From positions 1 through 64,000 of the IMG/VR virus record IMGVR_UViG_3300028536_000014: a stretch of 64,000 nt of DNA; one strand, written 5' to 3'. Both the position numbers and the translations under genes were made by a program. How positions within the stretch are numbered: the first letter of the stretch is position 1; the number at the start of each line of letters is the position of its first letter. Under the pieces are notes generated by a model, which worked only from the letters and a program-made list of their open reading frames with translations, was not told the origin of the DNA and searched no databases. Below, in pieces: positions 1 through 64,000 of this stretch.

Positions 1-342
1 GGTCCGTCCACTAGACAACAAGAAACCCGTTTCATCGCGATCGGGATTCAAACGGTCAAGAATACGAACCACTTCAACGTCACCAACCTTGGTCAGAATA
101 TCAATGGCTTGCAGATAATAACCAGCGAAGATGGATAATTGACTGTTCAAAACTACCCGTGTCACTGGATTGTTTAGGAGATCCTTCGACACGATGGTAA
201 TTGGTTCAACTCGTGTTAACTTCGTTGCTTCTGGAAGCGAAGTATTTTTGTAATAACTGCTATAGTCCTTAGCGGTGTTGAGGAACTTAGCGATAAAAGT
301 CAAACCTGTCGTAATTGCAGTACCAACACTGATAGGATCCAA
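1..342 (-). CDS. phiKZ-like virion structural protein (gp89-like), N-terminal part; truncated by window edge
   Basis: Not in the ORF track. Read by hand: TTG at 342 with GGAG 7 nt upstream, open to base 1 (MDPISVGTAITTGL...TKLTRVEPITIVSKD...FAGYYLQAIDIL...RILDRLNPDRD). Divergent from the gp88/gp87-like pair. Confidence 0.7.
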   Translation of the reverse strand, partial: MDPISVGTAITTGLTFIAKFLNTAKDYSSYYKNTSLPEATKLTRVEPITIVSKDLLNNPVTRVVLNSQLSIFAGYYLQAIDILTKVGDVEVVRILDRLNPDRDETGFLLSSGRT

Positions 343-489
343 GACGCGTCTCCGGTTTTTTAAGTCTTTGATGAGGTAAAAATCTTTACGCTAAATTCGA
401 TAACCACGAACTATAAGATCTCGAAGCAGCGGCGTTAGCTCATTGGATAAACGATTCTTCTTGAATTTATATAGGAATGGAAACAAAAC

Positions 490-1629
490 ATGACAACTCA
501 GATCCCAATCTCTATCGATGATATTTTACAAAGTACAGCAGTAGGATCTCTTGATAAAGCCATTGGAAACAATCTATACGGCTTTAATCACGATCAAATC
601 CCGACTGCTGTTCCGTACAATCGCGAACGTCAAGGTTTCCTATTTTTTGTTCGACCACAATTAAATCTTCAATTAGATAACATTCGAAATTCTCGGAAGT
701 TTATGCCATTAGCTTCAGATGTCAGTGATACAACGATCCACCGTTTTGTTAGAACAACTCTGGATCCTCGATTAATGGTTGGATATCAGTTTGGTAAAAC
801 AGCTACAAAACCAGGTATTGATATTCCTCGTATTACTTGTCCATTAACGAATAACAATATGGCATTTATTCCAGTTTTAACGAATAACATATTGTCATCT
901 TCTGGCTGGCCAGACCCTGTTGTTCCTCTATTCACAAGTAAACAAGGTCGATATAACGAATCGGTGAGCTTTGTAGATGGATTGGTTGAGAACTTCGAAG
1001 AATATACAATCGATGTTACATTTCGAAATACAGTATCAGATCCTATCCTTTATATGTTTTACATCTGGACACTTTATGCGTCCTATGTATTTAAAGGACA
1101 ATTTGTTCCGTATCCAGATTTTATTACTGATAACCGTATTGATTACAATACTCGACTTTATCGAGTTCGTCTGGATCGTAATAGGTATAAAGTCAGTAAG
1201 ATTATGTCAACCGGACCTGCCATTCCGATTGCTTCTTCGGTCGGTCAGTTTGGTGATCTTAATATGGATGAAACATTTTCATCTGCAAATAAAGATATCT
1301 CAATGCGATTTCAATGTCAAGGATTTGAAATCTTTGACGATATCTTGATCTATGAATTTAATCAAACAGTTCAAATGTTTAAGAGTGAAATGAAAAATGA
1401 GAATCGCGATTCAACCATGATTCTCGTTCCACGTTCAATTAGTTATATCTTCCAACATCGTGCTTATCCAAGAATCAATCCTGATAATCATGTCATGGAG
1501 TGGTGGGTTGATCGGAATCTTTTTAATATTAGAACCCAAGCATTTTTACAATCTTTAGGGCAAGCAGATGATGATGCAATTCAATCTGCAATTAACAATC
1601 AACAAGATGATAACGAAGAAGGCGGTTAA
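490..1629 (+). CDS. Virion structural protein, probably tail/baseplate (phiKZ gp88-like)
   Basis: 379 aa ORF; position and size in the phiKZ-like block upstream of the large baseplate gene. Confidence 0.6.
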   Translation: MTTQIPISIDDILQSTAVGSLDKAIGNNLYGFNHDQIPTAVPYNRERQGFLFFVRPQLNLQLDNIRNSRKFMPLASDVSDTTIHRFVRTTLDPRLMVGYQFGKTATKPGIDIPRITCPLTNNNMAFIPVLTNNILSSSGWPDPVVPLFTSKQGRYNESVSFVDGLVENFEEYTIDVTFRNTVSDPILYMFYIWTLYASYVFKGQFVPYPDFITDNRIDYNTRLYRVRLDRNRYKVSKIMSTGPAIPIASSVGQFGDLNMDETFSSANKDISMRFQCQGFEIFDDILIYEFNQTVQMFKSEMKNENRDSTMILVPRSISYIFQHRAYPRINPDNHVMEWWVDRNLFNIRTQAFLQSLGQADDDAIQSAINNQQDDNEEGG

Positions 1630-1632
1630 CAA

Positions 1633-4614
1633 ATGACTGAGATTGTAAGTGGTTCTGCAAGTATAACTGATCTGTATAATCGGATTGGTTATTACAAAGG
1701 ATCTCCTGTCCGAATCGCTCAAGCGACTTATGATTTCCTTGATGAAGTCTTAAACAATCAAATCGATCTAGTTGATCCGACTAACCCATTCATCCTTGGG
1801 TTAGAAATGTCATCACTTCATACTGCACTTGCAGTTAACGAGTCACTTCTTAATCTTCGTCGTTCTTATGCTGGTTTGGCACAGACAGATCAAGATATTT
1901 ATCGGCATATGACGGATGCAGAATATATCGGTCGTTTTGCAACACCTGGAAGTGTCCCATTTACTTTCATGTTCGATTTGAATTCACTTTTAAATGCTCT
2001 GGTGGAAGATACCACAGAAAATTGCATGAAAGCGATTATTCCTCGTGATACTTTTATTACGATTGATACTTATACATTTACTCTGGAATACCCAATCGTC
2101 ATTCGCCAATTTCCAAATGGCGTCATGCAGATTACGCATGATACGTCAATTAGCTCACCAATTTCGACACCGTCTAATAATATCATTTCTTTCAAGACCC
2201 GTCAGGATTCCAACGGAATTAAATGGCTTTATTTCGTTGCTCCTGTAAAAGAAATGACCATTGTTACATCTAACTACGCTTTCCAACAACAGAAAGTATT
2301 TAATTTTAATATTCCATTTACATCTCAGTTCTTATTTGCACGTGTTTTTCAAAAATCGAATACGACAGGTGCTGATTGGGTTGAAATGGTAACAACACAT
2401 TCTGATCAAGTCTTTGATCAAACAACACCAACAGCTGTATTGATGGTAACAAGTTTGAATCTGAATGTTACCATTCCGTATATCTACAATACACTAGGAA
2501 CAGTTTCAGGTACAATTCGTATTGACCTCTATACAACTGATGGAAATATCGATGTCAATATGGGTGGATATACCCTGGATCAGTTTGCTATAAAGTTCAG
2601 AGCTATTGATTCTATTCGAGATACCAACGTATACACAAACATCTGGAGTACTGTCAATTATTTAACTTTCAGTGATCAAATTCTCTCTGGAGGATCTGAC
2701 GGTATAGCTTTTACAACACTGAAAAATAAAGTCATTAACTACGCTTTCGGTGGTTTTAATATTCCAATCACCACAGCACAGTTGGATACAGTAGGTGAAT
2801 TAAATGGTTTTACGATTGTTAGGAATGCCGATACTTTAACAGATCGTTATATGTTAGGTATTAGACCTATCCCTAATATTAGCATTGCAAATACTAGTAG
2901 TACTAGCACTACTTCAACAGGTGTTGTTACAAGTAATAATCAAAAATTATTAAGTCGTGCTAATGTCGGTATGATCCGTTTCTCTAGTGAGATTTCTGAT
3001 CTTCAGACGTCAGATAATGTTGTCAACAACAGTAACCGATTCACATTGTTGTCCAATACCGCATTTTCTTTAAATAATGGTATTGCATCATTGGTAGAAA
3101 GTTCGGTTATCAGCTCGATCAAATCTCAACCTGTTAATTCATTGGTTAGCACAGTGAATGCAGCTAGTTATGTTTATACGCCGTATTATTATGTTTTTGA
3201 TCTCCAGGATAGTTTACTGGATGTCAGACCGTACGATTTAGATCATCCAGATATCGCTAATCTAAACTTTATCCTTCAGAACAACACCCTGGCTTTGGTC
3301 GTTAATACTGGTAGTTACACTATTACAAAGACATCGACAGGTTATACTCTGACTATTGTAACTATTTCAGGATCTGCATATAAACAACTGAATGATAACC
3401 AAGTAGGTGTTCAACTTCGATTGGTGAATGAAGATGGGTCATTATCGGGTACGATCAATGGTGTTCAACAAGGAGTTGATTCGACTTCGAATGAAAGAAT
3501 CTATACGTTTGATATTCAAACGACTTATGACATTGATGGAAACAATTGTATCGAAATCATTAATGTCTATAATTCCGATGGTTTGATTTCTAATTTCTAT
3601 GTTGCATTGGATCGTGTTGTAGACATACTCTATACCACAACTTCTGTAACGAGTGGATTTGTTTCAGATGAAACCGATACATTAGTTAATAAAGCACAGC
3701 TTCCAATAGGTTCTGTAGGAAATACTCACGATCAACTTGAAGTTACATTCGGTAGTTATCTTGAGCATCTCTGGGCGCGTGTTAGAAGCTATGCAACAGG
3801 TGCTGACTATCAGACCTCTCCTTCGGATGTCCCGCAGCTCTATACGAAAGATATTTATCAGATTAACCCAATCACAAATTCCATGCTATTTATAGACGGA
3901 TCAGGTAATCCGTACTATAACAAAATTCACAGTATTGGTGATCCTGTTTTAGATGGAAGTGCGAATCCTGTTTATACTTATCGGGCTGGTGATAATATCC
4001 TCGATAACAATGGAAACCCAATTATCATTAGTGAAATTGGTGCTAAGAATGATTTCGATATCTTAGTCATTGATGCTAACTTGCTTTTCACAACTGATCC
4101 TAACTATGTAAGTTATAGAGATCAAGTTGTGAAAACTATGACAGAATGGATTACAGTAGATATTCTGGAAGTTCAAGCTCGTCTAATCGAAAGAACTGAA
4201 ATATTCTTCTATCCTCAAGCTTCGCTTGGTGTTACACAGATTATTGTTAACAATAATCAGAATGTTTATATTGATTCTGAACAAAGTCTTACAATAACAG
4301 TCTTTATTGATCAATCTGTTGTAAATGATACAGGTGTGCAAAATACCAACACCAATATCATTTCAGACTATCTGGATAACAATATTACACAATTGAAATT
4401 CACTATTAATCAAATGGAATCTGATCTCAAGACAGCGTTGGGTAATAACGTTTACGGTGTTACTATTCGTAATCTGGGTGGTACGTCGGATTATAAGTCC
4501 ATGACCATCACCGATCAACACAATCGTCTCTGTATCGCACGTAAACTGATTGCTAATCAAGATAACACTGTTACGATCCAACCTGATCTTAATATCATCT
4601 ACACAGGTTTCTAA
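1633..4614 (+). CDS. Large virion structural protein, probable baseplate wedge (phiKZ gp87-like)
   Basis: 993 aa beta-rich T/S/N/V-rich protein; synteny with phiKZ gp87. Confidence 0.6.
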   Translation: MTEIVSGSASITDLYNRIGYYKGSPVRIAQATYDFLDEVLNNQIDLVDPTNPFILGLEMSSLHTALAVNESLLNLRRSYAGLAQTDQDIYRHMTDAEYIGRFATPGSVPFTFMFDLNSLLNALVEDTTENCMKAIIPRDTFITIDTYTFTLEYPIVIRQFPNGVMQITHDTSISSPISTPSNNIISFKTRQDSNGIKWLYFVAPVKEMTIVTSNYAFQQQKVFNFNIPFTSQFLFARVFQKSNTTGADWVEMVTTHSDQVFDQTTPTAVLMVTSLNLNVTIPYIYNTLGTVSGTIRIDLYTTDGNIDVNMGGYTLDQFAIKFRAIDSIRDTNVYTNIWSTVNYLTFSDQILSGGSDGIAFTTLKNKVINYAFGGFNIPITTAQLDTVGELNGFTIVRNADTLTDRYMLGIRPIPNISIANTSSTSTTSTGVVTSNNQKLLSRANVGMIRFSSEISDLQTSDNVVNNSNRFTLLSNTAFSLNNGIASLVESSVISSIKSQPVNSLVSTVNAASYVYTPYYYVFDLQDSLLDVRPYDLDHPDIANLNFILQNNTLALVVNTGSYTITKTSTGYTLTIVTISGSAYKQLNDNQVGVQLRLVNEDGSLSGTINGVQQGVDSTSNERIYTFDIQTTYDIDGNNCIEIINVYNSDGLISNFYVALDRVVDILYTTTSVTSGFVSDETDTLVNKAQLPIGSVGNTHDQLEVTFGSYLEHLWARVRSYATGADYQTSPSDVPQLYTKDIYQINPITNSMLFIDGSGNPYYNKIHSIGDPVLDGSANPVYTYRAGDNILDNNGNPIIISEIGAKNDFDILVIDANLLFTTDPNYVSYRDQVVKTMTEWITVDILEVQARLIERTEIFFYPQASLGVTQIIVNNNQNVYIDSEQSLTITVFIDQSVVNDTGVQNTNTNIISDYLDNNITQLKFTINQMESDLKTALGNNVYGVTIRNLGGTSDYKSMTITDQHNRLCIARKLIANQDNTVTIQPDLNIIYTGF

Positions 4615-4621
4615 ATGAACT

Positions 4622-4662
4622 TCCATACACTCAAGACCATTATTAGGTCTTGAGTGTATGGA
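4622..4662. terminator. Bidirectional intrinsic terminator between convergent genes
   Basis: Perfect 17-bp inverted repeat tccatacactcaagacc / ggtcttgagtgtatgga. Confidence 0.8.
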
Positions 4663-4668
4663 GTATAC

Positions 4669-5742
4669 TTATAGTTCCAAATATGTCAATAAAAGCTGTT
4701 TAATGGCAAGGTTCAAAATGGTTAGATGATGAACCAATCCAGAATATTTCATCAGACAATGATGGAGAGAAATAAAGATCTCCGCTCTTTCAACTACCAG
4801 CTTCGAAATCAAATCAGGCTTATCAGAGATTGCTTTGGCTTCTACAGCCAGATCCGTAACGATTTTCAATCTAGCGATAAGATCTTGATAAAATTCATTC
4901 AACTTTGAACTTATATTAGGACTCATGACAAATGTCATTAAATCAACCATCGATACTTCGCTATCGTCATCAAGACCAACAATTATATCAAAGAATAACT
5001 TAGCGTGATGACAGTTGAAAACTTCTTTGATAGCTTTTAGTGCATCTGTAAACTCACTAATGGAATTAAGATGTGTATTGATCAAAGATGTATCAAATCT
5101 TAAAAGATTGATCTTATTCAAATCTATGAACACTCCATCTTTTAAAGGAATCGTGCTGTTAGGGTTACCAAGAATTTTCTCATGATTGACTTGTAATTCA
5201 GAACGTAATGATTCTGAAATACGAATCAAACCAGGTAGATAGTTTTCTTTAATAGAAGTAATCATTGAAAAAGTATCAGTTAAAGGACCTTCAATATAGG
5301 TTTTGAAAAGATCCATCAACTGGGCTTCTTCTTTAGCGACAATTGATTTTACATAGACTTGAGTTTCTTTATACCCAACTTTGGTAGGGATATGTGTAAA
5401 CCCATTTTTCGGAACAACTGAAAACAGTTCTGTAAATGACTCTGCCATGATTTCAGCACGACCAGAATCAATTGTACCCGATTTAGAAATATCATTATCA
5501 ATATCTTTCAAAGATATGAGTTTGATATTCTGATCTTCTACAAGTTTGAATTCTATTGATAAATCTGGAATATTAAATAACGCTTCCAAATCAGGATTGG
5601 GAATCATCGGAATCTTACTTGGTTCTAAGAAAATCTTAGGGTCTGTATTAGACTTAAATATTGGTGATTTGATAACAGAAAGATCGGGTTCATTTCCAGA
5701 ACTTACATCAGGAAATAATGGATCGTAATCGACGATACTCAT
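4669..5742 (-). CDS. Hypothetical protein (possibly virion-associated)
   Basis: 357 aa ORF, overlapping stop/start with upstream gene. Confidence 0.7.
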   Translation of the reverse strand: MSIVDYDPLFPDVSSGNEPDLSVIKSPIFKSNTDPKIFLEPSKIPMIPNPDLEALFNIPDLSIEFKLVEDQNIKLISLKDIDNDISKSGTIDSGRAEIMAESFTELFSVVPKNGFTHIPTKVGYKETQVYVKSIVAKEEAQLMDLFKTYIEGPLTDTFSMITSIKENYLPGLIRISESLRSELQVNHEKILGNPNSTIPLKDGVFIDLNKINLLRFDTSLINTHLNSISEFTDALKAIKEVFNCHHAKLFFDIIVGLDDDSEVSMVDLMTFVMSPNISSKLNEFYQDLIARLKIVTDLAVEAKAISDKPDLISKLVVERAEIFISLHHCLMKYSGLVHHLTILNLAIKQLLLTYLEL

Positions 5743-6245
5743 TAAGTAACCTGATCGTTCGGTTTTCCATCAAAAAACCCAATCTCTGTTGTCAGTTGTG
5801 TGAGATTCAAGATATCGGTAAGAATCGAGACATGATCTTTCTCGATGATTGCTAAATCTTCTTTGGAAAAGAAACGTGTGATACCAAAGAAATCAGCAAT
5901 AGCAGTTTCCTTAGAATGCACCACATTCATCCACCCGTTCCAACACGTCTGTGATTGACGATATTGATATAACTTGGCGGTATAGTACAATACTTTATCA
6001 ATATCCAATTTCAACATTTCATTGAGATCATTCAGCTTACCAACAAGTTTGATCCCATAAGTACGAACAAAATAATGTTCATCAGGAGTTTCGTTGGCAT
6101 TATAAGCCGCTGTTTCCATCGCATTGATGAGAACGCACGCCATTGCGAAGCTGAAAGAATCTGAACGAGAACGTGCTGTTCCTACAAAAGAGAAAATGAA
6201 ATCCTGAGACTTTCGGCACAGCCGGTTCATTGCATACATGGTCAT
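5742..6245 (-). CDS. Hypothetical protein
   Basis: 167 aa ORF in operon. Confidence 0.7.
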   Translation of the reverse strand: MTMYAMNRLCRKSQDFIFSFVGTARSRSDSFSFAMACVLINAMETAAYNANETPDEHYFVRTYGIKLVGKLNDLNEMLKLDIDKVLYYTAKLYQYRQSQTCWNGWMNVVHSKETAIADFFGITRFFSKEDLAIIEKDHVSILTDILNLTQLTTEIGFFDGKPNDQVT

Positions 6246-6263
6246 AATAGATCCTTAGAGGGT

Positions 6264-7664
6264 TTACGTATGGGCAACACGAAGTGAAGCAGATGCAAGA
6301 TACAAATCACTGGCAGAAAGATCCTCTAATAATCGTTGAAGTTGAATATCGTTCTGAGAATCTTTGTGGCCTGGTGTGAAGAAATCAATAAGAAGTGTCA
6401 CCAGATTTTTATATTCGTTTTTATTTTGGATAATTTCATCCAGAAGTTTAATCTGATCAATGGTTTCTTTGACCTGATGTTCAGGAAGATCACTATCTTT
6501 AAGTAAGAAAATTAATTGATTTCGAACTCTTTGATAACGATGTTTCAGATCATCATAAGTCATTGGTTTAATATAGGTGGAATGACTGATTACGTATGAA
6601 CCTAATACCACACCTGCTATTAAAGAATAAAAAACAAATCCAGTACCAGTTAACAATGATGTCACTCCAGCACCAATAATAAATAAAAAGGCTTCGAAGA
6701 ATAATGATAAAAATAGAAATGTCCAAATCGTAATTAAAAGAATACTTCCAATTGACCAAAGGATGCTTCCAGCTAGAGATTGATCAGGATTCAAGAATCC
6801 AGAACCCTGCATTTTATCCAACGCAGCAATTAAATCAGGACCATACCCCCAACGTGAGGTAAAGTTATCTGCTAATGTTTCACTAGCATTATCATTATAA
6901 CGGTCATTCGGCATCTGACTTTCAATTGTTTCTTTTAAAAACTTCATGGTTCGACGACCAAGGATAGTATTGCTTCCAGAAAAGATCTTATCCAGTTCTT
7001 CGTTGGTTGTCTTTGGATTCAATATTTTAAGTTCTTTGAAAATATAGTCTTTTGACAAATCCTTTTTATTAACGGTATCTTTCAAAAGCTGAGATAGAAC
7101 TTGATTATTCGAATTTAATCGATTAGAATATTCATAGGCAGTAAAACAATGTCCTAATTCATGAAGAAAAATCGCTGTCACCATTCCAGGTGATAATTTC
7201 CATTTCAGGAATGTTTGAATATTTACATGAAGTGGATTTGTATACTCAGAAAAGATACCGGATACTTCACACTTTTGAATATCCACGATTCCTTTTTGTT
7301 CCAACGCTTGATCGATAATTTTAAGCTGTTTGGATAAAAAAGCTCGACTTAAAGGGCCGTCGTACAAATTACCTCTAAGTTGTTTATTAATAATCGAAGA
7401 ATATTCATTTGGATAAAATGGAATAACCGCACCAGGTAATCCATTTGGAATGAGATCCAATTTGATCCCCATTCGTTTAAACGTGAGTTCTTCGATAGCT
7501 TTAACGTTAGGATGTTCTTTCCACCTTCGATATTGATTTGGATTTTCTGAAAAATCTTTCATCAAAATACTGAACAATACTTCTATATCTCGAGCATAAG
7601 AATCCGACTGAAAGTCGATCATCTCAAGAGAGACGGTTGTATCCCTCTCATAAAACTTAGTCAT
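6264..7664 (-). CDS. Zincin-like (HExxH) metallopeptidase-fold protein with two hydrophobic segments; phiKZ-like virion protein
   Basis: FLHELGH motif, downstream ETLADNF third-ligand-like motif, hydrophobic stretch at about aa 300-360. Confidence 0.65.
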   Translation of the reverse strand: MTKFYERDTTVSLEMIDFQSDSYARDIEVLFSILMKDFSENPNQYRRWKEHPNVKAIEELTFKRMGIKLDLIPNGLPGAVIPFYPNEYSSIINKQLRGNLYDGPLSRAFLSKQLKIIDQALEQKGIVDIQKCEVSGIFSEYTNPLHVNIQTFLKWKLSPGMVTAIFLHELGHCFTAYEYSNRLNSNNQVLSQLLKDTVNKKDLSKDYIFKELKILNPKTTNEELDKIFSGSNTILGRRTMKFLKETIESQMPNDRYNDNASETLADNFTSRWGYGPDLIAALDKMQGSGFLNPDQSLAGSILWSIGSILLITIWTFLFLSLFFEAFLFIIGAGVTSLLTGTGFVFYSLIAGVVLGSYVISHSTYIKPMTYDDLKHRYQRVRNQLIFLLKDSDLPEHQVKETIDQIKLLDEIIQNKNEYKNLVTLLIDFFTPGHKDSQNDIQLQRLLEDLSASDLYLASASLRVAHT

Positions 7665-7794
7665 AATTCCCCTCTGAGATGGTAATTTAATATTGGGTTG
7701 ATCGATTCATACCATTTCGTTAAACATAAAAAGATAAAAAAAAAAGAATAGGAGGACTGGTTTTATCCAGCCTCCTATCTTTATAAAAAATAGA

Positions 7795-8064
7795 TTATAT
7801 CTTAATACCTTTAAATCCAAGTGCTTTGGCTGCTTTATCGCGAGGATATCCAGATCCACCAATAAAACACATCCCATCCGTTTGATAAAATTCCTCATCT
7901 TTTTCGTGATCAATGATGACACTTCCCATGTGCTTCTTGTCGTTTGATTCAACAAGGATATGTTTCGCTCCTGGTTTCTTACACAATACAACTGCTTCTT
8001 TTACAACCGCTCGATTATTACCGAACCGAACTTTGATTACATCGCCAATCTGAACTTCTTTCAC
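7795..8064 (-). CDS. Small hypothetical protein (SH3-like)
   Basis: 89 aa; IGDVIKVRFG start; early-promoter-like motif upstream at 8131. Confidence 0.6.
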   Translation of the reverse strand: MKEVQIGDVIKVRFGNNRAVVKEAVVLCKKPGAKHILVESNDKKHMGSVIIDHEKDEEFYQTDGMCFIGGSGYPRDKAAKALGFKGIKI

Positions 8065-8216
8065 TGTTGGGTTCTCCGATTTGGTTGAAGTCCATTTTAA
8101 GAGGTTTTCTTAAAAAGCCTAAGCTCATCTAGAGTATATAGAGTTATGATTTTTTAAGAATGGGATAATTCCATTCACTCAACACATCAGATAGAATTAC
8201 TCATAAGTGAGTTATC

Positions 8217-9953
8217 ATGACAGAACAAAACAAAGTTATCGAATCTGAAAAAGATGAGATAATTAGCCGTGAGTGTCGTTTCGTAATTCATGTTCCTAAA
8301 AATAAAGAACGACCAGATTTACATTTAATAAAAGAACGTGTACACTGGAAAAGCGGTCGTTCAGAACCACGTTTACGTTGGATCAAAAATTTCACAAGAC
8401 CATTTTGGATCACTAACAAGAACTATCAAACTCACAAGCAAAAGAAAGAAGTTGAGTCGATTGATAGATTAACGCAACATAATTGTACGCAATCTGATTT
8501 AAGAGATAAGATAGCTACTGCATTAGGATTTGATTATTCACAAAACCATATTCGTAAATTAGCAAATAGTCCTTACTTATACGGAACTGAAATTGGTAGT
8601 CAAGCTATTATCAAACACCAATATCAAACTGCTAATAAAACGCATAATACTCAGTTCTCGGTCATGATGTTTGACATTGAAACCGATATGTTAAATGGTA
8701 CACAAGAACCTATCATTACCACAGCAGCATTTGGTAATGAACTTTATATTGGTGTCACTAAAGATTTCATAAAAGGAATTGTTGATCCTGAAACAAACTT
8801 TAGAGAAAAATGCATACAATATATTTCAGAGTTTACTGACATCTCTAAATATGTTATTACTTATATCGAAGCAAATGGCACTGTCGATCTGATTCGTAAA
8901 GCATTTGATTGGATACATATTCGTAAACCTGACTTTCTTGCAATTTGGAATATAGATTTCGATATTCCAAAGATTTTGGATACTCTGAAACGCTATGGTG
9001 TTGATCCTCGAGATATTCTCTGCGATCCGTCTGTACCAGAACCGGCTAGACTTTGTCAGTACAAGGAAGGACTTAGAAAGAAAAGAAAAGCCAATGGTGC
9101 TGAATATCCAATCGATTATGCTGATCAATGGCACAGTCTATTATTGACAGCTAGTTTCTATGTTATTGACGCGATGTGTGTTTATAGACTATTACGTTTA
9201 TCCAAACAAAAACAAAATTCTTATGGTTTAGATGCAACATTGGATCGAGAACTAGGAGTTCGAAAATTGAATTTCAAAGAAGCCGAAGTCTATAAGAAAG
9301 ATCGTTGGCATATTTTCATGCAGAAGAATTTCAAAATAGAATACATGGTCTATGCGTTATTCGATTCTCTCTCCATGAAATTGTTAGATGATAAAACGTT
9401 AGATCTCTGTTTTACTATCCCTAGTTTTGCAGGTGATACTCATTTTGCAAAGTGTAATTCAAAACCGAAGATGATTGCAGATATGCTTCATTTCTTCGCA
9501 TTAGAAAGAGGATATGTTCTTAATTCCGTTGGTGAACAGAAAGATCCAATAGAAGTCAAGGAAACAATAGTAATAGAAGAAGGCGCAGAAAGAGAACCTT
9601 CTATAGAAGGAGAACCTGAGACATTATCATTATTGGATTGGATTATGACCTTACCAGCACATTTAGTAGTGCCTGGATTACCACTTGTATATGAAAATCT
9701 TCATATACGCACTAAGTTAAGAGCGTTTGTATACGACAGTGACTGCGTATCTGCCTATCCAACCTGTACATCAATACTTAATGTTTCTAAGAGTACAACG
9801 AAACGCGAAATTGTAGATATCAATGGAATTGAAGAATCTGTTTTTAGACGACAGAATATCAACTTATGTTCTGGTTATGTTAACTCATTAGAGTATGGTA
9901 AAGAGATGTTTGGATTACCAAATCTATTTGAATTGAACGAGTTAATTGATTAA
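8217..9953 (+). CDS. Split family-B DNA polymerase, exonuclease/N-terminal subunit (phiKZ gp82-like)
   Basis: ExoI FDIETD, ExoII WNIDFDIP, ExoIII YALFDS, PolB motif A YDSDCVSAYP; motifs B and C absent, as expected for the split phiKZ PolB. Confidence 0.9.
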   Translation: MTEQNKVIESEKDEIISRECRFVIHVPKNKERPDLHLIKERVHWKSGRSEPRLRWIKNFTRPFWITNKNYQTHKQKKEVESIDRLTQHNCTQSDLRDKIATALGFDYSQNHIRKLANSPYLYGTEIGSQAIIKHQYQTANKTHNTQFSVMMFDIETDMLNGTQEPIITTAAFGNELYIGVTKDFIKGIVDPETNFREKCIQYISEFTDISKYVITYIEANGTVDLIRKAFDWIHIRKPDFLAIWNIDFDIPKILDTLKRYGVDPRDILCDPSVPEPARLCQYKEGLRKKRKANGAEYPIDYADQWHSLLLTASFYVIDAMCVYRLLRLSKQKQNSYGLDATLDRELGVRKLNFKEAEVYKKDRWHIFMQKNFKIEYMVYALFDSLSMKLLDDKTLDLCFTIPSFAGDTHFAKCNSKPKMIADMLHFFALERGYVLNSVGEQKDPIEVKETIVIEEGAEREPSIEGEPETLSLLDWIMTLPAHLVVPGLPLVYENLHIRTKLRAFVYDSDCVSAYPTCTSILNVSKSTTKREIVDINGIEESVFRRQNINLCSGYVNSLEYGKEMFGLPNLFELNELID

Positions 9954-10076
9954 TTGTTTATCAAGTGAGCGGTTTGAACTCCTTAGTCGCTCATTCAGGT
10001 TATCATCCCTCCCGTTTTAACCTGATAACTTTAGCCCTGCTTTGATAGCAGGGCTATCTTTTTCTTATTAATACAA

Positions 10077-10116
10077 CTTCATACTCCCAGACCGATAAGG
10101 TTCTGGGAGTATGAAG
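10077..10116. terminator. Bidirectional terminator hairpin
   Basis: 15-bp inverted repeat cttcatactcccaga / tctgggagtatgaag between convergent genes. Confidence 0.75.
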
Positions 10117-10135
10117 TATGTCAAATGTATATCTA

Positions 10136-10756
10136 TTAAGCTTTATAAAACAACAAAACGTTTTGTTTACCTGTTTCAGTGAAAACAAGTGATGTTGTTT
10201 TAACAATATCAACCCGAGATAAAACCTGGCCACGTGTTTCTGGGTTTGCTGAAACTAGACACAAATTCATGAGTCGTTGAAAGACAGTGAGATTAGGATC
10301 ATCTTTCATCCAGTATTCAGAGAACCGATTGATATACCGTTCACCAAGCGCTGCTTTCTTATATTGCCAAAAGAACGACAAAACGATAATCCAATTCCGT
10401 CGAAAATCTTCAGGGGGTGATTTCTCAATAACCTTAATCAGCATCCTGCAGAAAGAAAGTTGATAATTCGCACCAGGAATGCCACCCGTCTTACTCATAG
10501 TGGTACCTGGTGCCATATCTGTAACATACTGCTGCATGAAAGTAATGAGTTCTGTTTTCAGCGGATCATTAAGTGCCAAAGAACGTTCAATTAGTGCGTT
10601 GAAGTCTTTGGTGAATGAATCTTCAACAGGAAGGATTACTTTTCGAATAGGTGTACCAACTTCTGGTCGTTTCACTATGGAATCATTAGATCTTAAAATC
10701 TTGATCTTTTCAGGTTTTATTTCCACTTCGACTGAACTTGTAACAGGATCGGTCAT
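10136..10756 (-). CDS. Conserved phiKZ-like hypothetical protein
   Basis: 206 aa ORF in the core operon. Confidence 0.7.
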   Translation of the reverse strand: MTDPVTSSVEVEIKPEKIKILRSNDSIVKRPEVGTPIRKVILPVEDSFTKDFNALIERSLALNDPLKTELITFMQQYVTDMAPGTTMSKTGGIPGANYQLSFCRMLIKVIEKSPPEDFRRNWIIVLSFFWQYKKAALGERYINRFSEYWMKDDPNLTVFQRLMNLCLVSANPETRGQVLSRVDIVKTTSLVFTETGKQNVLLFYKA

Positions 10757-10765
10757 GATATTTCC

Positions 10766-11539
10766 TTACGGTGTTTGAATGTGAAGGTATTTCAATAAAC
10801 GTTCTCTGGCATCCTGTTTCCCAAAATTAAAAACAGGGATATTAAGATGATGAGCAACTGCGATAACATGACTTGAATTACCAGTCTTTGGAGATCTAAT
10901 TTTAGGATCTTCACATCCGTCTTCTGTCCAAACAACAACGAATTGTGCAAGACTCTTAAGATTTTGTCCACAAACAAGACGAACATTTTTAGCCAAGAAT
11001 TTCTTTACTGTATCTTTCATGTCGTCAAACTTCGGAAAGAATTGTTTAGCAAAATACATTGCTTCTTCTGAAGTAAAGGTCAATTTTGATTGGCTATCAG
11101 CAAAATTACGCCAAGGAATAATAACCTCTTTATGTTTAGCATCCATGAACATTTTGTCAGGACCATCGAAGGCGCTAGTACGAACTGTGTAACCTCGTTG
11201 ATCCAATATGTCTCTGATTTCTTTCAACGCTGCTAGCGCCGTTTCTGGGACTTCTGCATTTCCGGTTCCGACGTACGGTCTGTAGAAAATAGGCGGGTCC
11301 ACAGAAAAGTCACGAGGTACCTCAGGAGCATTCCGACGAGAATTACCGCCGAAACGAGAAAAACCACCAGACTGAGAACCGGCATTCTTACGATAATTGT
11401 TAGAAGAATAATTATTCCCGCCAGTATAAGAACCACGCTGGTCTTGGTGTGTGGATGATTCTTTTGGTGCCGAAGGAGCAGAGTATTCTTGAAATCCTTT
11501 GCTTTCGTATCCAGATGAGTTTGATTCTTGGTCACTCAT
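10766..11539 (-). CDS. SLOG/DprA-Smf-like nucleotide-binding protein with N-terminal disordered region
   Basis: YVGTGNAEVP...GYTVRTSAFDGPD...VVVWT...TGNSSHVIAVA pattern typical of phage SLOG proteins; first ~75 aa S/G/N/R-rich. Confidence 0.65.
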   Translation of the reverse strand: MSDQESNSSGYESKGFQEYSAPSAPKESSTHQDQRGSYTGGNNYSSNNYRKNAGSQSGGFSRFGGNSRRNAPEVPRDFSVDPPIFYRPYVGTGNAEVPETALAALKEIRDILDQRGYTVRTSAFDGPDKMFMDAKHKEVIIPWRNFADSQSKLTFTSEEAMYFAKQFFPKFDDMKDTVKKFLAKNVRLVCGQNLKSLAQFVVVWTEDGCEDPKIRSPKTGNSSHVIAVAHHLNIPVFNFGKQDARERLLKYLHIQTP

Positions 11540-11555
11540 TACGCCCTCTTTTTAT

Positions 11556-12866
11556 TTATGTCAGTACAGAACGAAGATCAACTTCTGCAGTTGACAACAC
11601 TTTGCCGTGCATAGCCTTTAACGACTGGTTCAGGATGAGATGTGAAACTTCCGTTAGTGGAATGACTAAACCTTCCTTATATTGGGAAAGCGCACGTCCA
11701 GAACACATTCGACATAGTCGATCGCCAGGACCTGCTTGACAATACGCTGGTGAACGTATAATCACGCTCTGGTCTAAATAATGGTTAGCATCTTCTATTT
11801 TTTCTATTAGTTTCATTTCAGTCTTTTCAATGATGGTACGACCAACCAACATCCCGATCGTATCTTTGGTATAGACTTTCTTGAGACCCAGTGTTGTTCC
11901 ACAATCTTCCATATCGATGGAATAGTTACTTCCTATACGAATCACTGATTTAGATACCACACCACCGTTGATGGTTTCTGTTCCACGTGAATAAGAACCA
12001 AAACGAGCACCGTTTAAAGATGCTGTATATTCAACTGGATCGGTTGGTTGACCTTCTTCCAACGTTCTGGTAATGGGAACGATAGGATCTTTCGGATCCA
12101 AACGTTCGGGTATACCAATAGCTAAAAACATTTTCTTTCTGGAAACATCCAGAACTTTTCCTTTATAGAAAGTTCCAAAGGCCTGATCATCTTTAAGCCA
12201 TTCACGATCAAAAGCTTTAAGTTTATTTTCATATTCAGCAAATACAGTAGGATCATTCAGGTTACTACCATATTCATTTAAGAGCTGTGTTCTATAGGCT
12301 GCTAACTCTGGAGACTTTGTAATACCTTTACGAGTAGCCGACCAGTTAGTAATGGGTGCAAATTGTTCAAGATAAACTAAACTGTCTCGAAACTTTAGAT
12401 ATTCATCAACATAAATTTTAGCATTGTCTCTGATTTCACCAGACTTAGGAGTGTCAATTAATCGAGATGCGATATACTTCTCATGGTTTTGGACACTTAA
12501 TTTTCCATTATCAAACGGATACTTAGGTCCAAAATTTGGTAGAATAATGACTGCATTGAAAATAAGATTTCCAATACAAGTTTCGAAAGACTCCTTGATA
12601 TTAGGCATCCAACTCGAATCTACTTTAATTCTTTCTTTGAAATGAAAGAGAGGTTCTTTCGTTAGACTATCATCAATTGTTTCAAGCGTTCCATCTTTAT
12701 TAATGAATCGATAAGCTGGATTAAAACTAATGATTCTTAAAAAATAAGTATTTTCAAGATAAGCATCTGATTTTTCTTTCGTTACACAGAAAGCTGAAAA
12801 TATCCAAGATAGATTATTCGCTAGACCAGCTTGAAGTGCTCTTTTAAGATAATCGTGTCTTTTCAT
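11556..12866 (-). CDS. Virion RNA polymerase beta' C-terminal subunit (phiKZ gp80-like)
   Basis: Bridge-helix-like GSYSRGTETINGG, EDCGT, SPAYC and LCRMC zinc motifs. Confidence 0.85.
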   Translation of the reverse strand: MKRHDYLKRALQAGLANNLSWIFSAFCVTKEKSDAYLENTYFLRIISFNPAYRFINKDGTLETIDDSLTKEPLFHFKERIKVDSSWMPNIKESFETCIGNLIFNAVIILPNFGPKYPFDNGKLSVQNHEKYIASRLIDTPKSGEIRDNAKIYVDEYLKFRDSLVYLEQFAPITNWSATRKGITKSPELAAYRTQLLNEYGSNLNDPTVFAEYENKLKAFDREWLKDDQAFGTFYKGKVLDVSRKKMFLAIGIPERLDPKDPIVPITRTLEEGQPTDPVEYTASLNGARFGSYSRGTETINGGVVSKSVIRIGSNYSIDMEDCGTTLGLKKVYTKDTIGMLVGRTIIEKTEMKLIEKIEDANHYLDQSVIIRSPAYCQAGPGDRLCRMCSGRALSQYKEGLVIPLTEVSHLILNQSLKAMHGKVLSTAEVDLRSVLT

Positions 12867-13701
12867 TGTTAATCTTCCTGGTATCTTGAATTTTACTAAT
12901 CATCTTCAATACAAAATTTTCAGCTCTACCAACCAGATCGATCGATTTAAATGCCGTTTCACCGACATCACGATAAGTTGTTAGAATCGCTTGTTCTGGT
13001 GTATCAGACATATAAATGATTGAAAGAATATTCAATGCAGATTGTTCATTGTTGTTTTCCACAACAAGATGTTCCTCTACAAAAGGAAGATAAAGACGTA
13101 ATGGATATCCTACTTTCATTCCAGCATCCAGTAAGACAAATCCAATATGAGATTTACCTAAAACGTCATTGAACAATTTAACACGCTCAATAATAGAGTA
13201 ATCAACAGGTTCTTCTTCTTCGAATTGAAGTTGATTTTCGATATAAAGTTCAAGAAGTTCTAATGTTCTTACATTAACTTCTTTTAATAAGTGAAGAAAG
13301 TGAGCTTGATCATATTCTGTCAGTTCTTCCAAAATTCTAGATAGTTTATCAACACTATCTTCTTCTGAAGTCAATATAGAAATAATCGTAATGTAATTTT
13401 CTAGATGTTGAATACGAAATAATGCATCTAAAATAATAATACGATCATGAGTTGTTGCGTTATCTGTTAACTCGATAAGATGTTGTTTAACGATGTAATC
13501 TAGTTGATTGTTAAGTTCAATTACAAAATGATTAGCTCTTGATTGAATATCAGAAACTGATTCGTTTGTAATTACATCAGTGATCCCACCATATGCATTT
13601 TGATGTTCGAATGCTTCGAAAAGACTAATTGCTTTTCGAATATTTTCAATGTATCCTGGTGTGAAGACATGAGAAATGAAGTCTTCAATAAGTTCGTTCA
13701 A
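12844..13701 (-). CDS. Conserved phiKZ-like hypothetical protein (gp79-like)
   Basis: 285 aa helical protein overlapping the vRNAP gene start. Confidence 0.65.
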   Translation of the reverse strand: MNELIEDFISHVFTPGYIENIRKAISLFEAFEHQNAYGGITDVITNESVSDIQSRANHFVIELNNQLDYIVKQHLIELTDNATTHDRIIILDALFRIQHLENYITIISILTSEEDSVDKLSRILEELTEYDQAHFLHLLKEVNVRTLELLELYIENQLQFEEEEPVDYSIIERVKLFNDVLGKSHIGFVLLDAGMKVGYPLRLYLPFVEEHLVVENNNEQSALNILSIIYMSDTPEQAILTTYRDVGETAFKSIDLVGRAENFVLKMISKIQDTRKINNEKTRLS

Positions 13702-13788
13702 TGACCCTCTCCTTAAGAATTTAATTCATACCACACTTATTAATTAGTGCGGGTCGTCACATCATGCTAAAACTAATAGGTAAAATTA

Positions 13789-14415
13789 ATGTCAAAGAAG
13801 ACAAGCTTTCCCACAAACAAACGTGTATCTCGCACGATCATGCAGGCTGAAGAACATAAATTTCCATTTCCTGTTTCAATACCAACCACTCAACGAACTG
13901 CGATTTCTAAAGAAGCTCGCAAACTCTCTCAACATTCAAAGCCTAATGTTCGCTCCCAACCTCGAACAACAGAATTAGAATGGAATACATTTAACGGGCT
14001 TTATCAATCAATAGCCAAAGGTATTCTGGAATTTTCTGAAGCAATTTTCCATAATTTAAAAGCCGTTGAAGCAAATAAGGAACATACGGGTGAAAAGGTT
14101 GATCCTGTTTTTCTTCGATTTGTTCAACAGGCTATTCAAGATTGTGAAACATTCTCAAAAGAATTGGTTCTTATAAAAGATCGTCATAAGACCAAAGAAG
14201 GTCAATTAGTGACTAATGATGAGATGGAAGAGTATTATGCACTCGGTGAAGCTTATTACAGTTTCTTCGAGCGATTCAAAACGATCGCTTTCCAAGCATC
14301 AGTCGAAATTACTGCTTACTTATCTTCGGAAGTTACTAACGTTGATGAAAATCAGAATCTTCAGAATCTAGTCGCAAATGCAACCAATACAATTTCCTCT
14401 ATAACAACAACTTAA
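13789..14415 (+). CDS. Conserved phiKZ-like hypothetical protein
   Basis: 208 aa ORF, divergent operon. Confidence 0.7.
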   Translation: MSKKTSFPTNKRVSRTIMQAEEHKFPFPVSIPTTQRTAISKEARKLSQHSKPNVRSQPRTTELEWNTFNGLYQSIAKGILEFSEAIFHNLKAVEANKEHTGEKVDPVFLRFVQQAIQDCETFSKELVLIKDRHKTKEGQLVTNDEMEEYYALGEAYYSFFERFKTIAFQASVEITAYLSSEVTNVDENQNLQNLVANATNTISSITTT

Positions 14416-14423
14416 AGCAAAAC

Positions 14424-16052
14424 ATGAACGAACATATTGAAGGTAGTGAAACTGGACAGACTGCAGTTGAACCATCAGTCATTGTAACTGAGGTAACTTC
14501 TTCTCCGTCTGTTGCAACTGCAACAGACGGAATTCAGCAGACAGATGCGGACTATCTTCAGGAACCAGATCCGCAAAAAACTGATCGATCAGAAGTTTCA
14601 GAATTTTCTTCTGAAGCACCAGAACCAACTTATAGTAAACGTCCCAATCAGAACGTATTTCTTGATTCGGTAGTCTCTAAGGATAATCCTGATCCTGCCG
14701 GCATTTCAATATCGCTTCCTAGTGATACTTCGACACGAACAGAAGAAGTCATTACTAATATTCCAAATATCGACGTGTCAGGAACCGAACAGGGAACCAA
14801 GTGGGCTCAAGCTGTACAAGCTGCTCTTGGCTTGAATTCATATGAAGATGTCTTCCTGTCAACACTGGAAGACCAAAATGCTGATTTTCATCAGAGCTTG
14901 GAAGTCAATGGAACAAAATTTGGTTCTAATGAAGTCAAATTCAGAGAACGCCAAAATACCTCCTTTGACGGTGAAGCAGCTGTTCTTCGTACTATTTCAC
15001 ATTTGGGGCTTGGAAGCACTTGGAATACCGGACTTTACAATACTGGTATTTGGATTACGTTCAAACCACCCACTGAAGAAGATCTAGTTGAGCTTTATCG
15101 TCAACTTACTGCAGATCAGATTGAAATGGGACGGATGTCTTATGGATTGGCATATGCTAACACTAGCTCGTATCATATCGAACGGTTATGCCGATTTGCA
15201 CAACAACATATTTATCGCATTAATGCAAATCCTGATGAAATTGGTCCGGCCAATATTCTTGACCATATCAAATCTCAGGATATCACATCACTGTTATGGG
15301 GACTTGCTTGTACAATGTTCCCTAAAGGTTTCAACTATAGCAGAGCTTGCATGGTTGATCCTGAAAAATGTCAACACGTTACAAATGAAATTCTGAATCT
15401 AAGAAAATTGCAATTAGTCAATCGTGCAGGTTTGACAGATCGTCAGAAAGCTCATATGGCTGAACACCGTGGTGGAACTAAGATTACTGTTAAGGATCTG
15501 CAATCCTACGGATCTGAGATGACACGAGCCTCTTTCCATCGAGTTGTTGTCAACGAAGGTGAGAAAGACGAAATTACAATTAATTTACGTTCACCTTCTA
15601 TAACTGAGTATATCCAAACAGGTCACCGTTGGATTGACGACATGGTCAATAATGTCGAACAGGTTTTAGGTTCCACTGGTACTGTGGAAGAAAAGAATAA
15701 ATTGATCGATATGAAATCTCGCGCTACAATCATGCGTCAGTATTGTCATTGGGTTAGTTCGATTGAACTTGACACCAATCAAATTACCGATAGGGCTTCT
15801 ATCGAAAAGGTATTGAATAACATCAGTGGTGATCAAAATATTCGTGAAACATTCTTAACGGAAGTGAAGAAATTCATTGAGAACTCTTCGGTTTCAGTTG
15901 TCGGTATACCCACCTATGATTGTCCTAAATGTGGTAAACCTAATGAAGGTAATATTACCTTTCCGTATCGGACCAATATGATTCCGATCGATGTCATCCA
16001 ACTTTTTTTCGTCCTGCTTACTCAGAAACGCAGGGATCTGGAGAACAGATAA
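14424..16052 (+). CDS. Conserved core protein (phiKZ gp77-like), probable tail/baseplate-hub assembly chaperone with Cys motifs
   Basis: 542 aa; CMVDPEKC, INLRSPSITEY and CPKC motifs reminiscent of T4 gp26-type hub chaperones; slippery site near 3' end. Confidence 0.6.
   Translation: MNEHIEGSETGQTAVEPSVIVTEVTSSPSVATATDGIQQTDADYLQEPDPQKTDRSEVSEFSSEAPEPTYSKRPNQNVFLDSVVSKDNPDPAGISISLPSDTSTRTEEVITNIPNIDVSGTEQGTKWAQAVQAALGLNSYEDVFLSTLEDQNADFHQSLEVNGTKFGSNEVKFRERQNTSFDGEAAVLRTISHLGLGSTWNTGLYNTGIWITFKPPTEEDLVELYRQLTADQIEMGRMSYGLAYANTSSYHIERLCRFAQQHIYRINANPDEIGPANILDHIKSQDITSLLWGLACTMFPKGFNYSRACMVDPEKCQHVTNEILNLRKLQLVNRAGLTDRQKAHMAEHRGGTKITVKDLQSYGSEMTRASFHRVVVNEGEKDEITINLRSPSITEYIQTGHRWIDDMVNNVEQVLGSTGTVEEKNKLIDMKSRATIMRQYCHWVSSIELDTNQITDRASIEKVLNNISGDQNIRETFLTEVKKFIENSSVSVVGIPTYDCPKCGKPNEGNITFPYRTNMIPIDVIQLFFVLLTQKRRDLENR
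16004..16010 (+). promoter_or_regulatory. Putative -1 programmed ribosomal frameshift site (U UUU UUC)
   Basis: In-phase X XXY YYZ heptamer in the 14424 ORF; the -1 frame is open from 15953 to 16537 and is the frame of the next ORF. Confidence 0.65.
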
Positions 16053-16537
16053 GTAAATACCTTGTAGGTCATCCGGACTATGGTCGTCACATTGATCCGG
16101 CTTCGATCTTGCAAAGTGTTCTGGGTGCGGATGTTATTACCGGTAGCATAGAGATACAACAAACGATGATGGACGTTTATGAAACTATTTATAACGTCTT
16201 TAATCATCTTAAGAATTTCAAAAGTCCTCCAGCTTCGAGGAGACCTTTAGCTAGCGTTGCTTTCCATAAAGGTGAAGATTTTACTACAGGAAGTCTATTG
16301 GAAGATACGATGCGCATATTTCGTGATCTCCCAATTAAAGATATTTTCGGTATTGACTACTTACAGTTTATGAAACTACCGGTTGATATCGTAGAAATGA
16401 TGGTTAAGATGGCTCGTGAAAAACATGAAAATGAATCTAAAACAGCCGCTAAAGCAGATCATGCATTAAAATCATCACTGCGAGAAGAACAACAAAGACA
16501 TGCCGATGCATTAAAAGGTCGGAAAATGATTCGATAA
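16004..16537 (+). CDS. C-terminal extension (GT-like) of the gp77-like chaperone, probably made by -1 frameshift; ORF track calls it from TTG 16109
   Basis: Reads FFRPAYSETQGSG...LQSVLGADV...FGIDYLQFMKLPVDIVEMM; no SD-supported start. Confidence 0.6.
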   Translation, partial: FFRPAYSETQGSGEQISKYLVGHPDYGRHIDPASILQSVLGADVITGSIEIQQTMMDVYETIYNVFNHLKNFKSPPASRRPLASVAFHKGEDFTTGSLLEDTMRIFRDLPIKDIFGIDYLQFMKLPVDIVEMMVKMAREKHENESKTAAKADHALKSSLREEQQRHADALKGRKMIR

Positions 16538-16540
16538 ATG

Positions 16541-16575
16541 ACATACACCTACAGGTAATTCCTGTAGGTGTATGT
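16541..16575. terminator. Bidirectional terminator hairpin
   Basis: 15-bp perfect inverted repeat acatacacctacagg / cctgtaggtgtatgt. Confidence 0.8.
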
Positions 16576-16586
16576 TTATGTTTGTT

Positions 16587-17171
16587 TTAAGGTATCGTGT
16601 TGAACAAAATTACATGTTCAATAGCGGTATGTTTAATTTCTTCTGTTGTATAAACTGCTTTTAAAGATGGGTCATAAATTTTGTCACCATCCCAATAAAC
16701 AAAATGAGAAAGCGTTTTATAGTTTTTTGATGGAACTTTAAGAATAGCTTCACGTTTCCATATGTATAAAACTGGTAAACTAAATCCTCTACTAGAGAAT
16801 CCAACAACCCACTGATAATCTTCTCCTTCATTCATTCCTAAAGCAGTAAAGATTTCGTGTAATTTATTGTTGTATGAACCGTTATGCTGAATAAATGAAG
16901 TAAGAGTGCTTCCCAATAACTCTGCGATTTCTCGATAATCAATTCGCATTACCATAGCCATACAAGCGATAAGACAATCGTGTTTATCAGCTTTTTGTTG
17001 TACCAATTTAGGTGGTTTTAGATGACGTTCAAGTTCATCTACTCCTTTCACAAGGAGTTCATGATGTTGAAATGATTCTTCCACCTGAGTATTCTTCCAA
17101 AAACGCCAAGTGTAATATTGGGCTTTTCTGAATAGAGGAACAAGTCGCCGTATAATTTTACCAATTTTCAT
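16587..17171 (-). CDS. Papain-like (C39-type) cysteine peptidase
   Basis: QQKADKHDCLIACMAM (Q..C), HFVYWDG (H), IYDPS (D). Confidence 0.65.
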   Translation of the reverse strand: MKIGKIIRRLVPLFRKAQYYTWRFWKNTQVEESFQHHELLVKGVDELERHLKPPKLVQQKADKHDCLIACMAMVMRIDYREIAELLGSTLTSFIQHNGSYNNKLHEIFTALGMNEGEDYQWVVGFSSRGFSLPVLYIWKREAILKVPSKNYKTLSHFVYWDGDKIYDPSLKAVYTTEEIKHTAIEHVILFNTIP

Positions 17172-17461
17172 TTGATATTATCCATTCGTTCTTTCCAACC
17201 AACCAAATGAATCTGTTCATGAAACCCACAAACTTGACAATCAACTATATGAGGACAAACAATTGAAGGATTAACATCTCCATTTTTACTGATGACATAT
17301 GTTATTAATGCTCCATCTTTCGTGATTTCACATTTTAATAAATGCATAGGACCTCCACATTTTGCACAATAATAAATAGCGCTATACTTGCAATCATTAT
17401 CTATAGTGAGTTTCCACTGTCCTTTATTACGACCGTGAGTTGATTTCAGTATACCAGACAT
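17168..17461 (-). CDS. Small zinc-binding protein
   Basis: CAKC ... CPH ... CQVC. Confidence 0.65.
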   Translation of the reverse strand: MSGILKSTHGRNKGQWKLTIDNDCKYSAIYYCAKCGGPMHLLKCEITKDGALITYVISKNGDVNPSIVCPHIVDCQVCGFHEQIHLVGWKERMDNIK

Positions 17462-17470
17462 AATAATTTC

Positions 17471-17629
17471 CTATTTCGTTTTCTTTGAAACAGATCCCGG
17501 CTTATGTTTTTCTTTTTGTGCTTTTTCGATACGATTCAATGTTCCGAATACATAAGCATCTTTTTGCTTACCATGTAGACCTTTTTTCTTGGCCTCTTCT
17601 TCTAATCGCTTATGAAGTGCTTCAGGCAT
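17471..17629 (-). CDS. Small basic protein, 52 aa (not in ORF track)
   Basis: AGGAG SD, ATG at 17629, MPEALHKRLEEEAKKKGLHGKQKDAYVFGTLNRIEKAQKEKHKPGSVSKKTK, stop at 17471. Confidence 0.7.
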   Translation of the reverse strand: MPEALHKRLEEEAKKKGLHGKQKDAYVFGTLNRIEKAQKEKHKPGSVSKKTK

Positions 17630-17788
17630 AAATATCTCCTATATAACTAGGGTTAATTAAAAGAGAAGTATTGGTACTAAAATATATGAATAACACCACA
17701 CGATCTCGTAATAATTATTTACGATTAAAAAAAATAGAACCTGGATATAACCCAGGTTCTATTTGAATGAATCTGCTAGTTAAATACT

Positions 17789-19357
17789 TTATAAACAGAC
17801 ATTACTCTTAAACTCTTTGAATGAAGCAACTCTATCTAAAAGTAAATCATGTCTTTTTCTTGCATAATCATAGTGTTTCTTAATATTTTCAGAAAAGACA
17901 AAGAAACAACGAGCTGTACCTGAAGGTGGTTCTCTTAATCTGCCAAGCATTTGGATATTTGCAACTGGTGAATCTATGTTGTCTAAACAGATTATAGTCA
18001 TCAATCCTTTCAGATCATGTCCAGTACCACCAGATTGATAGGTTGTAACTCGAATAACTGGCTCAATTAGATTTTCGTAGGGATCTTGTTCAGTAAACTT
18101 ACGAATATCATATTGAGGATAAATGAGTTTTAAGAACTTAGTGATAACTTCACACATTGCGATCGTTCGAACATAAATGATACATTTATGCCCTCGTTCA
18201 AAATTATCAAAGAAACCATTGATCAAAACTTCTTCAATTAGAGACATATATTTTTCGGTTAGCTTTTTATGTTTTAATATTGAACGTTCAAAAGCAACTT
18301 GAGAATAGGTGGTATTGCCACGTTCAGACGTTCTGATCAATTGTAGACTTTGACTAGAAATTGAATAAGAAATACCATAAGTCCTAATATACTTTTTCAT
18401 CTTGACTTCCTCAAAGCGAATTTCGCGAGGAAACATGATGTGTTGCATCTTATCAATGAATGGATCTCTAGATAGAAATGTAGCAGATAATCCGATACAT
18501 AGATCAACATTCATAAAACATTGTGTTTTATAAACACCAAAAAATTGTCGATGAATTTCATCAATAAGAACAGTTCCGATCCCAAGAAGTTCATAAATAT
18601 TTTCTGGAGCACATCCGTATTCATCATTAATACAAATGTTTCTATTCTCCAAATAAGACGTAATGAAATTTGTCCATGTCTTTGAAGATATAATCACAAT
18701 TTCAGTTTTATATGTTTTTGTTTTACCAAGTTCTATTAAACCTCGTAATGAATCACCACCTTGAACAACCATAATGTCTTTTTCTTTTAGATTTGTAACA
18801 TTCTGGATCTCAAAGATAAATTTGTCTATGAATGAAGGTTCTATAATAATAGCTGTTCTATAAGCTCTTTTACAAATGGTCCATAGCGCAATAAGACCTT
18901 TACCATAACCTGTTGGAAGAGTGACCAAACGACTATTAAGATCATCAGCTAATTCCTGTATTAAAAAATCAACTACATCAGGTTGACGATCTCGAAGCTT
19001 CCATTCATCTTTTATTTTAACAGTGATTGGAAAAGGTTCTGGTATAACACCTATATCAACAATATAAAACCCTCGATCATATCCAGTTTTCTGAAGATAA
19101 TCTTCGAAATGATTAAACTGTCCTATATGAAACCGATATTCGTTAAGATCATGACAAGATAATCCATATATTTTATCTGGAGATTCTTTCAATGGTATTT
19201 TGAAGTTGTATTTATTAGGAGGTTTAAATCCTTTATGGGTATATAGTACGAGAAAATGATCCAATAGTTTACGACCCATTGGAGTAATTCTTGTCACTTT
19301 AAAGAAATGAGAATAGATTGATATTACAAAAATCGGATCAAATTGTACCGATGACAA
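17789..19357 (-). CDS. Superfamily 2 (UvsW-like) helicase (phiKZ gp75-like)
   Basis: Walker A TLPTGYGKG, IDEIH, GLSAT, QMLGRLR; TTG start with GGGAG SD. Confidence 0.9.
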   Translation of the reverse strand: MSSVQFDPIFVISIYSHFFKVTRITPMGRKLLDHFLVLYTHKGFKPPNKYNFKIPLKESPDKIYGLSCHDLNEYRFHIGQFNHFEDYLQKTGYDRGFYIVDIGVIPEPFPITVKIKDEWKLRDRQPDVVDFLIQELADDLNSRLVTLPTGYGKGLIALWTICKRAYRTAIIIEPSFIDKFIFEIQNVTNLKEKDIMVVQGGDSLRGLIELGKTKTYKTEIVIISSKTWTNFITSYLENRNICINDEYGCAPENIYELLGIGTVLIDEIHRQFFGVYKTQCFMNVDLCIGLSATFLSRDPFIDKMQHIMFPREIRFEEVKMKKYIRTYGISYSISSQSLQLIRTSERGNTTYSQVAFERSILKHKKLTEKYMSLIEEVLINGFFDNFERGHKCIIYVRTIAMCEVITKFLKLIYPQYDIRKFTEQDPYENLIEPVIRVTTYQSGGTGHDLKGLMTIICLDNIDSPVANIQMLGRLREPPSGTARCFFVFSENIKKHYDYARKRHDLLLDRVASFKEFKSNVCL

Positions 19358-19440
19358 GTTTAAACTCCCGTTTTAAAAAACATTCGTCACACATCTCTAT
19401 AATGGAGGCTAGCCCAAACGGACTAGCCTCCTATGATGTT

Positions 19441-21471
19441 TTAAACTATTTTGGAATGAGAACCTAAGTTTGTATGCATGTGAAGATTTTCTACTACCTC
19501 TTTTGGTGTTAAGAATACGTCTATAGGAGAACTTGGACGATTTTCTTGGAAGAAGTTTCTTGGATTTGAGATCGTCTTAAACTGATCTTCATATGCATAA
19601 GCCGCACCCAAAGAACGATTTGTAATAACAAATCTTGCTACATGAAGTCCTGCATTCGGATGGTGTCGTGCCATTCCGTAATCTTCCACACCAGGCGTCA
19701 TGACAGCATAGATCAATACTTCAAGTAAACTTAAATTAACATCAATTTTAGTATTGACCTGATCAAATAACTCTTGAAGAATAAGCACGGGGGCATCAGC
19801 TTGTGCTCGCTTATGAAGATTCTTCGTATTAGATTCGATAATACTAGCAATATGATCAGCATGATCAGCATAGCTATATTCCATATCAGGAACACGTATC
19901 ACTGGAAACTTTGCATTCCATCCAGTCAAATCAAATACGAAATGATCATACTCGTTTGTACTCCATCCTTTATCTTTCAGGAAGTGAAGAAATTCATACG
20001 AGAAATATCCATAACGTTTATTCTGTTCGATCTGTATCGGTATCTCGACTATAGCGCCGTTGGACAAGGTTTCTTGAATAACGATCTGAGACAATGCGCT
20101 GATACGTCGTGGATTGATCTGATCGATCGTTCTTAACAGTTTAAGATCAGTAAGACCAATGGCGGTATTACGATTCACAATCATCTTGTATTGAGATGTT
20201 TTATTAAACGGTTTAAGATGAAACGACATGGTATTAAACATGAATGTCAAATATCGTTGAGCATCTTCTTTCATCAAAATCTCAGTACCAACAGCCGAAC
20301 CAATGATGTGTTTGGTTGACAGAATGGTCTGAGTCAGCTGTTGAGTTAAAGTTGCCGCACATAGATGTCCAAGGTTAGCAAACCGAGAAACATTATGATG
20401 AAGCATACCAAAACAGACTGAACAAACTTTATGAGGATTATTTTCCTGACAATGTAGTGATGAACGAATTGAAATAATCTTTCCGTATAGATGAGATTCT
20501 TTTCCGATAATTTCTTTTAAACTATTTGTGGTTTCATCCAGATACATCTTACCTTTCATGAACTTGAGATCACCAGCATAAATTTGGCGACCTGTTTCTG
20601 TATAGGAAGGTGGTTTAACTAACCACTCAATATATTTTGTTGAACCACAATCACCAGGTGAAATACTTTGCACAACCATCCCAGAGAGCTGTAGACGTCG
20701 TGCAAAGTATTCGGTATCCTGAAGTGGTGCTTCTGCAGAATAAAGATGCTTAGCAGCCGCACGAGACTCTGCAACGTAGTCATACAACTTATACATTCCA
20801 GTTGTATAATTCGACATGATCGGTGTACTCATGATCGTTCCGGTAACTTCAATCGGAAATCCACGTGCAAGAACACACTGATTAACTTGATTGATATTCA
20901 AAATCTTCATTCGAATAAATTGAACCAGATTATTTCTCTGGAACTTCGGATCATTAAAAATGACCTTGTGTGAATTCGAATAAAAATCTGCAATTGAATT
21001 AGCTGTCGGTTCTGTTTTATTTCTCAATTCGACAATTTGTTCTGCCTGAGCCAATTCTAGAATATCGAGAATATCTAAAGTCGCTACATAACGACCTGCA
21101 AATTTCATCAATTCATTATGAAGCTGGTTAGTGACGTAATAGATAACGCCAAGAATCTCTTCTTTCTGTTGATAGCTGGTGAGGTTATGATCCATAATTA
21201 GTTGTTTTGAGATTCGGCTAATAAGATCAATGTGTGTATTAGACGATAATAACTGACCATTCATAATGCTATCAGCATGATGAGAGTGTGTCAGAGGTAA
21301 GAATGGATACCGTCTATGAAACTCCCAGAAGTACCAGGAATAAACAGCTTTTCGAGTACTTGATGTAACTGTGATTCCATCATCATAAATGAGGTCAATT
21401 GTTTTCGGATAAGTTTCAAGAATAATAGTTGGAGTTAATGGTAATAAATCTCTAGCTTTAATTGCTGTCAC
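19441..21471 (-). CDS. Non-virion RNA polymerase beta' C-terminal subunit (phiKZ gp74-like)
   Basis: DTEYFARRLQL, GDCGS, SSLHC, VCSVCFG, LTQTILSTKH (trigger-loop-like). Confidence 0.9.
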   Translation of the reverse strand: MTAIKARDLLPLTPTIILETYPKTIDLIYDDGITVTSSTRKAVYSWYFWEFHRRYPFLPLTHSHHADSIMNGQLLSSNTHIDLISRISKQLIMDHNLTSYQQKEEILGVIYYVTNQLHNELMKFAGRYVATLDILDILELAQAEQIVELRNKTEPTANSIADFYSNSHKVIFNDPKFQRNNLVQFIRMKILNINQVNQCVLARGFPIEVTGTIMSTPIMSNYTTGMYKLYDYVAESRAAAKHLYSAEAPLQDTEYFARRLQLSGMVVQSISPGDCGSTKYIEWLVKPPSYTETGRQIYAGDLKFMKGKMYLDETTNSLKEIIGKESHLYGKIISIRSSLHCQENNPHKVCSVCFGMLHHNVSRFANLGHLCAATLTQQLTQTILSTKHIIGSAVGTEILMKEDAQRYLTFMFNTMSFHLKPFNKTSQYKMIVNRNTAIGLTDLKLLRTIDQINPRRISALSQIVIQETLSNGAIVEIPIQIEQNKRYGYFSYEFLHFLKDKGWSTNEYDHFVFDLTGWNAKFPVIRVPDMEYSYADHADHIASIIESNTKNLHKRAQADAPVLILQELFDQVNTKIDVNLSLLEVLIYAVMTPGVEDYGMARHHPNAGLHVARFVITNRSLGAAYAYEDQFKTISNPRNFFQENRPSSPIDVFLTPKEVVENLHMHTNLGSHSKIV

Positions 21472-21670
21472 AATTTTTATCCGTTTTAGGTCTGTTTCGA
21501 AATATTTTCATAATAGCATAAATTGGCCACACTAACCATGTTACTCCTATAAATAAAGACAGTAACATAATAACCGTAGGTTTTTGTGAACTCTTGTTAC
21601 TATTTTTAACGATAAACACACAAGCTACGATTATTGCTATTTCGATATAAGCAATTTCAATTATCTTCAT
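21458..21670 (-). CDS. Small membrane protein between nvRNAP beta and beta' genes
   Basis: Two hydrophobic helices; likely start MKIIEIAY at 21670 (ORF track starts at 21730). Confidence 0.6.
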   Translation of the reverse strand: MKIIEIAYIEIAIIVACVFIVKNSNKSSQKPTVIMLLSLFIGVTWLVWPIYAIMKIFRNRPKTDKNCDSN

Positions 21671-23831
21671 CGTCTCTTTCCTGAATATACTGATTAATTT
21701 CCGGTAAATACTCAGGTTTAAATCCAGCACACATGAAGATATGATTCACAATCTGAATAGGACGAGAAGCACCTAGTGGTATTACATCACGATCAATAAT
21801 CCGACTAATCTGACTAGGATTATTAGATGCCAATAAATTCCAGTAAATGTTACGACGTGTTACAGGATTGTTAGTCCGATCGAACATTTCCGCAATAGAT
21901 TCGGCTCCAGTATAGCAAGCAAAGATTCGAGATTCAGTTTCTCCAGAAAGACGAGTTGGAGAATTACGATAAGGGTAAGCGAATTTCTCGGATTTAGTTA
22001 CGGAAGAAAGAATGCCGAAATGTTGTAGTCTAGCAGTAGAAGTTGCAGACCATTCACTTGCTAACTTATCCAGAAGGAACATATAAACCTTTCCGATTCT
22101 GATCTTCTTAACTGTTTCAACTTGTTGACCTGATTGGTCAACATATTTAACTGTTGTTCTAGTTGGTTTAAATAGTTGTTCGATTTCTGGAACAATTTGA
22201 TCAGGTAATTTCTTGTTATCTACCGGTAAGAATATCTTACAGGTCCCGTCGTTAATGATGTCACATAGATGTTCAGATTGTTCATTGCGAGATAAAGCAC
22301 TGAAATAATCCGGCATGATATCATTGAAAACACGATAGAAACTCATCAAGTAATCGTAACACTCTAAAAACAGTTCTTGATTTATTTCTAATAACATTTC
22401 TTGATTGACTTCTGGACGCTTATTAAAATCATCAATATGATTTGTTGGTATAATTCCCAACTGTTGTGTAATACGAACAGTAATGTCGTGACAAGCACAG
22501 GTCATATATTGTTCATAAGACTGACCAATATTCATTCGGTGGAAAACCGGACCTGGATCGATAATCATGTCGGCACGAACACCATCAGGACGAATAGGCA
22601 TTTCGTGATCTTCCATGATTTTACAAACGACACCTTTACTTCCGCTTTGATTACTAAACTTATCTCCAATATTTGGAATCAGTTCATATTCGATTACAAA
22701 TTTAGCGTGATACTCATCAATATGTTCTTTTCGATAAATGAGTTTCAATGTTTGTTTCATTTTCTCAGCGTTATGATTTGTGATCGCAAGTGCTCTGACC
22801 AGAATCTTATTAAACGCAGGACTGATATTAATAAACGGTGTTCCAAACTTACGTTTACGTTCAGATCGTAAACGTTCTTCTGTTTCTACTATTTCACGAT
22901 TATAACGTAGAAATGCTTGGACATACTTATCAGCATGATCCGACATTCCAACAGGTGTATTTCGAATAGGGTTATTATTCGAAATGATTTCTATATCGAT
23001 AACACGACCACGTCCTTGACGAACATAAATCTGTTTATCAAATGTATAGTCAATTTCACGCATATCGTTGATACCCATATCAACAACATAGGTATCTGGG
23101 TCATAGGTACGTAGCGCCATCAATAATCCATCTTCTCGAAGATAATCTCCGATGTCTGGAAATGGTTTATTATCACCATAGATATTGATAGGAAATTCAT
23201 TACTTCCCCATTCAACAACACGAGTGTCATAAACTTTATATTTCCAATTCTCAAGTTCCCCACGACGAACAGCGATACCATCTTCAGAAACACCTGGGAT
23301 AGCCATATAGGTTACGTTAACATTACGACCATATGCGTAATTATTTCCGTCTTTAACACCAGGGCTATCCATGAAAACTGTATCTTTAGGAATATAAGTA
23401 GTGTGGCGTAAAAGATCCATTCCTTGTTGAGGGACACAACTCCAACCGAAATACTGATGGAAACTTCGATAAATCGGAATCATAAAACAATCGATTTCTC
23501 CAGTTTCCGAATTTTCATAGATAACCAGAGATTCGGGATTAAGTTTTAAACTATCCTGACCTACACCTTGAGGATATCGATCTATTACCTTAATGATCTT
23601 GCCATTGGCAGGCATGCGAACACCCAAGGTATATTTTGCCAATTCAGATTCAGGACCAGCTTGGATAATCTTTTCTTCCAATCCGTTAGTGATCAAATGC
23701 TGACTGACATGACTTGCCATCATCACTGAACGTGAGCTTGAGTTATTGATTGCGAAAGGGTTAATCGCATGGATCCCCAAAAACTGAGGACGAATCTCGT
23801 TTACTCTATCACTCTGTTTTTCCAAAACCAA
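21657..23831 (-). CDS. Non-virion RNA polymerase beta C-terminal subunit (phiKZ gp71-73-like), uninterrupted
   Basis: NSSSRSVMMASHVSQ, SEDG, IGDKFSNQSGSKGV, RMNIGQ, RLSGETE; start probably TTG at 23825. Confidence 0.92.
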   Translation of the reverse strand: MVLEKQSDRVNEIRPQFLGIHAINPFAINNSSSRSVMMASHVSQHLITNGLEEKIIQAGPESELAKYTLGVRMPANGKIIKVIDRYPQGVGQDSLKLNPESLVIYENSETGEIDCFMIPIYRSFHQYFGWSCVPQQGMDLLRHTTYIPKDTVFMDSPGVKDGNNYAYGRNVNVTYMAIPGVSEDGIAVRRGELENWKYKVYDTRVVEWGSNEFPINIYGDNKPFPDIGDYLREDGLLMALRTYDPDTYVVDMGINDMREIDYTFDKQIYVRQGRGRVIDIEIISNNNPIRNTPVGMSDHADKYVQAFLRYNREIVETEERLRSERKRKFGTPFINISPAFNKILVRALAITNHNAEKMKQTLKLIYRKEHIDEYHAKFVIEYELIPNIGDKFSNQSGSKGVVCKIMEDHEMPIRPDGVRADMIIDPGPVFHRMNIGQSYEQYMTCACHDITVRITQQLGIIPTNHIDDFNKRPEVNQEMLLEINQELFLECYDYLMSFYRVFNDIMPDYFSALSRNEQSEHLCDIINDGTCKIFLPVDNKKLPDQIVPEIEQLFKPTRTTVKYVDQSGQQVETVKKIRIGKVYMFLLDKLASEWSATSTARLQHFGILSSVTKSEKFAYPYRNSPTRLSGETESRIFACYTGAESIAEMFDRTNNPVTRRNIYWNLLASNNPSQISRIIDRDVIPLGASRPIQIVNHIFMCAGFKPEYLPEINQYIQERDDEDN

Positions 23832-23886
23832 ACTCCTTTAATAGTTTTATACATCAACAAAGAAAAACCAGCATCAGCTATCATTT

Positions 23887-23905
23887 AGAGTATATATCTT
23901 TGAAA
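23887..23905 (-). promoter_or_regulatory. Phage early-type promoter motif upstream of nvRNAP beta
   Basis: Minus strand TTTCA-N-ATATACTCT; same motif recurs at 28880, 41242, 41681, 47945, 49971, 52581, 54388. Confidence 0.65.
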
Positions 23906-23921
23906 AAAATAAGGAACATGA

Positions 23922-24254
23922 ATGAAAATCAGTTCACTTTTACCTGTTACTGATTCCTATTATCAGAACTATGATTTCGAAACTTTTATTGAGTCTCATA
24001 TTCCATACATCATTCAGAATTATATTTCTATTCAGAAAGATGTTCCTGAGAACGTCACTATTGTTTATAAAGGTGATTTCTATGGTCTCCTATCTTCATT
24101 ACTGATTCCAATGGACTTACACTATATAGTGATGCGTGTGAACGGATTTTACAGTAGTCAAGATTTCACAGGTGAAGCAATTGTTGTCATGGTTCCAAAT
24201 GACAAAGAAATAACGCTACTCAAAAATGTTTATAAGACCACACAAGTTGCTTAA
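23922..24254 (+). CDS. LysM/tail-X-like small protein
   Basis: 110 aa; YKGDFYGLL...HYIVMRVNG pattern; opposite strand to neighbours. Confidence 0.5.
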   Translation: MKISSLLPVTDSYYQNYDFETFIESHIPYIIQNYISIQKDVPENVTIVYKGDFYGLLSSLLIPMDLHYIVMRVNGFYSSQDFTGEAIVVMVPNDKEITLLKNVYKTTQVA

Positions 24255-24256
24255 TT

Positions 24257-24298
24257 CATAAAGACCTCAGACGCTTGTATAGGCGTCTGAGGTCTATG
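24257..24298. terminator. Bidirectional terminator hairpin
   Basis: agacctcagacgc / gcgtctgaggtct inverted repeat between convergent genes. Confidence 0.75.
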
Positions 24299-24301
24299 AT
24301 G

Positions 24302-25792
24302 TTATTTGAAATTCCAACCAGGCGGTGGTGGTTGTTGAGCGTTTGGATTCATATAAGTAGGTTGTGGTTGATATCCTGCTTGTTGCTGGATAGGAACTTG
24401 AACATACTGATTATTTTGAACTACCCACTGATGACCAAGTGCGGGTGGTGGTAATTGAACCTGTGGTTGTTGCTGATAAACAGGTTGTTGATATCCTGCT
24501 GGAATATAACCAGCTTGAGATGGAGGATACATTGGCTGCTGTCCTGGATAATTCATCATAGGAGCGTTTTGTGGAGCAGCCCAACTAGGTACCTGTTGAA
24601 CTTGAGGTGCTCCAGGCATCATAACGCCAGGAGGAGGATATCCATATGTACGAATATGATTGTTGATATATTCTTGTGCAAGAATAGGCGCCATCGGGTT
24701 AGGCTGCATTGCCATAACTGGATTAGCTCTGAGCATATCAGTAAAATTAAGTTTACCATCAGCAGTTTCACGAACAACTGGCGCTTGATATTGAGGGGCC
24801 TGAGTTGGTTGAGGCGCTTGTTGATAAATAGGTTGTTGCTGAGTGGTTTGAGTAGGAGCTGGCGGATCTTGCTTATATTCAACCTTCTGAATAGGATGAT
24901 TTTGTTCACTTACTGTCGCTCTACCTCCATTACCTTTTACTAACTGAGGTAATTTTTCGATATCTGATCGCAGATCATCCAGATCTTGAAATGCTGCAAA
25001 CCATTCCATATCGAAAAGAGAGTCTTCATAATTAGGAATGAAATCTTTGTACATTGTAGTAATATCGTTCAAGCGTTGTGCAATAATTGCAGAGGTAGAC
25101 ATCAGAGCATCCAGATAAGGTGCTACTCGAGTCCTAGTTCCATAATTATAACTTTCCGATTTCTTGATATCAGGAAAGATAAACTCAACGATTTTCTTAA
25201 AAGCAGAACGATCTTTTACTCTGAGATGATCATATTTATCTGCAGTCAAATCCTGATAGAACGGAAAGGTCACAATACCCAATCGTGAATAAGCTTCTCC
25301 TCTCCATGTTCCAGAATGTTTCAGATAAAGTTTGATATAGGTTTCACTAAGATGTTGTTTAAGCAACTTCATCATTAAGTTAGACCAATGAATAGCTGTC
25401 TTATCATCGGCTTCACTGATAAATTTCAACAAAGCAATCTGATCTTCATCCAAACGTTTATGTTGTTCTGGAGAACCCAATAGACTAAGAAGATATTGAG
25501 CGGTGATTCCAAAAACACAATTGAATCGAATTGCGATATATTCTCTAAGTTTCTGAACAACCTCAGATTCACCTCTTACAAAGTTTTCACAGAAAGGATG
25601 GAAATAAACTCTTTTCTGATCAGGATTATTGAACTGAGAATGAATAGGAAGTACAAGTGGTTCACCATTAATTTCCACTTGTATTGAATCAGAATTTTTA
25701 TTGGGTTGAACATAAATGACACCATCACTGTCTGCATGAAGCCCTGCAAAAGACAGAATGGAAGTATATATATCCAGTATTTTCTTAGACAT
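24302..25792 (-). CDS. Chimallivirus core protein (phiKZ gp70-like) with Q/P/Y-rich low-complexity C-terminus
   Basis: 496 aa; sits between PicA-like and nvRNAP beta; last ~190 aa Q/P-rich. Confidence 0.65.
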   Translation of the reverse strand: MSKKILDIYTSILSFAGLHADSDGVIYVQPNKNSDSIQVEINGEPLVLPIHSQFNNPDQKRVYFHPFCENFVRGESEVVQKLREYIAIRFNCVFGITAQYLLSLLGSPEQHKRLDEDQIALLKFISEADDKTAIHWSNLMMKLLKQHLSETYIKLYLKHSGTWRGEAYSRLGIVTFPFYQDLTADKYDHLRVKDRSAFKKIVEFIFPDIKKSESYNYGTRTRVAPYLDALMSTSAIIAQRLNDITTMYKDFIPNYEDSLFDMEWFAAFQDLDDLRSDIEKLPQLVKGNGGRATVSEQNHPIQKVEYKQDPPAPTQTTQQQPIYQQAPQPTQAPQYQAPVVRETADGKLNFTDMLRANPVMAMQPNPMAPILAQEYINNHIRTYGYPPPGVMMPGAPQVQQVPSWAAPQNAPMMNYPGQQPMYPPSQAGYIPAGYQQPVYQQQPQVQLPPPALGHQWVVQNNQYVQVPIQQQAGYQPQPTYMNPNAQQPPPPGWNFK

Positions 25793-27279
25793 TAGACGAG
25801 CTCATTAACGGAAGATGGACTAGTGTCTTGTTGAACACTCTGAAGAATTTGGGTAAAGTCGTATACGTTATTACGGACTAATTGTTCATCTGTAGTAATG
25901 ATTGGGGCCATCAATGAGTCACAGAACGATGGCGCAACATACCGTGTCATTGGGTCAACTCCAATCTGTATATCGATAACAGTATCACCTAACAAATCGA
26001 TACTCATCTGGAGCATATAGGTTTCTTGATTTCCATGAGTTAAGTCATGCATAACCTCATGAATAAATCGTTGTTTAAAGACATTCAGGCTTTGTGAGAT
26101 ATCACGACCCATAATGTCTTTAGCACCCGTAAATAGAACATGATTTACGCCCATGTGGTCATGATTGTTCGAAGTGAATTGAAGTTTAAGGATCATCATC
26201 TCCATCATGATCGTTGGAACAGCATTGATCAGAACAGAAGCAACCCATGCACCACGATCATTCGGGTTATGCCAATATTCAGATTGCCCCGCGTGATTCA
26301 ATCTTGTCATGGCGGCGGATGTCAATGTAATGAAGTTTGAAACAGAGCGATCAAGAACATTGTTGTCTATCATCACTAAATGTTTCAATTTGAAGGTAGT
26401 TGAGTCAGGTTGACCTGTAACGTCAGATAAACGCCTAAAGAACGCTTTCTCTGATAAACTACCTTCATGCACATAACCTTTACAACGGCTATAAATATCA
26501 GCTTGACCAGATCCATAGGAAAGTAACGCTTGTCCTGTCTGATAACTATTAACCATTGTTGCCAAAATATTGGCTGGAAGATTATTAGAACGAGAATTTG
26601 GAACAGATGAACGAGATAACGTATGACGTTCATCTTTTATTCGACTATGGTTGTCTTGATCGAATATTTCCTGAGCAATAGGACCGTGTTGCATTACGGT
26701 ATAGAGTTCATTTGGACGCATTCCGTAGACGTCATGATTGAGCTGACTCGAAACTAACCGACCATTAATGACTTGCGCTGATTCGGTTACGATTTCACGT
26801 GTTTCGATACCCGTTGGAGTCAAAATCTTGGTTTGACTGATTTGAGTATAAGAATTAATAAAGAACAACATATCAGGATCAGGAGTACCTACCAAACTGG
26901 TATCAAAATGACTGGTATATCCTTGAATATGGAGTTGAAAAGTTGAACCAGTGCTACTGGTTATTTCCACAACCATACTGAACCTACCACGAGGATTTTC
27001 CCACCCGTTTGTAATGGGAATAACCCCCATGTGTTGTGGTGACGGCATCATGATACGATTAGCAATACCTGCCATTAGACTGGTTGTTGTTCCACCAGGT
27101 CCATTGTTAGCAACTCGTTTTGCTAAATCGTCTGCAATACTGGCATCATAATGTGTCTCGTATGGACGAGAATACATTGGGTTATAAGTACCTGAACGCA
27201 TAACGATCAATTTCAGAATACGTAGACCGATAGTCACAGGACGTGCGAAAGATTGTGTATAACCAGCTTGAGTATTAAT
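25792..27279 (-). CDS. picA: Probable phage-nucleus protein importer PicA/Imp1 (phiKZ gp69-like); likely ATT start at 27279 (ORF track: GTG at 27237)
   Basis: Synteny: directly downstream of the 520 aa sigma-like nvRNAP subunit; size ~490 aa; assignment by position rather than alignment. Confidence 0.6.
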   Translation of the reverse strand: MNTQAGYTQSFARPVTIGLRILKLIVMRSGTYNPMYSRPYETHYDASIADDLAKRVANNGPGGTTTSLMAGIANRIMMPSPQHMGVIPITNGWENPRGRFSMVVEITSSTGSTFQLHIQGYTSHFDTSLVGTPDPDMLFFINSYTQISQTKILTPTGIETREIVTESAQVINGRLVSSQLNHDVYGMRPNELYTVMQHGPIAQEIFDQDNHSRIKDERHTLSRSSVPNSRSNNLPANILATMVNSYQTGQALLSYGSGQADIYSRCKGYVHEGSLSEKAFFRRLSDVTGQPDSTTFKLKHLVMIDNNVLDRSVSNFITLTSAAMTRLNHAGQSEYWHNPNDRGAWVASVLINAVPTIMMEMMILKLQFTSNNHDHMGVNHVLFTGAKDIMGRDISQSLNVFKQRFIHEVMHDLTHGNQETYMLQMSIDLLGDTVIDIQIGVDPMTRYVAPSFCDSLMAPIITTDEQLVRNNVYDFTQILQSVQQDTSPSSVNELV

Positions 27280-27288
27280 TTCGTTCTC

Positions 27289-28851
27289 CTATTTAAATAG
27301 CGGTGTTGGATGCAGATTATTCCGACTTTGAATCTCGATCACTAATCTAGCGAGATCAGTTTTAATATCTGGTTTGATTGGATACCGCATTGTTCGATAA
27401 CCCAAGACTTGTTCAACTCGATCTATTTCTGTGGTAGGTCGCCAACCATACGTCATTAAGTTATTAGTAAGCCGATCAATGGATTCCATAGCCAGATTGG
27501 CTCCTCTGTTATCTGCTTTCTTAATACGTTGACTACGACGATAAGTATATAAAACATCCAGTTGTTCGATGAGAGGTTCTGCTATTCTCATCTTACTATC
27601 AACTGTAGAAACAACCATTTCTTTATCAGATCGAATCGGATGAGATGTAATTAATAAAGAAAGGTAGTGATGTCCACGTCGCCAAAGAACAGCTTCAGCA
27701 ACACCCATCAGTTGTTTTAATAGCTGGTCTGGTAAATAATGAATGATTTTCTGAGAAACAATCGATCTGAAAATCCATCGTAACAATGTCACTTGGGGTT
27801 CTGTGGTTAGCCCTTCATAATCTTTCATATGTTCAACACAACGAAGAACATCATTATGATCGATACCAGGTGATAAATATTGTCCAACTCGAAAAAGATC
27901 CGACAGAAAATATTCGATCTCAACAATATCACCGATAGCAATATTAGCTTTGATTTTATACCGTTCCAGTGCAGAAGCACGAGCGGTATTTTCATCCATC
28001 GTGTCGTCAATCTCTTTATTCTTTATCTTCGAATCGCCGGTATCATCTTTAGTTGACAACCGACCGGAAATGAACATATACATAAATGTAACAAGATGGG
28101 CTTCTGGATTAACACCTCGAATATCTCCAGTAGCTAAACACCGAATACAAACGAGTGCTAATAGCCAACGTGGATAATCGGAAGTTGGAATTCCTTTGAA
28201 CACATTCATCTGACGTGTCAGATTGGCGGAATGAATCGTGTTATCGATATAGTTCATAAGTTTCTTGACTGCAGGAACTTCCGCGTTCAATACCTTATCA
28301 ACAAGTTGGAAAGCTAACATTTCTTTGAAACTATCATCTGTTTCTTGTTTTATACTAGAAATGTATTCTCCCCAAATAGGAATCATACAACGTAGTACTA
28401 AAGACAATGTTGTTAATCGACGATAATCACTCGCAATATATGTTTTGCCTGATGATGTATTACGATCAACATCTACAATAAACTCGTTTGGTATTGATAA
28501 TGGAAGTTTAATATCAATTGCTTTGAAAGCAATCCATTCTTGAACTTTTACAAGATCGTGATAGCTGAGAAGTTCTTTGACTTGCTCCTGAAGAAACTCA
28601 CGAAGTGTCTGTTTGGTATAACCAATATCGTCGAAAGAGTTCAGGATATTTCGATAGATATTGAAAATAGTTTGTTGAACTTCAGGTGTCTGATCAGCCC
28701 AATAATCATTAATCTGACTAAAGACATCCATATCACCAGAGAAGACCGTTCGACGATAGAACGATATGGAGAAACTAAGAGTCTGACCTAGATGTTCTAT
28801 GATGACCGATGGTGTCACATTCGCCAATGAAACCGAGGCAAAGATTTTCAA
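27289..28851 (-). CDS. Non-virion RNAP fifth (sigma-like promoter specificity) subunit (phiKZ gp68-like)
   Basis: 520 aa helical protein matching gp68 size and position; TTG start with AAGGAG SD; early promoter at 28880-28899. Confidence 0.7.
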   Translation of the reverse strand: MKIFASVSLANVTPSVIIEHLGQTLSFSISFYRRTVFSGDMDVFSQINDYWADQTPEVQQTIFNIYRNILNSFDDIGYTKQTLREFLQEQVKELLSYHDLVKVQEWIAFKAIDIKLPLSIPNEFIVDVDRNTSSGKTYIASDYRRLTTLSLVLRCMIPIWGEYISSIKQETDDSFKEMLAFQLVDKVLNAEVPAVKKLMNYIDNTIHSANLTRQMNVFKGIPTSDYPRWLLALVCIRCLATGDIRGVNPEAHLVTFMYMFISGRLSTKDDTGDSKIKNKEIDDTMDENTARASALERYKIKANIAIGDIVEIEYFLSDLFRVGQYLSPGIDHNDVLRCVEHMKDYEGLTTEPQVTLLRWIFRSIVSQKIIHYLPDQLLKQLMGVAEAVLWRRGHHYLSLLITSHPIRSDKEMVVSTVDSKMRIAEPLIEQLDVLYTYRRSQRIKKADNRGANLAMESIDRLTNNLMTYGWRPTTEIDRVEQVLGYRTMRYPIKPDIKTDLARLVIEIQSRNNLHPTPLFK

Positions 28852-28879
28852 CTTAACAAACTCCTTATTAACAACAAGT

Positions 28880-28899
28880 AGAATATATAGGACTGAAAC
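28880..28899 (-). promoter_or_regulatory. Early-type promoter motif
   Basis: Minus strand TTTCAGTCCTATATATTCT. Confidence 0.55.
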
Positions 28900-28915
28900 A
28901 TTTTAGCAGGTACTT

Positions 28916-28950
28916 GATCTACTCCGTTCATAGACTGAACGGAGTAGATC
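28916..28950. terminator. Terminator hairpin
   Basis: 15-bp perfect inverted repeat gatctactccgttca / tgaacggagtagatc. Confidence 0.75.
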
Positions 28951-28971
28951 TATGTTTTGTGTCCTTATTAA

Positions 28972-29643
28972 TTAATAGGGAATATCAGATTCATCCATAT
29001 TGTCATAAACACTACCTGTTGGCTTAGAAGTTGTGATATTCTCTGTCTGATTTCCACGCTGACTATAAGGAAGTGATTTCTCTCTTGGAGTCGATGTATT
29101 GCGGAAATGCAAACACTTATCGATGAAATGATGACGAAGAATAGGTACTAGTGTTAATGCACGTGAAATAGAACCCTCACCCTTTGTCATCAACTGACCA
29201 GTCGAGTTACGGAACTCATGGAAATCAGATAGTAAGATTTCGAAGACGATCTTTGGACGATTCGGTTGTTGTGCCGAGATCCAAACCACACCTTCTTCAT
29301 TCTTTCCGAACCAAAGCTCACCAGTCACTTCACGGTCACCAGTAATCTTACCTGCAGTATCGCGTGGGAAATGTTTGATATTCACCATTTCTTTAGAAGG
29401 ACCATTGGTCTTAACAACTTTCTCAAAGTGATTCAGAAAGATAAGGAAATGTTCCAAGTCAAATGACGCAATAATAGCGCCTTTACCATCATGATCTGAT
29501 TGGGTATTGGTAAACACCGTAATACGGGGATATCCTTCCTTGATACCGAAGGACATCGCTGCACGTTTGTTTCCTTCGACTGATGTCCAGAACGTATATC
29601 GATCAAGTTCGAAAATTGGTGGCCTTGCTTTTACTTCACTCAT
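28972..29643 (-). CDS. chmC: Probable ChmC, Whirly-fold nucleus-associated RNA-binding protein (phiKZ gp67-like)
   Basis: 223 aa immediately upstream of the sigma-like subunit; two beta-beta-beta-alpha-like halves and a disordered acidic tail; synteny-based. Confidence 0.6.
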   Translation of the reverse strand: MSEVKARPPIFELDRYTFWTSVEGNKRAAMSFGIKEGYPRITVFTNTQSDHDGKGAIIASFDLEHFLIFLNHFEKVVKTNGPSKEMVNIKHFPRDTAGKITGDREVTGELWFGKNEEGVVWISAQQPNRPKIVFEILLSDFHEFRNSTGQLMTKGEGSISRALTLVPILRHHFIDKCLHFRNTSTPREKSLPYSQRGNQTENITTSKPTGSVYDNMDESDIPY

Positions 29644-29698
29644 ACATCATTCCTTCCCATGTTTTGGTTTGATACTACAGTGGTTAATCGAATAAATC

Positions 29699-30553
29699 TT
29701 ATCGGCTAAATTCCATTAGAAATTGAATATCTGCAGGATGAGTAATAAATGTTCGATAAGATTCATGAACTCTATCAGCTCGAAAAAATGGTGTCCATTT
29801 TGCTTTTAGGCTAATATCATAAACCATTTGACGAGTCTTACGATGTTGAGGTTCTAAATGATTTTTATCTCCAAAAATTAGAAGAAGTTCTTCTAAGAAA
29901 GGAAGGTGTGATAAAGAGTCCTGACCAAAAGCAGCGTACTTTGTATTCCAAGTTGTTCTAGTCTTGAGAACGCCTGTATGGCTCTCTAAGAGATCCAATT
30001 GCCTGAATTGATCATAGCTAGTAAGATCGTACGGAATGTGTGTCATGATAAGCGCAGATGATCTATGATGAGGTTTTAATTCACTATCTAAAACACGGAT
30101 AGAATCAGTACTCTTATTCAATCGAGTTAAAACTTGTTCTTCTTTGAGGTCATAGCTCCGCTGAATAACGGTCGTACTTTCCCGGAATTTAACACGGTTC
30201 TTGTGACGTGCCTTCAGAGTATGATAGGTACAATAATAAAAAATTGGGAGACAGACTCCAGATCCCTCATTCTGAAATAAAGAGGTAATAATATCGATTT
30301 CAGTATTCAAAATCTCTAACACATGAAGAGAATTACATTCCATATATCTAATCCGATCAACCGATTGAGCGATATTACGAATAAGAGTTTGAATGTTAAT
30401 CCAGATTTCTGTATAATTCGATATCTTGACTGTATTAGGAACTTTTCTTAATGGATCATAGGAAGGCGCTGGCCGTAGAAATATCGATTCCAAAGCCATT
30501 GACGTACCGATTGATAAAGGTAAAGCACCTATTGTACGTGTGTATAATTCCAA
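29699..30553 (-). CDS. Chimallivirus core protein (phiKZ gp66-like), possible PIN/5'-nuclease-like fold
   Basis: 284 aa; IWINIQTLIRN, LLESHTG; position in the core block; TTG start. Confidence 0.55.
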   Translation of the reverse strand: MELYTRTIGALPLSIGTSMALESIFLRPAPSYDPLRKVPNTVKISNYTEIWINIQTLIRNIAQSVDRIRYMECNSLHVLEILNTEIDIITSLFQNEGSGVCLPIFYYCTYHTLKARHKNRVKFRESTTVIQRSYDLKEEQVLTRLNKSTDSIRVLDSELKPHHRSSALIMTHIPYDLTSYDQFRQLDLLESHTGVLKTRTTWNTKYAAFGQDSLSHLPFLEELLLIFGDKNHLEPQHRKTRQMVYDISLKAKWTPFFRADRVHESYRTFITHPADIQFLMEFSR

Positions 30554-30582
30554 AATTACTCTCCTTGAACTTTAACCCACTA

Positions 30583-30843
30583 TTATCCTACATTATGGTA
30601 ATATTGTCCAATTTCAGTATGACCAAGAACTTTTGCAGGTCCTTTATAGACCAGATTAAAAGGTTCAATTTTCATGTTATAAGAATGTTTATAGGACAAA
30701 GACATATCACATGTTTGTATGTTAGAATTTTTGAGTATACGAGCAGCTTCACGTTTGTTATTAGCAGCAACAATTGCGACACCTGCAGTATAAACATTTT
30801 TATCCTGAAACCAAAAATGAACGGTAATTTGATAAACTTTCAT
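30583..30843 (-). CDS. Small hypothetical protein (paralogue of 32294-32539)
   Basis: AGVAIVAANNKREA motif shared with AGVKSVIAAENQSRA. Confidence 0.65.
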   Translation of the reverse strand: MKVYQITVHFWFQDKNVYTAGVAIVAANNKREAARILKNSNIQTCDMSLSYKHSYNMKIEPFNLVYKGPAKVLGHTEIGQYYHNVG

Positions 30844-30845
30844 TA

Positions 30846-31499
30846 TTACCTCATATCAACTTTAAGTGAACGATCATATATATCTTCAAGTTTTTTCTGT
30901 TTGTTGATATAACGATTGATAATATGTCCTTCCTTCCGAAGTTCATCGATCATATTTTTACCGATAATACCGTTATTAAGCGCATCCAGAAAATCGAAAC
31001 TTTCTTTTGGATGTTTATTAACTTCGATACCATCATGATTTACTAAACCGGTATAAATATCTTCGTTCTCTTCTTTTATAATTTTCAAGAAATTACGATC
31101 TTCAATAACACGTAAAATCTTTGGAATTGCTACATTTTCGTTAAACTTCATCCAAGCATCGATTGCTAAATGTCGATTATTCGTACAACAGAGTTCGACG
31201 TTAATTGGAAGTGAAAATAACACGCTTTCACTAGCTGGATTATTTGCTATAATCACAACTCGTTCATTTCTTTTAGAAAGATCGACAATAACTTCTCTAA
31301 GAATATCTGTGGGATAAATAAGTCCAAGAATATAAATAGTTCTGTTTGAAACATTTTGGATTTCTTGTTTGTTTGTAAATGGACAGAAATCAAATCCATT
31401 AAGTACCGAACATTCGATAGCCCAACAAGCGGCGATATTATCTACAGGTGAGATTGGGTCGTAAATAACAAAAGGTTTACAATAAATATTCATGAACAC
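30846..31499 (-). CDS. Degenerate DHH-phosphoesterase-like protein
   Basis: VIYD..SPVDNIAACW, IYILGLIYP and RVIEDRNF resemble phage DHH proteins, but DHH is replaced by NNP. Confidence 0.45.
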   Translation of the reverse strand: MFMNIYCKPFVIYDPISPVDNIAACWAIECSVLNGFDFCPFTNKQEIQNVSNRTIYILGLIYPTDILREVIVDLSKRNERVVIIANNPASESVLFSLPINVELCCTNNRHLAIDAWMKFNENVAIPKILRVIEDRNFLKIIKEENEDIYTGLVNHDGIEVNKHPKESFDFLDALNNGIIGKNMIDELRKEGHIINRYINKQKKLEDIYDRSLKVDMR

Positions 31500-31505
31500 C
31501 TCTTT

Positions 31506-31781
31506 CTACATTAGTGGTATTACTGCTTTTTCAGTTAATCGTCTCCGAATTTCTTCTTTGAGTTCAAAAGCACGATTATGAAGTGATTCACTACAGTGAG
31601 GATGACAAGCCCTTGCATAGAGTTGAAAAGCAAGCTCTAGAAGAAGTTCAATTGTCATGTCTTTTGGGTCATCTCTGAAGTCACTTCCTTTTGGATGACG
31701 AGGTATGTGATCATAAGCTGGCTCAACGATCTCAGACATTTTAGTTATCCTTATACAGAACAGTCCAGTGATTGGAATCAC
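31506..31781 (-). CDS. Hypothetical protein
   Basis: ORF; likely start MSEIVEP at 31739. Confidence 0.6.
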   Translation of the reverse strand: MIPITGLFCIRITKMSEIVEPAYDHIPRHPKGSDFRDDPKDMTIELLLELAFQLYARACHPHCSESLHNRAFELKEEIRRRLTEKAVIPLM

Positions 31782-32031
31782 TACATGGATGCTTCACACT
31801 CTTTTTTGGAAACTCGTCTATATTGACAGAACTTTTAACTCCACACGGACAAATAATTGATATGACTTTATTCGTAGCGTATTTAACCAGATTATTCTTA
31901 TCCAAACTGTTTATATCTGTAATATAAATTCCTACGAATGTATTGATCTTACCAGACCCTGTTGTTAACAGAGGTTTACTAGAATTGAAAGCTTGTTTCT
32001 TATTACCTAATATATCGTCTTTATTAGGCAT
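31741..32031 (-). CDS. Small Cys/His (CPCG...HPC...HW) protein, tandem paralogue
   Basis: Likely start MPNKDD at 32031; near-identical motif spacing to 32024-32284. Confidence 0.65.
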   Translation of the reverse strand: MPNKDDILGNKKQAFNSSKPLLTTGSGKINTFVGIYITDINSLDKNNLVKYATNKVISIICPCGVKSSVNIDEFPKKSVKHPCSDSNHWTVLYKDN

Positions 32032-32284
32032 TTTCTTTATCTTTGTTTGCGTAACGGATAGTCCAGTGATCTGGATTATCACAAGGATGTTTCACATTTT
32101 CCGTTGGAAAGTTCCTGATACTAACTGGACTTTCGACACCACATGGACAACGAATGATTACGAACCGATCCAATGCAGATTCATCAGAAAGATAAATACC
32201 AATGAATGTTTTAACCGGATCGGTTATTGTTATTTTCAAAGATGGATCTGATAGATTAACAGTCGCTATACTTTTATTACTCAT
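32024..32284 (-). CDS. Small Cys/His (CPCG...HPC...HW) protein, tandem paralogue
   Basis: TFIGIY...IRCPCGVES...FPTENVKHPCDNPDHW. Confidence 0.7.
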   Translation of the reverse strand: MSNKSIATVNLSDPSLKITITDPVKTFIGIYLSDESALDRFVIIRCPCGVESPVSIRNFPTENVKHPCDNPDHWTIRYANKDKENA

Positions 32285-32293
32285 TTTACACTC

Positions 32294-32539
32294 CTATCTT
32301 TCCAATCCAACATCATGAATTACTATACCTGGGTTACCGATATACATACCAGGAAGTTCAATAACATGTATGTTAGCATAATCTGGACAAAACCAATCTT
32401 TTACCTCTACCTGCTTAAAAAATTCTTCTGCTCTAGATTGATTTTCTGCAGCGATAACAGATTTCACGCCAGCGATTCGAGTGTCAATTTTATTAACACT
32501 GCAAAGCTTAGTGTAGATCCAAAACAATTTCAATTCCAT
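32294..32539 (-). CDS. Small hypothetical protein (paralogue of 30583-30843)
   Basis: GGAG SD 6 nt before ATG at 32539 (ORF track starts at 32695). Confidence 0.6.
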   Translation of the reverse strand: MELKLFWIYTKLCSVNKIDTRIAGVKSVIAAENQSRAEEFFKQVEVKDWFCPDYANIHVIELPGMYIGNPGIVIHDVGLER

Positions 32540-32573
32540 GACGGACTCCATTACTTTGAGAATGCTGATAAGT

Positions 32574-32867
32574 TTATGATTTTGGTATAACCCAACGCTG
32601 ATCTGGATAGGGTACATTACAAAGCGCTTCAGCATAAACATGTAGAGCTTCGGTACCGTGAAAATTACCTCTTTCATCACGTGACAATAGTCCAAACTCC
32701 ACCAAAAGACTGTGACAGTCTATATGCTCAGAACCCCAAATATCACCGATATCGTAATTACCTGGTCGAGTGTGGTACCAAAGTGCTACTTCGATTTGTA
32801 ATGGGCTAGCCATGTTTTTCCTTTTGTTTGTTTCAATGGATTCCGTATATAGAGTATATATTTTCAT
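32574..32867 (-). CDS. Hypothetical protein
   Basis: ORF; likely start MASPLQ at 32813. Confidence 0.6.
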   Translation of the reverse strand: MKIYTLYTESIETNKRKNMASPLQIEVALWYHTRPGNYDIGDIWGSEHIDCHSLLVEFGLLSRDERGNFHGTEALHVYAEALCNVPYPDQRWVIPKS

Positions 32868-32882
32868 ATTTCGTTAAGAAAT

Positions 32883-32914
32883 CATAGACACTTGGCGATC
32901 GCCAAGTGTCTATG
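32883..32914. terminator. Perfect 32-bp palindrome / terminator
   Basis: catagacacttggcgatcgccaagtgtctatg. Confidence 0.7.
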
Positions 32915-33230
32915 TAAATGTGATGTAAATTACAATAATCATTTTGATAAATAAATGTAAACCTTGATCCACTCCAAAAGAAATGTTTTTATTACATTTG
33001 AAGTAATCAATCAAAGTATGTGAAATCAATTCAAATAGAAAACAAACGAGATTGGTTGTAATTAAGTAAACACCAAACGCATGCATAAATGCGTGTGAGA
33101 TCAGAATCAAAAACCATGGCACACCTGGCTTTGGTGATAAATGGTTTTTGGCCTGAGCCATAAAGTCAGCTTGTAGAGGATAATCCATTAGGAGATGAAC
33201 GAAGATCAGATTCAGTAGAAAATTTACCAT
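32910..33230 (-). CDS. DUF3307-like membrane protein
   Basis: HLLMDYPLQ...HAFMH...HTLIDYFK...DQGLH motifs. Confidence 0.75.
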   Translation of the reverse strand: MVNFLLNLIFVHLLMDYPLQADFMAQAKNHLSPKPGVPWFLILISHAFMHAFGVYLITTNLVCFLFELISHTLIDYFKCNKNISFGVDQGLHLFIKMIIVIYITFT

Positions 33231-33247
33231 TCTGGTATTATTCTCTT

Positions 33248-34489
33248 TTACGCAACCGCTGGTAAGTCAATAAGAATTTTTTCCAGACGTTTCTTATCAA
33301 ATTCAGATATATCTGGAGAAAGTTCTTTGATAATCAGATTAACGATGTTTTCTGGACGAATTTCAACTACTGAATAATTAAACTCATTAGTGTTTTTAAT
33401 TACTGATTGTTGTTCTTCTTCCTCTTCAAGACTCAATTTAGAGAAATGAATAAACTGGTATTGTTTCTTTAGTTCGGAGATATGAACAAGAATTGGATGA
33501 AGTTTTGGTGCTTTAATTCTAATGTAGGATTCATTCGGAATTTTTAATAGAATACGTTCAAGTTGGTGTAAACACTTTTGAAGGTCTTCTGATTTAATCT
33601 CAATAGTCTTAAAAATCTTGGCTTTCTTATTCTCGATGAATTCATAATAATCAGAACCATCATCCCTAATCGTCATTAGAACACCACCCTTAGGTTCTTC
33701 TTCGCCATGTGCTAAGCGATCAAAAGAACCTTGGGCAATAATACGTTCATAATTAGAATGAGTGTGAATATGACCTACATTAATAAAATGTTTCACTAAA
33801 CTCAAGTAAGCTGTTTCGTTATGTGTATCGTGTTGACCAGGTATACATCGCATTTGGTAATTAAACGCACCATGCATCATGGCGATATCAACTTGTTCTA
33901 TCCCTTGATTTTTAAAAAGATCATATACTAATTGTAACGTTATATCAGTAGAAGCGGTATATTCATCTGGCACATAAAGAATAGAAAGATTAAGATCTTC
34001 CATTCGTTCTACCATCAATGTTTTAATCCACTTAACATCAGCTACTGATTCTTTAACTGATGAAATAAATTCAAATAGACGAGATTGTTGACGATCATGA
34101 GAGGGGGTTCCTTCCAAGATTCGTAATTTGATTTTATTACGACCACAGAAACTAACCAATCGTGTTATGAATTCCAATGCTTCATAAAGCGCAGGGCCAC
34201 TACAATCGATCAATTGATCAAATAAATCCCCAACAATAAAGATGATATCAAGTCTTGTAAAAATAGATTTGTTTGTAAATTCAGAAAAGTAGTCAGCAAG
34301 GTTGCTAACGATGGCTTTCGCAGGATTTCTAGCATGACCTATATGAATGTCTGATAAACATAAATATCGAAGTTTAGGAGGAGGAATAGACCACTCGTTA
34401 ATAGCAGTCTGTTTATGAACTTCGATATGATTACCATCATCACTTGTTGTAGAATTATTCGTCGTCGAAGACAAGATCATCACTACCAT
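33248..34489 (-). CDS. sbcD: Mre11/SbcD-like nuclease (calcineurin-like metallophosphoesterase)
   Basis: LSDIHIG, VGDLFD, LEGTPSHD, MMHG, VGHIH, GSFDRL. Confidence 0.88.
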   Translation of the reverse strand: MVVMILSSTTNNSTTSDDGNHIEVHKQTAINEWSIPPPKLRYLCLSDIHIGHARNPAKAIVSNLADYFSEFTNKSIFTRLDIIFIVGDLFDQLIDCSGPALYEALEFITRLVSFCGRNKIKLRILEGTPSHDRQQSRLFEFISSVKESVADVKWIKTLMVERMEDLNLSILYVPDEYTASTDITLQLVYDLFKNQGIEQVDIAMMHGAFNYQMRCIPGQHDTHNETAYLSLVKHFINVGHIHTHSNYERIIAQGSFDRLAHGEEEPKGGVLMTIRDDGSDYYEFIENKKAKIFKTIEIKSEDLQKCLHQLERILLKIPNESYIRIKAPKLHPILVHISELKKQYQFIHFSKLSLEEEEEQQSVIKNTNEFNYSVVEIRPENIVNLIIKELSPDISEFDKKRLEKILIDLPAVA

Positions 34490-35060
34490 TATTTTGATTA
34501 TCGGTAGCTACACCCGTTTTAGTTTTTGGATGTTCAATACCATAACGATTGAAGATTTGATTCCACCGATCTTTATCAGTCTTTTCCGGTTCCACTTTCA
34601 TTTTTGAAAGTTTATCTGCCGATTGCGCTCCAAGTACACGTTCACCAAGAACCGGAAGACGATTTGCTTGATTACGAGCATTAACGAAAATCTCGCTGAA
34701 CTTACGACCTCTTAGGTTCTCACTTGTCCTAAGGAAGTCAGTTGACATTAATGACGGGACCGTATAAAGAACTTTACCAGTTGAGTTATCTGTAACATCA
34801 ACCGGGTTCATAGGAGATCCTGCTACAGCAACCCAATGAGTGGTAATATTCATACTTCTATCATCATGAACCTTACCAGCAAAAAACGGTAGGAATTTAT
34901 CAACAAAAATAGATTCCGGAAGTTGGTTTGGTGCTGAGTCTTGATTGAACAAATCGCTGTAGGCTTGATCAATATCAGAACTACCTTCTTTATGGACGAG
35001 TTTATTCACTGCTTTTGCTACGTCTGGTGCTTTGTTCTGTTTGCTCATGATTAATCTCAA
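34455..35060 (-). CDS. Conserved phiKZ-like hypothetical protein
   Basis: 201 aa (likely start MSKQ at 35048); core-block position. Confidence 0.7.
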   Translation of the reverse strand: MRLIMSKQNKAPDVAKAVNKLVHKEGSSDIDQAYSDLFNQDSAPNQLPESIFVDKFLPFFAGKVHDDRSMNITTHWVAVAGSPMNPVDVTDNSTGKVLYTVPSLMSTDFLRTSENLRGRKFSEIFVNARNQANRLPVLGERVLGAQSADKLSKMKVEPEKTDKDRWNQIFNRYGIEHPKTKTGVATDNQNNGSDDLVFDDE

Positions 35061-35064
35061 CTTG

Positions 35065-35108
35065 TACCTTGTGTAATAGCGTTATTTACCTTGTGTAATA
35101 GCGTTATT
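35065..35108. repeat. 22-bp perfect tandem duplication
   Basis: taccttgtgtaatagcgttatt x2 (35065-35086, 35087-35108) at the 3' end of the 140 aa gene. Confidence 0.9.
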
Positions 35109-35504
35109 AATGATTTCAAATTTCGAACCATTAATCTGTGCAATTTTTGAAATGTTAGAAACAGCCCCACTAGCAGTTTCAAACTCAACGTAAATCCCCA
35201 AAATAAATTCACTTGGGGAATTAGCATTAGTCTGATTAGTACATTCAACGATTACATTATTGAAGTAACGTCCGAAAAGCGTATTAAGTACTTTCGTCAT
35301 CTCAGTAACAAGAAGTTCAGGTTCATTGTTATAAGTAGCAACTAACCAACCGAATGAAGAAATATTACCACGATGAACATAAGACTGACTTTGATCAGCA
35401 GCAAGAAAATATGCCATGATATAATCGGCCTGTTTCAAGCTTGAAAAAACCCAGCCATCGGTATCTAAACTCGGTATAGCAACAATATCAATATTGGCAG
35501 GCAT
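35082..35504 (-). CDS. Conserved phiKZ-like protein, possibly gp25-like baseplate/sheath initiator
   Basis: 140 aa; size and alpha/beta pattern; low-confidence fold guess. Confidence 0.45.
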   Translation of the reverse strand: MPANIDIVAIPSLDTDGWVFSSLKQADYIMAYFLAADQSQSYVHRGNISSFGWLVATYNNEPELLVTEMTKVLNTLFGRYFNNVIVECTNQTNANSPSEFILGIYVEFETASGAVSNISKIAQINGSKFEIINNAITQGK

Positions 35505-35553
35505 TTTCTATTATCCAGTTCTATGACCCACTAAATACACATGTCTATATATC

Positions 35554-36645
35554 TTATATTTCAATTAAATAAATTGGTTTATTTAACTTTCTCATAGTTT
35601 CGACCATATGTGTCGTTCCTGGAGATTTATCTTTCTTGATGGCGATTAATACATCGGCGTATTTAGCCATCTCCTCATTTCTGATAAAACCAGCTCGTTT
35701 CTGATATTGATCCCAATCTGCTGGAAATTCTTTAAATGGAATAAACCGTTCTTCAGCAAAACGTCTTCCTAACAAATCAACTCCTCTTGCCCCACCTTCA
35801 ACAATCTCTCCTATATTAAACATAGAGCTGTTGATTGTATCACAAACTAGATCGTAATTATCAATAGAACGACTTCCAGCTACAATGACTTTAAGATCTT
35901 TATTATTAATTAGACCTTTAAGCTGGTCTCTTAACTTGCCATAATAATAATTAAACCAACTCGATGTCCAATGTCCTATAGCTTTAGTATCTAGACCATT
36001 TCCAACCATAAAGTAATGAGTGAAAGGTAGTGTTGATTCTTTAAACGCTTTAAGAAGATGAGGAGTTTGAATGATCTTTAATCGAACTGCTTCTTCTATG
36101 TCACGTATGAAAGTTGGATATTCAACTCTCTGAAATCGTTTTCCTTCTTCCTTAGCTTTGAAACCATAAAGTATTCTGAACTGGTCATGCTTACGTTCGG
36201 TTAACAACCAATACCAATATCCTTCGATACTAGCAAATCGACCGTGTTTAGGATGTTCGAATCCGATATTAGCGAAGTGTGATAAATTTCTACCTAATTC
36301 ACTTCTTGCTTTCGACCAACAATTGATGTGGTCAATTGTATCTTCTAATGGATTATAACGAACTCGAATTGGATTTTTCATCTCTTCGTTTGCTACCTTA
36401 ATTAAAATATGGCCATGACAAGCTAATGGGCTACACCAACAGATTAGATCGCGGCCTTTTAATTCTTCTCGAGCTTGTTGTTTGAGTTCTTCGTTTTTAT
36501 CTAACCATTCTTGATACAACTGACAAACCTTATCCCGATCTGCTTCTGAATGCATTGGAAATGGATTTCCCCACTTTGAAGGTCGTCCAATATAAACGCT
36601 ATCCTTCGTAATAATATCAGTCCGTTTATTAAGAACTTTTGGCAT
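35554..36645 (-). CDS. Three-domain fusion: DUF4326 + NADAR-like + SLOG (YspA/DUF2493-like)
   Basis: N: VYIGRPSKWGNPF...LICWCSPLACHG; middle: LSHFA...FASIEGYWY...AKEEGK...AVRLKIIQTPHL; C: VIVAGSR...IVEGGARGVD...PADW...AGFIRNEEM. Confidence 0.75.
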   Translation of the reverse strand: MPKVLNKRTDIITKDSVYIGRPSKWGNPFPMHSEADRDKVCQLYQEWLDKNEELKQQAREELKGRDLICWCSPLACHGHILIKVANEEMKNPIRVRYNPLEDTIDHINCWSKARSELGRNLSHFANIGFEHPKHGRFASIEGYWYWLLTERKHDQFRILYGFKAKEEGKRFQRVEYPTFIRDIEEAVRLKIIQTPHLLKAFKESTLPFTHYFMVGNGLDTKAIGHWTSSWFNYYYGKLRDQLKGLINNKDLKVIVAGSRSIDNYDLVCDTINSSMFNIGEIVEGGARGVDLLGRRFAEERFIPFKEFPADWDQYQKRAGFIRNEEMAKYADVLIAIKKDKSPGTTHMVETMRKLNKPIYLIEI

Positions 36646-36746
36646 AGCTATTTCTCATACTACTCCTTACACTTTATATGTTCATCAAAACAAAATTAAA
36701 AAAAAAATACAGACTAGGAATTAACCTAGTCTGTATGATGTTATAT

Positions 36747-37250
36747 TTAGTTATCTGTGTCGTTACATGCGTTAACAAAATCAGTCAACGTTGTTGATTG
36801 GTTATTTTTACCAATCAACATAAATAATGTCTGACGGTCTAATAGAGCACAGAACCCATCATCCACATCTTCCCATGCAAGAGTATAAAAATAATCTCGC
36901 ATATCTTCATTAATATCGTTGAAAGTTAGAAGAAATATACCAAATAATTTCTCAGGTTCATCGTCATAATAAAGTTCATATAACCAAAAGAGTGTAGAAC
37001 CAACTGGTACAGCAATCGCACGCTGTTCTTTACCAGTAACTTCAAAACAAACCGTAAAAGGTTCTACATATTCAGAATCAAAATCAGGATCGTGATTGAA
37101 GTATCGTTTTGTGATACTATCAATATGTTTTCGTATTTCAGATTGTTCAGTGATAATGATAGTTTGATCATTATAGAAAGTTTGACTATATCGAATCTCT
37201 GAATACCGTTTGATGAAAGTCAGTGCGACTAATTCTTTATCACTTACCAT
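36747..37250 (-). CDS. Hypothetical acidic protein
   Basis: 167 aa ORF. Confidence 0.65.
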   Translation of the reverse strand: MVSDKELVALTFIKRYSEIRYSQTFYNDQTIIITEQSEIRKHIDSITKRYFNHDPDFDSEYVEPFTVCFEVTGKEQRAIAVPVGSTLFWLYELYYDDEPEKLFGIFLLTFNDINEDMRDYFYTLAWEDVDDGFCALLDRQTLFMLIGKNNQSTTLTDFVNACNDTDN

Positions 37251-37262
37251 TACTGTTCCTCT

Positions 37263-37682
37263 TCAGTTAATAACTTGTCCAGTATTCTTGGAAAAATATA
37301 GCGTTTTAATTTTCTCAATGAATTCGATTGGTTTCTGATATTGTTGTTTTAATACTTTCCATTCCTCGTCTTGTAAAACAACATAATGTTCGATATCAGG
37401 AAGTTCAGGTTCGTAATTTTCGTTTATACGTTGAAAAATGATGATGACTTCTTCTAGATAAATACTAAAATATTTAAATAGTTCACGTTCCTTCATATGT
37501 TTGCATCTTACATCACGATCAAAATTCTGTTTGATTGATTTTTCTATTGCCTCTCTAAAAGGCAGTATAATTTTAACGATAGATGAATTTGACAAAATGA
37601 ATTCCTTGAGTATGAAGTTACTAGAGACTACTCTCATATGAGAGTATATAGTGTTATAATTTAATGACAAAAAAAAACACAC
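37263..37682 (-). CDS. Hypothetical protein
   Basis: ORF; real start is probably internal because a promoter-like AGAGTATATA lies at 37641. Confidence 0.5.
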   Translation of the reverse strand: MCFFLSLNYNTIYSHMRVVSSNFILKEFILSNSSIVKIILPFREAIEKSIKQNFDRDVRCKHMKERELFKYFSIYLEEVIIIFQRINENYEPELPDIEHYVVLQDEEWKVLKQQYQKPIEFIEKIKTLYFSKNTGQVIN

Positions 37683-37738
37683 AGCTCGTTATATAGAGCT
37701 GTGTTGATATAACTGTTTTAAAAACTCTGAGAAACAAA

Positions 37739-38008
37739 TTATTCTAACGGTTTAGGAATACTGTATTTATTCCAATCTGAGTCACCCGTTACTTTATGTA
37801 AAAGATCGCCAGTTTTTCCAGTTATGAACATATCTTTGGGGAGAAAAACACGTGGAAATCTATCATGCCAGATCCCTCTAGGTTTACAGCCTACTTTGCT
37901 GCAAACACAACAAAGCTTCTGACCCTTTAAGTAAACATGTTCATAGAAATAATTACAATAGGCTGTGTTTTCAACTGTCCCACATTCATCACACTGAAAT
38001 AAAGACAT
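37739..38008 (-). CDS. Small zinc-finger protein
   Basis: CDECG..ENTAYC...LCCVC...WHDRFP. Confidence 0.7.
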   Translation of the reverse strand: MSLFQCDECGTVENTAYCNYFYEHVYLKGQKLCCVCSKVGCKPRGIWHDRFPRVFLPKDMFITGKTGDLLHKVTGDSDWNKYSIPKPLE

Positions 38009-38029
38009 TGGGTTATTGACCTATCTTGA

Positions 38030-38488
38030 TTATTTCATCCACACACGATAATTAATACCGGTGACTGTAATGATGGTAGAGATAATCTCCATGGCTGCAT
38101 CAAGACTTGTCGCTCGAACCCCACCCTTCGTTCGTTGAAATTTCTCTTTGGGAATATTTGGGTTCTGTTTTGCAGAATGATAAACAACACCCTTATCATC
38201 GATGTAGTATTCTTCCGTTTCGTAACAAATATCCATAAAGTCGGCTTCTGGTACGAACTGAATATCGGTTACTTGACCATGACAGCCTGGTTTAATAACC
38301 CAATTATTGGTAGTTGCATTCCATTCATGTGTAGAACCGAAAACGTCGTCATAAGGTGCATAGAACGACAAGGTAGACATATCGTTGGGAATGAAACCGG
38401 CATTTGCCCAAGCAGTATCAAAGGTATCACCCTCAATAATTACTGCTGGTGTTGCGTTGAGATTCCAGTAAATCATCCATTTAGCCAT
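38030..38488 (-). CDS. Hypothetical protein with one copy of the ~65 aa IYW...AG...W..W paralogous domain
   Basis: MIYWN...IEGDTFDTAWANAG...THEWNATTNNWV. Confidence 0.7.
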   Translation of the reverse strand: MAKWMIYWNLNATPAVIIEGDTFDTAWANAGFIPNDMSTLSFYAPYDDVFGSTHEWNATTNNWVIKPGCHGQVTDIQFVPEADFMDICYETEEYYIDDKGVVYHSAKQNPNIPKEKFQRTKGGVRATSLDAAMEIISTIITVTGINYRVWMK

Positions 38489-38544
38489 ATAGGTCTCCTA
38501 AGTGAGTTTTGTTGAAATAACGTTGATGGTCAAATGATGTTCAC

Positions 38545-39138
38545 TTATGATTTTCTTTCCTTTGATGGAAAGAATTTATCGATTGCCATATTGACGGTAG
38601 AAAGATTGAGCTTGCTATAGTGTTTTGATATACCTGCTTCATCTATGATCGGAGGAGTCTTACATAGTTTTGAGCTATCGTCAGTAATATTGACACGGTC
38701 ACCATACTTATTAGCGATGAAATGATCCTCACTTTTTGCAATAAATTCTCCAGTTGCAGTAAAATACAAATCACTTAGAGCAATTTTAATTTCTGAAAGA
38801 TTCATTGAAGCACGATAACCTACCCAATAGTTAGTCGTGGTTTGTTTCATCAAAGTGTATGGTGCATCAGAATCTACGATACTCCCATTACTACTAAGGA
38901 AGGGAATATCTTTCGGATCGTCAATTTCACGACCTTCGAAGTAGATAACACGCCCAGTTGTTGTAACGATGATCGCTTTCTTACCGAGCGTTCCTCTATC
39001 TTGATTCTTGTTCTGATAAACTTCAGCTTCACTGATTAAGAGATTGAGATTTTTACTGGCATTATTACCACAATAGATTCCATTATTTTTCTCTAGCAAT
39101 AAAAACATGTGTTTATGACTGTGTTCTGGATCTGTCAT
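38545..39138 (-). CDS. Hypothetical protein
   Basis: 197 aa ORF with SD. Confidence 0.7.
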   Translation of the reverse strand: MTDPEHSHKHMFLLLEKNNGIYCGNNASKNLNLLISEAEVYQNKNQDRGTLGKKAIIVTTTGRVIYFEGREIDDPKDIPFLSSNGSIVDSDAPYTLMKQTTTNYWVGYRASMNLSEIKIALSDLYFTATGEFIAKSEDHFIANKYGDRVNITDDSSKLCKTPPIIDEAGISKHYSKLNLSTVNMAIDKFFPSKERKS

Positions 39139-39224
39139 AACTAACTCCTAATCGTATTTAGAAATAACCACAGGACTTGGGTCATTCCAAGTCCTGTGAA
39201 TGTATGGTTGATTTGTTTATCAGT

Positions 39225-39536
39225 CTAATACATCAGTTTTGATTTCTGACTGACTGGTTCGTTTTCTGTGAGATTCAATGCACGCAACTCACGAAATTGC
39301 TCGATTGCTGAACGTGGTCCTGTGATGAAAATTAGGAGTAGCACGAGTAGAGATAGCGGCATCGTAGCGATTTTCATCGCGTATGATCCGAGTCGTCGAT
39401 GCCAAAGAAGATTTCCATTACGACTGTGCTGAATATGGAGTGCTTGGACGAACAACACTTTCAAGACAATCCCTGCCATCAACCAGCAGAGAAGAAAGAT
39501 GAAGAAATTGAAACCAGTAAAAACTGAAGAAAACAT
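39225..39536 (-). CDS. Small membrane protein
   Basis: Two hydrophobic helices. Confidence 0.7.
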   Translation of the reverse strand: MFSSVFTGFNFFIFLLCWLMAGIVLKVLFVQALHIQHSRNGNLLWHRRLGSYAMKIATMPLSLLVLLLIFITGPRSAIEQFRELRALNLTENEPVSQKSKLMY

Positions 39537-39648
39537 CGGACTACTCCTTTGGTGAATTACTTGATTTGGTGATTCATTTAAACTGCTCCTTTAAAGAACT
39601 GTAGTAAAGTTTCCACAATATCTACAGCTACATTAATGAAATTAATCG

Positions 39649-40245
39649 TTATATTTTGCTAGCTTTTGCTTTGATGTAGAACCCATGAAGATTGGTTAAA
39701 TAAGTCAAAGCTTTTTCCATACCCCAAGCATGGACCATACAATTTTCCTTGGTGACATCATCGTCCGTAATGGTTCCACGAACGTCAGGCATACCTTCCC
39801 AGTCGATAGAGATAACACGTTTACGCCATCCCATGATGATATAACCCATATCAGTAAATACCATCAACCATGGATCGTCTTCTGATCTGGAATCGTATTG
39901 ATTCACCAAATGGAACTTCTTCAGGATCGTGAACCCAGCGACTTCTATGAGTTTGGCAAATTTCTCAACATCCGGTTCTGGCTTGGGTTCTGAAGCTTTC
40001 TTTGAAAGAGCACCACCGCGTCGAGTATATACCGCTCCACTCTCGATAGTATTTAATGCAACCTGATCAAGACTTGGTATGGTTTTAAACAACTGATCAA
40101 CCAACTCCGGAACATTCTTCTCACTCTGAGGACCTAGTATACTAAAATATCCTCTAATTGTAAGAGGAATAGATGAGTAAGCACCATAATACGGTACCTC
40201 CTGTTTATCAAAACTGAAACTCAAACCACAATCGTTATCATTCAT
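39649..40245 (-). CDS. Hypothetical phage protein
   Basis: 198 aa; WLMVFTDMGYIIMGWRKRVISIDW-type motif common in phage proteins of unknown function. Confidence 0.7.
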   Translation of the reverse strand: MNDNDCGLSFSFDKQEVPYYGAYSSIPLTIRGYFSILGPQSEKNVPELVDQLFKTIPSLDQVALNTIESGAVYTRRGGALSKKASEPKPEPDVEKFAKLIEVAGFTILKKFHLVNQYDSRSEDDPWLMVFTDMGYIIMGWRKRVISIDWEGMPDVRGTITDDDVTKENCMVHAWGMEKALTYLTNLHGFYIKAKASKI

Positions 40246-40275
40246 GTTAAACCCTGTTGTTAAAGTAAATGTTTG

Positions 40276-41193
40276 TCATTGAACGATGTAATCGTGTTCA
40301 ATCGTTCCTAGTTCTCGTTGACCTCTAAAATGCCTAGGGATCACTGTAACCCACCAGCCTGTTTTACCTTTCCATTCTTTGTTTTCCATCCATTTAGAAT
40401 TCTCAGTTTGAGCTTCAAAATGACGAAGATGTGATCGGCAGCTATGAAGTCGTTTAGGTGAACCACTTCCTCCATTTTGACCTTTTAATAATTCACGATC
40501 AACAATTGTAACCGTTCGATACCCATCCATCGGGGTTCTATTGTTCTTAATACATTTCTTATTAAGAACAGAAGAAGGCACAATTTGATTAATCCTGGTG
40601 GATTTAGAATTAATCATTAGTGTTAAATAGAAAAATATCACTTGACGATTGACTGTTTCCTCTATGAGTTTTTCTTTCGAATCACCGGTTTGTTGTTCAG
40701 CTAGAGCAAAATCAAAATGAGGTATGTCTGAGCGGATTTGGCCATATTTTCCGTCAGTAATAAACCATTCTATCATGATCGGACTCAACCCTATCTTTTC
40801 TTTTCCAACACCGTTGAGTATAAAATAAAACATTTTCCAGCTTTTCTTAATACCAGTAATATCAGCCGGAATAGTTTTATTTTCGTTAATAAACTCGCTG
40901 GTATCATAAACCAAAAGCCCGTAATGAATCGAATCACTACGAGTCTTATCAGGTATCTTAACTTCATACCAAACGACTTCACCTGGAGTCGGAATCAATC
41001 CTTCACTAAACCATTCTTTTTCGTATAATTCAAGTTTAGGAATCGGTTCACCAACAACAAATGGGACGGACTGGAATTCAACTTTTTCTGCTTTCTTCAA
41101 TAAAGCAATGAGTGCTAAGAAAAAGTCTTCATTATTATGTTGAGTTTTTCTTACACGTTCAAGTAAATAATCAGTAACTCTATGAGCTTGCAT
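40276..41193 (-). CDS. Hypothetical phage protein with C-terminal SP..H..R.H.R...RG...G.I..DY motif
   Basis: 305 aa; early promoter upstream. Confidence 0.7.
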   Translation of the reverse strand: MQAHRVTDYLLERVRKTQHNNEDFFLALIALLKKAEKVEFQSVPFVVGEPIPKLELYEKEWFSEGLIPTPGEVVWYEVKIPDKTRSDSIHYGLLVYDTSEFINENKTIPADITGIKKSWKMFYFILNGVGKEKIGLSPIMIEWFITDGKYGQIRSDIPHFDFALAEQQTGDSKEKLIEETVNRQVIFFYLTLMINSKSTRINQIVPSSVLNKKCIKNNRTPMDGYRTVTIVDRELLKGQNGGSGSPKRLHSCRSHLRHFEAQTENSKWMENKEWKGKTGWWVTVIPRHFRGQRELGTIEHDYIVQ

Positions 41194-41241
41194 ATTAGGC
41201 TCCTGAGGATGGAATTAGAAAAACGTTGTTAATCTTCAATT

Positions 41242-41311
41242 AGAGTATGTATGATTGAAATAATTTAAAAACAAAAAAAAAATAGAGAAGAGACTTCGGT
41301 CTCTTCTCTAT
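41242..41311 (-). promoter_or_regulatory. Terminator hairpin + early promoter cassette
   Basis: Hairpin 41282-41311 then TTTCAATCATACATACTCT; near-identical to 49970-50033. Confidence 0.7.
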
Positions 41312-41336
41312 ATCGATGTTGTTTGAATTAAACTGG

Positions 41337-41639
41337 TTATTCTGGATGTGTGTAAAGTGTTACACTGACCATGCCGGAACAACGCTCGCCATCTTCGTCT
41401 GAGTTTCTAACAAACACACGCGCCCAATTCGATTCTTTGCAACGTTTGACAATCGCTTCTTTGTCACCGAGTGTAGCATAACCTGGGATAGTGAACACGA
41501 GGTTTTCATTTCGAGTACCTCGGGCACGAACGGAATCGATAAAATTATCGCGGCTGAGATCAGCGGTAATTGCTTTTATTGCAACCTCCGTGAAATCAGT
41601 CATTTTCTGCAAAACTTCTGGACCGGGTATTTTCGTCAC
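41337..41639 (-). CDS. Hypothetical protein
   Basis: 100 aa, GTG start, own promoter at 41681. Confidence 0.7.
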   Translation of the reverse strand: MTKIPGPEVLQKMTDFTEVAIKAITADLSRDNFIDSVRARGTRNENLVFTIPGYATLGDKEAIVKRCKESNWARVFVRNSDEDGERCSGMVSVTLYTHPE

Positions 41640-41680
41640 GTCACATTTCCTTTTTAAATGAGATTAGATAATTCTCACTT

Positions 41681-41742
41681 AGAGTATATGTTACTGAAAT
41701 TTTTTAAAAACACAGACTCCAGGTAACCCCTGGAGTCTGTGT
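41681..41742 (-). promoter_or_regulatory. nrdB terminator hairpin + early promoter cassette
   Basis: Hairpin 41710-41742; TTTCAGTAACATATACTCT. Confidence 0.7.
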
Positions 41743-41753
41743 AGATTATGTTA

Positions 41754-42857
41754 TTAGAAGTCTATGTCGTAAATAACACCACTGTCATTACGAGTCATAA
41801 TGTTCACTTTGTAACTTGCTAATAATTGTTCTTGAGGACTTCCTTGAGATTTAGAAAGGTCCATATAGTTAGTCATATAACCAAGAGGATTCTTTTTCGG
41901 AATAATAAGATCAGAATCTGGTTTAATCTCAAGGAAATTATAAACATCTGAAGCAGAATGCATAACCCAGGCTTTTAGGTTTTTACCGTTTAGTCCTGAT
42001 AATGGATCTTCATCCATCCTCATATAGTCAACCCACGCACATTCTAGATCGATCGCACCACGAATCATTTTGCGAACGAAAGGTAATGTTTGTATACGAG
42101 CAATCTTTCCACGTTCAGTTAAATGTTCGTTTCTAAGAACTACTTTATCCATCTCGACATGAATCTCGTATTCATCATGACAGATCTTCTTGACGGCTTC
42201 GACAATTTGCATGAAAGCATTTGTTTCACCAATTGCAAACGTCACTGCAAAACTTGGCATAAACTGTATGCGTTCTAAAACCAAGAGAGCAATAACGAAG
42301 AGATAAGCTGCATTGTAAGTCTCTTGATTGTTTTCACGAAGTCCTAAGGAGTATTCGTGAGAGATACGATGTGTTGCACTCATGACATCACCAACTACAG
42401 AGAGTCGTTCTAATGCTTTCTTTTCTTTCAAAATACTAGCCATTGCAGTTTCGCTATCATCGAAACTGTTCTTGACAATCTCAGAATAAGTAGCAGCATG
42501 AACAACTTCTGATGCAGTAATCACTGACCATGCAGCAAAAGCTTCTGTAGACGTAATGAATGGTGCTAGTGTCGTCAGAATTGAATTAGCCGCAATAGAA
42601 TCAGCTTCCCATTGCCAAGCAATTGTTTTGACCATTCGATCGACCAATGACTTCGACCGTGTTTTGAATTCCACATTCATGGGTTTGAAATCGAATTCGA
42701 GTTCATCCCAATCGTCTGATTTCATACTTTTATAAATCTTCCAGATCTCTGGATGATTCTTGTGAACCGTATCAAACAAACCACGAGGTTGACCTAGGAA
42801 TATACTTCCTGTTTCATTATAATCTGTTTTGTTTGCATTAAAGATGTTCTCATTCAT
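41754..42857 (-). CDS. nrdB: Class Ia ribonucleotide reductase beta subunit
   Basis: WEADS, SEVVHAATY (radical Tyr), LERIQFMPSF, DEYEIH. Confidence 0.93.
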   Translation of the reverse strand: MNENIFNANKTDYNETGSIFLGQPRGLFDTVHKNHPEIWKIYKSMKSDDWDELEFDFKPMNVEFKTRSKSLVDRMVKTIAWQWEADSIAANSILTTLAPFITSTEAFAAWSVITASEVVHAATYSEIVKNSFDDSETAMASILKEKKALERLSVVGDVMSATHRISHEYSLGLRENNQETYNAAYLFVIALLVLERIQFMPSFAVTFAIGETNAFMQIVEAVKKICHDEYEIHVEMDKVVLRNEHLTERGKIARIQTLPFVRKMIRGAIDLECAWVDYMRMDEDPLSGLNGKNLKAWVMHSASDVYNFLEIKPDSDLIIPKKNPLGYMTNYMDLSKSQGSPQEQLLASYKVNIMTRNDSGVIYDIDF

Positions 42858-42872
42858 GATTTCTTATACATC

Positions 42873-45365
42873 CTAAAGTGAACATGAGCCGCTTTCACAA
42901 CCAACACTCTCAAGTTCCTCGTACACTTGTTCAGGTTGTTCTGGTCCAAGAATTTGGAATACTTCCTCTTGTTCAGGTTGATCCAAATTCACTTCTTTTG
43001 AAGTTTTTGCGTTGGTGTAGTATTGAGTCTTCATACCTACGCTATACATCATGAATACATGTTGAAGCATTTCGTCACTAGAAACTTTACTGTCTCCTAA
43101 TAGACGTTGGAAGAAATCTGCTGAGATTGACATATCCGTCCATTTCTGGAAGATACCATACATCTCGATCTGGTCTTTAATTGGAACATCCCAAGCCAGT
43201 TCATATTGGTCAGCAAGCGTATCGCTATCTGGAGCAGTCCAATAGACTTTTGCATGACCATCGGTTTTCATCAATGAAAGATCACGAGCAGGATAGATGG
43301 AATTAAATCCACCAGAGGCTTTCGATGAACTCTCACCAGGCATATAAGCGACTAATGCTGAGTTTCGAATACCACCGTTCGCAATAATGTCAGTCTTGAG
43401 TTGATCCCAATCATATTGGTTTTCAACACCACCGATGATCTTATCCACATTTTTGTTATAAGTATCCAGAGGAGTCCATCCTTCTGTCCACTTGGTACGA
43501 TGGATCCAAGGTGCGTTACCCAGTTCTTGACCCAATCGTAACGATGCCTTGATAGCGAAATACATGTGACGTTCTGCAACACGATGCATTTCCTGCTTAC
43601 CTTCAAGTGTTGAATACTTGAGTCCTTTCTTCGCCATGTAGTGCGCCAGACTCATGATACCAACACCAGCGTTAAGTCGATTCTTCGCAGTATATCCTAC
43701 ATGTGGTAATGGATAATCCGACATGTGAATACATTTATCAATCATTAACAACGAATAATACATTGCTTCTTCGTATTCTTCATCATCTTTAATGTTAGGA
43801 AGAACAACACCAGCCAACGAACACAATGCAACCTCAGGTTCTTTCTTCAAGTTTACGATTTCATCAACAGTATAGACTGTAGTGTCGTCACAATAAAAAC
43901 TACTTCCGACTTTTAGGTTTTGAGCTGCATCACGTGTTCCATCGACTAAATGAACAATATCAGAAGCATTAAGCGTTAATGCAATATGACGTCCTTTCAC
44001 AGTAAACGAAATATAACCTACACCTTGATCTGAATACAGATCTTTCATGTCCTCATAAGCACAAGTAGGTTCACAGATTTCGACACATAAATTGGAAGAA
44101 TAGATCGGATCCTTAAAAGGAGTATGACGGTTGATTTCACCGATATCAGCGAAATAGGCACGACCCGTTTCATACGCTTCATTTCGACTGTGAAGAAGGA
44201 TCTCACGTGCTGACATATAAGTTTTCTTAAATGTCGGATCGTTTTCATACCGCTCATAGATCTCGATGAATTTATCCAGATCTCCGCTGTAGAATGCTTC
44301 GTTTAGATCAGGAGCAGTAAATGCATTGAAAAGAAATACATCTTCCTTACGAGCAGCTTTACGACCTAAGAACTTATTTGTGAGCATCGCATAGTCAAGA
44401 CCACGGATCTGCTTATCAGCAGGTGTCATGGGGTTCTTGAGTCGCAGAATATCTCTGTTCTCTGGATCAAAAGCAGAAAAGAAAACGTTACAGGCTCCAT
44501 TACGACCATTCTTGATATTAGCTTGAACAGCACCGTACAATGCTCGGTAGTATGGTATCTTACCACGATGAGCAAACAAACCACCACGAACTGGATCACC
44601 GACAGAACGTGTTTGAAGATTAGTGCCGATACCTGCTGACATGACAGTCATCATGTACGCAATATGATCACCAACGCCTAGAGAGCGAGCATTATCATTG
44701 ATGTTGATCAAACAACAACTGGCATAACCATTCAGCTTCGTAGCAAGATTAGTATAATTCGGAGTTGGACAGTTGATCACATTTTTGGAAAAGTATTTGT
44801 ACCAAATTTCTACATCTTTGATTCGACGTTCCTTAGGTTGATCATTCCCTAATGCCATCGCCATTCGCATGAACACAAACTGGGCAGTTTCGTATTCTTC
44901 TTTCGTCAGATGGTTACGAAGTGCATACTTGTTACGAATTTGTTCTAACTGAGTATGTGCATAATCGAAATCACGTGTATGTTGAATCACGGTATTCAAA
45001 TGCACATATTCTTCATCGGTATATGAAAGCGGAACCATATAACCGATATCAATCAGCTTTTGATGTAATTCTTTAATAGTTGGGATCTCATCCCCATAAA
45101 AGATTTTGTGCAAACTGGCTCCATAAAGACGACCCGCCATACGGTTGTTTGCCCAGGTTCCTTGATTAAGAAAATGACGAATCAAAGCATCTTGAAGATC
45201 ATTACTGGTTGTCTTTACTGGTAATGATCTAACAGCTGCCATAACACCAGAAGCCCAATCAACATGGTCACCTAGAACTTCAGCAGCCCATATCCCCCAG
45301 CCGTTAATTTTTTTAGCCTGGTATGGTTCTTCTCTTCCGTTTCTTTTAATGATAGTCTCAATCAC
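42873..45365 (-). CDS. nrdA: Class Ia ribonucleotide reductase alpha subunit
   Basis: IKRNG ATP-cone start, CPTPN, ASCC, SSNLCVEI, ALCSLA, MPGESSS, KTQYY, C-terminal CESGSC. Confidence 0.95.
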   Translation of the reverse strand: MIETIIKRNGREEPYQAKKINGWGIWAAEVLGDHVDWASGVMAAVRSLPVKTTSNDLQDALIRHFLNQGTWANNRMAGRLYGASLHKIFYGDEIPTIKELHQKLIDIGYMVPLSYTDEEYVHLNTVIQHTRDFDYAHTQLEQIRNKYALRNHLTKEEYETAQFVFMRMAMALGNDQPKERRIKDVEIWYKYFSKNVINCPTPNYTNLATKLNGYASCCLININDNARSLGVGDHIAYMMTVMSAGIGTNLQTRSVGDPVRGGLFAHRGKIPYYRALYGAVQANIKNGRNGACNVFFSAFDPENRDILRLKNPMTPADKQIRGLDYAMLTNKFLGRKAARKEDVFLFNAFTAPDLNEAFYSGDLDKFIEIYERYENDPTFKKTYMSAREILLHSRNEAYETGRAYFADIGEINRHTPFKDPIYSSNLCVEICEPTCAYEDMKDLYSDQGVGYISFTVKGRHIALTLNASDIVHLVDGTRDAAQNLKVGSSFYCDDTTVYTVDEIVNLKKEPEVALCSLAGVVLPNIKDDEEYEEAMYYSLLMIDKCIHMSDYPLPHVGYTAKNRLNAGVGIMSLAHYMAKKGLKYSTLEGKQEMHRVAERHMYFAIKASLRLGQELGNAPWIHRTKWTEGWTPLDTYNKNVDKIIGGVENQYDWDQLKTDIIANGGIRNSALVAYMPGESSSKASGGFNSIYPARDLSLMKTDGHAKVYWTAPDSDTLADQYELAWDVPIKDQIEMYGIFQKWTDMSISADFFQRLLGDSKVSSDEMLQHVFMMYSVGMKTQYYTNAKTSKEVNLDQPEQEEVFQILGPEQPEQVYEELESVGCESGSCSL

Positions 45366-45633
45366 GGTTAATCTCTATTTTATTCATTGGAAAAAGGTAC
45401 AACTCAGGTAACATTAATGGTTTCCTTTACATGTGAGAGTTGTCAGTTTAGAGTGTGCCAATCGATCTGTTATATAACATTTCTTACAAGAGTTTATTTT
45501 TTCTTTATCATGTAAACTTAAACTTCTTGCATGTTATCAGTGAACCTAAACATTAATTACAAACAGCTTAAGAAAACCTCATTTATATTATATTTTTATA
45601 TATAATAAGGTAAAAAAAATATAACGAATGAGA

Positions 45634-46011
45634 CTAATTATCATTCGGTAAAACAGATTGAGGTATTTCTCGATTAATTTGTTTGATACAACCTGCGACC
45701 AAACTGTCAGCATAAGCAGATGATACCGTTTCCAACAGTTGGCGTGCTTGCATCAGACTTTGTAAGAGCTTCAAATAAGCATCAATTTGAGCATTCTGAC
45801 TGAAAGCATTTCCATAGTTAGGAAACGGTAATGGTGTAAATCCGGCTGGAAAAGTTGACTTATTTAAAGGTTGTTGAATAAAACGATGATGAGAAGGAAC
45901 GTAAGTTGATGTAATCGTTAATAACTCAGAATTGTTACTACGCGTGTTTTCAACCTCTTTTTCCAACATTCTGACGAGATCAGCAGTGTGTTTCAAGACA
46001 TCGTGATTCAT
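45634..46011 (-). CDS. Hypothetical protein
   Basis: 125 aa ORF with SD. Confidence 0.65.
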   Translation of the reverse strand: MNHDVLKHTADLVRMLEKEVENTRSNNSELLTITSTYVPSHHRFIQQPLNKSTFPAGFTPLPFPNYGNAFSQNAQIDAYLKLLQSLMQARQLLETVSSAYADSLVAGCIKQINREIPQSVLPNDN

Positions 46012-46029
46012 CTGGATATTCCTTCTGGA

Positions 46030-46251
46030 CTATCTGATACACCGAACATTCTTATCTTTACCACCTTCTACTAGCTTTAATCTGAGATATTCACACTGAG
46101 TCTTCGAGATATCTTTGATTATCTTAACCTGACCATTGTTATCGGTACTAAATAAGACATAGTGTTCATCACAATTGTCTTGAGCAAATGTTACAGAATA
46201 AGGAAACAGGATAGCAAAAACAGCAAAGCTATCCAAAAAAATATTTTTCAT
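46030..46251 (-). CDS. Small secreted/periplasmic protein with signal peptide
   Basis: Hydrophobic N-terminus ending TFA-Q; three Cys. Confidence 0.6.
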   Translation of the reverse strand: MKNIFLDSFAVFAILFPYSVTFAQDNCDEHYVLFSTDNNGQVKIIKDISKTQCEYLRLKLVEGGKDKNVRCIR

Positions 46252-46276
46252 GTTGATTCCTTAAAAGAAAAAATAA

Positions 46277-46308
46277 AGTGAAGAGCACGGAGTTCCGTGC
46301 TCTTCACT
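46277..46308 (-). terminator. Terminator directly after tasA
   Basis: 15-bp perfect inverted repeat agtgaagagcacgga / tccgtgctcttcact followed by a U-tract on the minus strand. Confidence 0.8.
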
Positions 46309-46315
46309 AACTTTG

Positions 46316-47533
46316 TTACCGACGCTGCCAGTTCCCTTCTTTTGCTACCCGATGCTTTTTCAGAAGTACTCCCTCCGAATATTCAGACGCCACCGGAAGA
46401 CCTTCAGCCGTACGATACGCGGTATAAAAATCCACCAAGAACCGTTTGACACAGAACCGAAGAGCCATGCGATGCTTCTGCAGAGGAGACTTTCCAGCAT
46501 GCTTAGGATTGTTTCCAAGCCGTTCCTTGTAGTTGTAGTAGGCCATCCCGTACGGAGAACCTTCACGCTCAACTGTGAAGCCCTGTCCCATCAGGAAATC
46601 ATTGATGACAGAGTTGGGATCTTCTTCGCCGATGGTCTTCTTGTCGAGTCCATGCTCAACAGCCAGCTCGAGACGTTTTGCCATACCCATTGCTTTGCCG
46701 TTGACCTTGAAAGAGGTCACCTTGAGGAATGCCGGTCCGATGACACCCAACAGCTTGGTTTTGAGGAACGGAGAATAGGTAATGGAATCACGAACAGCTG
46801 GGTTGTCGTTCTTGTCGATGTAGTCACGCTTCACCAACGAGTAGGACTTCATGTCACGTGCAACGCCCACCACATTGCACACCACACCCTTGTGAAAGAA
46901 CACGCCGTCCATGTTTTCCAACTCCGGAGCGTTCATCGCCTGTTCGAACGAAAGCCTGATGGTCTTGTTACCGACTTCGTATTCCACCACCTGGACGACA
47001 TCCAAACCACCGTACGCCCAAAGACTGGACGGGTACTCGGCCTTGTGGATGTCGATCTCGGAGATGAGAACACCAGCCGCTGCCGGGCCGATACCTGCTA
47101 CGCCTTGAAGAAAGTTCTTGTAGACAGGAACCGTTTTGAGCATGATGCCGATGTCAGCGAAGTGCTGCTCTTCGACGTCCAGAATCTTGACGTAGTTCTC
47201 GATCAGGAACAATTCGGCCATGTTGGTGATCAAATCGTCGGGTTGGAAATTGCGTTCCATCTGCAGACGTGTGACCATCTTGCCGCCGGTGATCTCGATG
47301 ATGCCGTCAGTTATACGATTGTAGGAATCACGCAGACGCTTCAGGATACCCTTTTCCTGAGCTCCGAGTTCCTTCTCAGACATGCCGTCGGTCGACATTC
47401 CAAGTTTGGTTCTGAAATTGCCAGCGGTGCGGTTACCGATCATGATACGCAGCTGCTGAAGATCGTAAACCGAACGAACCATCGTCCGAATCTGGGATCT
47501 TTGATATGCGGTGTTTGATGTGGGGTTACTCAC
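46316..47533 (-). CDS. tasA: TasA-like Nop-domain (IS110 C-terminal/Transposase_20-like) RNA-binding protein with no RuvC or HNH domain
   Basis: N-terminal coiled coil (RTMVRSVYDLQQLRIMIGNR); GVAGIGPAAAGVLISEIDI...SSLWAYGGL; YSPFLKTKL; YYNYKERL; HRMALRFCVKRFL; GTG start with AAGGAG SD; ~53-58% GC in sampled lines; adjacent to 36-nt dual-repeat array. Confidence 0.85.
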   Translation of the reverse strand: MSNPTSNTAYQRSQIRTMVRSVYDLQQLRIMIGNRTAGNFRTKLGMSTDGMSEKELGAQEKGILKRLRDSYNRITDGIIEITGGKMVTRLQMERNFQPDDLITNMAELFLIENYVKILDVEEQHFADIGIMLKTVPVYKNFLQGVAGIGPAAAGVLISEIDIHKAEYPSSLWAYGGLDVVQVVEYEVGNKTIRLSFEQAMNAPELENMDGVFFHKGVVCNVVGVARDMKSYSLVKRDYIDKNDNPAVRDSITYSPFLKTKLLGVIGPAFLKVTSFKVNGKAMGMAKRLELAVEHGLDKKTIGEEDPNSVINDFLMGQGFTVEREGSPYGMAYYNYKERLGNNPKHAGKSPLQKHRMALRFCVKRFLVDFYTAYRTAEGLPVASEYSEGVLLKKHRVAKEGNWQRR

Positions 47534-47625
47534 AATGATACTCCTTAGATTGATCTCACCTTTTTATTAAGGATGAGAAGATTGGCTTAACAGCTGGATG
47601 AAACGTTGACAACTCTGAATTCGGT

Positions 47626-49952
47626 TGATGCGCTACTTTCTATTGGTTTGCTTATACGCGTTGACACACTACGAGCAGATGGATGTCTTTTTTCACGTGA
47701 TTGAAACGTTGATGTCCTTTGGGGAAATCAGTTTATTTGACACACTTGTACGTCATGGGTGAATATCTAATTATGATGCACTAAATCCTTCTGGGTTACT
47801 AGCCAATAGAAATACGCTTAGTGTCGTTGTGTGAACACATTTCAATGACCTGACACGCTTTCATAGTGCGGATTACTACTTTTCATTGACACACTTGCTT
47901 ACATTGGGTAGCTATGAGAAGGTGATTGCACTGAACTCTCACATAAAGTATATGTGACTGAAATTGTTTCAGAATGGAGCGCTGTATCTTTAAGGTTTAC
48001 TCACGATCAGTTGACACACTTTTTCTCAATGGGTGACTAATTAGGGTTGATACACTAATCGAAAATGGGTGAATACGTCCTTTTGATACGTTAACGTCGT
48101 TTGGATTTACTTACGGCGTATGACTCACTTTTTTCCAATGGATAACTATGGATCGTTGGAACACTTTAACTTGCTGGATGAATTGCAGAAGATAGTGAAA
48201 CACTAGAATCTCGTGGATGGATACTTCCCGTTGATGCGTTTATCTGATATGGATGTCTACTGATGGTTAACACACGCTCGCGCTATTGGGTTTATTATTT
48301 CCACAGACACGTTCGTTGACACTGAGTGAATAAATTACTATGACACGTTCTGTACTTGTGGATGACTCTGGCGACAATAACACACTCGCTTATATTGGAT
48401 TACTTTGATATAATGATACATTCGCTGATTTTGATGGATAACTCGAATTCCATGACACATTCAAATACTAAGGTTGACTCTGATTCTTTAACACGTTTTA
48501 TCTTAGTGGATGTCTACAACCCAATGACACAATTAATCTTTGAAGGGTTTCTTTTCTCTTCTAATGTTCACTCTTGATCTTTGGATGAATACAGATCAAT
48601 GATCCGCTAGTTCAAATTGGGTTACTTCCGTACATTGACACACTTTTGTTGACTGGATGTCTACCGACTGATGATGCACTTAGCATTTATGGATTACTAT
48701 ATGTAAAAGGTACGATCTTTGCCCTTGGGGTTCTGAGGAAACTTGACTCAATTGATCGTTTTGGTTGACTTCTTCTTCAAGTTACACTTGTCACTACTGG
48801 ATGTCATGTAGATTTTTATTCACATATCAAGCATGGTTATCTTTTCATCTTTGATACACTTTCCACTAGTGGGCGACTTTTAATTCCTGATACGTTTTAC
48901 GGTTATGGTTGACTATTTGTCTACGACACACTTGAACCCCATGGTTGACTAATTGTAGTTGATACAATAATAACATCTGGATTTTTTCCTTATATTGTTT
49001 CACTACTTAACATTGGGTTTATTACCGCGTATGGTGCGCTAACGTTCTTTGGGATACTTTATTGATTTGACACACTTTTGATCTTTGGGTCACTTTAGAT
49101 CACTAATTCACTAGCCGATATGTGGTTATCTTCTTCCTCTAGATACGTTTAACCACTATGAATGTCTTAACTTCTCTGACATACTTTATGGAGATGGGTT
49201 TCTTTAATGGAATGATACATTTACGCAATATGGGTTCATCTTGAGTGATGACACACTATCGTTCTTTGGTTGACTTTCAGACAGTGGTTCACTAGATACT
49301 TATGGAGATCTTTTTTTGGGGGGGGGGGTGATTCGTTTCCTCATTATGGATTTCTATTTGACATTAACACATTAATTTTCGCTGGGTTTATTCACACCGA
49401 TAACACGATAGATGATATTGGGTTTCTCCAGCATTTAACACACTAAGCTAATTTGGGTGAATGGTTTTAATTGATACACTTCGTATCGATGGTTGAATTC
49501 CAACATTTGGTACATTTTACTTCGATGATTTTCTTGATCTCTTTGATGCGATTGTATTCAATGGTTGTCTACACACTTATGTCACATTAGGTTATTTTGG
49601 ATGACTTTTTGTCGATGACGCACTAACGCTACTTGGATAACTCGTTTTCGATGATACATTGTCAGTTCACTGGGTGACTGTCGTCTTTTGATGCACTTTG
49701 AAAGGGTAGGTTTATCGGAGTCTGTGATACACTAAACCTCTATGGTAGAATTATGGTTATTGATACACTTGAATATTTATGGGTTACTGATAGTCAATGA
49801 TATTCGCTGCGTTCTTCTGGTTGACTCACTAATGGTAACACATTTGGTTGCTATGGTGTTCTTTCTTCTTCAAATTACACTAATGAATCGTGAGAATATT
49901 TCTATTGTGATACACTTGTACCTAATGGATGAATCTTTTCCCATGATTATGA
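47626..49952 (-). ncRNA. TIGR-type array: about 62 tandem 36-nt units (9-nt repeat, 9-nt spacer, 9-nt repeat, 9-nt spacer)
   Basis: Plus-strand consensus TGAYACACT-N9-TGGRTKACT-N9. Examples: 48012 tgacacact ttttctcaa tgggtgact aattagggt; 48048 tgatacact aatcgaaaa tgggtgaat acgtccttt; 49908 tgatacact tgtacctaa tggatgaat cttttccca. Hand count: 8 units in 47626-47922 and 54 in 47975-49943; spacers appear unique. Confidence 0.9.
47945..47964 (-). promoter_or_regulatory. Early-type promoter inside the TIGR array
   Basis: Minus strand ATTTCAGTCACATATACTTT interrupts the 36-nt register. Confidence 0.65.
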
Positions 49953-49969
49953 GAACTCTCGTTCTCAAA

Positions 49970-50033
49970 TAGAGTATGTATGATTGAAATAATTTAAAAA
50001 CAAAAAAAGAGAAGAGACAAAAGTCTCTTCTCT
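49970..50033 (-). promoter_or_regulatory. Terminator + early promoter cassette driving the TIGR array
   Basis: Hairpin 50008-50033, then ATTTCAATCATACATACTCT about 20 nt before the first array repeat. Confidence 0.75.
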
Positions 50034-50054
50034 ATGAATTTCTTTTTTTTTTAC

Positions 50055-50387
50055 CTACATGATTACTCGGTCGGAAAGACCGTCAATCACGCTATTGATC
50101 AACTCAGGATGCTTGTTGATCAACGTCAATACAAGACACTCGATATCATCCGGAGTCTTCTGCCCCGTTTCCCACCGCTGCATCGAGCCAGATGCAAACC
50201 CGTAGTAATTTTCAAATTCTCGTCGGGTAAGATCAGTCCGTGTCCGCGTAACCATGATGTTGAAAGGAGTTAACATCATAGCTTCACGAGTGGGTTTTCG
50301 ATCACCCACTGTACATTCCACTATTTCTTTGAGACCACGCAAAACAACTGCTTGCATTCCTTCAGACTGCCAGCCTTCATGTTGCAT
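50055..50387 (-). CDS. XRE/Cro-like HTH protein (HigA/MqsA-type DNA-binding domain)
   Basis: TRREFENYYGFASGSMQRWETGQKTPD...LINKHPE. Confidence 0.7.
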   Translation of the reverse strand: MQHEGWQSEGMQAVVLRGLKEIVECTVGDRKPTREAMMLTPFNIMVTRTRTDLTRREFENYYGFASGSMQRWETGQKTPDDIECLVLTLINKHPELINSVIDGLSDRVIM

Positions 50388-50398
50388 TGTAAAACCCC

Positions 50399-50719
50399 CT
50401 ATTGAGTGATTTCGCGTAATACTTCGTCAAAGGTTAAACCATCTTGAGGTACTTCATCCTGATATAAATCAGGATCTGTGGAATCATTTTCTCCGATCTC
50501 AGTTTCAAGACCTAAAGAAATCAATTCCAAAGCTTTTTCACCTGACCACTGATATGCTCCAATCGATACGTTGATATCGATACGGCCGCGATATCCTATT
50601 GCGACTTCATCGTTCGTAATAGGATTAGTCCAGAATATCTCACAATCACCGTGAGTATGATCGGGATATTCGGTTCGAATACAATTGGATAAGAAGATCT
50701 TGGCTTCATCTAGTGTCAT
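50399..50719 (-). CDS. Hypothetical acidic protein
   Basis: 106 aa ORF. Confidence 0.65.
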   Translation of the reverse strand: MTLDEAKIFLSNCIRTEYPDHTHGDCEIFWTNPITNDEVAIGYRGRIDINVSIGAYQWSGEKALELISLGLETEIGENDSTDPDLYQDEVPQDGLTFDEVLREITQ

Positions 50720-51141
50720 GATTTAGCCTTAGATCTTATAACAGCATCCCAATCTGCTATTGCTGGATCATATTTTGTGTTATAAACAATGCTTGTTGAT
50801 CGTTTACAATCATAACAAAAACCAGTATAATCCTTAAAATCATAATGTTCCCAATGTTGTTTTTCAACATTCCATTTTGATAAAGAATTGATTGTGATAT
50901 CTTCTCCTAAACAAGAGATACAACGCATCTGTTTATATGAGATCGATTTTCCTTTCTTTTTCATCTTAATGAAAAAGAAAGTGGTCATAATTAATGCAGT
51001 AAAAATGACAATTACTGCTAGACCCAAAATAAGACTTAACCCTTCTAGACCTAACGTTAGAGTTAAATCACGAACGAAGTAATACGATAAATCATTAACA
51101 AAATGTTCCATCTTATTTTCCTTATAAAAAAGTAAAAACAT
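50716..51141 (-). CDS. Membrane-anchored protein with CxxC zinc ribbon
   Basis: TM helix followed by CISC...CYDC; likely start MEHF. Confidence 0.6.
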   Translation of the reverse strand: MFLLFYKENKMEHFVNDLSYYFVRDLTLTLGLEGLSLILGLAVIVIFTALIMTTFFFIKMKKKGKSISYKQMRCISCLGEDITINSLSKWNVEKQHWEHYDFKDYTGFCYDCKRSTSIVYNTKYDPAIADWDAVIRSKAKS

Positions 51142-51199
51142 ATCTCTAGAGTAGGTTTGACCTACTCTAGAGATTTATTGTTATAGTTTTGAACAAATG

Positions 51200-51433
51200 T
51201 CAATCTGGATTCCTGGGAATTCTGTCGATTGTAACACTTAAATCGACAGAAAGTTGTGGAATGTAAATGTGATCACACGTCCATATCGTGAAATCATGAA
51301 CATCCTGAAGTTCCTCATCAAGAGAACGTTCAAACTCTTCTTCAGACAGGGTGCAGACTTCAATGTCAGAAAGCGTTTCTCCACATTCTGACATCCTATC
51401 AAGTAAAACTTCCTTAAAGATTGCGCTTGTCAT
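51200..51433 (-). CDS. Small acidic hypothetical protein
   Basis: 77 aa ORF. Confidence 0.6.
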   Translation of the reverse strand: MTSAIFKEVLLDRMSECGETLSDIEVCTLSEEEFERSLDEELQDVHDFTIWTCDHIYIPQLSVDLSVTIDRIPRNPD

Positions 51434-51591
51434 GACGATACCTCACTTTGTTTGGGTTAAACGGTTAAATACAAATCTCCGCATCCCCCATCCTCTCAAG
51501 CACGATATAGTTCGTTATGAGATTTTTTTACAATCTATTCAAAAAAGTTGTAACTAATATATCACCTCATAAAATATTAGTGATATATTAG

Positions 51592-52224
51592 TTATCCTAT
51601 TTTTTCACCCCACGGAGATGTTGGATCTTCTCCAGCTAATGCAAACATTTTAGCAATACGTTGATTGTGACGAATATCAATCTTCTGGTCCCAAGTCAAT
51701 TCTTTATCTCCTTCACGGAGATCTTCGAAATAGGTAGTAGAAATCCATTGTTCATTATCACCTTCGAAGCGAATTACTCCATTTTCCACTCGTCTAAAAT
51801 CATAATGTTCGTGACGAAGAAACGAAGGATCCATATCGATATAATTGCCTGCAAAACCAGAACAAAGTTGATGATGATACTTATCTCTGATATAAGGTTC
51901 AGCCATAATATACCGCTGCATCAATGGTGGAGCTGATTGAAGTTCTTCAAGTGAGTCGTAACGATTAATAGCGTTAGGATTGACGATATTCTTCGCCATT
52001 CGAACTGCTGCTCTAGCAGCACGTTCTACAGAGCTATCATAAAACTGTTCAACCAGTTTCTTGGAATCTTCAACAAATTTACGACCAGATTCCATAATCG
52101 TACTTCCAATATTCTGGAATTGATTCTGGATATAGTTAAAAGTATTCGGATGCTGTTCTGGATATAAAAGATAATCAAATGTTTCCGGTGAATTGGATTC
52201 CATTACATTAAGGTTATAACTCAT
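51592..52224 (-). CDS. Conserved phiKZ-like hypothetical protein
   Basis: 210 aa; LQSAPPLMQRYIMAEP...HYDFRRVENG. Confidence 0.7.
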   Translation of the reverse strand: MSYNLNVMESNSPETFDYLLYPEQHPNTFNYIQNQFQNIGSTIMESGRKFVEDSKKLVEQFYDSSVERAARAAVRMAKNIVNPNAINRYDSLEELQSAPPLMQRYIMAEPYIRDKYHHQLCSGFAGNYIDMDPSFLRHEHYDFRRVENGVIRFEGDNEQWISTTYFEDLREGDKELTWDQKIDIRHNQRIAKMFALAGEDPTSPWGEKIG

Positions 52225-52281
52225 GCTATCTCCAGGATGAATTCAGAGGATAAGTAAATTGAAATGAAATACATACAGATA

Positions 52282-52578
52282 TCAAGGAACCTTGATATCT
52301 GTAATTTTAATTGTTTTTACGAGATTAACAATACCCGTTCCGAACTCCATGACATTCGGAGGTGTTCCTGCTTTATGAAGACGGATTAATTCAGCCTCCA
52401 ATTCAGGTGTATGTCGCATACGTGTGCGAAGATAAACGACGTCGTTCGCACAAGCTTGACTAATACCAGGTTGTTTCTCGAGCTCATTGATTTGATTCCA
52501 CCAATCAGCAAATAAATTATGTTTCAAAACTTCACTCATTTTACTAACCTCTTTCAATTTTATTGACTGGAGCATCAA
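52282..52578 (-). CDS. Hypothetical protein
   Basis: Likely start MSEVLK; promoter motif at 52581-52600. Confidence 0.65.
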   Translation of the reverse strand: MMLQSIKLKEVSKMSEVLKHNLFADWWNQINELEKQPGISQACANDVVYLRTRMRHTPELEAELIRLHKAGTPPNVMEFGTGIVNLVKTIKITDIKVP

Positions 52579-52610
52579 ATAGAGTATTTATGACTGAAAA
52601 TGTTTAGGAA

Positions 52611-53003
52611 TTACTCTCGTTCATCTTTAAGATAAAATGGAAGTAATGGAATCTTAACTGTTTGTCCTACCAGTTTATGGGTACAATCAGATAGGAATTC
52701 GATAGTTCCATTTCTTACATAAGAGTGACAATGAGTGCAGAGCGTTGGTCTTCGTTCAATTGCTGCTTCGTTACATTCTTCACAATGTGGTGGTTGAAGT
52801 TCACCAGAAACGTAATGCCCTGTTTTGACATCAACAGATGGGTTAAAAGTTGGATAATGATGATTTCCATTATATTCCCAAGATGGACGAACATTAGAAT
52901 CTGTTCGAATTCGAAGAATATGCATATCTTCGCAGCCAGGACAATAAAAACCAATACGTTCTTTAGTACTTTGATACAGAATAGGACTCAAAATCATACC
53001 CAT
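52611..53003 (-). CDS. DUF6527-like Cys/His metal-binding protein
   Basis: FYCPGC..MH...WEYNGN...PTFNPSV...CHSYVRNG.IEFLSDCTH. Confidence 0.6.
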   Translation of the reverse strand: MGMILSPILYQSTKERIGFYCPGCEDMHILRIRTDSNVRPSWEYNGNHHYPTFNPSVDVKTGHYVSGELQPPHCEECNEAAIERRPTLCTHCHSYVRNGTIEFLSDCTHKLVGQTVKIPLLPFYLKDERE

Positions 53004-53076
53004 ATTGAATTCCTCATCAAGTTTCTCAATAGATGAAGAAAAAAAAACACTAGGAGGAAATTCCTAGTGTTTTGGT

Positions 53077-53382
53077 TTAATCATGATTCCACCAATAGTC
53101 TGTTTCTTTAACTGGTTTAAATTTAACTTCCAACACTTTCGATGTATCGATTTTATAACGATTGAACTCTTCCGTTGTTAGTCCAACTGCTTTCTTAACA
53201 TCGGTAAGGAAACGACCCATTTTGTTTCGTTTGAAAACGCAAACGTTGGTTTGTTCACCTTTCCGATAAAGAAGTAAAACGATCTGTGTCGTAGTGGATT
53301 GATCGATGATAAAATATCGACCCTGTACCTTTAAAGCGCTGCTAAGTTGAACAAACTTGTTTTTGTTTTCTTGAGTCAACAT
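53077..53382 (-). CDS. Hypothetical basic protein
   Basis: 101 aa ORF. Confidence 0.65.
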   Translation of the reverse strand: MLTQENKNKFVQLSSALKVQGRYFIIDQSTTTQIVLLLYRKGEQTNVCVFKRNKMGRFLTDVKKAVGLTTEEFNRYKIDTSKVLEVKFKPVKETDYWWNHD

Positions 53383-53405
53383 AGAGATCTATTCCCGATT
53401 GATGT

Positions 53406-53639
53406 TCAAGCTCTTACGTCGATGATTGGAGTTGTTCGTACCCACTGTTTGGTGTTGGTGTTCCATTCATGAGTTTGACCGACAGACTCGATGTATGTTG
53501 CGAAGAAATCGATCGCCGCCACAGCACCTCGTTGGATGCCAGCTTTCCTGAATGCATCAACTTCATCGATACCTTTAACAACACTCGTATGACCATCGAG
53601 CCAGTAAATGATAAAACTCTTATCATTTTGAAAAGACAT
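53406..53639 (-). CDS. Small protein, ~65 aa IYW...AG...W..W paralogous family
   Basis: FIIYWLDG...VKG..EVDAFRKAG...THEWNTNTKQWV. Confidence 0.7.
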   Translation of the reverse strand: MSFQNDKSFIIYWLDGHTSVVKGIDEVDAFRKAGIQRGAVAAIDFFATYIESVGQTHEWNTNTKQWVRTTPIIDVRA

Positions 53640-53660
53640 GATAACCTCCTAATAGATTAT

Positions 53661-54164
53661 CTAAGCTATAGCAACACTGACAAATGGTGGACGATGGTAT
53701 GTTATAGCTGTCCAATGATTGGTTTGAGTGTTCCAAATCCAACGAATCTCTTTCTCGTTTTTACATTCGTAGAAATCGAACAACTCTGACATTTTGTCGA
53801 GACTATATCCAGCATCGACATAAGCCGGAATGATATCTTCAGCTGAACTCACAGCGGTTGTTCCATCAACCCAGTGAAACCGGAACATCTTAACCGATAT
53901 CAAAGATGTTTTCAATACCCACGTATTTGTCTTGTGTGACCAGATGAAACGATTGCCGATCAGATTATGGAACTCATGATCGTGAACGATACTTTTAACT
54001 GTATCGGTGCTAAAACCAGCTTTCTTACAAGCATTGTCGAGAGTTGTTCCTTCCACCTGAATAGAACTACCGTTTTTCAGATAGATCATGTACCGCTTGA
54101 TTTTACCAGACATTTTAAATATTCCTTTAATAAATGTTAAAAGGTGTTGGATCGTTTGATCCAT
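53661..54164 (-). CDS. Protein with two tandem copies of the same ~65 aa domain
   Basis: YMIYLKNG...AG...WSHKTNTWV and FRFHWVDG...AG...WNTQTNHW; likely start MSGKIK. Confidence 0.7.
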   Translation of the reverse strand: MDQTIQHLLTFIKGIFKMSGKIKRYMIYLKNGSSIQVEGTTLDNACKKAGFSTDTVKSIVHDHEFHNLIGNRFIWSHKTNTWVLKTSLISVKMFRFHWVDGTTAVSSAEDIIPAYVDAGYSLDKMSELFDFYECKNEKEIRWIWNTQTNHWTAITYHRPPFVSVAIA

Positions 54165-54385
54165 TGTTCATTAACAGGATCCCATTTATGGGATTTGCCT
54201 GTTCTAGGATAATAATCAGTATGAAAAGAAACTTCAAGTAACTTTCCTTCATAACCGGCGTTAATGAAAGCTTCAGCTGCTGTTTCTCCAACGATATTTT
54301 TTGACTTACCATTTGCAAAATAAATAGTGAAAGTTTTTGACACGGTAATCATCCTCAATAAGTTGGAATAACCAACAGAATTCAA
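54137..54385 (-). CDS. Small protein, same ~65 aa family
   Basis: FTIYFANG...VGETAAEAFINAG...HKWDPVNEQWI. Confidence 0.7.
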   Translation of the reverse strand: MNSVGYSNLLRMITVSKTFTIYFANGKSKNIVGETAAEAFINAGYEGKLLEVSFHTDYYPRTGKSHKWDPVNEQWIKRSNTF

Positions 54386-54387
54386 TT

Positions 54388-54451
54388 AGAGTATATGTGA
54401 TTGAAATATTTTCAAAGAGACTACTATCAGGATATCCTGATAGTAGTCTCT
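54388..54451 (-). promoter_or_regulatory. Perfect 36-bp palindromic terminator + early promoter cassette
   Basis: agagactactatcaggatatcctgatagtagtctct (54416-54451); ATTTCAATCACATATACTCT (54388-54407). Confidence 0.7.
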
Positions 54452-54474
54452 AATGAATATGTTATTCTTGATTT

Positions 54475-55563
54475 TTAAGTATGATTTTGAACCAAGCTAT
54501 ATTGTTGCGCAATCATTATTTTTCGAGCACGTTCTATAGGTGTCATCGTTAATTCTTCATAAATCTTAACAAGCTCTTCGGCAGTTAACCGAATTTTCTT
54601 ATGATGTTTCAATCCTGTTAGGATAGCTGTTCCATCATCATTCATTATTGCATAAAAATTCTGTTCATATTCCTCAAGAACTTCTACTGCAGGAATTTGT
54701 TCCTTCTCTTCAAGAACTGGAGGATTAGGCATTACAAAACGTTTAGCCCAAGGACTTGTCCGACTACTCCGACAAATTCTACCAGCAGCTGCAAGTTTGT
54801 TCAAACGGACATAGACCGTCTGATACGACGCACCGATATGAGCTGCATAATCAACAGTATTAACAGTGTGATTACTAATGTAATCAACGATCTCATCATC
54901 CGTAACTGTTTTCCAATCTCTTTTATTGTTTTTGATTCTTTTACATAAAAGCATATCCAGCTCTTCCTTAGATACTAAGGGAAGTGGATCCTTAATGGGT
55001 TGAGTTGAAGATATAAGACTAGAACTGTCAGTAAGACTGACGTCAGGAGTATCTGGATTCTGAGATTCATTTTTGGGTTTAGATGATAATTTAGCAATCG
55101 GTTTGACATCTTCCGTTTGTATATTAACCTTATCATCCTTAATAACAGGTTCTGGTACTCGTTCTTTTTTCTTGATATATTTCAATAATTGATTAGAACC
55201 ATCGATTCTGCGCTCAATGATCTTTTGATTATCAAGATATCTCAGAACAGTAGTAAGTTCGTTCTTAAGATATGTTGGAGCTTTTTTCATCAAACCAAAT
55301 TCGAGAGCTGTTAGTGACATCTCACCATCAAAATCTTTGATACAATCCAAAACATGATGTTCAAGTGTTCGATGATGATCAGTATATATGTTAGGGTCAA
55401 TAAACTTTGGCTTAAAAGGAGCAGGACGTTCTTCCACAAGTATTTTTGGTTTTGGTTGAGAATGAGAAGTTTGTTTCTTACGAAACTTTTCATTAAACTT
55501 CTGGATTGGATCAACGTCTGGACTGCTCATGTTTTTTCGCCTTATGTAATACCCTTTGTTCAC
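54475..55563 (-). CDS. Putative DNA-binding protein with two winged-helix-like segments
   Basis: LTALEFGL...LRYLDNQKIIERR and IGASYQTVYVRLNKLAAAGRI. Confidence 0.55.
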   Translation of the reverse strand: MNKGYYIRRKNMSSPDVDPIQKFNEKFRKKQTSHSQPKPKILVEERPAPFKPKFIDPNIYTDHHRTLEHHVLDCIKDFDGEMSLTALEFGLMKKAPTYLKNELTTVLRYLDNQKIIERRIDGSNQLLKYIKKKERVPEPVIKDDKVNIQTEDVKPIAKLSSKPKNESQNPDTPDVSLTDSSSLISSTQPIKDPLPLVSKEELDMLLCKRIKNNKRDWKTVTDDEIVDYISNHTVNTVDYAAHIGASYQTVYVRLNKLAAAGRICRSSRTSPWAKRFVMPNPPVLEEKEQIPAVEVLEEYEQNFYAIMNDDGTAILTGLKHHKKIRLTAEELVKIYEELTMTPIERARKIMIAQQYSLVQNHT

Positions 55564-55640
55564 ATGAATACTACATCAATTAAAAAAAAAGATATACACG
55601 AGCTTTTTAGGCTCGTGTATATAGGATTGTTTTTTGATGA

Positions 55641-56090
55641 TTATTCTGATCGATCTGGTTTCATAAAACGCAAACCCATGGCGTCACGACGTTTACCTTT
55701 ATGACGATTATTAGCATGTATCTGAGGTTGAAATTGGAAATCGATAGGAAGTCCACTGATCTTGGTTAAATGTTCTGAAATAAGAACAGTCAGAAGAAGC
55801 CATCGAGGATCATGTTCCCATTGACCATTTGGACCAGAATCAGGAAACAATTTCGCAAACCCTTCATCTGACATAATGTATCTTAAATCGACATCTCTCC
55901 AATCAGGTCGTTCTAATACAGACCCAACTAAATAAATACCGTATTCACCAAATGCATCATGCAGATTCTGACAAGCTTGTTCCAATATGAATTTGGCTGG
56001 AGCACCGACATAACAAAACTTAGTTCGAGGTTTAAGCGAATTTTCAGTTTTGACAACTTCATCAGTTACTTCAGCGGTTTGTTCACTCAT
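55641..56090 (-). CDS. Minimal nucleotidyltransferase (Pol-beta superfamily)
   Basis: IYLVGSVL...RDVDL signature plus downstream PIDFQ. Confidence 0.7.
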   Translation of the reverse strand: MSEQTAEVTDEVVKTENSLKPRTKFCYVGAPAKFILEQACQNLHDAFGEYGIYLVGSVLERPDWRDVDLRYIMSDEGFAKLFPDSGPNGQWEHDPRWLLLTVLISEHLTKISGLPIDFQFQPQIHANNRHKGKRRDAMGLRFMKPDRSE

Positions 56091-56515
56091 TACGCTGCTG
56101 ATTCTGCGGTGCTTTCTTGTACTGGAGCCACCTGTGATTCCAACACGATATCGAAATCTTCATCGGAATATTCTGTCTTACCTTCCAAGATATCGGTAAC
56201 GATACCTACCAGAAAAGGATTGAGAATCATTTCACCCACGATATCCTTGACCAACTTGAGATCGTCAATCAATAGACCAGGCTTCTTACGCTTGGAGATT
56301 TTGCGAATGAGGTTATACTTGGCCATCTTCTGACCCATGGTATCGCGTTCTTTCGTTGGTTCAGAATTCAGCGCCATCAACAACACCTTACGAAGTGTGA
56401 AGGGGATGTGCTTGAATTCCTTTCCGTTATTTGTTGCTGGATCAGTTGCAACAACTTCGGCAAAAGGTTTGCCGTCAAAATTCATCAACTGTTGATCATA
56501 ATCAATGTCAGCCAT
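56090..56515 (-). CDS. Hypothetical protein, possible tail-fibre assembly chaperone
   Basis: 141 aa, immediately downstream of the tail fibre gene. Confidence 0.5.
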   Translation of the reverse strand: MADIDYDQQLMNFDGKPFAEVVATDPATNNGKEFKHIPFTLRKVLLMALNSEPTKERDTMGQKMAKYNLIRKISKRKKPGLLIDDLKLVKDIVGEMILNPFLVGIVTDILEGKTEYSDEDFDIVLESQVAPVQESTAESAA

Positions 56516-56687
56516 CTACATCACTCCTTAATCAAAAAGTAGAAGACTTGTGGAGTAAAATATTTTACTCCACATAAGTCATTTGTTTTATACAGATCGA
56601 AATAGAGCCTATTTTGATGTTAGCTCCATCCGCATTAAATACGGTAACACTACATTTATTAATGATAATGTTACCGTATGTTTAAGT

Positions 56688-59600
56688 TTACGCACTACCC
56701 TTTATAAAGCCTTGAGCAACAGCCCAGTTTCTTAACTCATTAACCAATGTTACAATCCCATCAGCTTGAACTTGTGTGGTATAACCGAATGGTGCTGTTA
56801 CAGTTGAAGCAGTTGTAGCCACTGCTGCTTGAGCTGCTCCGGATCTTTGTGCTATTGCAGTTACTCCATAGAACCCAAGTTTCTGAGTTGTTGCAGTACC
56901 AATAACAGTACCAGTACTCGTACCAACTGCAAAATTTATGGCATCGCTAACAGTGATCTGAGCACCTAAGGTGGTCGGTGCATTAAGCGCTAAAGTAGCA
57001 CTTGAATTACCGATGATGACAGCACCACTTGAAGTACCTGTATTAATATTGGTAGCAGTATTGTTACTAACATTGATGTTAGTAATACCTAAGAACTGTG
57101 CAGCAATATTAGTCGTAGCACCTGCTGGTGCTTTAACAGTTAAGCTATAAGCAGTTCCTTGTGCACCAACGTTACCCGCATCAATATAAAGTGCGTGTGT
57201 GTTTGTTGCAGTATTATTCGTACCCTTTACAACAGCACCCGCTATATAAACATTGATAGCGTCTGTTGTTGTAACGGTAGCGTTAGTTGAAGCCAGCGTC
57301 TGTAATAAGAACGACGCCATTGTTTCGATAACAGCTGTACCACTAACTGCTGTAGAACTGTCTGTAAGCGTCTGTGCTTGGACGGAAAAAGAAGTCGCTG
57401 CCGTACCCCAAGCTGTTCGTGTAACGCCTCCTCCGACGAATACACCACCACCAGAGACAGATGCACTACCATGGAAGAAAGATGCCCCTTCAACCCATAA
57501 TGCTCTTGCATTGGTAATAGTTACGTTTGTACCATTAACCGGTGCTCCAGCAATATAAAGAGTGCCAGCATTTGAGTAGGTAACGGATGTATTAGTGGAT
57601 GCAATAGTCGGAATACCAATTGCATTGATAGCAGCGTTCGTGACAGTACCAGACGTGGCTGTTGAGCTGTCAGTATATGTGGCTGCATCAGTACGTATGT
57701 TGATACCGTTCGTATTCCATGCAGCAGCACTAATAGCTCCTAGGGTATGTAAACGGGCTGCTCCAGTTCCACCGATACCCAAACCAGTTCCTGATGCGAA
57801 TGTTAAACCGGAGTTATCGGTTAAACGTCCACCTGTTGTTGAAAGAGCAACTCGTCCTGATGTTAAAGCAATATCAGTCAGAGCAATCGTCTTTCTAGCA
57901 GTACCTGTTGTAATCGTAAATGATAAAGTATCGGTTACGAATTCAACCACACCCGCTACTGCTGATGTATTAAGCACCCCAGAAGTAAACTTCAAAGGAG
58001 ATAAAGTTGTCGTACCAGCAAATACTGTTATAGGTCCAGCCAGTGAAATCGTATTTGCTGTATTACCAATTGTAACTGCGGATGATGTTGTACCTGTACC
58101 AATGCCAACAGTAAAATTGGAAGATGAATTAATTAATACAGCGCCACCAGCAGAAGTAAATGCTCCGGTAACTGTAGTAGGAGCCAACAATGCTAATGTG
58201 TTAGCTGAATTTCCTATCGTTACTGCAGAAGTAGTACTTCCAGTACTAATATTGACAGCAAAGTTAGAAGATGGATTAAGATTAATAGCACCACCAGCCG
58301 ATGTAAATGTTCCTGTAACTGTCAAAACAGTTGTAGGATCTACAGTACCACCGATCTGAGTATTACCATTAATGACATTCATGGCTGTGCCAGTCATTCT
58401 TAGGTTATACTTACCAGTAGCTGATGCTATTAATCCTTGAAAAGCGGTAGCGTTTCCAGATCCTTTTGTTTGATCTGAAACACTAAACCCTGTTAATGAA
58501 GTTGCAGTCGCTCTACCTATGTTAGGAACATTGAATCCTAATATTGAACTGGTAAAGTCTCCTGTACCAGAAAGACTGGGTACAGAACAGGAGAAATATG
58601 TCCAAGCTCCAAAATTACCAGTTGATGTAGCTGACGATTGTGGTAAAACTGTAACACCTGTACCTGCCACATGTCCTGCATTAGAAACTCTTGGTATGAT
58701 GTATGAACAAACAATATTCATAGTAGCCGCAACAGTGTGTGATGCTACTAATTGAATACGACTTGCTGCAATAGAAGAAGCTGTTTGTATAGCACCTGTT
58801 ACATTGAGTTCATCTACCTTTCCGGTAACGTTAGATGCACCTCCGGAATCAAGAGATCCCATATAACGAAGTACATTACCGTAAGTAATTCCTGTAGGGA
58901 ATACTCCACCAGGAATCTGGCCTAACGTGTTTGCTGGATCGATCGATGTAGTCTGATAATTTAATTGACCTGTTAATAATGCAGATCCATTAATTTGAAG
59001 TGTGGTTGCTAGATCATCGGTTGTTCCTCCAACCAACGTTCTTCCACCACTACCTTGTATCATCAGAGATCGAAGAGTTCCAGTACCGCCGTTTTGGGTT
59101 TCGATTCTATATAAATTATTAGTGTTATCCCAGAAAATAGATCCTCTTTCATAATTCGTCAGAGTTGTTTCAAGAGTGTTATATAAGTTAAATTTAACTC
59201 TTGGATCAGTTCCTGAAATTGGAAGATGAGTTTCTAATATATTGCTATTAGAATCAAATACTCTGTAATAAGGACCTGTCTGTGATGCGATACCTTGAAT
59301 TGAAAAGACGGTATCGGTAACAATACTGCCTGATATAGATAAAATACCTAAATTACTACCCGATGCAATATTGAATCCAGCACCAGAAGTAAATTCCTTA
59401 TATCCTGTTATTACTTCGCTTCCTGCTAAATGAACAACAGAACTATCGGTTGCTTTAGCTGCTAAATCTGTAGTCAATCCAGAAACTTGGGACTCACTAA
59501 TTGATCCAGTAATAGAGACAGCATTACCAGTAATATTACCATTTATTTTGGAACCAGCCAAAGCGGTTATCCAAGAAGGATCATTATAAGAACCTGATGT

Positions 59601-60866
59601 AAGAACAACAGGATCCGCAATACCATATCCACTCAATGATGTAGGAGTTGACCCAATCTGAGCGAATGTGTAATCGCCTATTTGAGCAGTCACTGCTCCA
59701 ACTCGAGTATTAAACGATGCAACACCAGCAGCAGCTGTTATAGCTGAAGTTACGAATGCCGTTGTTGCCAGTTGTGTTGTATTAGTCCCACCTGAAGCTG
59801 TTGGCGCAGCAGGTGTACCTGTAAATGTCGGACTGTTAAGTGGCGCCTTAGCAGCAAGATCACTCGTCAAACTAGTAACTTGAGATTCTGAAATAGACCC
59901 GGTAATAGAAGCAGAATTACCAGTAATGTTACCTGAGATCTTAGAACCAGCAAGTCCTGTTATCCAAGAAGGATCACTATACGACCCACTAGTCAATACG
60001 ATTGGATCCGTAATACCATACCCGGATAATGTCGTGGGTTTAGAACCGATCTGAGCGAACGTGTAGTCACCAATCTGCTGAATAACTATTCCAATTCGTC
60101 CAAAAACTGATACAACAGGAGCGGCAATATTCCCAATTGCAACCATAACGAATTCTGTCGTTGCAAGCTGTGTAGAGCTATCAGCAACTGTTGCAGTAGG
60201 ACCAGTAGGTATACCTGTGAATGTAGGACTGTTAAGTGGCGCTTTAGCTGATAAAACAGTTGTTAAACCTGTTACTTGACTTTGACTAATTGATCCAGTA
60301 ATAGAAACGGCATTACCAGTAATATTACCGGAGATTTTAGAACCAGCCAGAGAAGTGATCCAAGAAGGATCTGAATAAGATCCACTCGTAAGAACAACAG
60401 GATCAGTAACACCATATCCTGACAATGTCGTAGGTTTAGAACCGATCTGCACAAATGTGTAATCGCCAGATTGGGCAACAACAGCACCTGTTCTTGAAAA
60501 GACACTCGTAACATCACCTCCGCCACCACCGGAAGATTGTGCTGAACCTGATCGAGGAACGTTAGAAGTGACAGCAGTTAAATTAATGTCACCACTGATC
60601 CAAGAATGTGAACTCACTGAAATAAATTGATATCCAGCAACATCAAGTAAAACATCAGTATTGATACCAGTGGTTAAATCAACAATATTCCCATTCTCAT
60701 CATAAAGGTTAAGTGTATACCCCTGACCAGATTGAGCAACAAAACCTTCAATGACAACATTAGCGTTATAAGTACCGTTTATATTTAAACCAACACAAGC
60801 GGTATCTTCAGAAATTGGTATTCGAAAATTGTCAATGGACTGACTAAGTGTTTTTCTGATGAGCAT
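56688..60866 (-). CDS. Long tail fibre / receptor-binding protein
   Basis: 1392 aa T/S/G/A-rich; KAPLNSPTFTG.P.APT and KPTTLSGYGITD fibre motifs; internal repeats. Confidence 0.85.
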   Translation of the reverse strand: MLIRKTLSQSIDNFRIPISEDTACVGLNINGTYNANVVIEGFVAQSGQGYTLNLYDENGNIVDLTTGINTDVLLDVAGYQFISVSSHSWISGDINLTAVTSNVPRSGSAQSSGGGGGDVTSVFSRTGAVVAQSGDYTFVQIGSKPTTLSGYGVTDPVVLTSGSYSDPSWITSLAGSKISGNITGNAVSITGSISQSQVTGLTTVLSAKAPLNSPTFTGIPTGPTATVADSSTQLATTEFVMVAIGNIAAPVVSVFGRIGIVIQQIGDYTFAQIGSKPTTLSGYGITDPIVLTSGSYSDPSWITGLAGSKISGNITGNSASITGSISESQVTSLTSDLAAKAPLNSPTFTGTPAAPTASGGTNTTQLATTAFVTSAITAAAGVASFNTRVGAVTAQIGDYTFAQIGSTPTSLSGYGIADPVVLTSGSYNDPSWITALAGSKINGNITGNAVSITGSISESQVSGLTTDLAAKATDSSVVHLAGSEVITGYKEFTSGAGFNIASGSNLGILSISGSIVTDTVFSIQGIASQTGPYYRVFDSNSNILETHLPISGTDPRVKFNLYNTLETTLTNYERGSIFWDNTNNLYRIETQNGGTGTLRSLMIQGSGGRTLVGGTTDDLATTLQINGSALLTGQLNYQTTSIDPANTLGQIPGGVFPTGITYGNVLRYMGSLDSGGASNVTGKVDELNVTGAIQTASSIAASRIQLVASHTVAATMNIVCSYIIPRVSNAGHVAGTGVTVLPQSSATSTGNFGAWTYFSCSVPSLSGTGDFTSSILGFNVPNIGRATATSLTGFSVSDQTKGSGNATAFQGLIASATGKYNLRMTGTAMNVINGNTQIGGTVDPTTVLTVTGTFTSAGGAINLNPSSNFAVNISTGSTTSAVTIGNSANTLALLAPTTVTGAFTSAGGAVLINSSSNFTVGIGTGTTSSAVTIGNTANTISLAGPITVFAGTTTLSPLKFTSGVLNTSAVAGVVEFVTDTLSFTITTGTARKTIALTDIALTSGRVALSTTGGRLTDNSGLTFASGTGLGIGGTGAARLHTLGAISAAAWNTNGINIRTDAATYTDSSTATSGTVTNAAINAIGIPTIASTNTSVTYSNAGTLYIAGAPVNGTNVTITNARALWVEGASFFHGSASVSGGGVFVGGGVTRTAWGTAATSFSVQAQTLTDSSTAVSGTAVIETMASFLLQTLASTNATVTTTDAINVYIAGAVVKGTNNTATNTHALYIDAGNVGAQGTAYSLTVKAPAGATTNIAAQFLGITNINVSNNTATNINTGTSSGAVIIGNSSATLALNAPTTLGAQITVSDAINFAVGTSTGTVIGTATTQKLGFYGVTAIAQRSGAAQAAVATTASTVTAPFGYTTQVQADGIVTLVNELRNWAVAQGFIKGSA
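59450..60512 (-). repeat. Three tandem ~131-132 aa repeats in the tail fibre
   Basis: Units start at 60512 (VTSVFSRTG), 60116 (VVSVFGRIG) and 59723 (VASFNTRVG); spacing 396 and 393 nt. Confidence 0.9.
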
Positions 60867-61470
60867 TTAGTCTCTCTTTTGATTTTAATGTAAGTTCCCC
60901 ATTATGCAAGTATCCATGCCAATCGCGCCAGACAATTGAACCAGCTCCAGCTTGACAGGTGTGGCCGTTTTTATCAACGTGTAGCATTTCGCCAAACGTT
61001 CCATGTCGTACCCAACAGCGGTGTGTATCATCATTATTCATCGTACAATTACTTGCACGACTTTCAGGATACCACCAACCGCCGTCATACATGACAACAG
61101 CAATTGCTAAACCATCTATGCCATATCGACGTGGATAAGACTGATGATTGTCTAGTTGTCGACTCGCAATTAACAATGCACCAAATGGTAACTTACCAAA
61201 GATGACTTCACCAGTATCGGATCGTTTATATCTTGGTGAGCCTCTACCACTATAGTCATCAGAAGTGAAAAGGTAACCACATGCACAGTTCTTCGGTGCA
61301 TGTGGCCATCCATACGGTTCTTCACCTTCCACTCGTTCTATGGGTTCTGATTCTGCTTCATGGTAATCGCCATATATCGGACACGGTCCTTTACTTAATG
61401 CAGAATAAACCCAATCAACTATGGGTAGTTTTTCAACCCAAAATGTCTTAGTTTCAACATTAGAGTTCAT
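60844..61470 (-). CDS. Cys/His-rich hypothetical phage protein
   Basis: SRASNCT...HRCWVRHG...TCQAGAGSI...WHGYLHNGEL. Confidence 0.7.
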   Translation of the reverse strand: MNSNVETKTFWVEKLPIVDWVYSALSKGPCPIYGDYHEAESEPIERVEGEEPYGWPHAPKNCACGYLFTSDDYSGRGSPRYKRSDTGEVIFGKLPFGALLIASRQLDNHQSYPRRYGIDGLAIAVVMYDGGWWYPESRASNCTMNNDDTHRCWVRHGTFGEMLHVDKNGHTCQAGAGSIVWRDWHGYLHNGELTLKSKERLNAHQKNT

Positions 61471-61511
61471 GACCCGTCTACATGAAAAGATAAATCTTTG
61501 ATTAACATGAT

Positions 61512-62414
61512 TTATGGAATCGTTGATGGTAAAGTATATGTATCACCATAATAACGACCACCAACTGTTAAACAGGCTGCTGTAAAGAGTTTTGCATCAA
61601 GAGTTTCAATAGTTGAGTAACTACGTCCAGATACCGTTCTATCTTCCATATATAAACGATAAACAATATTGGACGATGTATGGTTTCCATATACGTTATG
61701 ATCATTAAAAGGTGAAACTAATCCCCATGCGGCAAGGATATTAAACCAACTTGAAGTTGTACCAGTATGAACTGTAGGTGACCAGGCTGAAAAAGTAGGA
61801 CCTGTATAAATAGACGATGGAGGATTGATAGTTGTGTTACCCGCTTGTGCGCCACCCGTAGTCGTATAAGGTTGACGATACGTCAAGAAATTAGCAGTTG
61901 ACGCACCGATAATCATATCAACACCGCCACCACTAACAGTAGCTGGTCGCGTGATATTACGCCAAGCTGAGAAATAATAAGCATGATCGGGATTGGCTAA
62001 GACGTAGCTAATAATACCACTCGGTAATACAATACTTGCACCACCATTATCTACTGTGTCATATACTTGTGAGATAATACCATGTAAACCACCGAGTGTT
62101 GAGCGCTCGAAAAATTTCCTAGTATTAGCACCGCTATTAACCGTAGAAGTATTCATACTAGAAGGAGATAATGCAAGCGAATTGATATCTCCACTACCTA
62201 CGAGAGATTTCGCTTGATTCCACGCAATATTTGGAATTGAATTTGATCCAGATGGAATTCCACTAAGTGGATTTGCCCAATGGTTCAATTCGACTAAAGC
62301 AATACCACCTTGTTGTGGTAATATAAGATCGTAATCATCCCGCCACGGAAGAGTTGAATCAGGATCAACAGTGGAGGGAATCTTGATTCTAAGGCCGGTA
62401 ATGATAGCAGTCAT
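61512..62414 (-). CDS. Tail-associated / lectin-like beta protein
   Basis: 300 aa, co-oriented in the tail-fibre module. Confidence 0.55.
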   Translation of the reverse strand: MTAIITGLRIKIPSTVDPDSTLPWRDDYDLILPQQGGIALVELNHWANPLSGIPSGSNSIPNIAWNQAKSLVGSGDINSLALSPSSMNTSTVNSGANTRKFFERSTLGGLHGIISQVYDTVDNGGASIVLPSGIISYVLANPDHAYYFSAWRNITRPATVSGGGVDMIIGASTANFLTYRQPYTTTGGAQAGNTTINPPSSIYTGPTFSAWSPTVHTGTTSSWFNILAAWGLVSPFNDHNVYGNHTSSNIVYRLYMEDRTVSGRSYSTIETLDAKLFTAACLTVGGRYYGDTYTLPSTIP

Positions 62415-62428
62415 TGTTTCAATCCTAG

Positions 62429-64000
62429 TTAAAAGAGAGCGGGCAACGACTGCCCACTGTCGGTAGTTGCCCAGCCAAGTGTACGAATTTGGTTATAGAT
62501 ACGAAGAGCGATAAATTTATCACCGAAGCTATTTGGATGTTCGAAATCATTATTAGCGTGGTCTCGCATTCCACTAGGAATTTGTCCATTAGCAAGATCA
62601 ATCGCATCGGTACTTCCATTGCTGTACGCACCATAATTATCCGGAACAAAACCTATGTAAGCCATCTCAGCTGTTGTAGGTGGTGAGTTATTGACCTCAA
62701 CATAAGTCAACGGACCCTGCGCTTGAATAGCTGTATTGATTGTTATCTGAGCAGCGTGATCGGTCATATTACCGGCGATGCTAATAATCGATACTCGTAA
62801 CTGTTTCTGATTGTACGATTTAATATAAGCTTTACCCAATGTTAAATCTGTAGTGATAGCGGTTTGATTAGGACCATTACGACCCCATAGACAGATTTGT
62901 ACAAAAGTCTGAAGAGATACACCGATATCGGTAACAAATGCTGCACCACCAGACGGTATTGTTACCGTACTTGTTGGCCCAGTAGATGGGGTAAATGTCA
63001 TACCTGTAGGTTGACCATTACCATCATAACCGGTAGCGTTTAATGTACCATGAACAGAAGTAGAAACTCCACCTACTGTACCCGTAACGGTACCTGTTAC
63101 AGTTCCAATGTTACCAGAAGTCTGATTGGTGATAAGACCAACTGTGAACCCAACAGCTAATGCTGAAGTACTTCCAGACGGGATTTGATTACTTGGAAAT
63201 GTTAACAAAGTAGGATTACCACCTTGTAATGCTACAATCTGATCAGCGGTATAACCACCAACTCCATACCGACTTGTTGTATATTTGGTTGCACCACCCG
63301 CTGCCAAAAATGTACCAAGTTGTGCCATATATGTTGTGCCAGCTGGATGCGAACTATAAGTTTCGCTATCACCAATACCAACAAAAGTACTATCAGCATT
63401 AACAGGCCATAGTTGTGTACTGGTCCCATCTGCTTTACAATACATCTCACGTCCGTCTCCATCACTCCAAAATAAGACATTATTGTTATTGTCTAATTCT
63501 GGATTACGATAAGGAGATGAACCGGAAGTTAATTGCAAACTCTGAGATGTGGTTTTGTTAAATGAATGGATTTGCAGAATTCCATTAACATCGTATCGAG
63601 ACTGTACTGTAAATGAATTATTAGCACTTGCACTACCACCTCCACCAAATCGAGTGGAAAGGTTGACTGTGGGTAAATCAGCCATTTTAGCATCACTCGG
63701 TATCATCATCCGAGATGGAGAAAACCCATTGGCTTTATCCCATTCAAATAACAACCGATTAGCCCAAGTAGCACTTAGAACCCCAGTACCATCAAACTGT
63801 TGCCCTACACCAATCAGCATAGAACTAATAATAGATGACAACAATCGCGATGTAATAGCTGATGTAACATCATCATCTATTGTTGTATTTGCTGGTAATG
63901 TTGCTTTTCGTGGATAAAATCCATTCGTGGGATCTATTGTTGCATAAAGTCGATTACTAATTAAGATATCGAGTTCTGTTCCTGGTGCGTTATATAAATT
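62429..64000 (-). CDS. SGNH/GDSL esterase-domain tail-associated protein; N-terminus lies beyond the window
   Basis: Frame open to 64000 (NLYNAPGTELD...); FVGIGDSET, GVGGYTADQI, LWGRNG, DFEHPN (S-G-N-H blocks). Confidence 0.75.
   Translation of the reverse strand, partial: NLYNAPGTELDILISNRLYATIDPTNGFYPRKATLPANTTIDDDVTSAITSRLLSSIISSMLIGVGQQFDGTGVLSATWANRLLFEWDKANGFSPSRMMIPSDAKMADLPTVNLSTRFGGGGSASANNSFTVQSRYDVNGILQIHSFNKTTSQSLQLTSGSSPYRNPELDNNNNVLFWSDGDGREMYCKADGTSTQLWPVNADSTFVGIGDSETYSSHPAGTTYMAQLGTFLAAGGATKYTTSRYGVGGYTADQIVALQGGNPTLLTFPSNQIPSGSTSALAVGFTVGLITNQTSGNIGTVTGTVTGTVGGVSTSVHGTLNATGYDGNGQPTGMTFTPSTGPTSTVTIPSGGAAFVTDIGVSLQTFVQICLWGRNGPNQTAITTDLTLGKAYIKSYNQKQLRVSIISIAGNMTDHAAQITINTAIQAQGPLTYVEVNNSPPTTAEMAYIGFVPDNYGAYSNGSTDAIDLANGQIPSGMRDHANNDFEHPNSFGDKFIALRIYNQIRTLGWATTDSGQSLPALF

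What the first reader, a model, noticed from the sequence alone, without database searches (positions are those of the whole stretch)
14424..16537. Probable programmed -1 frameshift producing a G/GT-like chaperone pair in the chimallivirus core
The 542 aa gene ends ...CTT TTT TTC (L-F-F), an in-phase U UUU UUC heptamer at 16004-16010. The -1 frame has its last upstream stop at 15950-15952 and stays open to 16537. It contains no SD-supported start (only a bare TTG at 16109). A weak stem (tcctgc...gcaggg) follows the slip site. This is the classic architecture of tail-assembly chaperones (lambda G/GT), predicting a ~700 aa fusion. The two parts loosely resemble T4 gp26/gp51-type hub chaperones. 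I am not aware of this frameshift being annotated in phiKZ-like phages.
Basis: partly seen in the sequence, partly recalled or inferred. Interest (0 to 1): 0.7.

Follow-up and report, generated by a model that had tools for sequence, protein, structure and literature searches.

The report
Conserved -1 frameshift in chimallivirus gp77
A core gene of the nucleus-forming jumbo phages (phiKZ gp77, distantly like T4 baseplate-hub chaperone gp26) carries a conserved slippery T-run that very probably lets ribosomes shift back one base and add a hidden ~150-190 residue domain, which current genome annotations miss or truncate.

Summary
The 542-aa gene (14424-16052) has an in-phase T TTT TTC at 16004-16010. 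The -1 frame is open from 15953 to 16537 and has no credible start of its own.

Comparison makes recoding close to certain:
- In 86 related sequences (phiKZ, Goslar, SPN3US, 13 other GenBank phages, 70 IMG/VR contigs; 20-43% protein identity), the downstream ORF is always in the -1 frame.
- That frame is never interrupted between the T-run and the 0-frame stop.
- The first Phe codon is always TTT. The base before it is T in 72 of 78 sequences, across eight different amino acids.
- 53 of 78 have no ATG, GTG or TTG before the first conserved motif of the extension.
- The extension is a conserved helical domain.

The window predicts a 704-aa product (529 + 175). phiKZ "gp076.4" is the tail of this extension.

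The upstream protein has a T4 gp26-like fold (gp26 is a hub-assembly chaperone). It is not a lambda G/GT-type chaperone: the expression logic is the same, the family is different. I found no conserved stimulatory RNA structure.

Ribosomal frameshifting (about 0.7) cannot yet be separated from RNA-polymerase slippage (about 0.2). No annotation or paper I could search describes it. I rate it a new member of a known kind.

The parts
13789..14415 (+). Upstream 208-aa gene in the position of phiKZ gp78. It ends 8 nt before the gp77-like gene, so it is probably in the same operon. Function unknown.
   Evidence: ORF list. Synteny with phiKZ gp78-gp77 and with Goslar gp080-gp081. PHROG hits of unknown function only and no Pfam hit.
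14424..16052 (+). Zero-frame gene, 542 aa. It is the orthologue of phiKZ gp77, Goslar gp081 and Chimalliviridae core gene cg18. The N-terminal ~60 residues are disordered. Residues ~210-531 have a T4 gp26-like (baseplate hub assembly) fold with a CxxC zinc ribbon and a C-terminal helix (524-541) that carries the FF.
   Evidence: phrog_4585, E 4e-94. 241 phage records by tblastn. AF2 pLDDT 85.6. BFVD and AFDB fold hits to 'baseplate hub subunit / assembly chaperone' proteins. hhalign to T4 gp26 C-terminus. Core-genome table.
16004..16010 (+). Slippery heptamer T TTT TTC in X XXY YYZ phase (codons CTT TTT TTC = L527 F528 F529).
   Evidence: The same site is conserved in 86 related sequences: TTTTTTT in 46, TTTTTTC in 20 and variants in 12 of the first 78. 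The 8 further named phages also carry it.
16010..16537 (+). -1 frame extension of 175 codons plus TAA (16535-37). It is a conserved helical domain (PHROG 12109 type) with a long C-terminal helix. It would be joined to residue 529, giving a 704-aa product.
   Evidence: phrog_12109, E 1e-14. Alignment of 55-78 orthologous extensions with motifs HV..P..FG, YE..yGI.nH, PL..V..h.ED and fGlS.EFL.LPR. AF2 pLDDT 86.9.
16011..16052 (+). Dual-coding overlap. The 0 frame encodes the end of the C-terminal helix (VLLTQKRRDLENR*). The -1 frame encodes the linker RPAYSETQGSGEQI.
   Evidence: In relatives the -1 frame never has a stop here, although only 34% of equally long -1 windows elsewhere in the gene are stop-free.
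16012..16035 (+). 6-bp stem UCCUGC / GCAGGG with a 12-nt loop, 1 nt after the heptamer. It is probably not a stimulator.
   Evidence: z -0.36 for the region. No conserved structure in 78 sequences or in the 10 closest.
16040..16051 (+). GGAG followed 5 nt later by ATA in the -1 frame, overlapping the stop (ATAA). This is the only conceivable independent, non-canonical start. It is listed as the basis of a rival reading.
   Evidence: It is not conserved: start codons in relatives are scattered from codon 2 to codon 151 of the extension and almost never have an SD.
16540..16576 (+). Intrinsic-terminator-like hairpin (16-bp stem, then a T-rich tail) 3 nt after the stop of the extension. It marks the end of the transcription unit.
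   Evidence: In a phiKZ-like phage, a Nanopore cDNA contig carries a loose poly(A) end just after the extension's stop.

Best explanation
The gene is decoded in two ways.

Most ribosomes read CTT TTT TTC in frame and stop at 16050-52. This gives the 542-aa protein, whose last helix ends ...FFVLLTQKRRDLENR.

A minority slip back one base while tRNA-Phe occupies the P site (TTT) and the A site (TTC), re-pairing on T TT and T TT. They then read CGT CCT GCT ... in the -1 frame as far as 16535-37. This gives a 704-aa protein: residues 1-529 of gp77 joined to a conserved 175-aa helical domain that has no start codon of its own.

Shown here:
- The signal and the overlap.
- Their conservation at nucleotide level across the family.
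- Conservation of the extension as protein.
- The absence of usable starts.
- An unbroken RNA-seq contig across both parts in a phiKZ-like phage.

Inferred:
- That the shift is ribosomal.
- That it is a minority event. This is my assumption by analogy with lambda G/GT, because no stimulator was found.
- That the two isoforms act together in baseplate-hub or tail assembly. This rests on the T4 gp26-like fold and on the protein's absence from virion structures. The extension would supply an extra binding or oligomerisation module to a fixed fraction of molecules.
For: 1. In-phase T TTT TTC, with the -1 frame open from 15953 to 16537.

2. In all related loci the -1 frame spans the 0-frame stop, with at least 17 codons before it and 134-183 after. 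The +1 frame is mostly closed. The same holds in phiKZ and in Goslar, SPN3US, JM-2012, PS1, Yong MS32, Miami, PS119XW and Sureiya.

3. Nucleotide-level constraint:
   - The first Phe codon is TTT in 78/78, against 38% TTT among 1,222 other Phe codons in these genes. GC ranges from 0.30 to 0.64.
   - The preceding third-position base is T in 72/78, against 26% background, in ten codons for eight amino acids.
   - After clustering 86 sequences at 45% identity, 31 of 33 clusters have the T throughout and 28 have TTTTTTN throughout.

4. -1 frame stops lie 1-5 codons upstream of the heptamer in 22/78 sequences but never between the heptamer and the 0-frame stop.

5. 53/78 have no ATG, GTG or TTG between the heptamer and the first conserved motif. 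Only one has an SD-like start. L015 has no start codon before codon 151 of 154.

6. The extension is conserved from just after the overlap to its end and folds confidently.

7. T4 gp26 shares the C-terminal CxxC...FFxLL motif but has no such extension. It encodes FF as TTC TTT and stops three codons later.

8. RNA-seq contigs of a phiKZ-like phage run unbroken through the site and the extension, with no consensus indel at the T-run.

9. A terminator follows the extension.
Against: - There is no direct evidence for the long protein. No junction peptide or ribosome-profiling data could be examined.
- No conserved downstream hairpin or pseudoknot and no upstream SD-like stimulator was found. Efficiency may therefore be low.
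- 12 of the first 78 sequences and PS119XW lack the full X XXY YYZ heptamer (for example ACG TTT TTT, GTG TTT TTT, CTT TTT ATT, ATA TTT TTC). They would need single-tRNA slippage.
- When the second codon is TTC, the preceding codon tends to be NTT, which keeps at least 7 T in a row (18/26 against 19/54; Fisher p 0.008, not corrected for phylogeny). This pattern would also suit polymerase slippage.
- The sequences are related, so the counts overstate independence.
- RNA contigs cannot show minor indel variants.
Confidence: 0.7

Rival explanations
1. Programmed transcriptional slippage. The phage (or host) RNA polymerase occasionally adds one extra U while copying the T7-T8 run. Standard translation of that mRNA subpopulation then yields the same 704-aa fusion.
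For: - The conserved element is a homopolymer: 7 T in 49, 8 T in 17, 6 T in 8 and 5 T in 4 of 78 sequences.
- TTC in the second codon is associated with NTT before it, which keeps the run at 7 or more.
- L069 keeps 7 T by extending the run in the 3' direction, out of heptamer phase.
- No RNA stimulator for ribosomal shifting was found.
- From my own knowledge: chimalliviruses use unusual multisubunit RNA polymerases of unknown fidelity, and the potyvirus P3N-PIPO site was long taken for ribosomal frameshifting before polymerase slippage was shown.
Against: - From my own knowledge: runs of 5-7 T are short for known bacterial transcriptional slippage, which usually needs 8-9 or more.
- The run starts at the third codon position in 72/78, as a ribosomal heptamer requires. 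However, the conserved FF fixes most of that phase anyway.
- Lineages with only T5 keep the architecture.
- Consensus RNA contigs from three runs show no inserted base at the run. This excludes only a majority event.
Confidence: 0.2
2. The downstream ORF is an ordinary separate gene. It would start at a non-canonical or weak start (in the window, ATA 16049 behind GGAG, TTG 16109 or ATG 16166), or by termination-reinitiation at the upstream stop.
For: - A GGAG lies 5 nt before an ATA that overlaps the stop, in an ATAA arrangement reminiscent of ATGA coupling.
- The well-conserved part of the extension begins just after the 0-frame stop.
- All databases annotate a separate small gene.
Against: - Annotated starts differ wildly between relatives, giving 76-150 aa products 17-215 nt after the stop.
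- 53/78 have no canonical start before the first conserved motif, and only one has an SD-like start.
- L015 has no start until codon 151 of 154.
- This reading does not explain the invariant -1 frame relation, the stop-free -1 stretch back to the T-run, or the nucleotide-level conservation of the T-run.
Confidence: 0.04
3. There is no recoding. The arrangement is a sequencing or assembly error in a homopolymer, or a decaying gene fusion. The -1 ORF is not expressed.
For: Homopolymer runs are classic sites of indel errors. The window is a metagenome assembly.
Against: - A second assembly matches exactly.
- The same frame relation is seen in 85 other genomes, including isolate phages sequenced independently.
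- The extension is conserved as protein at 12-33% identity and folds confidently, which means long-term purifying selection.
- None of the top 150 family representatives from 1.84 billion proteins is an in-frame fusion.
Confidence: 0.01

Closest known systems
Lambda G/GT and the conserved -1 frameshift of tail assembly chaperones (also P2 E/E+E', which uses T TTT TTG); recalled from my own knowledge of Levin et al. 1993 and Xu et al. 2004
   Same: - A -1 shift on a heptamer near the 3' end of a tail-morphogenesis gene.
- The downstream ORF has no start of its own.
- Two products share an N-terminus and differ by a C-terminal extension.
- The gene product is apparently non-structural.
- In P2 the slip site is also a U-rich heptamer, in a contractile-tail phage.
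   Different: - No sequence or fold relation to tail assembly chaperones.
- The short form is 542 aa, not about 100-140 aa.
- The gene is not between the tube and tape-measure genes.
- Partners are unknown.
T4 gp26 (baseplate hub protein; listed as 'hub assembly chaperone' in PMC3004832, Table 2; Pfam T4_baseplate PF12322)
   Same: - The predicted fold of residues ~210-531 matches about 20 gp26-type 'baseplate hub subunit / assembly' proteins (BFVD: probability 1.0, TM by target 0.5-0.58). AFDB clusters named 'baseplate protein' also match.
- Shared C-terminal motif [AI]-[VI]-P-x(1-3)-C-P-x-C-G ... FFxLL.
- T4 also makes two products from gene 26, but through an annotated internal start, 26'.
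   Different: - Sequence similarity is below Pfam's threshold. The window protein gives no hit, and 2 of 53 relatives give weak hits (E 0.008).
- gp77 has about 200 extra N-terminal residues.
- T4 gp26 stops three codons after FF, encodes FF as TTC TTT, and has no extension.
T7 gene 10A/10B and E. coli dnaX tau/gamma (from my own knowledge)
   Same: - A single heptamer-driven -1 shift late in a gene sets a fixed ratio of two isoforms.
- T7 10B is likewise a C-terminally extended minor form made at a U-rich site (G GUU UUC).
   Different: - Different proteins and functions.
- dnaX uses strong stimulators (an upstream SD and a downstream hairpin) and shortens the product. No stimulator was found here.
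Potyvirus P3N-PIPO and other polymerase-slippage sites (from my own knowledge)
   Same: A conserved homopolymer at a fixed phase gives access to an overlapping ORF without a start codon. It was first read as ribosomal frameshifting.
   Different: RNA virus and viral RdRp. Here the system is DNA-templated transcription. No minor-variant RNA data are available to decide.

Membership tests
Programmed -1 ribosomal frameshift site | Slippery X XXY YYZ heptamer in the zero-frame phase | tested here: met
   T TTT TTC at 16004-16010, with codons CTT TTT TTC.
Programmed -1 ribosomal frameshift site | An overlapping -1 ORF, open from the heptamer, long, and without its own initiation signal | tested here: met
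   Open from 15953 to 16537. The first starts are a bare TTG at 16109 and ATG at 16166. Family-wide, 53/78 have no start before the first conserved motif.
Programmed -1 ribosomal frameshift site | Conservation of the slip site and frame relation in orthologues beyond what the protein sequence demands | tested here: met
   86/86 have the -1 relation. First Phe codon TTT in 78/78 against 38% background. Preceding base T in 72/78 against 26%. 31 of 33 clusters at 45% identity have the T throughout.
Programmed -1 ribosomal frameshift site | Stimulatory element (downstream hairpin or pseudoknot 5-9 nt away, or an upstream SD-like sequence) | tested here: not met
   The window stem is 1 nt from the heptamer and the region has z -0.36. 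Family mean z is -0.57 against -0.39 for controls. No consensus structure in the 10 closest sequences. Only a sub-clade (L010-L013, L015) has a well-spaced 8-11 bp hairpin. A stimulator is not obligatory for low-level shifting.
Programmed -1 ribosomal frameshift site | Trans-frame protein detected, and the shift shown to be translational | not testable with these tools
   Only RNA contigs were available. They show an unbroken contig across the site and no majority indel. The one raw-read run had no phage reads.
Lambda-type tail assembly chaperone pair (G/GT) | Gene pair located between the major tail/tube gene and the tape-measure gene | tested here: not met
   Window neighbours are a gp78-like unknown, unknown PHROGs and a DNA helicase on the other strand. 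In phiKZ the neighbours are gp78, gp79 (a head protein) and the gp75 helicase.
Lambda-type tail assembly chaperone pair (G/GT) | TAC sequence family or fold in the upstream product (about 100-150 aa) | tested here: not met
   No Pfam hit. The best TAC structure (HK97, 2ob9) has E 3.4 and probability 0.14. The protein is 542 aa. Atlas 'GpE' and 'TAC GT' leads are at chance level.
Lambda-type tail assembly chaperone pair (G/GT) | A -1 frameshift near the 3' end gives a C-terminally extended second product | tested here: met
   Inferred from sequence and comparison, as above.
T4 gp26-like baseplate hub proteins (Pfam PF12322 T4_baseplate) | Match to the family HMM above its gathering score | tested here: not met
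   No hit for the window protein. 2 of 53 relatives match weakly (best E 0.0079).
T4 gp26-like baseplate hub proteins (Pfam PF12322 T4_baseplate) | Shared fold with gp26-type proteins | tested here: met
   BFVD: about 20 'baseplate hub subunit / assembly' proteins of 226-310 aa, E 3e-4 to 2e-2, probability 0.98-1.0, TM by target 0.46-0.58. AFDB clusters named 'baseplate protein' also match. Both sides are predicted models. No solved structure matches.
T4 gp26-like baseplate hub proteins (Pfam PF12322 T4_baseplate) | C-terminal zinc-ribbon CxxC followed by the FFxLL end motif | tested here: met
   hhalign of the 53-sequence profile against T4 gp26 aligns CPxCG...FFxLL (probability 28%, 28 columns).
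T4 gp26-like baseplate hub proteins (Pfam PF12322 T4_baseplate) | Required for baseplate hub assembly | not testable with these tools
   Indirect evidence only. The protein is not named in the phiKZ or Goslar virion cryo-EM papers. The Churi homologue is listed as a non-structural protein present at 15 min.

The most novel reading that the evidence does not exclude
The gp26-like protein and its frameshift extension are the contractile-tail jumbo-phage counterpart of the G/GT chaperone system. That would be an independently evolved, or extremely diverged, two-isoform chaperone that couples hub or tape-measure assembly to tube assembly. It would explain why T4-type and phiKZ-type phages appear to lack a classical frameshifted TAC.

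A variant of this reading is that the shift is made by slippage of the phage's own non-canonical RNA polymerase. That would be the first programmed transcriptional recoding in a jumbo phage.
Probability: 0.2. Interest if true: 0.8.

Novelty: new member of a known kind. Interest (0 to 1): 0.62.

Why it matters
The gene is one of the core genes shared by all nucleus-forming jumbo phages (cg18), and its function is unknown. If the shift is real:

- Every chimallivirus encodes a conserved domain of about 150-190 residues that is currently unannotated, or split into arbitrary small ORFs such as phiKZ gp076.4, Goslar gp082 and SPN3US gp226. Knock-out, Tn-seq, proteomic and structural studies of these model phages would then be using wrong gene models at this locus.
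- It extends the rule that tail-morphogenesis chaperones are made as two frameshift isoforms to a different protein family, the T4 gp26-like hub assembly proteins. This gives a concrete handle on the poorly understood hub-assembly step.
- It offers a simple test of whether recoding in these phages is ribosomal or due to their unusual RNA polymerases.

Tried and rejected
- Megablast of the region against GenBank phages found nothing. The window is only 20-43% identical in protein to known phages.
- Pfam on the three proteins gave no family.
- HMM search of both profiles against PDB sequences gave only chance hits.
- Foldseek against PDB and VIA-align wide on the gp77 model found no solved relative. 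The HK97 TAC hit is insignificant.
- The extension model gave no informative fold outside its own family. ESM Atlas leads for it (P2 GpE, Gp51_C, T4_baseplate, TAC GT) are at chance-level scores and are not used as evidence.
- hhalign of the extension against T4 gp51, T4 gp26 and the gp77 profile showed no relation. gp77 against T4 gp51 aligned only a CxxC.
- Complex prediction of gp77 with the extension returned 'no answer' and is not evidence either way.
- The search for a conserved stimulatory RNA was negative.
- RNA data: only assembled contigs were available for phiKZ-like RNA runs, and the single raw-read run had no phage reads. Minor U-insertions could therefore not be measured.
- Literature: seven searches and several full-text look-ups found no mention of this frameshift or of a function for phiKZ gp77. 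Churi proteomics supplements list the gp77 homologue but nothing usable for the extension.
Full report
**Observation**

The window is part of a 244,725-bp IMG/VR virus contig with terminal repeats.

The gene at 14424..16052 encodes 542 aa. Its codons CTT (16002), TTT (16005) and TTC (16008) place T TTT TTC at 16004-16010 in the X XXY YYZ phase.

Thirteen more codons follow before TAA at 16050-52.

The -1 frame has TAA at 15950-52 and is open to TAA at 16535-37. After the heptamer, its first canonical starts are:
- a bare TTG at 16109;
- ATG at 16166 and 16169, behind only GAGA.

There is also a GGAG (16040-43) 5 nt before an ATA that overlaps the stop.

A strong terminator-like hairpin (16540-76) follows the -1 ORF.

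An independent assembly of a soil-metagenome run reproduces 14400-16600 exactly. The 7-T run is therefore not an assembly slip.

**Comparative test: frame and heptamer**

The protein belongs to phrog_4585 and has relatives in 241 GenBank phage records, all below 35% identity. I examined 86 sequences in total:
- the window itself;
- 6 GenBank relatives;
- 70 distinct IMG/VR loci;
- phiKZ itself;
- 8 further named phages: Goslar, SPN3US, Halocynthia phage JM-2012, PS1, Yong MS32, Miami, PS119XW and Sureiya.

In every one, the ORF after the big gene lies in the -1 frame. That frame is open across the 0-frame stop, with at least 17 codons before it and 128-183 after.

At the conserved FF, 13-21 codons before the stop, 68 of the first 78 sequences have an in-phase TTTTTTN heptamer:

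| Heptamer | Count |
|---|---|
| TTTTTTT | 46 |
| TTTTTTC | 20 |
| TTTTTTA | 1 |
| TTTTTTG | 1 |

**Comparative test: nucleotide-level constraint**

This is not just a consequence of conserved phenylalanines.
- The first Phe codon is TTT in 78/78. Only 38% of the other 1,222 Phe codons in these genes are TTT, and gene GC ranges from 0.30 to 0.64.
- The base before it is T in 72/78, against 26% T at third positions generally. The preceding codon varies over ten codons for eight amino acids.
- After clustering 86 sequences at 45% identity, 31 of 33 clusters carry that T in all members.
- Stops in the -1 frame come as close as 1-5 codons upstream of the heptamer in 22 sequences. They never occur between the heptamer and the 0-frame stop. 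Only 34% of equally long -1 windows elsewhere in the gene are stop-free.
- T4 gp26 shares the C-terminal motif but has no extension. It writes FF as TTC TTT and stops three codons later.

**The downstream ORF is not an independent gene**

- The first ATG in the extension frame ranges from codon 2 to codon 151. L015 has no ATG, GTG or TTG before codon 151 of 154.
- 53 of 78 sequences have no canonical start between the heptamer and the first conserved motif. Only one has a start with an SD-like sequence.
- Annotators have consequently called ORFs of 76-150 aa starting 17-215 nt after the stop. phiKZ gp076.4 is the last 80 codons of a 165-codon extension.
- No record shows a joined CDS.
- The extension is nevertheless a conserved domain, with motifs HV..P..FG, YE..yGI.nH, PL..V..h.ED and fGlS.EFL.LPR.
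- It folds confidently (pLDDT 86.9) into a helical domain with a long C-terminal helix.

In a phiKZ-like phage (IMG/VR locus L092), RNA-seq contigs from three runs cover gp77, the slip site and the extension without a break. They show no consensus indel at the T-run. A Nanopore cDNA contig carries a loose poly(A) end just after the extension's stop.

**Identity of the proteins**

phiKZ gp077, Goslar gp081 and RAY gp267 are core gene cg18 of the chimallin-encoding phages, listed as hypothetical.

The AF2 model of the window protein is good (pLDDT 85.6, pTM 0.83). The FF sits at the start of the last helix, 524-541, so the shift replaces that helix.

No solved structure matches. Predicted-structure libraries link residues ~210-531 to gp26-type proteins:
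- About 20 T4-type 'baseplate hub subunit / hub assembly' proteins of 226-310 aa (probability 0.98-1.0, TM by target about 0.5-0.58).
- AFDB clusters named 'baseplate protein'.
- Two relatives touch Pfam T4_baseplate weakly.
- hhalign aligns the CPxCG...FFxLL end with the C-terminus of T4 gp26.

T4 gp26 is listed as a hub assembly chaperone (PMC3004832).

gp77 and Goslar gp81/82 are not named in the phiKZ or Goslar virion cryo-EM papers. The Churi homologue was detected as a non-structural protein at 15 min.

The extension has no recognisable relatives outside the family. Atlas leads are at chance level.

**Mechanism**

The best-supported reading is a programmed -1 ribosomal frameshift on T TTT TTY, with tRNA-Phe in both sites. 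In the window it gives a 542-aa and a 704-aa (529 + 175) product.

The variants lacking a full heptamer still allow perfect single-tRNA re-pairing on T TTT or T TTC. Examples are G TTT TTT, T TTT ATT and A TTT TTC.

I found no conserved stimulator:
- The window's stem is too close and not conserved.
- The family as a whole folds no better than controls.
- Only one sub-clade has a well-spaced hairpin.

I therefore expect a low, fixed shifting rate, as for lambda G/GT. That is inference.

The main rival is polymerase slippage on the T-run, which would give the same protein. Points in its favour:
- the homopolymeric nature of the signal;
- a tendency to keep at least 7 T;
- the unknown fidelity of the phage RNA polymerases.

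Points against it:
- the short run lengths, down to T5;
- the conserved phase;
- the absence of a majority insertion in RNA contigs.

Independent initiation and sequencing error are effectively excluded by the comparative data.

**Comparison with known systems**

The logic is that of G/GT and P2 E/E+E': two isoforms of a non-structural tail-morphogenesis protein.

The family tests for a lambda-type TAC fail on position, size and fold.

The upstream protein is best described as a distant, enlarged relative of T4 gp26. That link rests on predicted fold and a short motif, not on sequence significance.

Searches of the open literature found no description of this frameshift. Subscription-only papers could not be searched.

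**Verdict**

This is a real, strongly conserved recoding signal in a chimallivirus core gene. It is most likely a -1 ribosomal frameshift, it is unannotated, and it is a new member of a known kind.

Limits:
- There is no direct protein evidence.
- The ribosomal-versus-transcriptional question is open.
- The functional assignment rests on predicted structures.

Noticed in passing
L090 (phiKZ NC_004629) 11443-11960, minus strand: phiKZ ORF PHIKZ076.4 (80 aa) is only the C-terminal half of a 165-codon -1 frame extension of gp77. The 218-nt 'intergenic' gap between gp77 and gp076.4 is coding in that frame. The same holds for Goslar gp082, SPN3US gp226 and others.
   Followed up: yes
L010-L013 and L015, about 7-9 nt after the heptamer: One sub-clade of close relatives has an 8-11 bp hairpin, ACTCAGCG...CGCTGAGT. 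It encloses the 0-frame stop at the spacing typical of frameshift stimulators. It is absent from the window and from most other lineages.
   Followed up: partly
86 related loci, codon before FF: When the second Phe codon is TTC, the preceding codon is usually NTT (18 of 26, against 19 of 54 when it is TTT). The T-run therefore stays at 7 or more. A minimal ribosomal heptamer does not explain this, and it fits polymerase slippage too. The test is not corrected for phylogeny.
   Followed up: partly
window 16040-16052: GGAG followed 5 nt later by ATA, overlapping the stop as ATAA. It looks like a mutated ATGA start/stop coupling signal. It is not conserved in relatives.
   Followed up: yes
L091 (T4) 7803-8429, minus strand: T4 gp26 ends ...CPECGKTHAHVIRGLKEFFELL*. 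This is the same CxxC...FFxLL C-terminal signature as chimallivirus gp77. T4 makes a second product (26') by internal initiation rather than by frameshifting.
   Followed up: partly
window 14504-14531: A 28-nt stretch near the 5' end of the gene matches its own reverse complement at 93% (a palindromic element inside the disordered N-terminal coding region).
   Followed up: no
window 13789-14415: The gp78-like upstream gene (208 aa) stops 8 nt before the gp77-like start and is syntenic in all relatives inspected. The Atlas model is a low-confidence helical bundle, and its hemerythrin-like and TrbJ-like structural neighbours are not significant. Function unknown.
   Followed up: partly
window 16540-16576: A 16-bp perfect-stem hairpin lies between convergent genes: the extension ORF on the + strand and the 194-aa ORF at 16587-17171 on the - strand. 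It is probably a bidirectional terminator.
   Followed up: partly
BFVD hits J7KJQ2 (phiEaH2, 686 aa) and A0A8S5P0M5 (687 aa); phrog_8054: The SPN3US/phiEaH2 lineage has a much longer N-terminal region in this protein (about 650-690 aa) but the same C-terminal frameshift architecture. The variable N-terminus may be lineage-specific.
   Followed up: partly

Follow-up and report, generated by a model that had tools for sequence, protein, structure and literature searches.

A putative dual-repeat TIGR-TasA locus with a long guide array in a phiKZ-like jumbo phage

TIGR-Tas systems were described in 2025 (Faure et al. 2025, PMC12045711). TasA proteins bind 36-nt tigRNAs, and some TasA loci come with ParB-like genes (PMC12045711). 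TasA has been characterized as a reversible RNA-guided repressor of transcription (bioRxiv 10.64898/2026.09.09.750476). In SpTasH, Tyr289 and His296 are catalytic (PMC13421893). In published work the targets of TIGR-Tas guides were not findable, because most loci lie on short metagenomic contigs.

The locus described here (Table 1) lies in a phiKZ-like jumbo phage whose complete genome measures ~245 kb, and it has a recognisable phage promoter and clear boundaries. The window, i.e. the whole stretch of DNA that was analysed, is 64 kb long and represents 26% of this genome. A first-pass annotation had proposed a TIGR array next to a TasA-type, nuclease-less Nop-domain protein, and the fold of the protein, its profile alignment, a sub-threshold NCBIfam match, the arrays of its homologues and covariation within the array agree on this. 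It is very probable that the locus is a dual-repeat TIGR-TasA system of the phage, working by the mechanism proposed below. Within the literature library searched, no paper connects TIGR-Tas with jumbo or nucleus-forming phages.

Table 1. Features of the array-tasA locus (positions in the window)
Feature	Position	Strand	Description
Intrinsic terminator of upstream MqsA-like HTH gene	50008..50033	-	11-bp stem, then T run
Leader with phage promoter-like motif	49965..50001	-	Core TTTCAATCATACATAC at 49989-49974, exact copy
TIGR array	47626..49952	-	~63 units of 36 nt; periodicity, profile and chaining evidence
C11A7 homopolymer run	49311..49328	-	Breaks array register; direct sequence reading; 8-nt gap in parse
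Irregular 52-nt array insert	47923..47974	-	Diverged promoter-motif copy at 47963-47948 and two hairpins
Array-to-gene linker	47534..47625	-	Ribosome-binding site AAGGAG at 47546-47541
tasA	46316..47533	-	405 aa, GTG start; coiled-coil, then Nop-type C-terminal domain
Insertion 1	46862..46981	-	Residues 185-224, beta hairpins; at TasR wedge region; absent from ~290-aa relatives
Insertion 2	46562..46714	-	Residues 274-324, alpha/beta; absent from ~290-aa relatives
C-terminal loop, Tyr385 and His394	46352..46381	-	Candidate pre-tigRNA processing dyad
Intrinsic terminator ending array-tasA unit	46277..46308	-	14-bp stem, 8 G-C pairs, then T run

Array organization, covariation and transcription

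Read on the minus strand, the array begins with an edge repeat truncated at its 5' end, after which spacer A, the loop repeat AGUCAyCCA, spacer B and the edge repeat AGUGUrUCA are reiterated; in the majority of units the two alternating repeats and the spacers are each 9 nt long. Autocorrelation of positions 47560-50000 gives 0.34, 0.40, 0.35 and 0.32 at lags 18, 36, 72 and 108 (median ~0.27), so that both peaks expected in the first-pass annotation, at 18 and 36, are present. A 36-nt profile scan detects 57 units above 6 bits, compared with 0.46 in shuffled sequence. Chaining of two 9-nt repeat profiles recovers 63 + 63 repeats from 49934 to 47626, close to the ~62 units first counted. The spacers, described earlier as essentially unique, are distinct 9-mers in all 114 cases among the 57 best units. 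The period of 36 is thus real, but 'strictly periodic' was too strong a description, since repeat-to-repeat steps are exactly 18 nt in 97 of 125 cases (17-21 in the remainder) and there are three irregular spots, one of them a 5-nt insert near 47850.

The repeat logos are A-G/u-u/a-c/a-A-n-C-C-A for the loop and A-G/a-U/c-G-u-r-U-C-A for the edge, and several positions carry just 0.4-0.9 bit of information. Because of this degeneracy and the irregular spots, some units may be dead. Box D of both repeats is A-G (A in 91-98%), and box C is CCA or UCA. The AG...CCA and AG...UCA signatures, noted at first as a variant, are real but no peculiarity of this locus; they are common to the whole clade and therefore a clade trait. 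Tandem Repeats Finder reported nothing in the array region, which fits the earlier expectation that CRISPR finders would miss it. CRISPR-Cas systems have a single repeat of ~23-50 nt, spacers of similar size and cas genes. A CRISPR-Cas reading was rejected here, as it had been initially, on the two 9-nt repeats with 9-nt spacers and the absence of any PADLOC or Rfam match.

Comparison of successive edge repeats reveals covariation across copies. Of 44 pairs of adjacent copies, 43 (98%; A-U 23, G-C 16, G-U 4) have a base pair between position 6 of the first and position 3 of the second, with a mutual information of 0.62 that was equalled in 0 of 2000 shuffles, and position 7 is paired with position 2 of the next copy in 95%. 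Positions 3 and 6 inside the same copy do not covary. It is because position 6 pairs with the following copy rather than its own that AGUGUrUCA is assigned as the edge repeat, an assignment which also draws on the array ends. The cross-copy covariation was replicated in six other arrays (L002, L003, L007, L011, L035 and L067), and such pairing indicates selection at the RNA level. Covariation within an array thus provides a sequence-only proof of RNA-level function, and distinguishes edge from loop repeats without RNA sequencing. In addition, polymorphism of the edge repeat follows the 36-nt RNA unit (mid-edge to mid-edge) rather than the repeat copy in the DNA, as might be expected if TIGR arrays grow or reshuffle as tigRNA-sized modules joined at the processing site. 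If so, it would be a first clue to how these arrays acquire guides.

As first described, the array lies upstream of the gene on the same strand. Terminators are placed before the leader and after the gene, and the first of these would isolate the array transcript from upstream transcription. About 37 nt of the leader match exactly the motif that precedes the gene with its start at 41193. Allowing up to two mismatches, this motif occurs at 8 sites (0.88 expected), all on the minus strand and all upstream of genes, and a similar motif is present in the leader of a related locus, L009. In phages with their own RNA polymerases, promoter motifs detectable in sequence are of the early class (PMC7598289). 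The array promoter presumably belongs to this early class, with transcription by the virion RNA polymerase; the exact motif copy before the array lends support, by inference, to the early promoter proposed at first. A terminator scan of the linker (47534-47625) was negative, making co-transcription of array and tasA plausible. The 52-nt insert has a fold energy of -14.8 kcal/mol (z = -2.7), and its diverged motif copy may act as a promoter inside the array, serving the last ~9 units and tasA.

The TasA protein and its relatives

The predicted structure of TasA (pLDDT 85.5) was compared with known folds by Foldseek, a check suggested in the first-pass annotation. The 10 best matches are TasH and TasR (probability 1.00, E 2e-6 to 7e-5), followed by the IS110 bridge recombinases IS621 and ISCro4 (E 0.04-0.1) and then Nop5. 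A profile of the TasA family matches TasR 9mty at 4e-18 and TasH at 5e-11. In this alignment residue 23 of TasA corresponds to residue 123 of TasR, which leaves the RuvC part of TasR unmatched. That RuvC and HNH domains are missing, as first claimed, is borne out by a protein that begins at the coiled-coil, and searches of Pfam, NCBIfam and PADLOC found no nuclease domain of these or other types. TasA is accordingly taken to be a nuclease-dead binder, on the strength of the missing domains and of published TasA work.

The NCBIfam equivalog model NF052498 (TIGR_Tas_endo) matches TasA over model positions 1-114 of 215 with 79.5 bits (E = 3e-22), below its curated cut-off of 100 bits. TasA is therefore a relative and not an equivalog, and automated annotation would give it no TIGR-Tas name. 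Assignment as an IS110-family transposase was rejected, as the NCBIfam IS110 model scores 16.3 bits (cut-off 140) and the N-terminal DEDD (RuvC-like) domain is lacking. Public records label TasA homologues 'transposase'.

Across 27 homologues neither Tyr385 nor His394 varies, and Tyr385 is aligned with Tyr289, the catalytic tyrosine of SpTasH. His394 lies nine residues beyond the tyrosine, compared with seven in SpTasH, and the equivalence of the dyad stays a candidate one. The TasR wedge, at which the first insertion lies, is defined in bioRxiv 10.64898/2026.09.09.750476.

The initial reading depended on homologues also having arrays, and a period-36 array lies beside the gene in ~70 of 80 viral homologue loci. 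Short-form relatives (~290 aa), which lack both insertions, still have arrays. Long arrays are usual among the related jumbo-phage loci, and the present one is among the longer of those examined. No neighbouring gene is conserved next to tasA in the relatives. In Ralstonia phage phiRSL1 (NC_010811.2, 13180-15640), the ORF034 homologue (30-33% identity) is followed by an array of 36-37 units.

Host phage, proposed mechanism and alternatives

The phage encodes split RNA polymerases, of which beta pieces were found in the window. There is a full-length homologue of PicA (PhiPA3 gp63; E = 2e-43, 503 aligned columns), and homologues of PhiPA3 gp62 and gp64 (2e-32 and 1e-34) occur in the same gene order as in PhiPA3. 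The nearest named relatives are listed among the chimalliviruses. PhiPA3 chimallin and PhuZ have no match in the 64-kb window, where Pfam searches also found none. The earlier designation of the phage as nucleus-forming (Chimalliviridae) is hence supported indirectly, through the polymerases and the PicA gene order.

The following mechanism is proposed. The array would be transcribed from the early-type phage promoter, probably on into tasA, and the copy of the promoter inside it might serve the last ~9 units together with tasA. TasA would dimerise via its coiled-coil and bind both repeat types, loop and edge, at their box D (AG) and box C (CCA or UCA) ends, and its Tyr385/His394 loop would cut the precursor mid-edge to yield 36-nt tigRNAs. 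Each tigRNA would consist of 5 nt of edge, spacer A, the loop repeat, spacer B and 4 nt of edge, closed by two base pairs joining its own ends. The ribonucleoprotein would then bind DNA over 18 bp, spacer A engaging one strand and spacer B the opposite one. As TasA has no nuclease domain, binding would block transcription or replication without cutting. DNA that does not belong to the phage itself is the most likely target of the ~63 guides, either the host chromosome or mobile elements that compete with the phage. Published work on TasA, TasH and TasR is the source from which processing, DNA binding, repression, timing and target class are all extrapolated.

That TasA is instead guided to promoters or genes of the phage itself, and so sets the temporal programme of infection, is quite unlikely. 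TasA proteins are reversible RNA-guided repressors, the array lies behind an early-type promoter, and the spacer GC (0.34-0.36) is near the 0.37 of the phage genome. However, 57 + 40 guide pairings gave no target at 0-1 mismatch in the 64-kb window (26% of the genome), and only two at 2 mismatches (0.75 expected); if most of the 63 guides hit the genome evenly, zero matches in this quarter would be very unlikely. Likewise, 18 cleanly parsed guides of phiRSL1 have no 0-1-mismatch target in its full 231-kb genome, and for 1,393 guides of related loci a search of the sequence flanking them (0.8 Mb of related sequence) gave no exact target. The lack of self-matches in the window and in phiRSL1 indicates that the targets are probably host or rival DNA. 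Destruction of such targets, with a nuclease supplied by the two insertions or by a partner encoded elsewhere, is likewise quite unlikely. The ~90 extra residues sit at the wedge region, near the site of target-DNA unwinding in TasR, and the matching NCBIfam model is named for an endonuclease. Furthermore, ~140 residues of insertion have no assigned fold, since modelling them in isolation gave a poor structure (pLDDT 61) and an uninformative fold search, and an unrecognised activity may reside there. Against cutting, the insertion has a conserved core of basic and hydrophobic residues without an invariant Asp, Glu or His, and the negative domain searches, the lack of a conserved neighbouring gene and the retention of arrays by short-form relatives all point the same way.

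Two further explanations question whether the array functions as proposed at all. It is very unlikely to be a decaying relic, in which a horizontally acquired tasA accompanies a drifting array with few or no working guides. The third-position GC of tasA (0.63, median 0.27) makes it a strong compositional outlier, so that gene and array may differ in their histories; there are also degenerate repeats and three irregular spots, and in all loci the spacers are lower in GC than the genome, a result that neutral drift would give. Yet the closing pair is kept in 43 of 44 adjacent units through alternation of A-U and G-C, which needs ongoing selection. The ORF is also intact with the invariant family residues present, nothing disrupts the promoter, the ribosome-binding site or the terminators, and related jumbo-phage loci typically have long arrays. 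Least credible, and extremely improbable, is that the period-18/36 repeats are protein-binding sites in DNA (iterons, a centromere or a packaging signal) and the protein a remnant of an IS110-type transposase. This would accord with the name 'transposase' given to homologues in public records, with a weak Pfam Transposase_20 match (15.3, threshold 21.3) and with the ParB-like genes at some TasA loci (PMC12045711). Watson-Crick and wobble covariation 33 nt apart and on one strand only is, however, unexpected for DNA-binding sites; the IS110 model falls far short of its cut-off, the DEDD domain is absent, and the nearest structures are Tas and not IS110.

A TIGR-TasA system in a nucleus-forming phage may distinguish self from non-self by location and not by sequence. 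If so, ~60 nuclease-free guide complexes made early would remain in the cytoplasm and repress host chromosomal DNA or that of rival phages and plasmids, and the phage's own DNA would be protected inside the shell. The joint proposal of such location-based discrimination and modular array growth is tentative, and unlikely as a whole.

Comparison with described Tas systems and IS110 recombinases

The IS110-family bridge-RNA recombinases IS621 and ISCro4 have their RNA-binding domain in common with the phage TasA. They use one bridge RNA in place of an array of short guides, and possess a DEDD/RuvC-like domain that is missing here. TaTasR (PDB 9MTY) is closer (profile E = 4e-18), and likewise combines a coiled-coil dimer scaffold with a Nop domain. 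Its tigRNA closes by a box C/D pair and one covarying edge pair, both recovered here from sequence, but its N-terminus carries a RuvC domain (about residues 1-108) that the phage TasA lacks. The wedge of TaTasR comprises ~20 residues, whereas ~130 lie between the equivalent anchors of the phage protein. Box D is UG in the solved TasR complex and AG here, where the edge box C is UCA.

SpTasH of Salicola phage CGphi29 (PDB 9W03, 9W04 and 21KL) provides the best structural matches. It is likewise phage-encoded with a dual-repeat array, and its C-terminal-loop Tyr and His process pre-tigRNA independently of metal, the Tyr being that which aligns with Tyr385. SpTasH differs in having an N-terminal HNH nuclease, absent from the phage TasA, with which it cuts DNA, and its spacers total 16 nt as opposed to 18.

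The array of phiRSL1 has the repeat types found here (AGUCAyCC and AGyG..CC). It occupies a gene-free 1.4 kb downstream of the gene, and the protein has 345 aa; in the present phage the array is upstream and the protein 405 aa. phiRSL1 is a cultured 231-kb jumbo phage of the genus Mieseafarmvirus and is not phiKZ-like; its record annotates a 'transposase' and leaves the array unannotated. As a cultured relative with the same type of array, it offers a native phage-host pair for target searches.

The dual-repeat TIGR-TasA systems, such as FpTasA of Flavonifractor plautii (Faure et al. 2025, PMC12045711), likewise comprise a solo coiled-coil and Nop protein, two alternating ~9-nt repeats with 9-nt spacers in a 36-nt unit, a covarying closing pair in the edge repeat, and a terminator-bounded locus without accessory genes. 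The start of FpTasA (Table S1) resembles the N-terminal helix motif ..YDLQ.LRI..GNR.. of the phage protein. In contrast, their arrays have 'most often 5 to 15' units (mean near 16) where this one has ~63, and here a jumbo-phage promoter precedes the array, which is placed upstream of its gene. The boxes differ as well, box D being AG in place of UG and the edge-repeat box C being UCA. The dual-repeat Tas proteins are described with a compact Nop core, and the phage TasA is ~110 residues longer through its two insertions, at and after the wedge. The locus is an addition to the recently described TIGR-Tas family, distinctive in its array length, its host phage lineage and the two insertions in its protein.

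Organization of the TIGR array and its expression signals

The locus comprises a TIGR array and a single downstream gene, tasA, on the minus strand. Autocorrelation of the array gives maxima at 18, 36, 72 and 108 nt. A 36-nt profile recovers 57 units, against 0.46 expected from shuffles, and chaining two 9-nt repeat profiles with flexible spacing identifies 63 copies of each repeat. The array is approximately four times the usual TIGR array length. The repeat logos read A-G/u-u/a-c/a-A-n-C-C-A and A-G/a-U/c-G-u-r-U-C-A, and the spacers of well-parsed units are all distinct (114/114). The array was described in the first-pass annotation as strictly periodic; the periodicity is borne out by the autocorrelation at 18 and 36 nt, but it is not strict, as about one-fifth of the repeat steps measure 17 or 19–21 nt and there are three irregular spots, namely a C11A7 run, a 5-nt insert and a 52-nt insert.

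Features of the tas locus and other regions of the window referred to in the text
Feature	Position	Strand	Remarks
Strong intrinsic terminator	50033-50008	minus	Ends upstream gene
Leader	Between upstream terminator and array	minus	About 55 nt
TIGR array	49952 to 47626	minus	
Array-to-gene linker	Between array and tasA	minus	92 nt, with AAGGAG ribosome-binding site
tasA	47533-46316	minus	405 codons, GTG start
Second strong intrinsic terminator	46308-46277	minus	
Leader motif sites (5' ends)	13025, 23905, 39213, 41260, 47963, 49989, 52599, 54406	minus	
Motif copy in 52-nt insert	47963-47948	minus	2 mismatches
C11A7 tract	49311-49328	minus	Inside array
Two near-alike guides	49103-49068 and 48599-48564	minus	
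Upstream gene	50055-50387	minus	110 aa, MqsA-like
401-aa ORF	46313-47518	plus	Antisense to tasA
Ribonucleotide reductase genes	41754-45365		
363-aa ORF	35554-36645	minus	
gp62-gp63-gp64 homologues	24302-28851	minus	

The C11A7 homopolymer tract shifts the register of the array, and could be either a slippage-prone stretch or a weak point of the assembly. In addition, two guides differ at just 4 of 18 spacer positions, a minimum as low as that reached in 13 of 300 controls; in both, TGATCT occurs in spacer A and again in spacer B when the latter is reverse-complemented. The pair may reflect duplication of a unit or may be guides for two related sites. Tandem Repeats Finder reported nothing on the array, given its unique spacers and repeats too short for detection. 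No match came from a megablast search of 50,697 phage records with the locus, Rfam matched it at chance level only, and PADLOC returned nothing for it.

The leader of the array contains TTTCAATCATACATAC. Sites for this motif, allowing up to two mismatches, number eight in the window against 0.88 expected. All eight are on the minus strand, and most are intergenic and 30–70 nt upstream of a start codon. The family consensus is TTTCAAyCATAyATwC followed by TCTAwTTGA. Identity extends over approximately 37 nt between the array leader and the motif copy preceding the gene at 41193, and a variant lies upstream of the RNA polymerase beta-like gene at 23831. In phages with their own multisubunit polymerases, a sequence-detectable motif upstream of operons is the early promoter, which is read by the virion polymerase (PMC7598289). 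The motif family probably represents the early class of promoters in the present phage; given this precedent and the enrichment in the window, the early promoter initially proposed for the array is a reasonable reading. The diverged motif copy lies within the 52-nt insert, which folds into two hairpins, and may act as an internal promoter driving the final nine units together with tasA. A scan for sigma-70 promoters found fewer sites than in shuffles, and is uninformative since the phage has its own polymerases.

The TasA protein and its insertions

Pfam gives only a sub-threshold Transposase_20 match for the tasA product, and its PHROGs family carries the label 'transposase'. A sequence-only search of solved structures finds the Tas proteins TasR (9MTY) and TasH, and a profile of 27 homologues retrieves TasR at 4e-18 and TasH at 5e-11. 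The AlphaFold model built from the homologue alignment is confident (pLDDT 85.5, pTM 0.76) and predicts an N-terminal region of long helices, with a mixed domain after it. The comparison with TasA, TasR, Nop5 and IS110 structures that had been proposed as a check was carried out with this model: each of the best ten PDB matches is a TasH or TasR chain (probability 1.00), next come the bridge recombinases IS621 and ISCro4, and after them archaeal Nop5. The published order of relatedness for Tas proteins is the same (PMC12045711). The NCBIfam model 'TIGR-Tas system RNA-guided endonuclease' scores 79.5 bits (E = 3e-22), short of its 100-bit cut-off, so under standard annotation the protein would go unnamed or be taken for a transposase; phage records do label TasA homologues transposase.

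Residue 23 of TasA aligns to residue 123 of TasR, so the protein begins at the coiled-coil. Judged by alignment, nothing in it corresponds to the nuclease module of TasR (RuvC) or TasH (HNH); this is the architecture of the TasA type. Compared with relatives of approximately 290 aa, TasA carries two insertions, at residues 185–224 and 274–324; about 130 residues separate anchors that are about 20 residues apart in TasR. The extra stretch falls at the wedge, which in TasR is the separator of the DNA strands (bioRxiv 10.64898/2026.09.09.750476). Dual-repeat Tas proteins have been described with a compact Nop core (bioRxiv 10.64898/2026.09.09.750476), and the long form of this TasA is therefore unusual in that respect. 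The insertion contains no invariant Asp, Glu or His, and its conserved core is basic. Modelled alone, the insertion domain folds poorly (pLDDT 61), and a PDB search with this poor model gave no credible match (best probability 0.14). Taken together, sequence and model make a hidden activity in the insertions unlikely.

Tyr385 and His394 do not vary in any of the 27 aligned homologues, and the segment holding them is modelled as disordered. Tyr385 aligns to SpTasH Tyr289, which together with His296 catalyses metal-independent processing of pre-tigRNA (PMC13421893); a Tyr/His processing dyad is reported to be conserved among dual-repeat systems. The spacing from Tyr to His is 9 residues in this TasA and 7 in SpTasH.

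A 401-aa ORF spanning all of tasA in antisense was considered as a gene and rejected, as the family and structure matches all belong to the minus-strand frame. Its 'homologues' are antisense in relatives too, and the frame arises as a side effect of a conserved, GC-rich gene on the other strand. In base composition, tasA stands apart from the rest of the window (GC 0.51, GC3 0.63); the medians for the 36 ORFs are 0.37 and 0.27, respectively, and the second-highest GC3 is 0.35. Spacers adjoining tasA have a genome-like GC of 0.34–0.36. In relatives, the tas gene usually exceeds its flanks in GC; spacer GC follows flank GC and is lower in every case. The GC excess could be explained by recent gene transfer, spacer turnover or selection on the gene.

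Cross-copy covariation in the array, and candidate targets of the guides

Position 6 of the AGUGUrUCA repeat covaries with position 3 of the copy that follows it, 33 nt further along (A-U 23, G-C 16, G-U 4, mismatch 1; MI 0.62 bit), a value reached in none of 2000 shuffles. Within one copy, positions 3 and 6 do not covary, and C occurs with A 12 times. Position 7 pairs with position 2 of the following copy in 95% of cases. In the TasR complex the same two pairs, the box C/D pair plus a further covarying pair of the edge repeat, join the ends of the processed tigRNA. The cross-copy covariation thus identifies AGUGUrUCA as the edge repeat and AGUCAyCCA as the loop repeat; the array ends are consistent with this assignment, the 5' end being a truncated AGUGUrUCA-type repeat and the 3' end a full one. 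The predicted tigRNA is accordingly a 36-nt molecule consisting of edge positions 5–9, spacer A, loop, spacer B and edge positions 1–4. The pattern is repeated in independent arrays of homologue loci (L002, L003, L007, L011, L035 and L067). At the sequence level, the covariation shows selection acting on single units, and the edge polymorphism segregates with the RNA unit and not with the DNA repeat copy. A possible implication is that arrays gain or exchange units in modular fashion, with the joins at the processing site.

Candidate targets were reconstructed, as initially proposed, by joining spacer A to the reverse-complemented spacer B, with either one first, and were sought in the window, in relatives and in Ralstonia phage phiRSL1; no target rose above control. 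In the rest of the window, searched in four geometries, the guides had no matches at 0–1 mismatch, and at 2 mismatches the count was at control level. Likewise, 1,393 guides from about 70 arrays had no exact targets in 0.8 Mb of flanks and relatives (control level), and 18 cleanly parsed phiRSL1 guides had none at 0–1 mismatch in its complete genome, searched in five pieces (control level). For comparison, an 18-mer is expected to match by chance about 0.07 times in 2.3 Gb. Broad self-targeting is therefore unlikely. The host chromosome and competing elements are the remaining candidates, and are also suggested in the literature (PMC12045711). TasA proteins bind 36-nt tigRNAs (PMC12045711) and repress transcription reversibly in an RNA-guided manner (bioRxiv 10.64898/2026.09.09.750476).

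Relatives, host phage and comparison with known systems

A word-indexed search found 367 relatives of TasA, the nearest at 51% identity, many of which sit on contigs of 200–285 kb. An exhaustive search of 1.84 billion representatives gave 1,410 clusters at E <= 1e-3, of which 330 reach E <= 1e-30. A tree was built from the 120 closest clusters; the long form accounts for 97 of them, and the TasA of the window, itself on a long branch, belongs to a clade of five members with full support. Several relatives of 670–880 aa (P0131, P0134, P0163, P0164, P0172 and P0201) match only the N-terminal half or only the C-terminal half of the query TasA, and may be fusions or tandem Tas proteins.

Among 80 viral homologue loci fetched using the family alignment, a period-36 array directly adjoins the gene in about 70; homologues generally lacking arrays would have counted against the TIGR-Tas reading. 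These arrays are all built on the same two repeat types, AGnnAnCCA and A(A/G)yGnryCA, the former often being A-rich (AGAAAACCA). On jumbo-sized contigs the array is upstream of the gene and long (8–51 parsed units, most 21–51), and at other loci it is usually downstream, with 7–28 units and a single outlier of 48. No accessory gene kept beside tasA was found in eleven related loci, indicating that the module consists of gene and array. The gene upstream of the window array encodes an MqsA-like helix-turn-helix protein (Pfam PF15731, 32.5 bits, above cut-off), and is not kept beside tas in relatives. In the cultured phage phiRSL1 (231 kb), ORF034, annotated 'transposase', is a TasA homologue; a TIGR array of 36–37 units follows it in a stretch without annotated features (L082 5932-8324, equivalent to NC_010811.2 13180-15579).

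The assembly of the present phage, IMG/VR UViG_3300028536_000014 (L001), is 244,725 bp, of which the window is 1-64000. A second, independent assembly (L083, ENA ERZ27253151 k141_3951635; 244,788 bp) contains the same gene and has a different start point from L001, which makes a complete, circularly permuted genome probable. The window encodes split pieces of RNA polymerase beta, and the nearest named phages, at 31–39% identity, are Burkholderia phage FLC9 and phiKZ-like phages of Ralstonia, Xanthomonas and Pseudomonas. The phage had been called nucleus-forming. Chimallin and PhuZ were not found within the 64-kb window by tblastn with PhiPA3 proteins or by Pfam, but full-length homologues of PhiPA3 gp62 (phiKZ gp68), gp63 (PicA) and gp64 are present (E = 2e-32, 2e-43 and 1e-34, respectively), in the same order as in PhiPA3 and adjoining an RNA polymerase beta gene. 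This order is chimallivirus-type synteny; PicA is a nuclear import factor, and the nearest named relatives are listed among chimalliviruses. From gene content, the phage is likely to be nucleus-forming. A 363-aa ORF, a few kilobases from the ribonucleotide reductase genes, has separate segments matching several unrelated PHROGs, including an NrdA-like piece and a GTP-binding domain, and may be a mosaic or intein-related remnant.

The Tas fold, the 36-nt units and the arrays at about 70 of 80 related loci uphold the original observation and its main interpretation as a TIGR array with a TasA-type protein. No link between TIGR-Tas and a phiKZ-like jumbo phage was found in the literature searched. 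The locus belongs to the known TIGR-TasA family and does not represent a new type of system. Within that family, its points of interest are the phiKZ-like jumbo-phage host, the array length, the two wedge insertions and the AG and UCA boxes, together with the early-type promoter and its internal second copy, the cross-copy covariation and a cultured relative with an unannotated array.

Follow-up and report, generated by a model that had tools for sequence, protein, structure and literature searches.

A Dual-Repeat TIGR-TasA Locus of a Soil Jumbo Phage with a Predicted Phage Promoter Inside Its Guide Array

The Locus and Its Source Phage

The stretch of DNA analysed here, to which we refer as the window, covers the initial 64 kb of a virus record of 244,725 bp that has direct terminal repeats and originates from a soil metagenome assembly. 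Its minus strand carries a TIGR-TasA locus, in which the reading order is an intrinsic terminator, a copy of a phage motif that we read as a promoter (P1), 54 guide units, a second predicted promoter copy (P2), eight further guide units, the tasA gene, and a closing terminator (Table 1). The gene directly upstream of the locus (50055–50387, minus strand) encodes a helix-turn-helix domain of the MqsA-antitoxin type (E = 1.1e-07).

Table 1. Features of the TIGR-TasA locus in window coordinates, listed in the order in which the minus strand is read
Feature	Start	End	Strand	Remarks
Intrinsic terminator	50008	50033	-	11-bp stem and T-run; end of the upstream gene, insulating the locus
P1, predicted upstream promoter copy	49965	50000	-	53.7 bits; 20-mer at 49990–49971
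Distal TIGR sub-array	47975	49952	-	55 edge (R1) and 54 loop (R2) repeats, 54 units
Non-array insert	47933	47974	-	42 nt; fits neither repeat
P2, predicted promoter copy in the array	47939	47974	-	52.7 bits; makes up nearly the entire 42-nt insert
Proximal TIGR sub-array	47626	47932	-	9 edge and 8 loop repeats, 8 units
Untranslated stretch from the last edge repeat to tasA	47534	47625	-	92 nt; degenerate repeat-like remnants
tasA	46316	47533	-	405 aa, starts with GTG; TIGR-associated protein that has a Nop domain and lacks a nuclease domain
Strong intrinsic terminator	46277	46308	-	14-bp stem with 8 GC pairs, T-run; directly after tasA, ends the unit

The genome is 90% coding, and a crude ORF-based gene call places 248 of its 290 genes on the minus strand. 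Two of the genes within the window encode RNA polymerase beta-like subunits of the phiKZ-type multisubunit kind (21657–23831 and 19441–21471), with matches to phrog_3295 and phrog_3015 at E = 1e-151 to 1e-184; a third, weaker polymerase-subunit match is found at 11562–11918, and a tubulin gene lies at 126965–127405 in genome coordinates. The nearest cultured relatives of the polymerase subunit, at 32–39% identity, are phiKZ-like jumbo phages of Burkholderia, Ralstonia, Pseudomonas, and Xanthomonas, and the source phage is itself a phiKZ-like jumbo phage from soil. A nucleotide search of the array region against phage records returned no match, the accompanying protein search with TasA gave only Ralstonia phage RSL1 (33% identity), and an Rfam scan of the window found no family. 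Among sequencing runs searched with the locus sequence a single one matched, namely a DNA soil metagenome, and no RNA run did.

The base composition of the locus stands out from its surroundings, with a GC content of 46% over 46001–48000, the block that holds tasA, versus 34–40% in most other 2-kb blocks of the window (the highest of these others reaching 42.5%, at 56001–58000) and about 37% in the genome as a whole. Because the GC content of tasA exceeds that of the genome, the tasA cassette may stem from a more GC-rich phage, such as that of the related locus L002, and may have been refitted with local promoters after its acquisition.

Anatomy of the TIGR Array

Between positions 50010 and 47560 the minus strand has its autocorrelation maximum at a lag of 36 (0.40), with lags of 72 and 18 next in rank. 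Tandem Repeats Finder reported nothing on the array, because its spacers all differ, as is expected for arrays of this kind, and parsing was performed with custom position weight matrices, one for each of the two repeats. For the choice of strand we relied on published work, according to which the repeats have CCA at their end. The two repeats, R1 (consensus AGTGTATCA) and R2 (consensus AGTNAHCCA), are both 9 nt long and alternate with 9-nt spacers to form 36-nt units; in total, the array holds 62 units with 126 alternating R1 and R2 repeats, running from 49952 to 47626 on the minus strand. Exactly 9 nt separate neighbouring repeats in 105 of the 124 spacers, and all spacers are mutually different. 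In terms of the box motifs, the first two letters of R1 and R2 are AG or AU and the last two CA (UCA in R1 and CCA in R2), the published UG start being clear in R1 only; this would fit, in a variant form, the rule that box D at the start and box C at the end covary between the two repeats. No second TIGR array was found in a genome-wide search.

Both sub-arrays begin and end with R1, which identifies R1 as the edge repeat. The copies that start the sub-arrays are degenerate in both cases: the distal sub-array opens with a degenerate edge repeat and closes with AGCGCTCCA, and the first edge repeat of the proximal sub-array carries a 1-nt insertion. The weakest stretch of the entire array is the 5' end of the distal sub-array, beside the upstream promoter copy.

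An earlier reading of this DNA, made from the letters alone and referred to here as the sequence-only reading, had placed a break of the 36-nt register at 47923–47974 and divided the array into 54 and 8 units. The coordinates agree with those of the parsed insert (47974–47933) and its flanking R1, and matrix parsing yields exactly the same division. The units of 40 and 41 nt that it had noticed in the proximal sub-array are likewise present, arising from long A spacers of 13 nt (unit starting at 47710) and 14 nt (unit starting at 47859). Its impression that the proximal units are the more degenerate ones does not hold, neither for the repeats, with mean scores of 8.9 bits in the proximal versus 9.3 bits in the distal sub-array (Mann–Whitney p = 0.85), nor for spacer length, with 2 of 16 proximal and 17 of 108 distal spacers deviating from 9 nt (Fisher p = 1.0). 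The further proposal that the older end of the array lies next to the gene finds no support, no polarity of unit gain and loss having emerged and no spacer inside the arrays being common to the 11 related loci described below.

Several individual units deserve mention in their own right. At 49311–49328 on the minus strand, a run of 11 C followed by 7 A stands in place of an edge repeat and lengthens the respective distal unit; the tract is identical in an independently assembled contig and could be prone to slippage. The units starting at 49112 and 48608 have related spacers, with 4 differences in 18, and within each of these guides the A and B spacers hold the complementary hexamers TGATCT and AGATCA, which hints at related, internally repeated targets.

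Targets within the phage itself were sought for the 44 units in which both spacers are 9 nt long, across the 245-kb genome and in two real and two control geometries. No match was found at 0 or 1 mismatch, and the real geometries gave counts equal to those of the control geometries, so that regulation of the phage's own genes by perfect guide matches was rejected.

The TasA Protein

The product of the gene downstream of the array belongs, on the evidence of sequence profiles and of a predicted structure, to the TasA class, as it matches the solved TasR and TasH proteins in both profile and fold and has no nuclease domain. A profile built from 26 homologues gave E-values of 2.7e-18 for TasR (9mty) and 5.6e-11 for TasH, whereas a Pfam search of the protein gave no match, nuclease domains included. 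The AlphaFold model, with a pLDDT of 84.9, shows an N-terminal coiled coil, a Nop domain, and two beta-rich insertions, and its top 10 Foldseek matches are all TasH or TasR with a probability of 1.00, followed by IS621 and Nop5; the TasH and TasR matches cover only the part of TasA that is common to them. Homologues number 367 at E ≤ 0.001, many of them on contigs of 200–285 kb.

Two additional segments, at residues of about 185–224 and 275–325, occur in most of the jumbo-phage homologues as well and are lacking from the family members of 287–323 aa. The model shows both to be rich in beta structure, and neither is matched in TasH or TasR.

With regard to function, TasA proteins from elsewhere are RNA-guided transcriptional repressors (bioRxiv 10.64898/2026.09.09.750476). 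In SpTasH, residues Y289 and H296 form the tyrosine/histidine pair of the C-terminal loop that processes the guide precursor (PMC13421893). At the C-terminus of the phage protein, Y385 aligns with Y289, and its invariant H394 lies two residues past the column of H296, which makes it plausible, as judged from the alignment, that this TasA processes its own precursor.

The Break in the Array

The array is interrupted only once. The insert is positioned exactly between two edge repeats, namely the copy of AGCGCTCCA at 47983–47975 and the copy with the 1-nt insertion at 47932–47923, and no guide unit is destroyed as a result of this placement. From the R1 at 48020 to the R1 at 47895 there are 125 nt, that is, 3 x 36 + 17, which corresponds to a register shift of 17 nt. 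The units that flank the break are among the weakest of the array, the last distal loop repeat ending in CCT rather than CCA.

A Logan contig of 8750 nt, which is an independent assembly of the same soil sample, crosses the break at a depth of about 11.5 and is identical to the window over 46300–49999. No stretch of the insert region longer than 17 nt recurs exactly anywhere else in the genome. On account of these two observations a mis-join at a repeat is unlikely, and we regard the break as a real structure.

A Strand-Specific Motif Across the Genome

The sequence-only reading had recognized in the break a 20-mer (47964–47945, minus strand) that it took for a phage promoter motif. At up to 3 mismatches the window contains 3 matches to this 20-mer, where 0.02 would be expected; the corresponding stretch of the copy that precedes the array (P1) differs from it at 4 positions. 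A 17-nt core, searched across the whole genome with up to 2 mismatches, gave 19 matches, all 19 on the minus strand. Alignment of the 17 strong copies revealed about 36 conserved nucleotides, composed of an upstream TTnTTAAA-like part, the core, and a downstream TAnnTGA, and a 55-column matrix built on this motif found 32 minus-strand matches above 12 bits in the 245-kb genome and none on the plus strand. P1 and P2 both rank among the five best of these 32 copies, and P2 retains the upstream as well as the downstream conserved part.

Copies of the motif fall between genes in 26 of the 29 cases checked, in a genome that is 90% coding; most of them are found 30–80 nt upstream of the start of a minus-strand gene. 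For 11 of the 17 strong copies, a terminator hairpin with a T-run lies immediately ahead of the motif, within about 15 nt. Strand bias, intergenic placement, distance to gene starts, and adjacency to terminators together lead us to infer that the motif is a promoter class of the source phage. The genome-wide statistics fit the proposal of the sequence-only reading in this respect, the copy in the array being one of full strength.

In jumbo phages with multisubunit RNA polymerases, operons are preceded by one motif that bioinformatic means can locate, and wherever it was tested this motif turned out to be the early promoter that the virion polymerase reads, with a conserved AT-rich part centred near -10 (PMC7598289). 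As the source phage is phiKZ-like and encodes subunits of such a polymerase, it is reasonable, by analogy, to regard the motif as an early (virion polymerase) promoter, in keeping with the label "early" that it had been given previously. On the same analogy, transcription would be predicted to start near 47940 for P2 and near 49965 for P1, in each case 8–14 nt ahead of the first edge repeat.

A classical host promoter was rejected as an identity for the motif, which does not fit sigma-70 spacing; a generic sigma-70 promoter scan of the locus region found 12 promoters where 13.1 were expected, that is, not above chance.

Two further observations concern the motif copies elsewhere. The terminator–promoter modules at 41242–41330 and 49971–50040 share about 37 identical bases and similar hairpins, and the Logan assembly breaks exactly at the module ahead of the array, which suggests recent duplication or exchange of regulatory modules. 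Three strong promoter copies, at 114437, 116278, and 135100 in genome coordinates, are followed by 310–350 nt without a called gene of at least 50 aa, a space in which small genes or non-coding RNAs may be encoded.

Related Loci

For comparison, we considered 11 related loci, whose TasA proteins are 40–51% identical to that of the source phage. Eight of them (L002, L003, L004, L005, L007, L009, L010, and L012) have unbroken arrays of 25–59 units upstream of tasA with the same repeat consensus, two (L006 and L011) have their arrays downstream of tasA, and the array of L008 is degenerate. A promoter-bearing internal break was found in none of the 11 arrays, and a low-scoring stretch in the array of L010 remains in register. 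Weak copies of a similar motif are present just ahead of the array, after a terminator, in L007 (at 3884), L008 (at 4612), and L010 (at about 3700–3740, by eye). Since similar cores precede the arrays of relatives, the promoter class would be common to the lineage and older than the source phage, whereas the internal copy is peculiar to the source phage among the loci compared. As the 11 related loci do without such a break, an internal promoter is not needed for the system to function.

A Model of Nested Transcription and Its Alternatives

The sequence-only reading had foreseen two guide pools of different stoichiometry, each with a promoter of its own, and had regarded the proximal units as the 5' leader of the tasA mRNA. 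The notion of separate pools is not supported, as no terminator or inverted repeat was found ahead of P2 and no terminator between P1 and the one that follows tasA. Because transcription from P1 meets no terminator before P2, the two transcripts are probably nested with a common 3' end. As for the leader, array units would indeed precede tasA on the P2 transcript, yet this arrangement is not special to P2, given that eight relatives have their entire array, unbroken, immediately ahead of tasA. The ribosome-binding site AAGGAG is found at 47546–47541, and a short hairpin in the tasA leader is weak, has no T-run, and does not fold significantly better than expected (z = -0.28).

The reading that we favour, and in which we place moderate confidence, is that of an insulated minus-strand unit with nested transcripts from P1 and P2, in which P2 boosts tasA and the proximal guides. 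The P1 transcript would comprise all 62 units and tasA, and the P2 transcript only the eight proximal units and tasA. Being fed by both promoters, tasA and the proximal guides would be more abundant, as mRNA and as guides, respectively, and the gain in dosage could be roughly twofold, because the motif scores of P1 and P2 are nearly equal. P2 would, in addition, allow tasA to be expressed without some 2 kb of untranslated array having to be transcribed first. Cleavage of the precursors at their edge repeats, for which TasA itself would be responsible, would give 36-nt guides and would also release the tasA mRNA from its array leader.

A more far-reaching version of this model, which we consider rather unlikely, envisages a two-tier guide programme, in which the eight proximal guides and TasA are made in larger amounts than the 54 distal guides, or at a different time, and in which TasA exerts feedback on its own expression by cleaving at the last edge repeat and so maturing its mRNA. 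If this were true, the phage would tune which targets are silenced first by the position of a promoter within its guide array.

The nested model has to be weighed against three other explanations of the same structure. The break might owe its existence to recombination that joined two arrays, or an array and a promoter module, so that P2 would be a by-product without a selected role, which may fire but would provide neither a special guide pool nor regulation. We hold this to be doubtful, with the following points in its favour: none of the 11 related loci has an internal break; the terminator–promoter modules give the impression of being mobile or of having been duplicated, about 37 identical bases being common to P1 and the copy at 41260 at the very place where the Logan assembly breaks; and the 46% GC of tasA against a genome of about 37% suggests an acquired cassette that was refitted with local promoters. 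A relic should, however, have drifted, whereas P2 has kept both conserved parts of the motif and a place among the five best of its 32 copies, and its precise placement between edge repeats keeps every unit processable.

It is improbable, in our estimation, that the motif is instead some other strand-specific cis element, namely a signal for RNA processing or stability or the binding site of a phage regulator, that would mark a point at which RNA is cleaved or bound. Its departure from sigma-70 spacing and the chance-level result of the generic promoter scan (12 versus 13.1) would be compatible with such an element. Yet the 11 of 17 strong copies that have a terminator hairpin with a T-run no more than about 15 nt ahead of them would be out of reach of upstream transcripts, the copies are intergenic and 30–80 nt upstream of gene starts, and long phage-specific motifs ahead of operons are early promoters in those RNA-polymerase-encoding jumbo phages that have been profiled (PMC7598289). 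An assembly artefact, that is, a chimeric join at a repeated promoter sequence, can be given hardly any credence. Promoter modules do recur in the genome, and the P1 module does break the Logan assembly; the Logan contig nevertheless runs across the P2 break without a difference, the 17-nt longest exact repeat of the P2 region is below assembler word sizes, and the units on both sides of the break are built from the same repeats.

Comparison with Known Systems

The literature openly acknowledges a gap where the transcription of TIGR arrays and of tas genes is concerned, and the 2026 survey of these systems points out that sequence alone cannot separate co-transcription of tas genes and guides from transcription by separate promoters, for which start-site mapping is needed. 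The present locus is unusually readable in this regard, because the motif extends over about 36 nt and occurs strictly on one strand and because the unit is enclosed by terminators, and it offers a concrete, testable model of nested guide and effector transcription in which guide dosage could be set by position. It leaves the understanding of TIGR-Tas itself unchanged, being an architectural variant of a known system. Our literature search found no published description of an internal promoter in a TIGR array.

The closest known systems are the dual-repeat TIGR-TasA loci (Faure et al. 2025, Science, PMC12045711; Xu et al. 2026, bioRxiv 10.64898/2026.09.09.750476), with which the locus shares two 9-nt repeats, 9-nt spacers, and 36-nt units, as well as its location in a phage, an adjoining nuclease-free Nop-domain protein, and array ends that are edge repeats, in line with the published rule by which edge repeats stand at both ends of TIGR arrays (PMC12045711). 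It differs from them in having 62 units instead of the 5–15 that are usual in the 2025 set, in the division of the array by a single 42-nt insert that consists almost entirely of the promoter motif, in the position of the terminator after tasA and not after the array, and in the two extra segments that set its TasA apart from the homologues of 287–323 aa. A TIGR array divided into sub-arrays, three in number, has also been described for the stem-loop TasA array of a Peromyscus gut contig (PMC12045711); that array is of the stem-loop type, and its separator measures about 450 nt, whereas the separator here is 42 nt long and holds a recognisable phage promoter motif. The early promoters of phiKZ-like and AR9-like phages (PMC7598289) resemble the motif in being associated with a multisubunit polymerase and in presenting one conserved AT-rich motif in a single orientation ahead of many operons, the sequence of the motif being specific to the lineage in the present case.

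A further parallel lies outside the TIGR systems. In the type II-C CRISPR arrays of Neisseria and Campylobacter, each repeat contains a promoter that is used by the host polymerase. If P2 fires, the phage locus would share with these arrays the initiation of transcription inside the array and a guide dosage that depends on position; it would differ from them in relying on one inserted copy of a phage-specific motif, which would also feed the effector gene.
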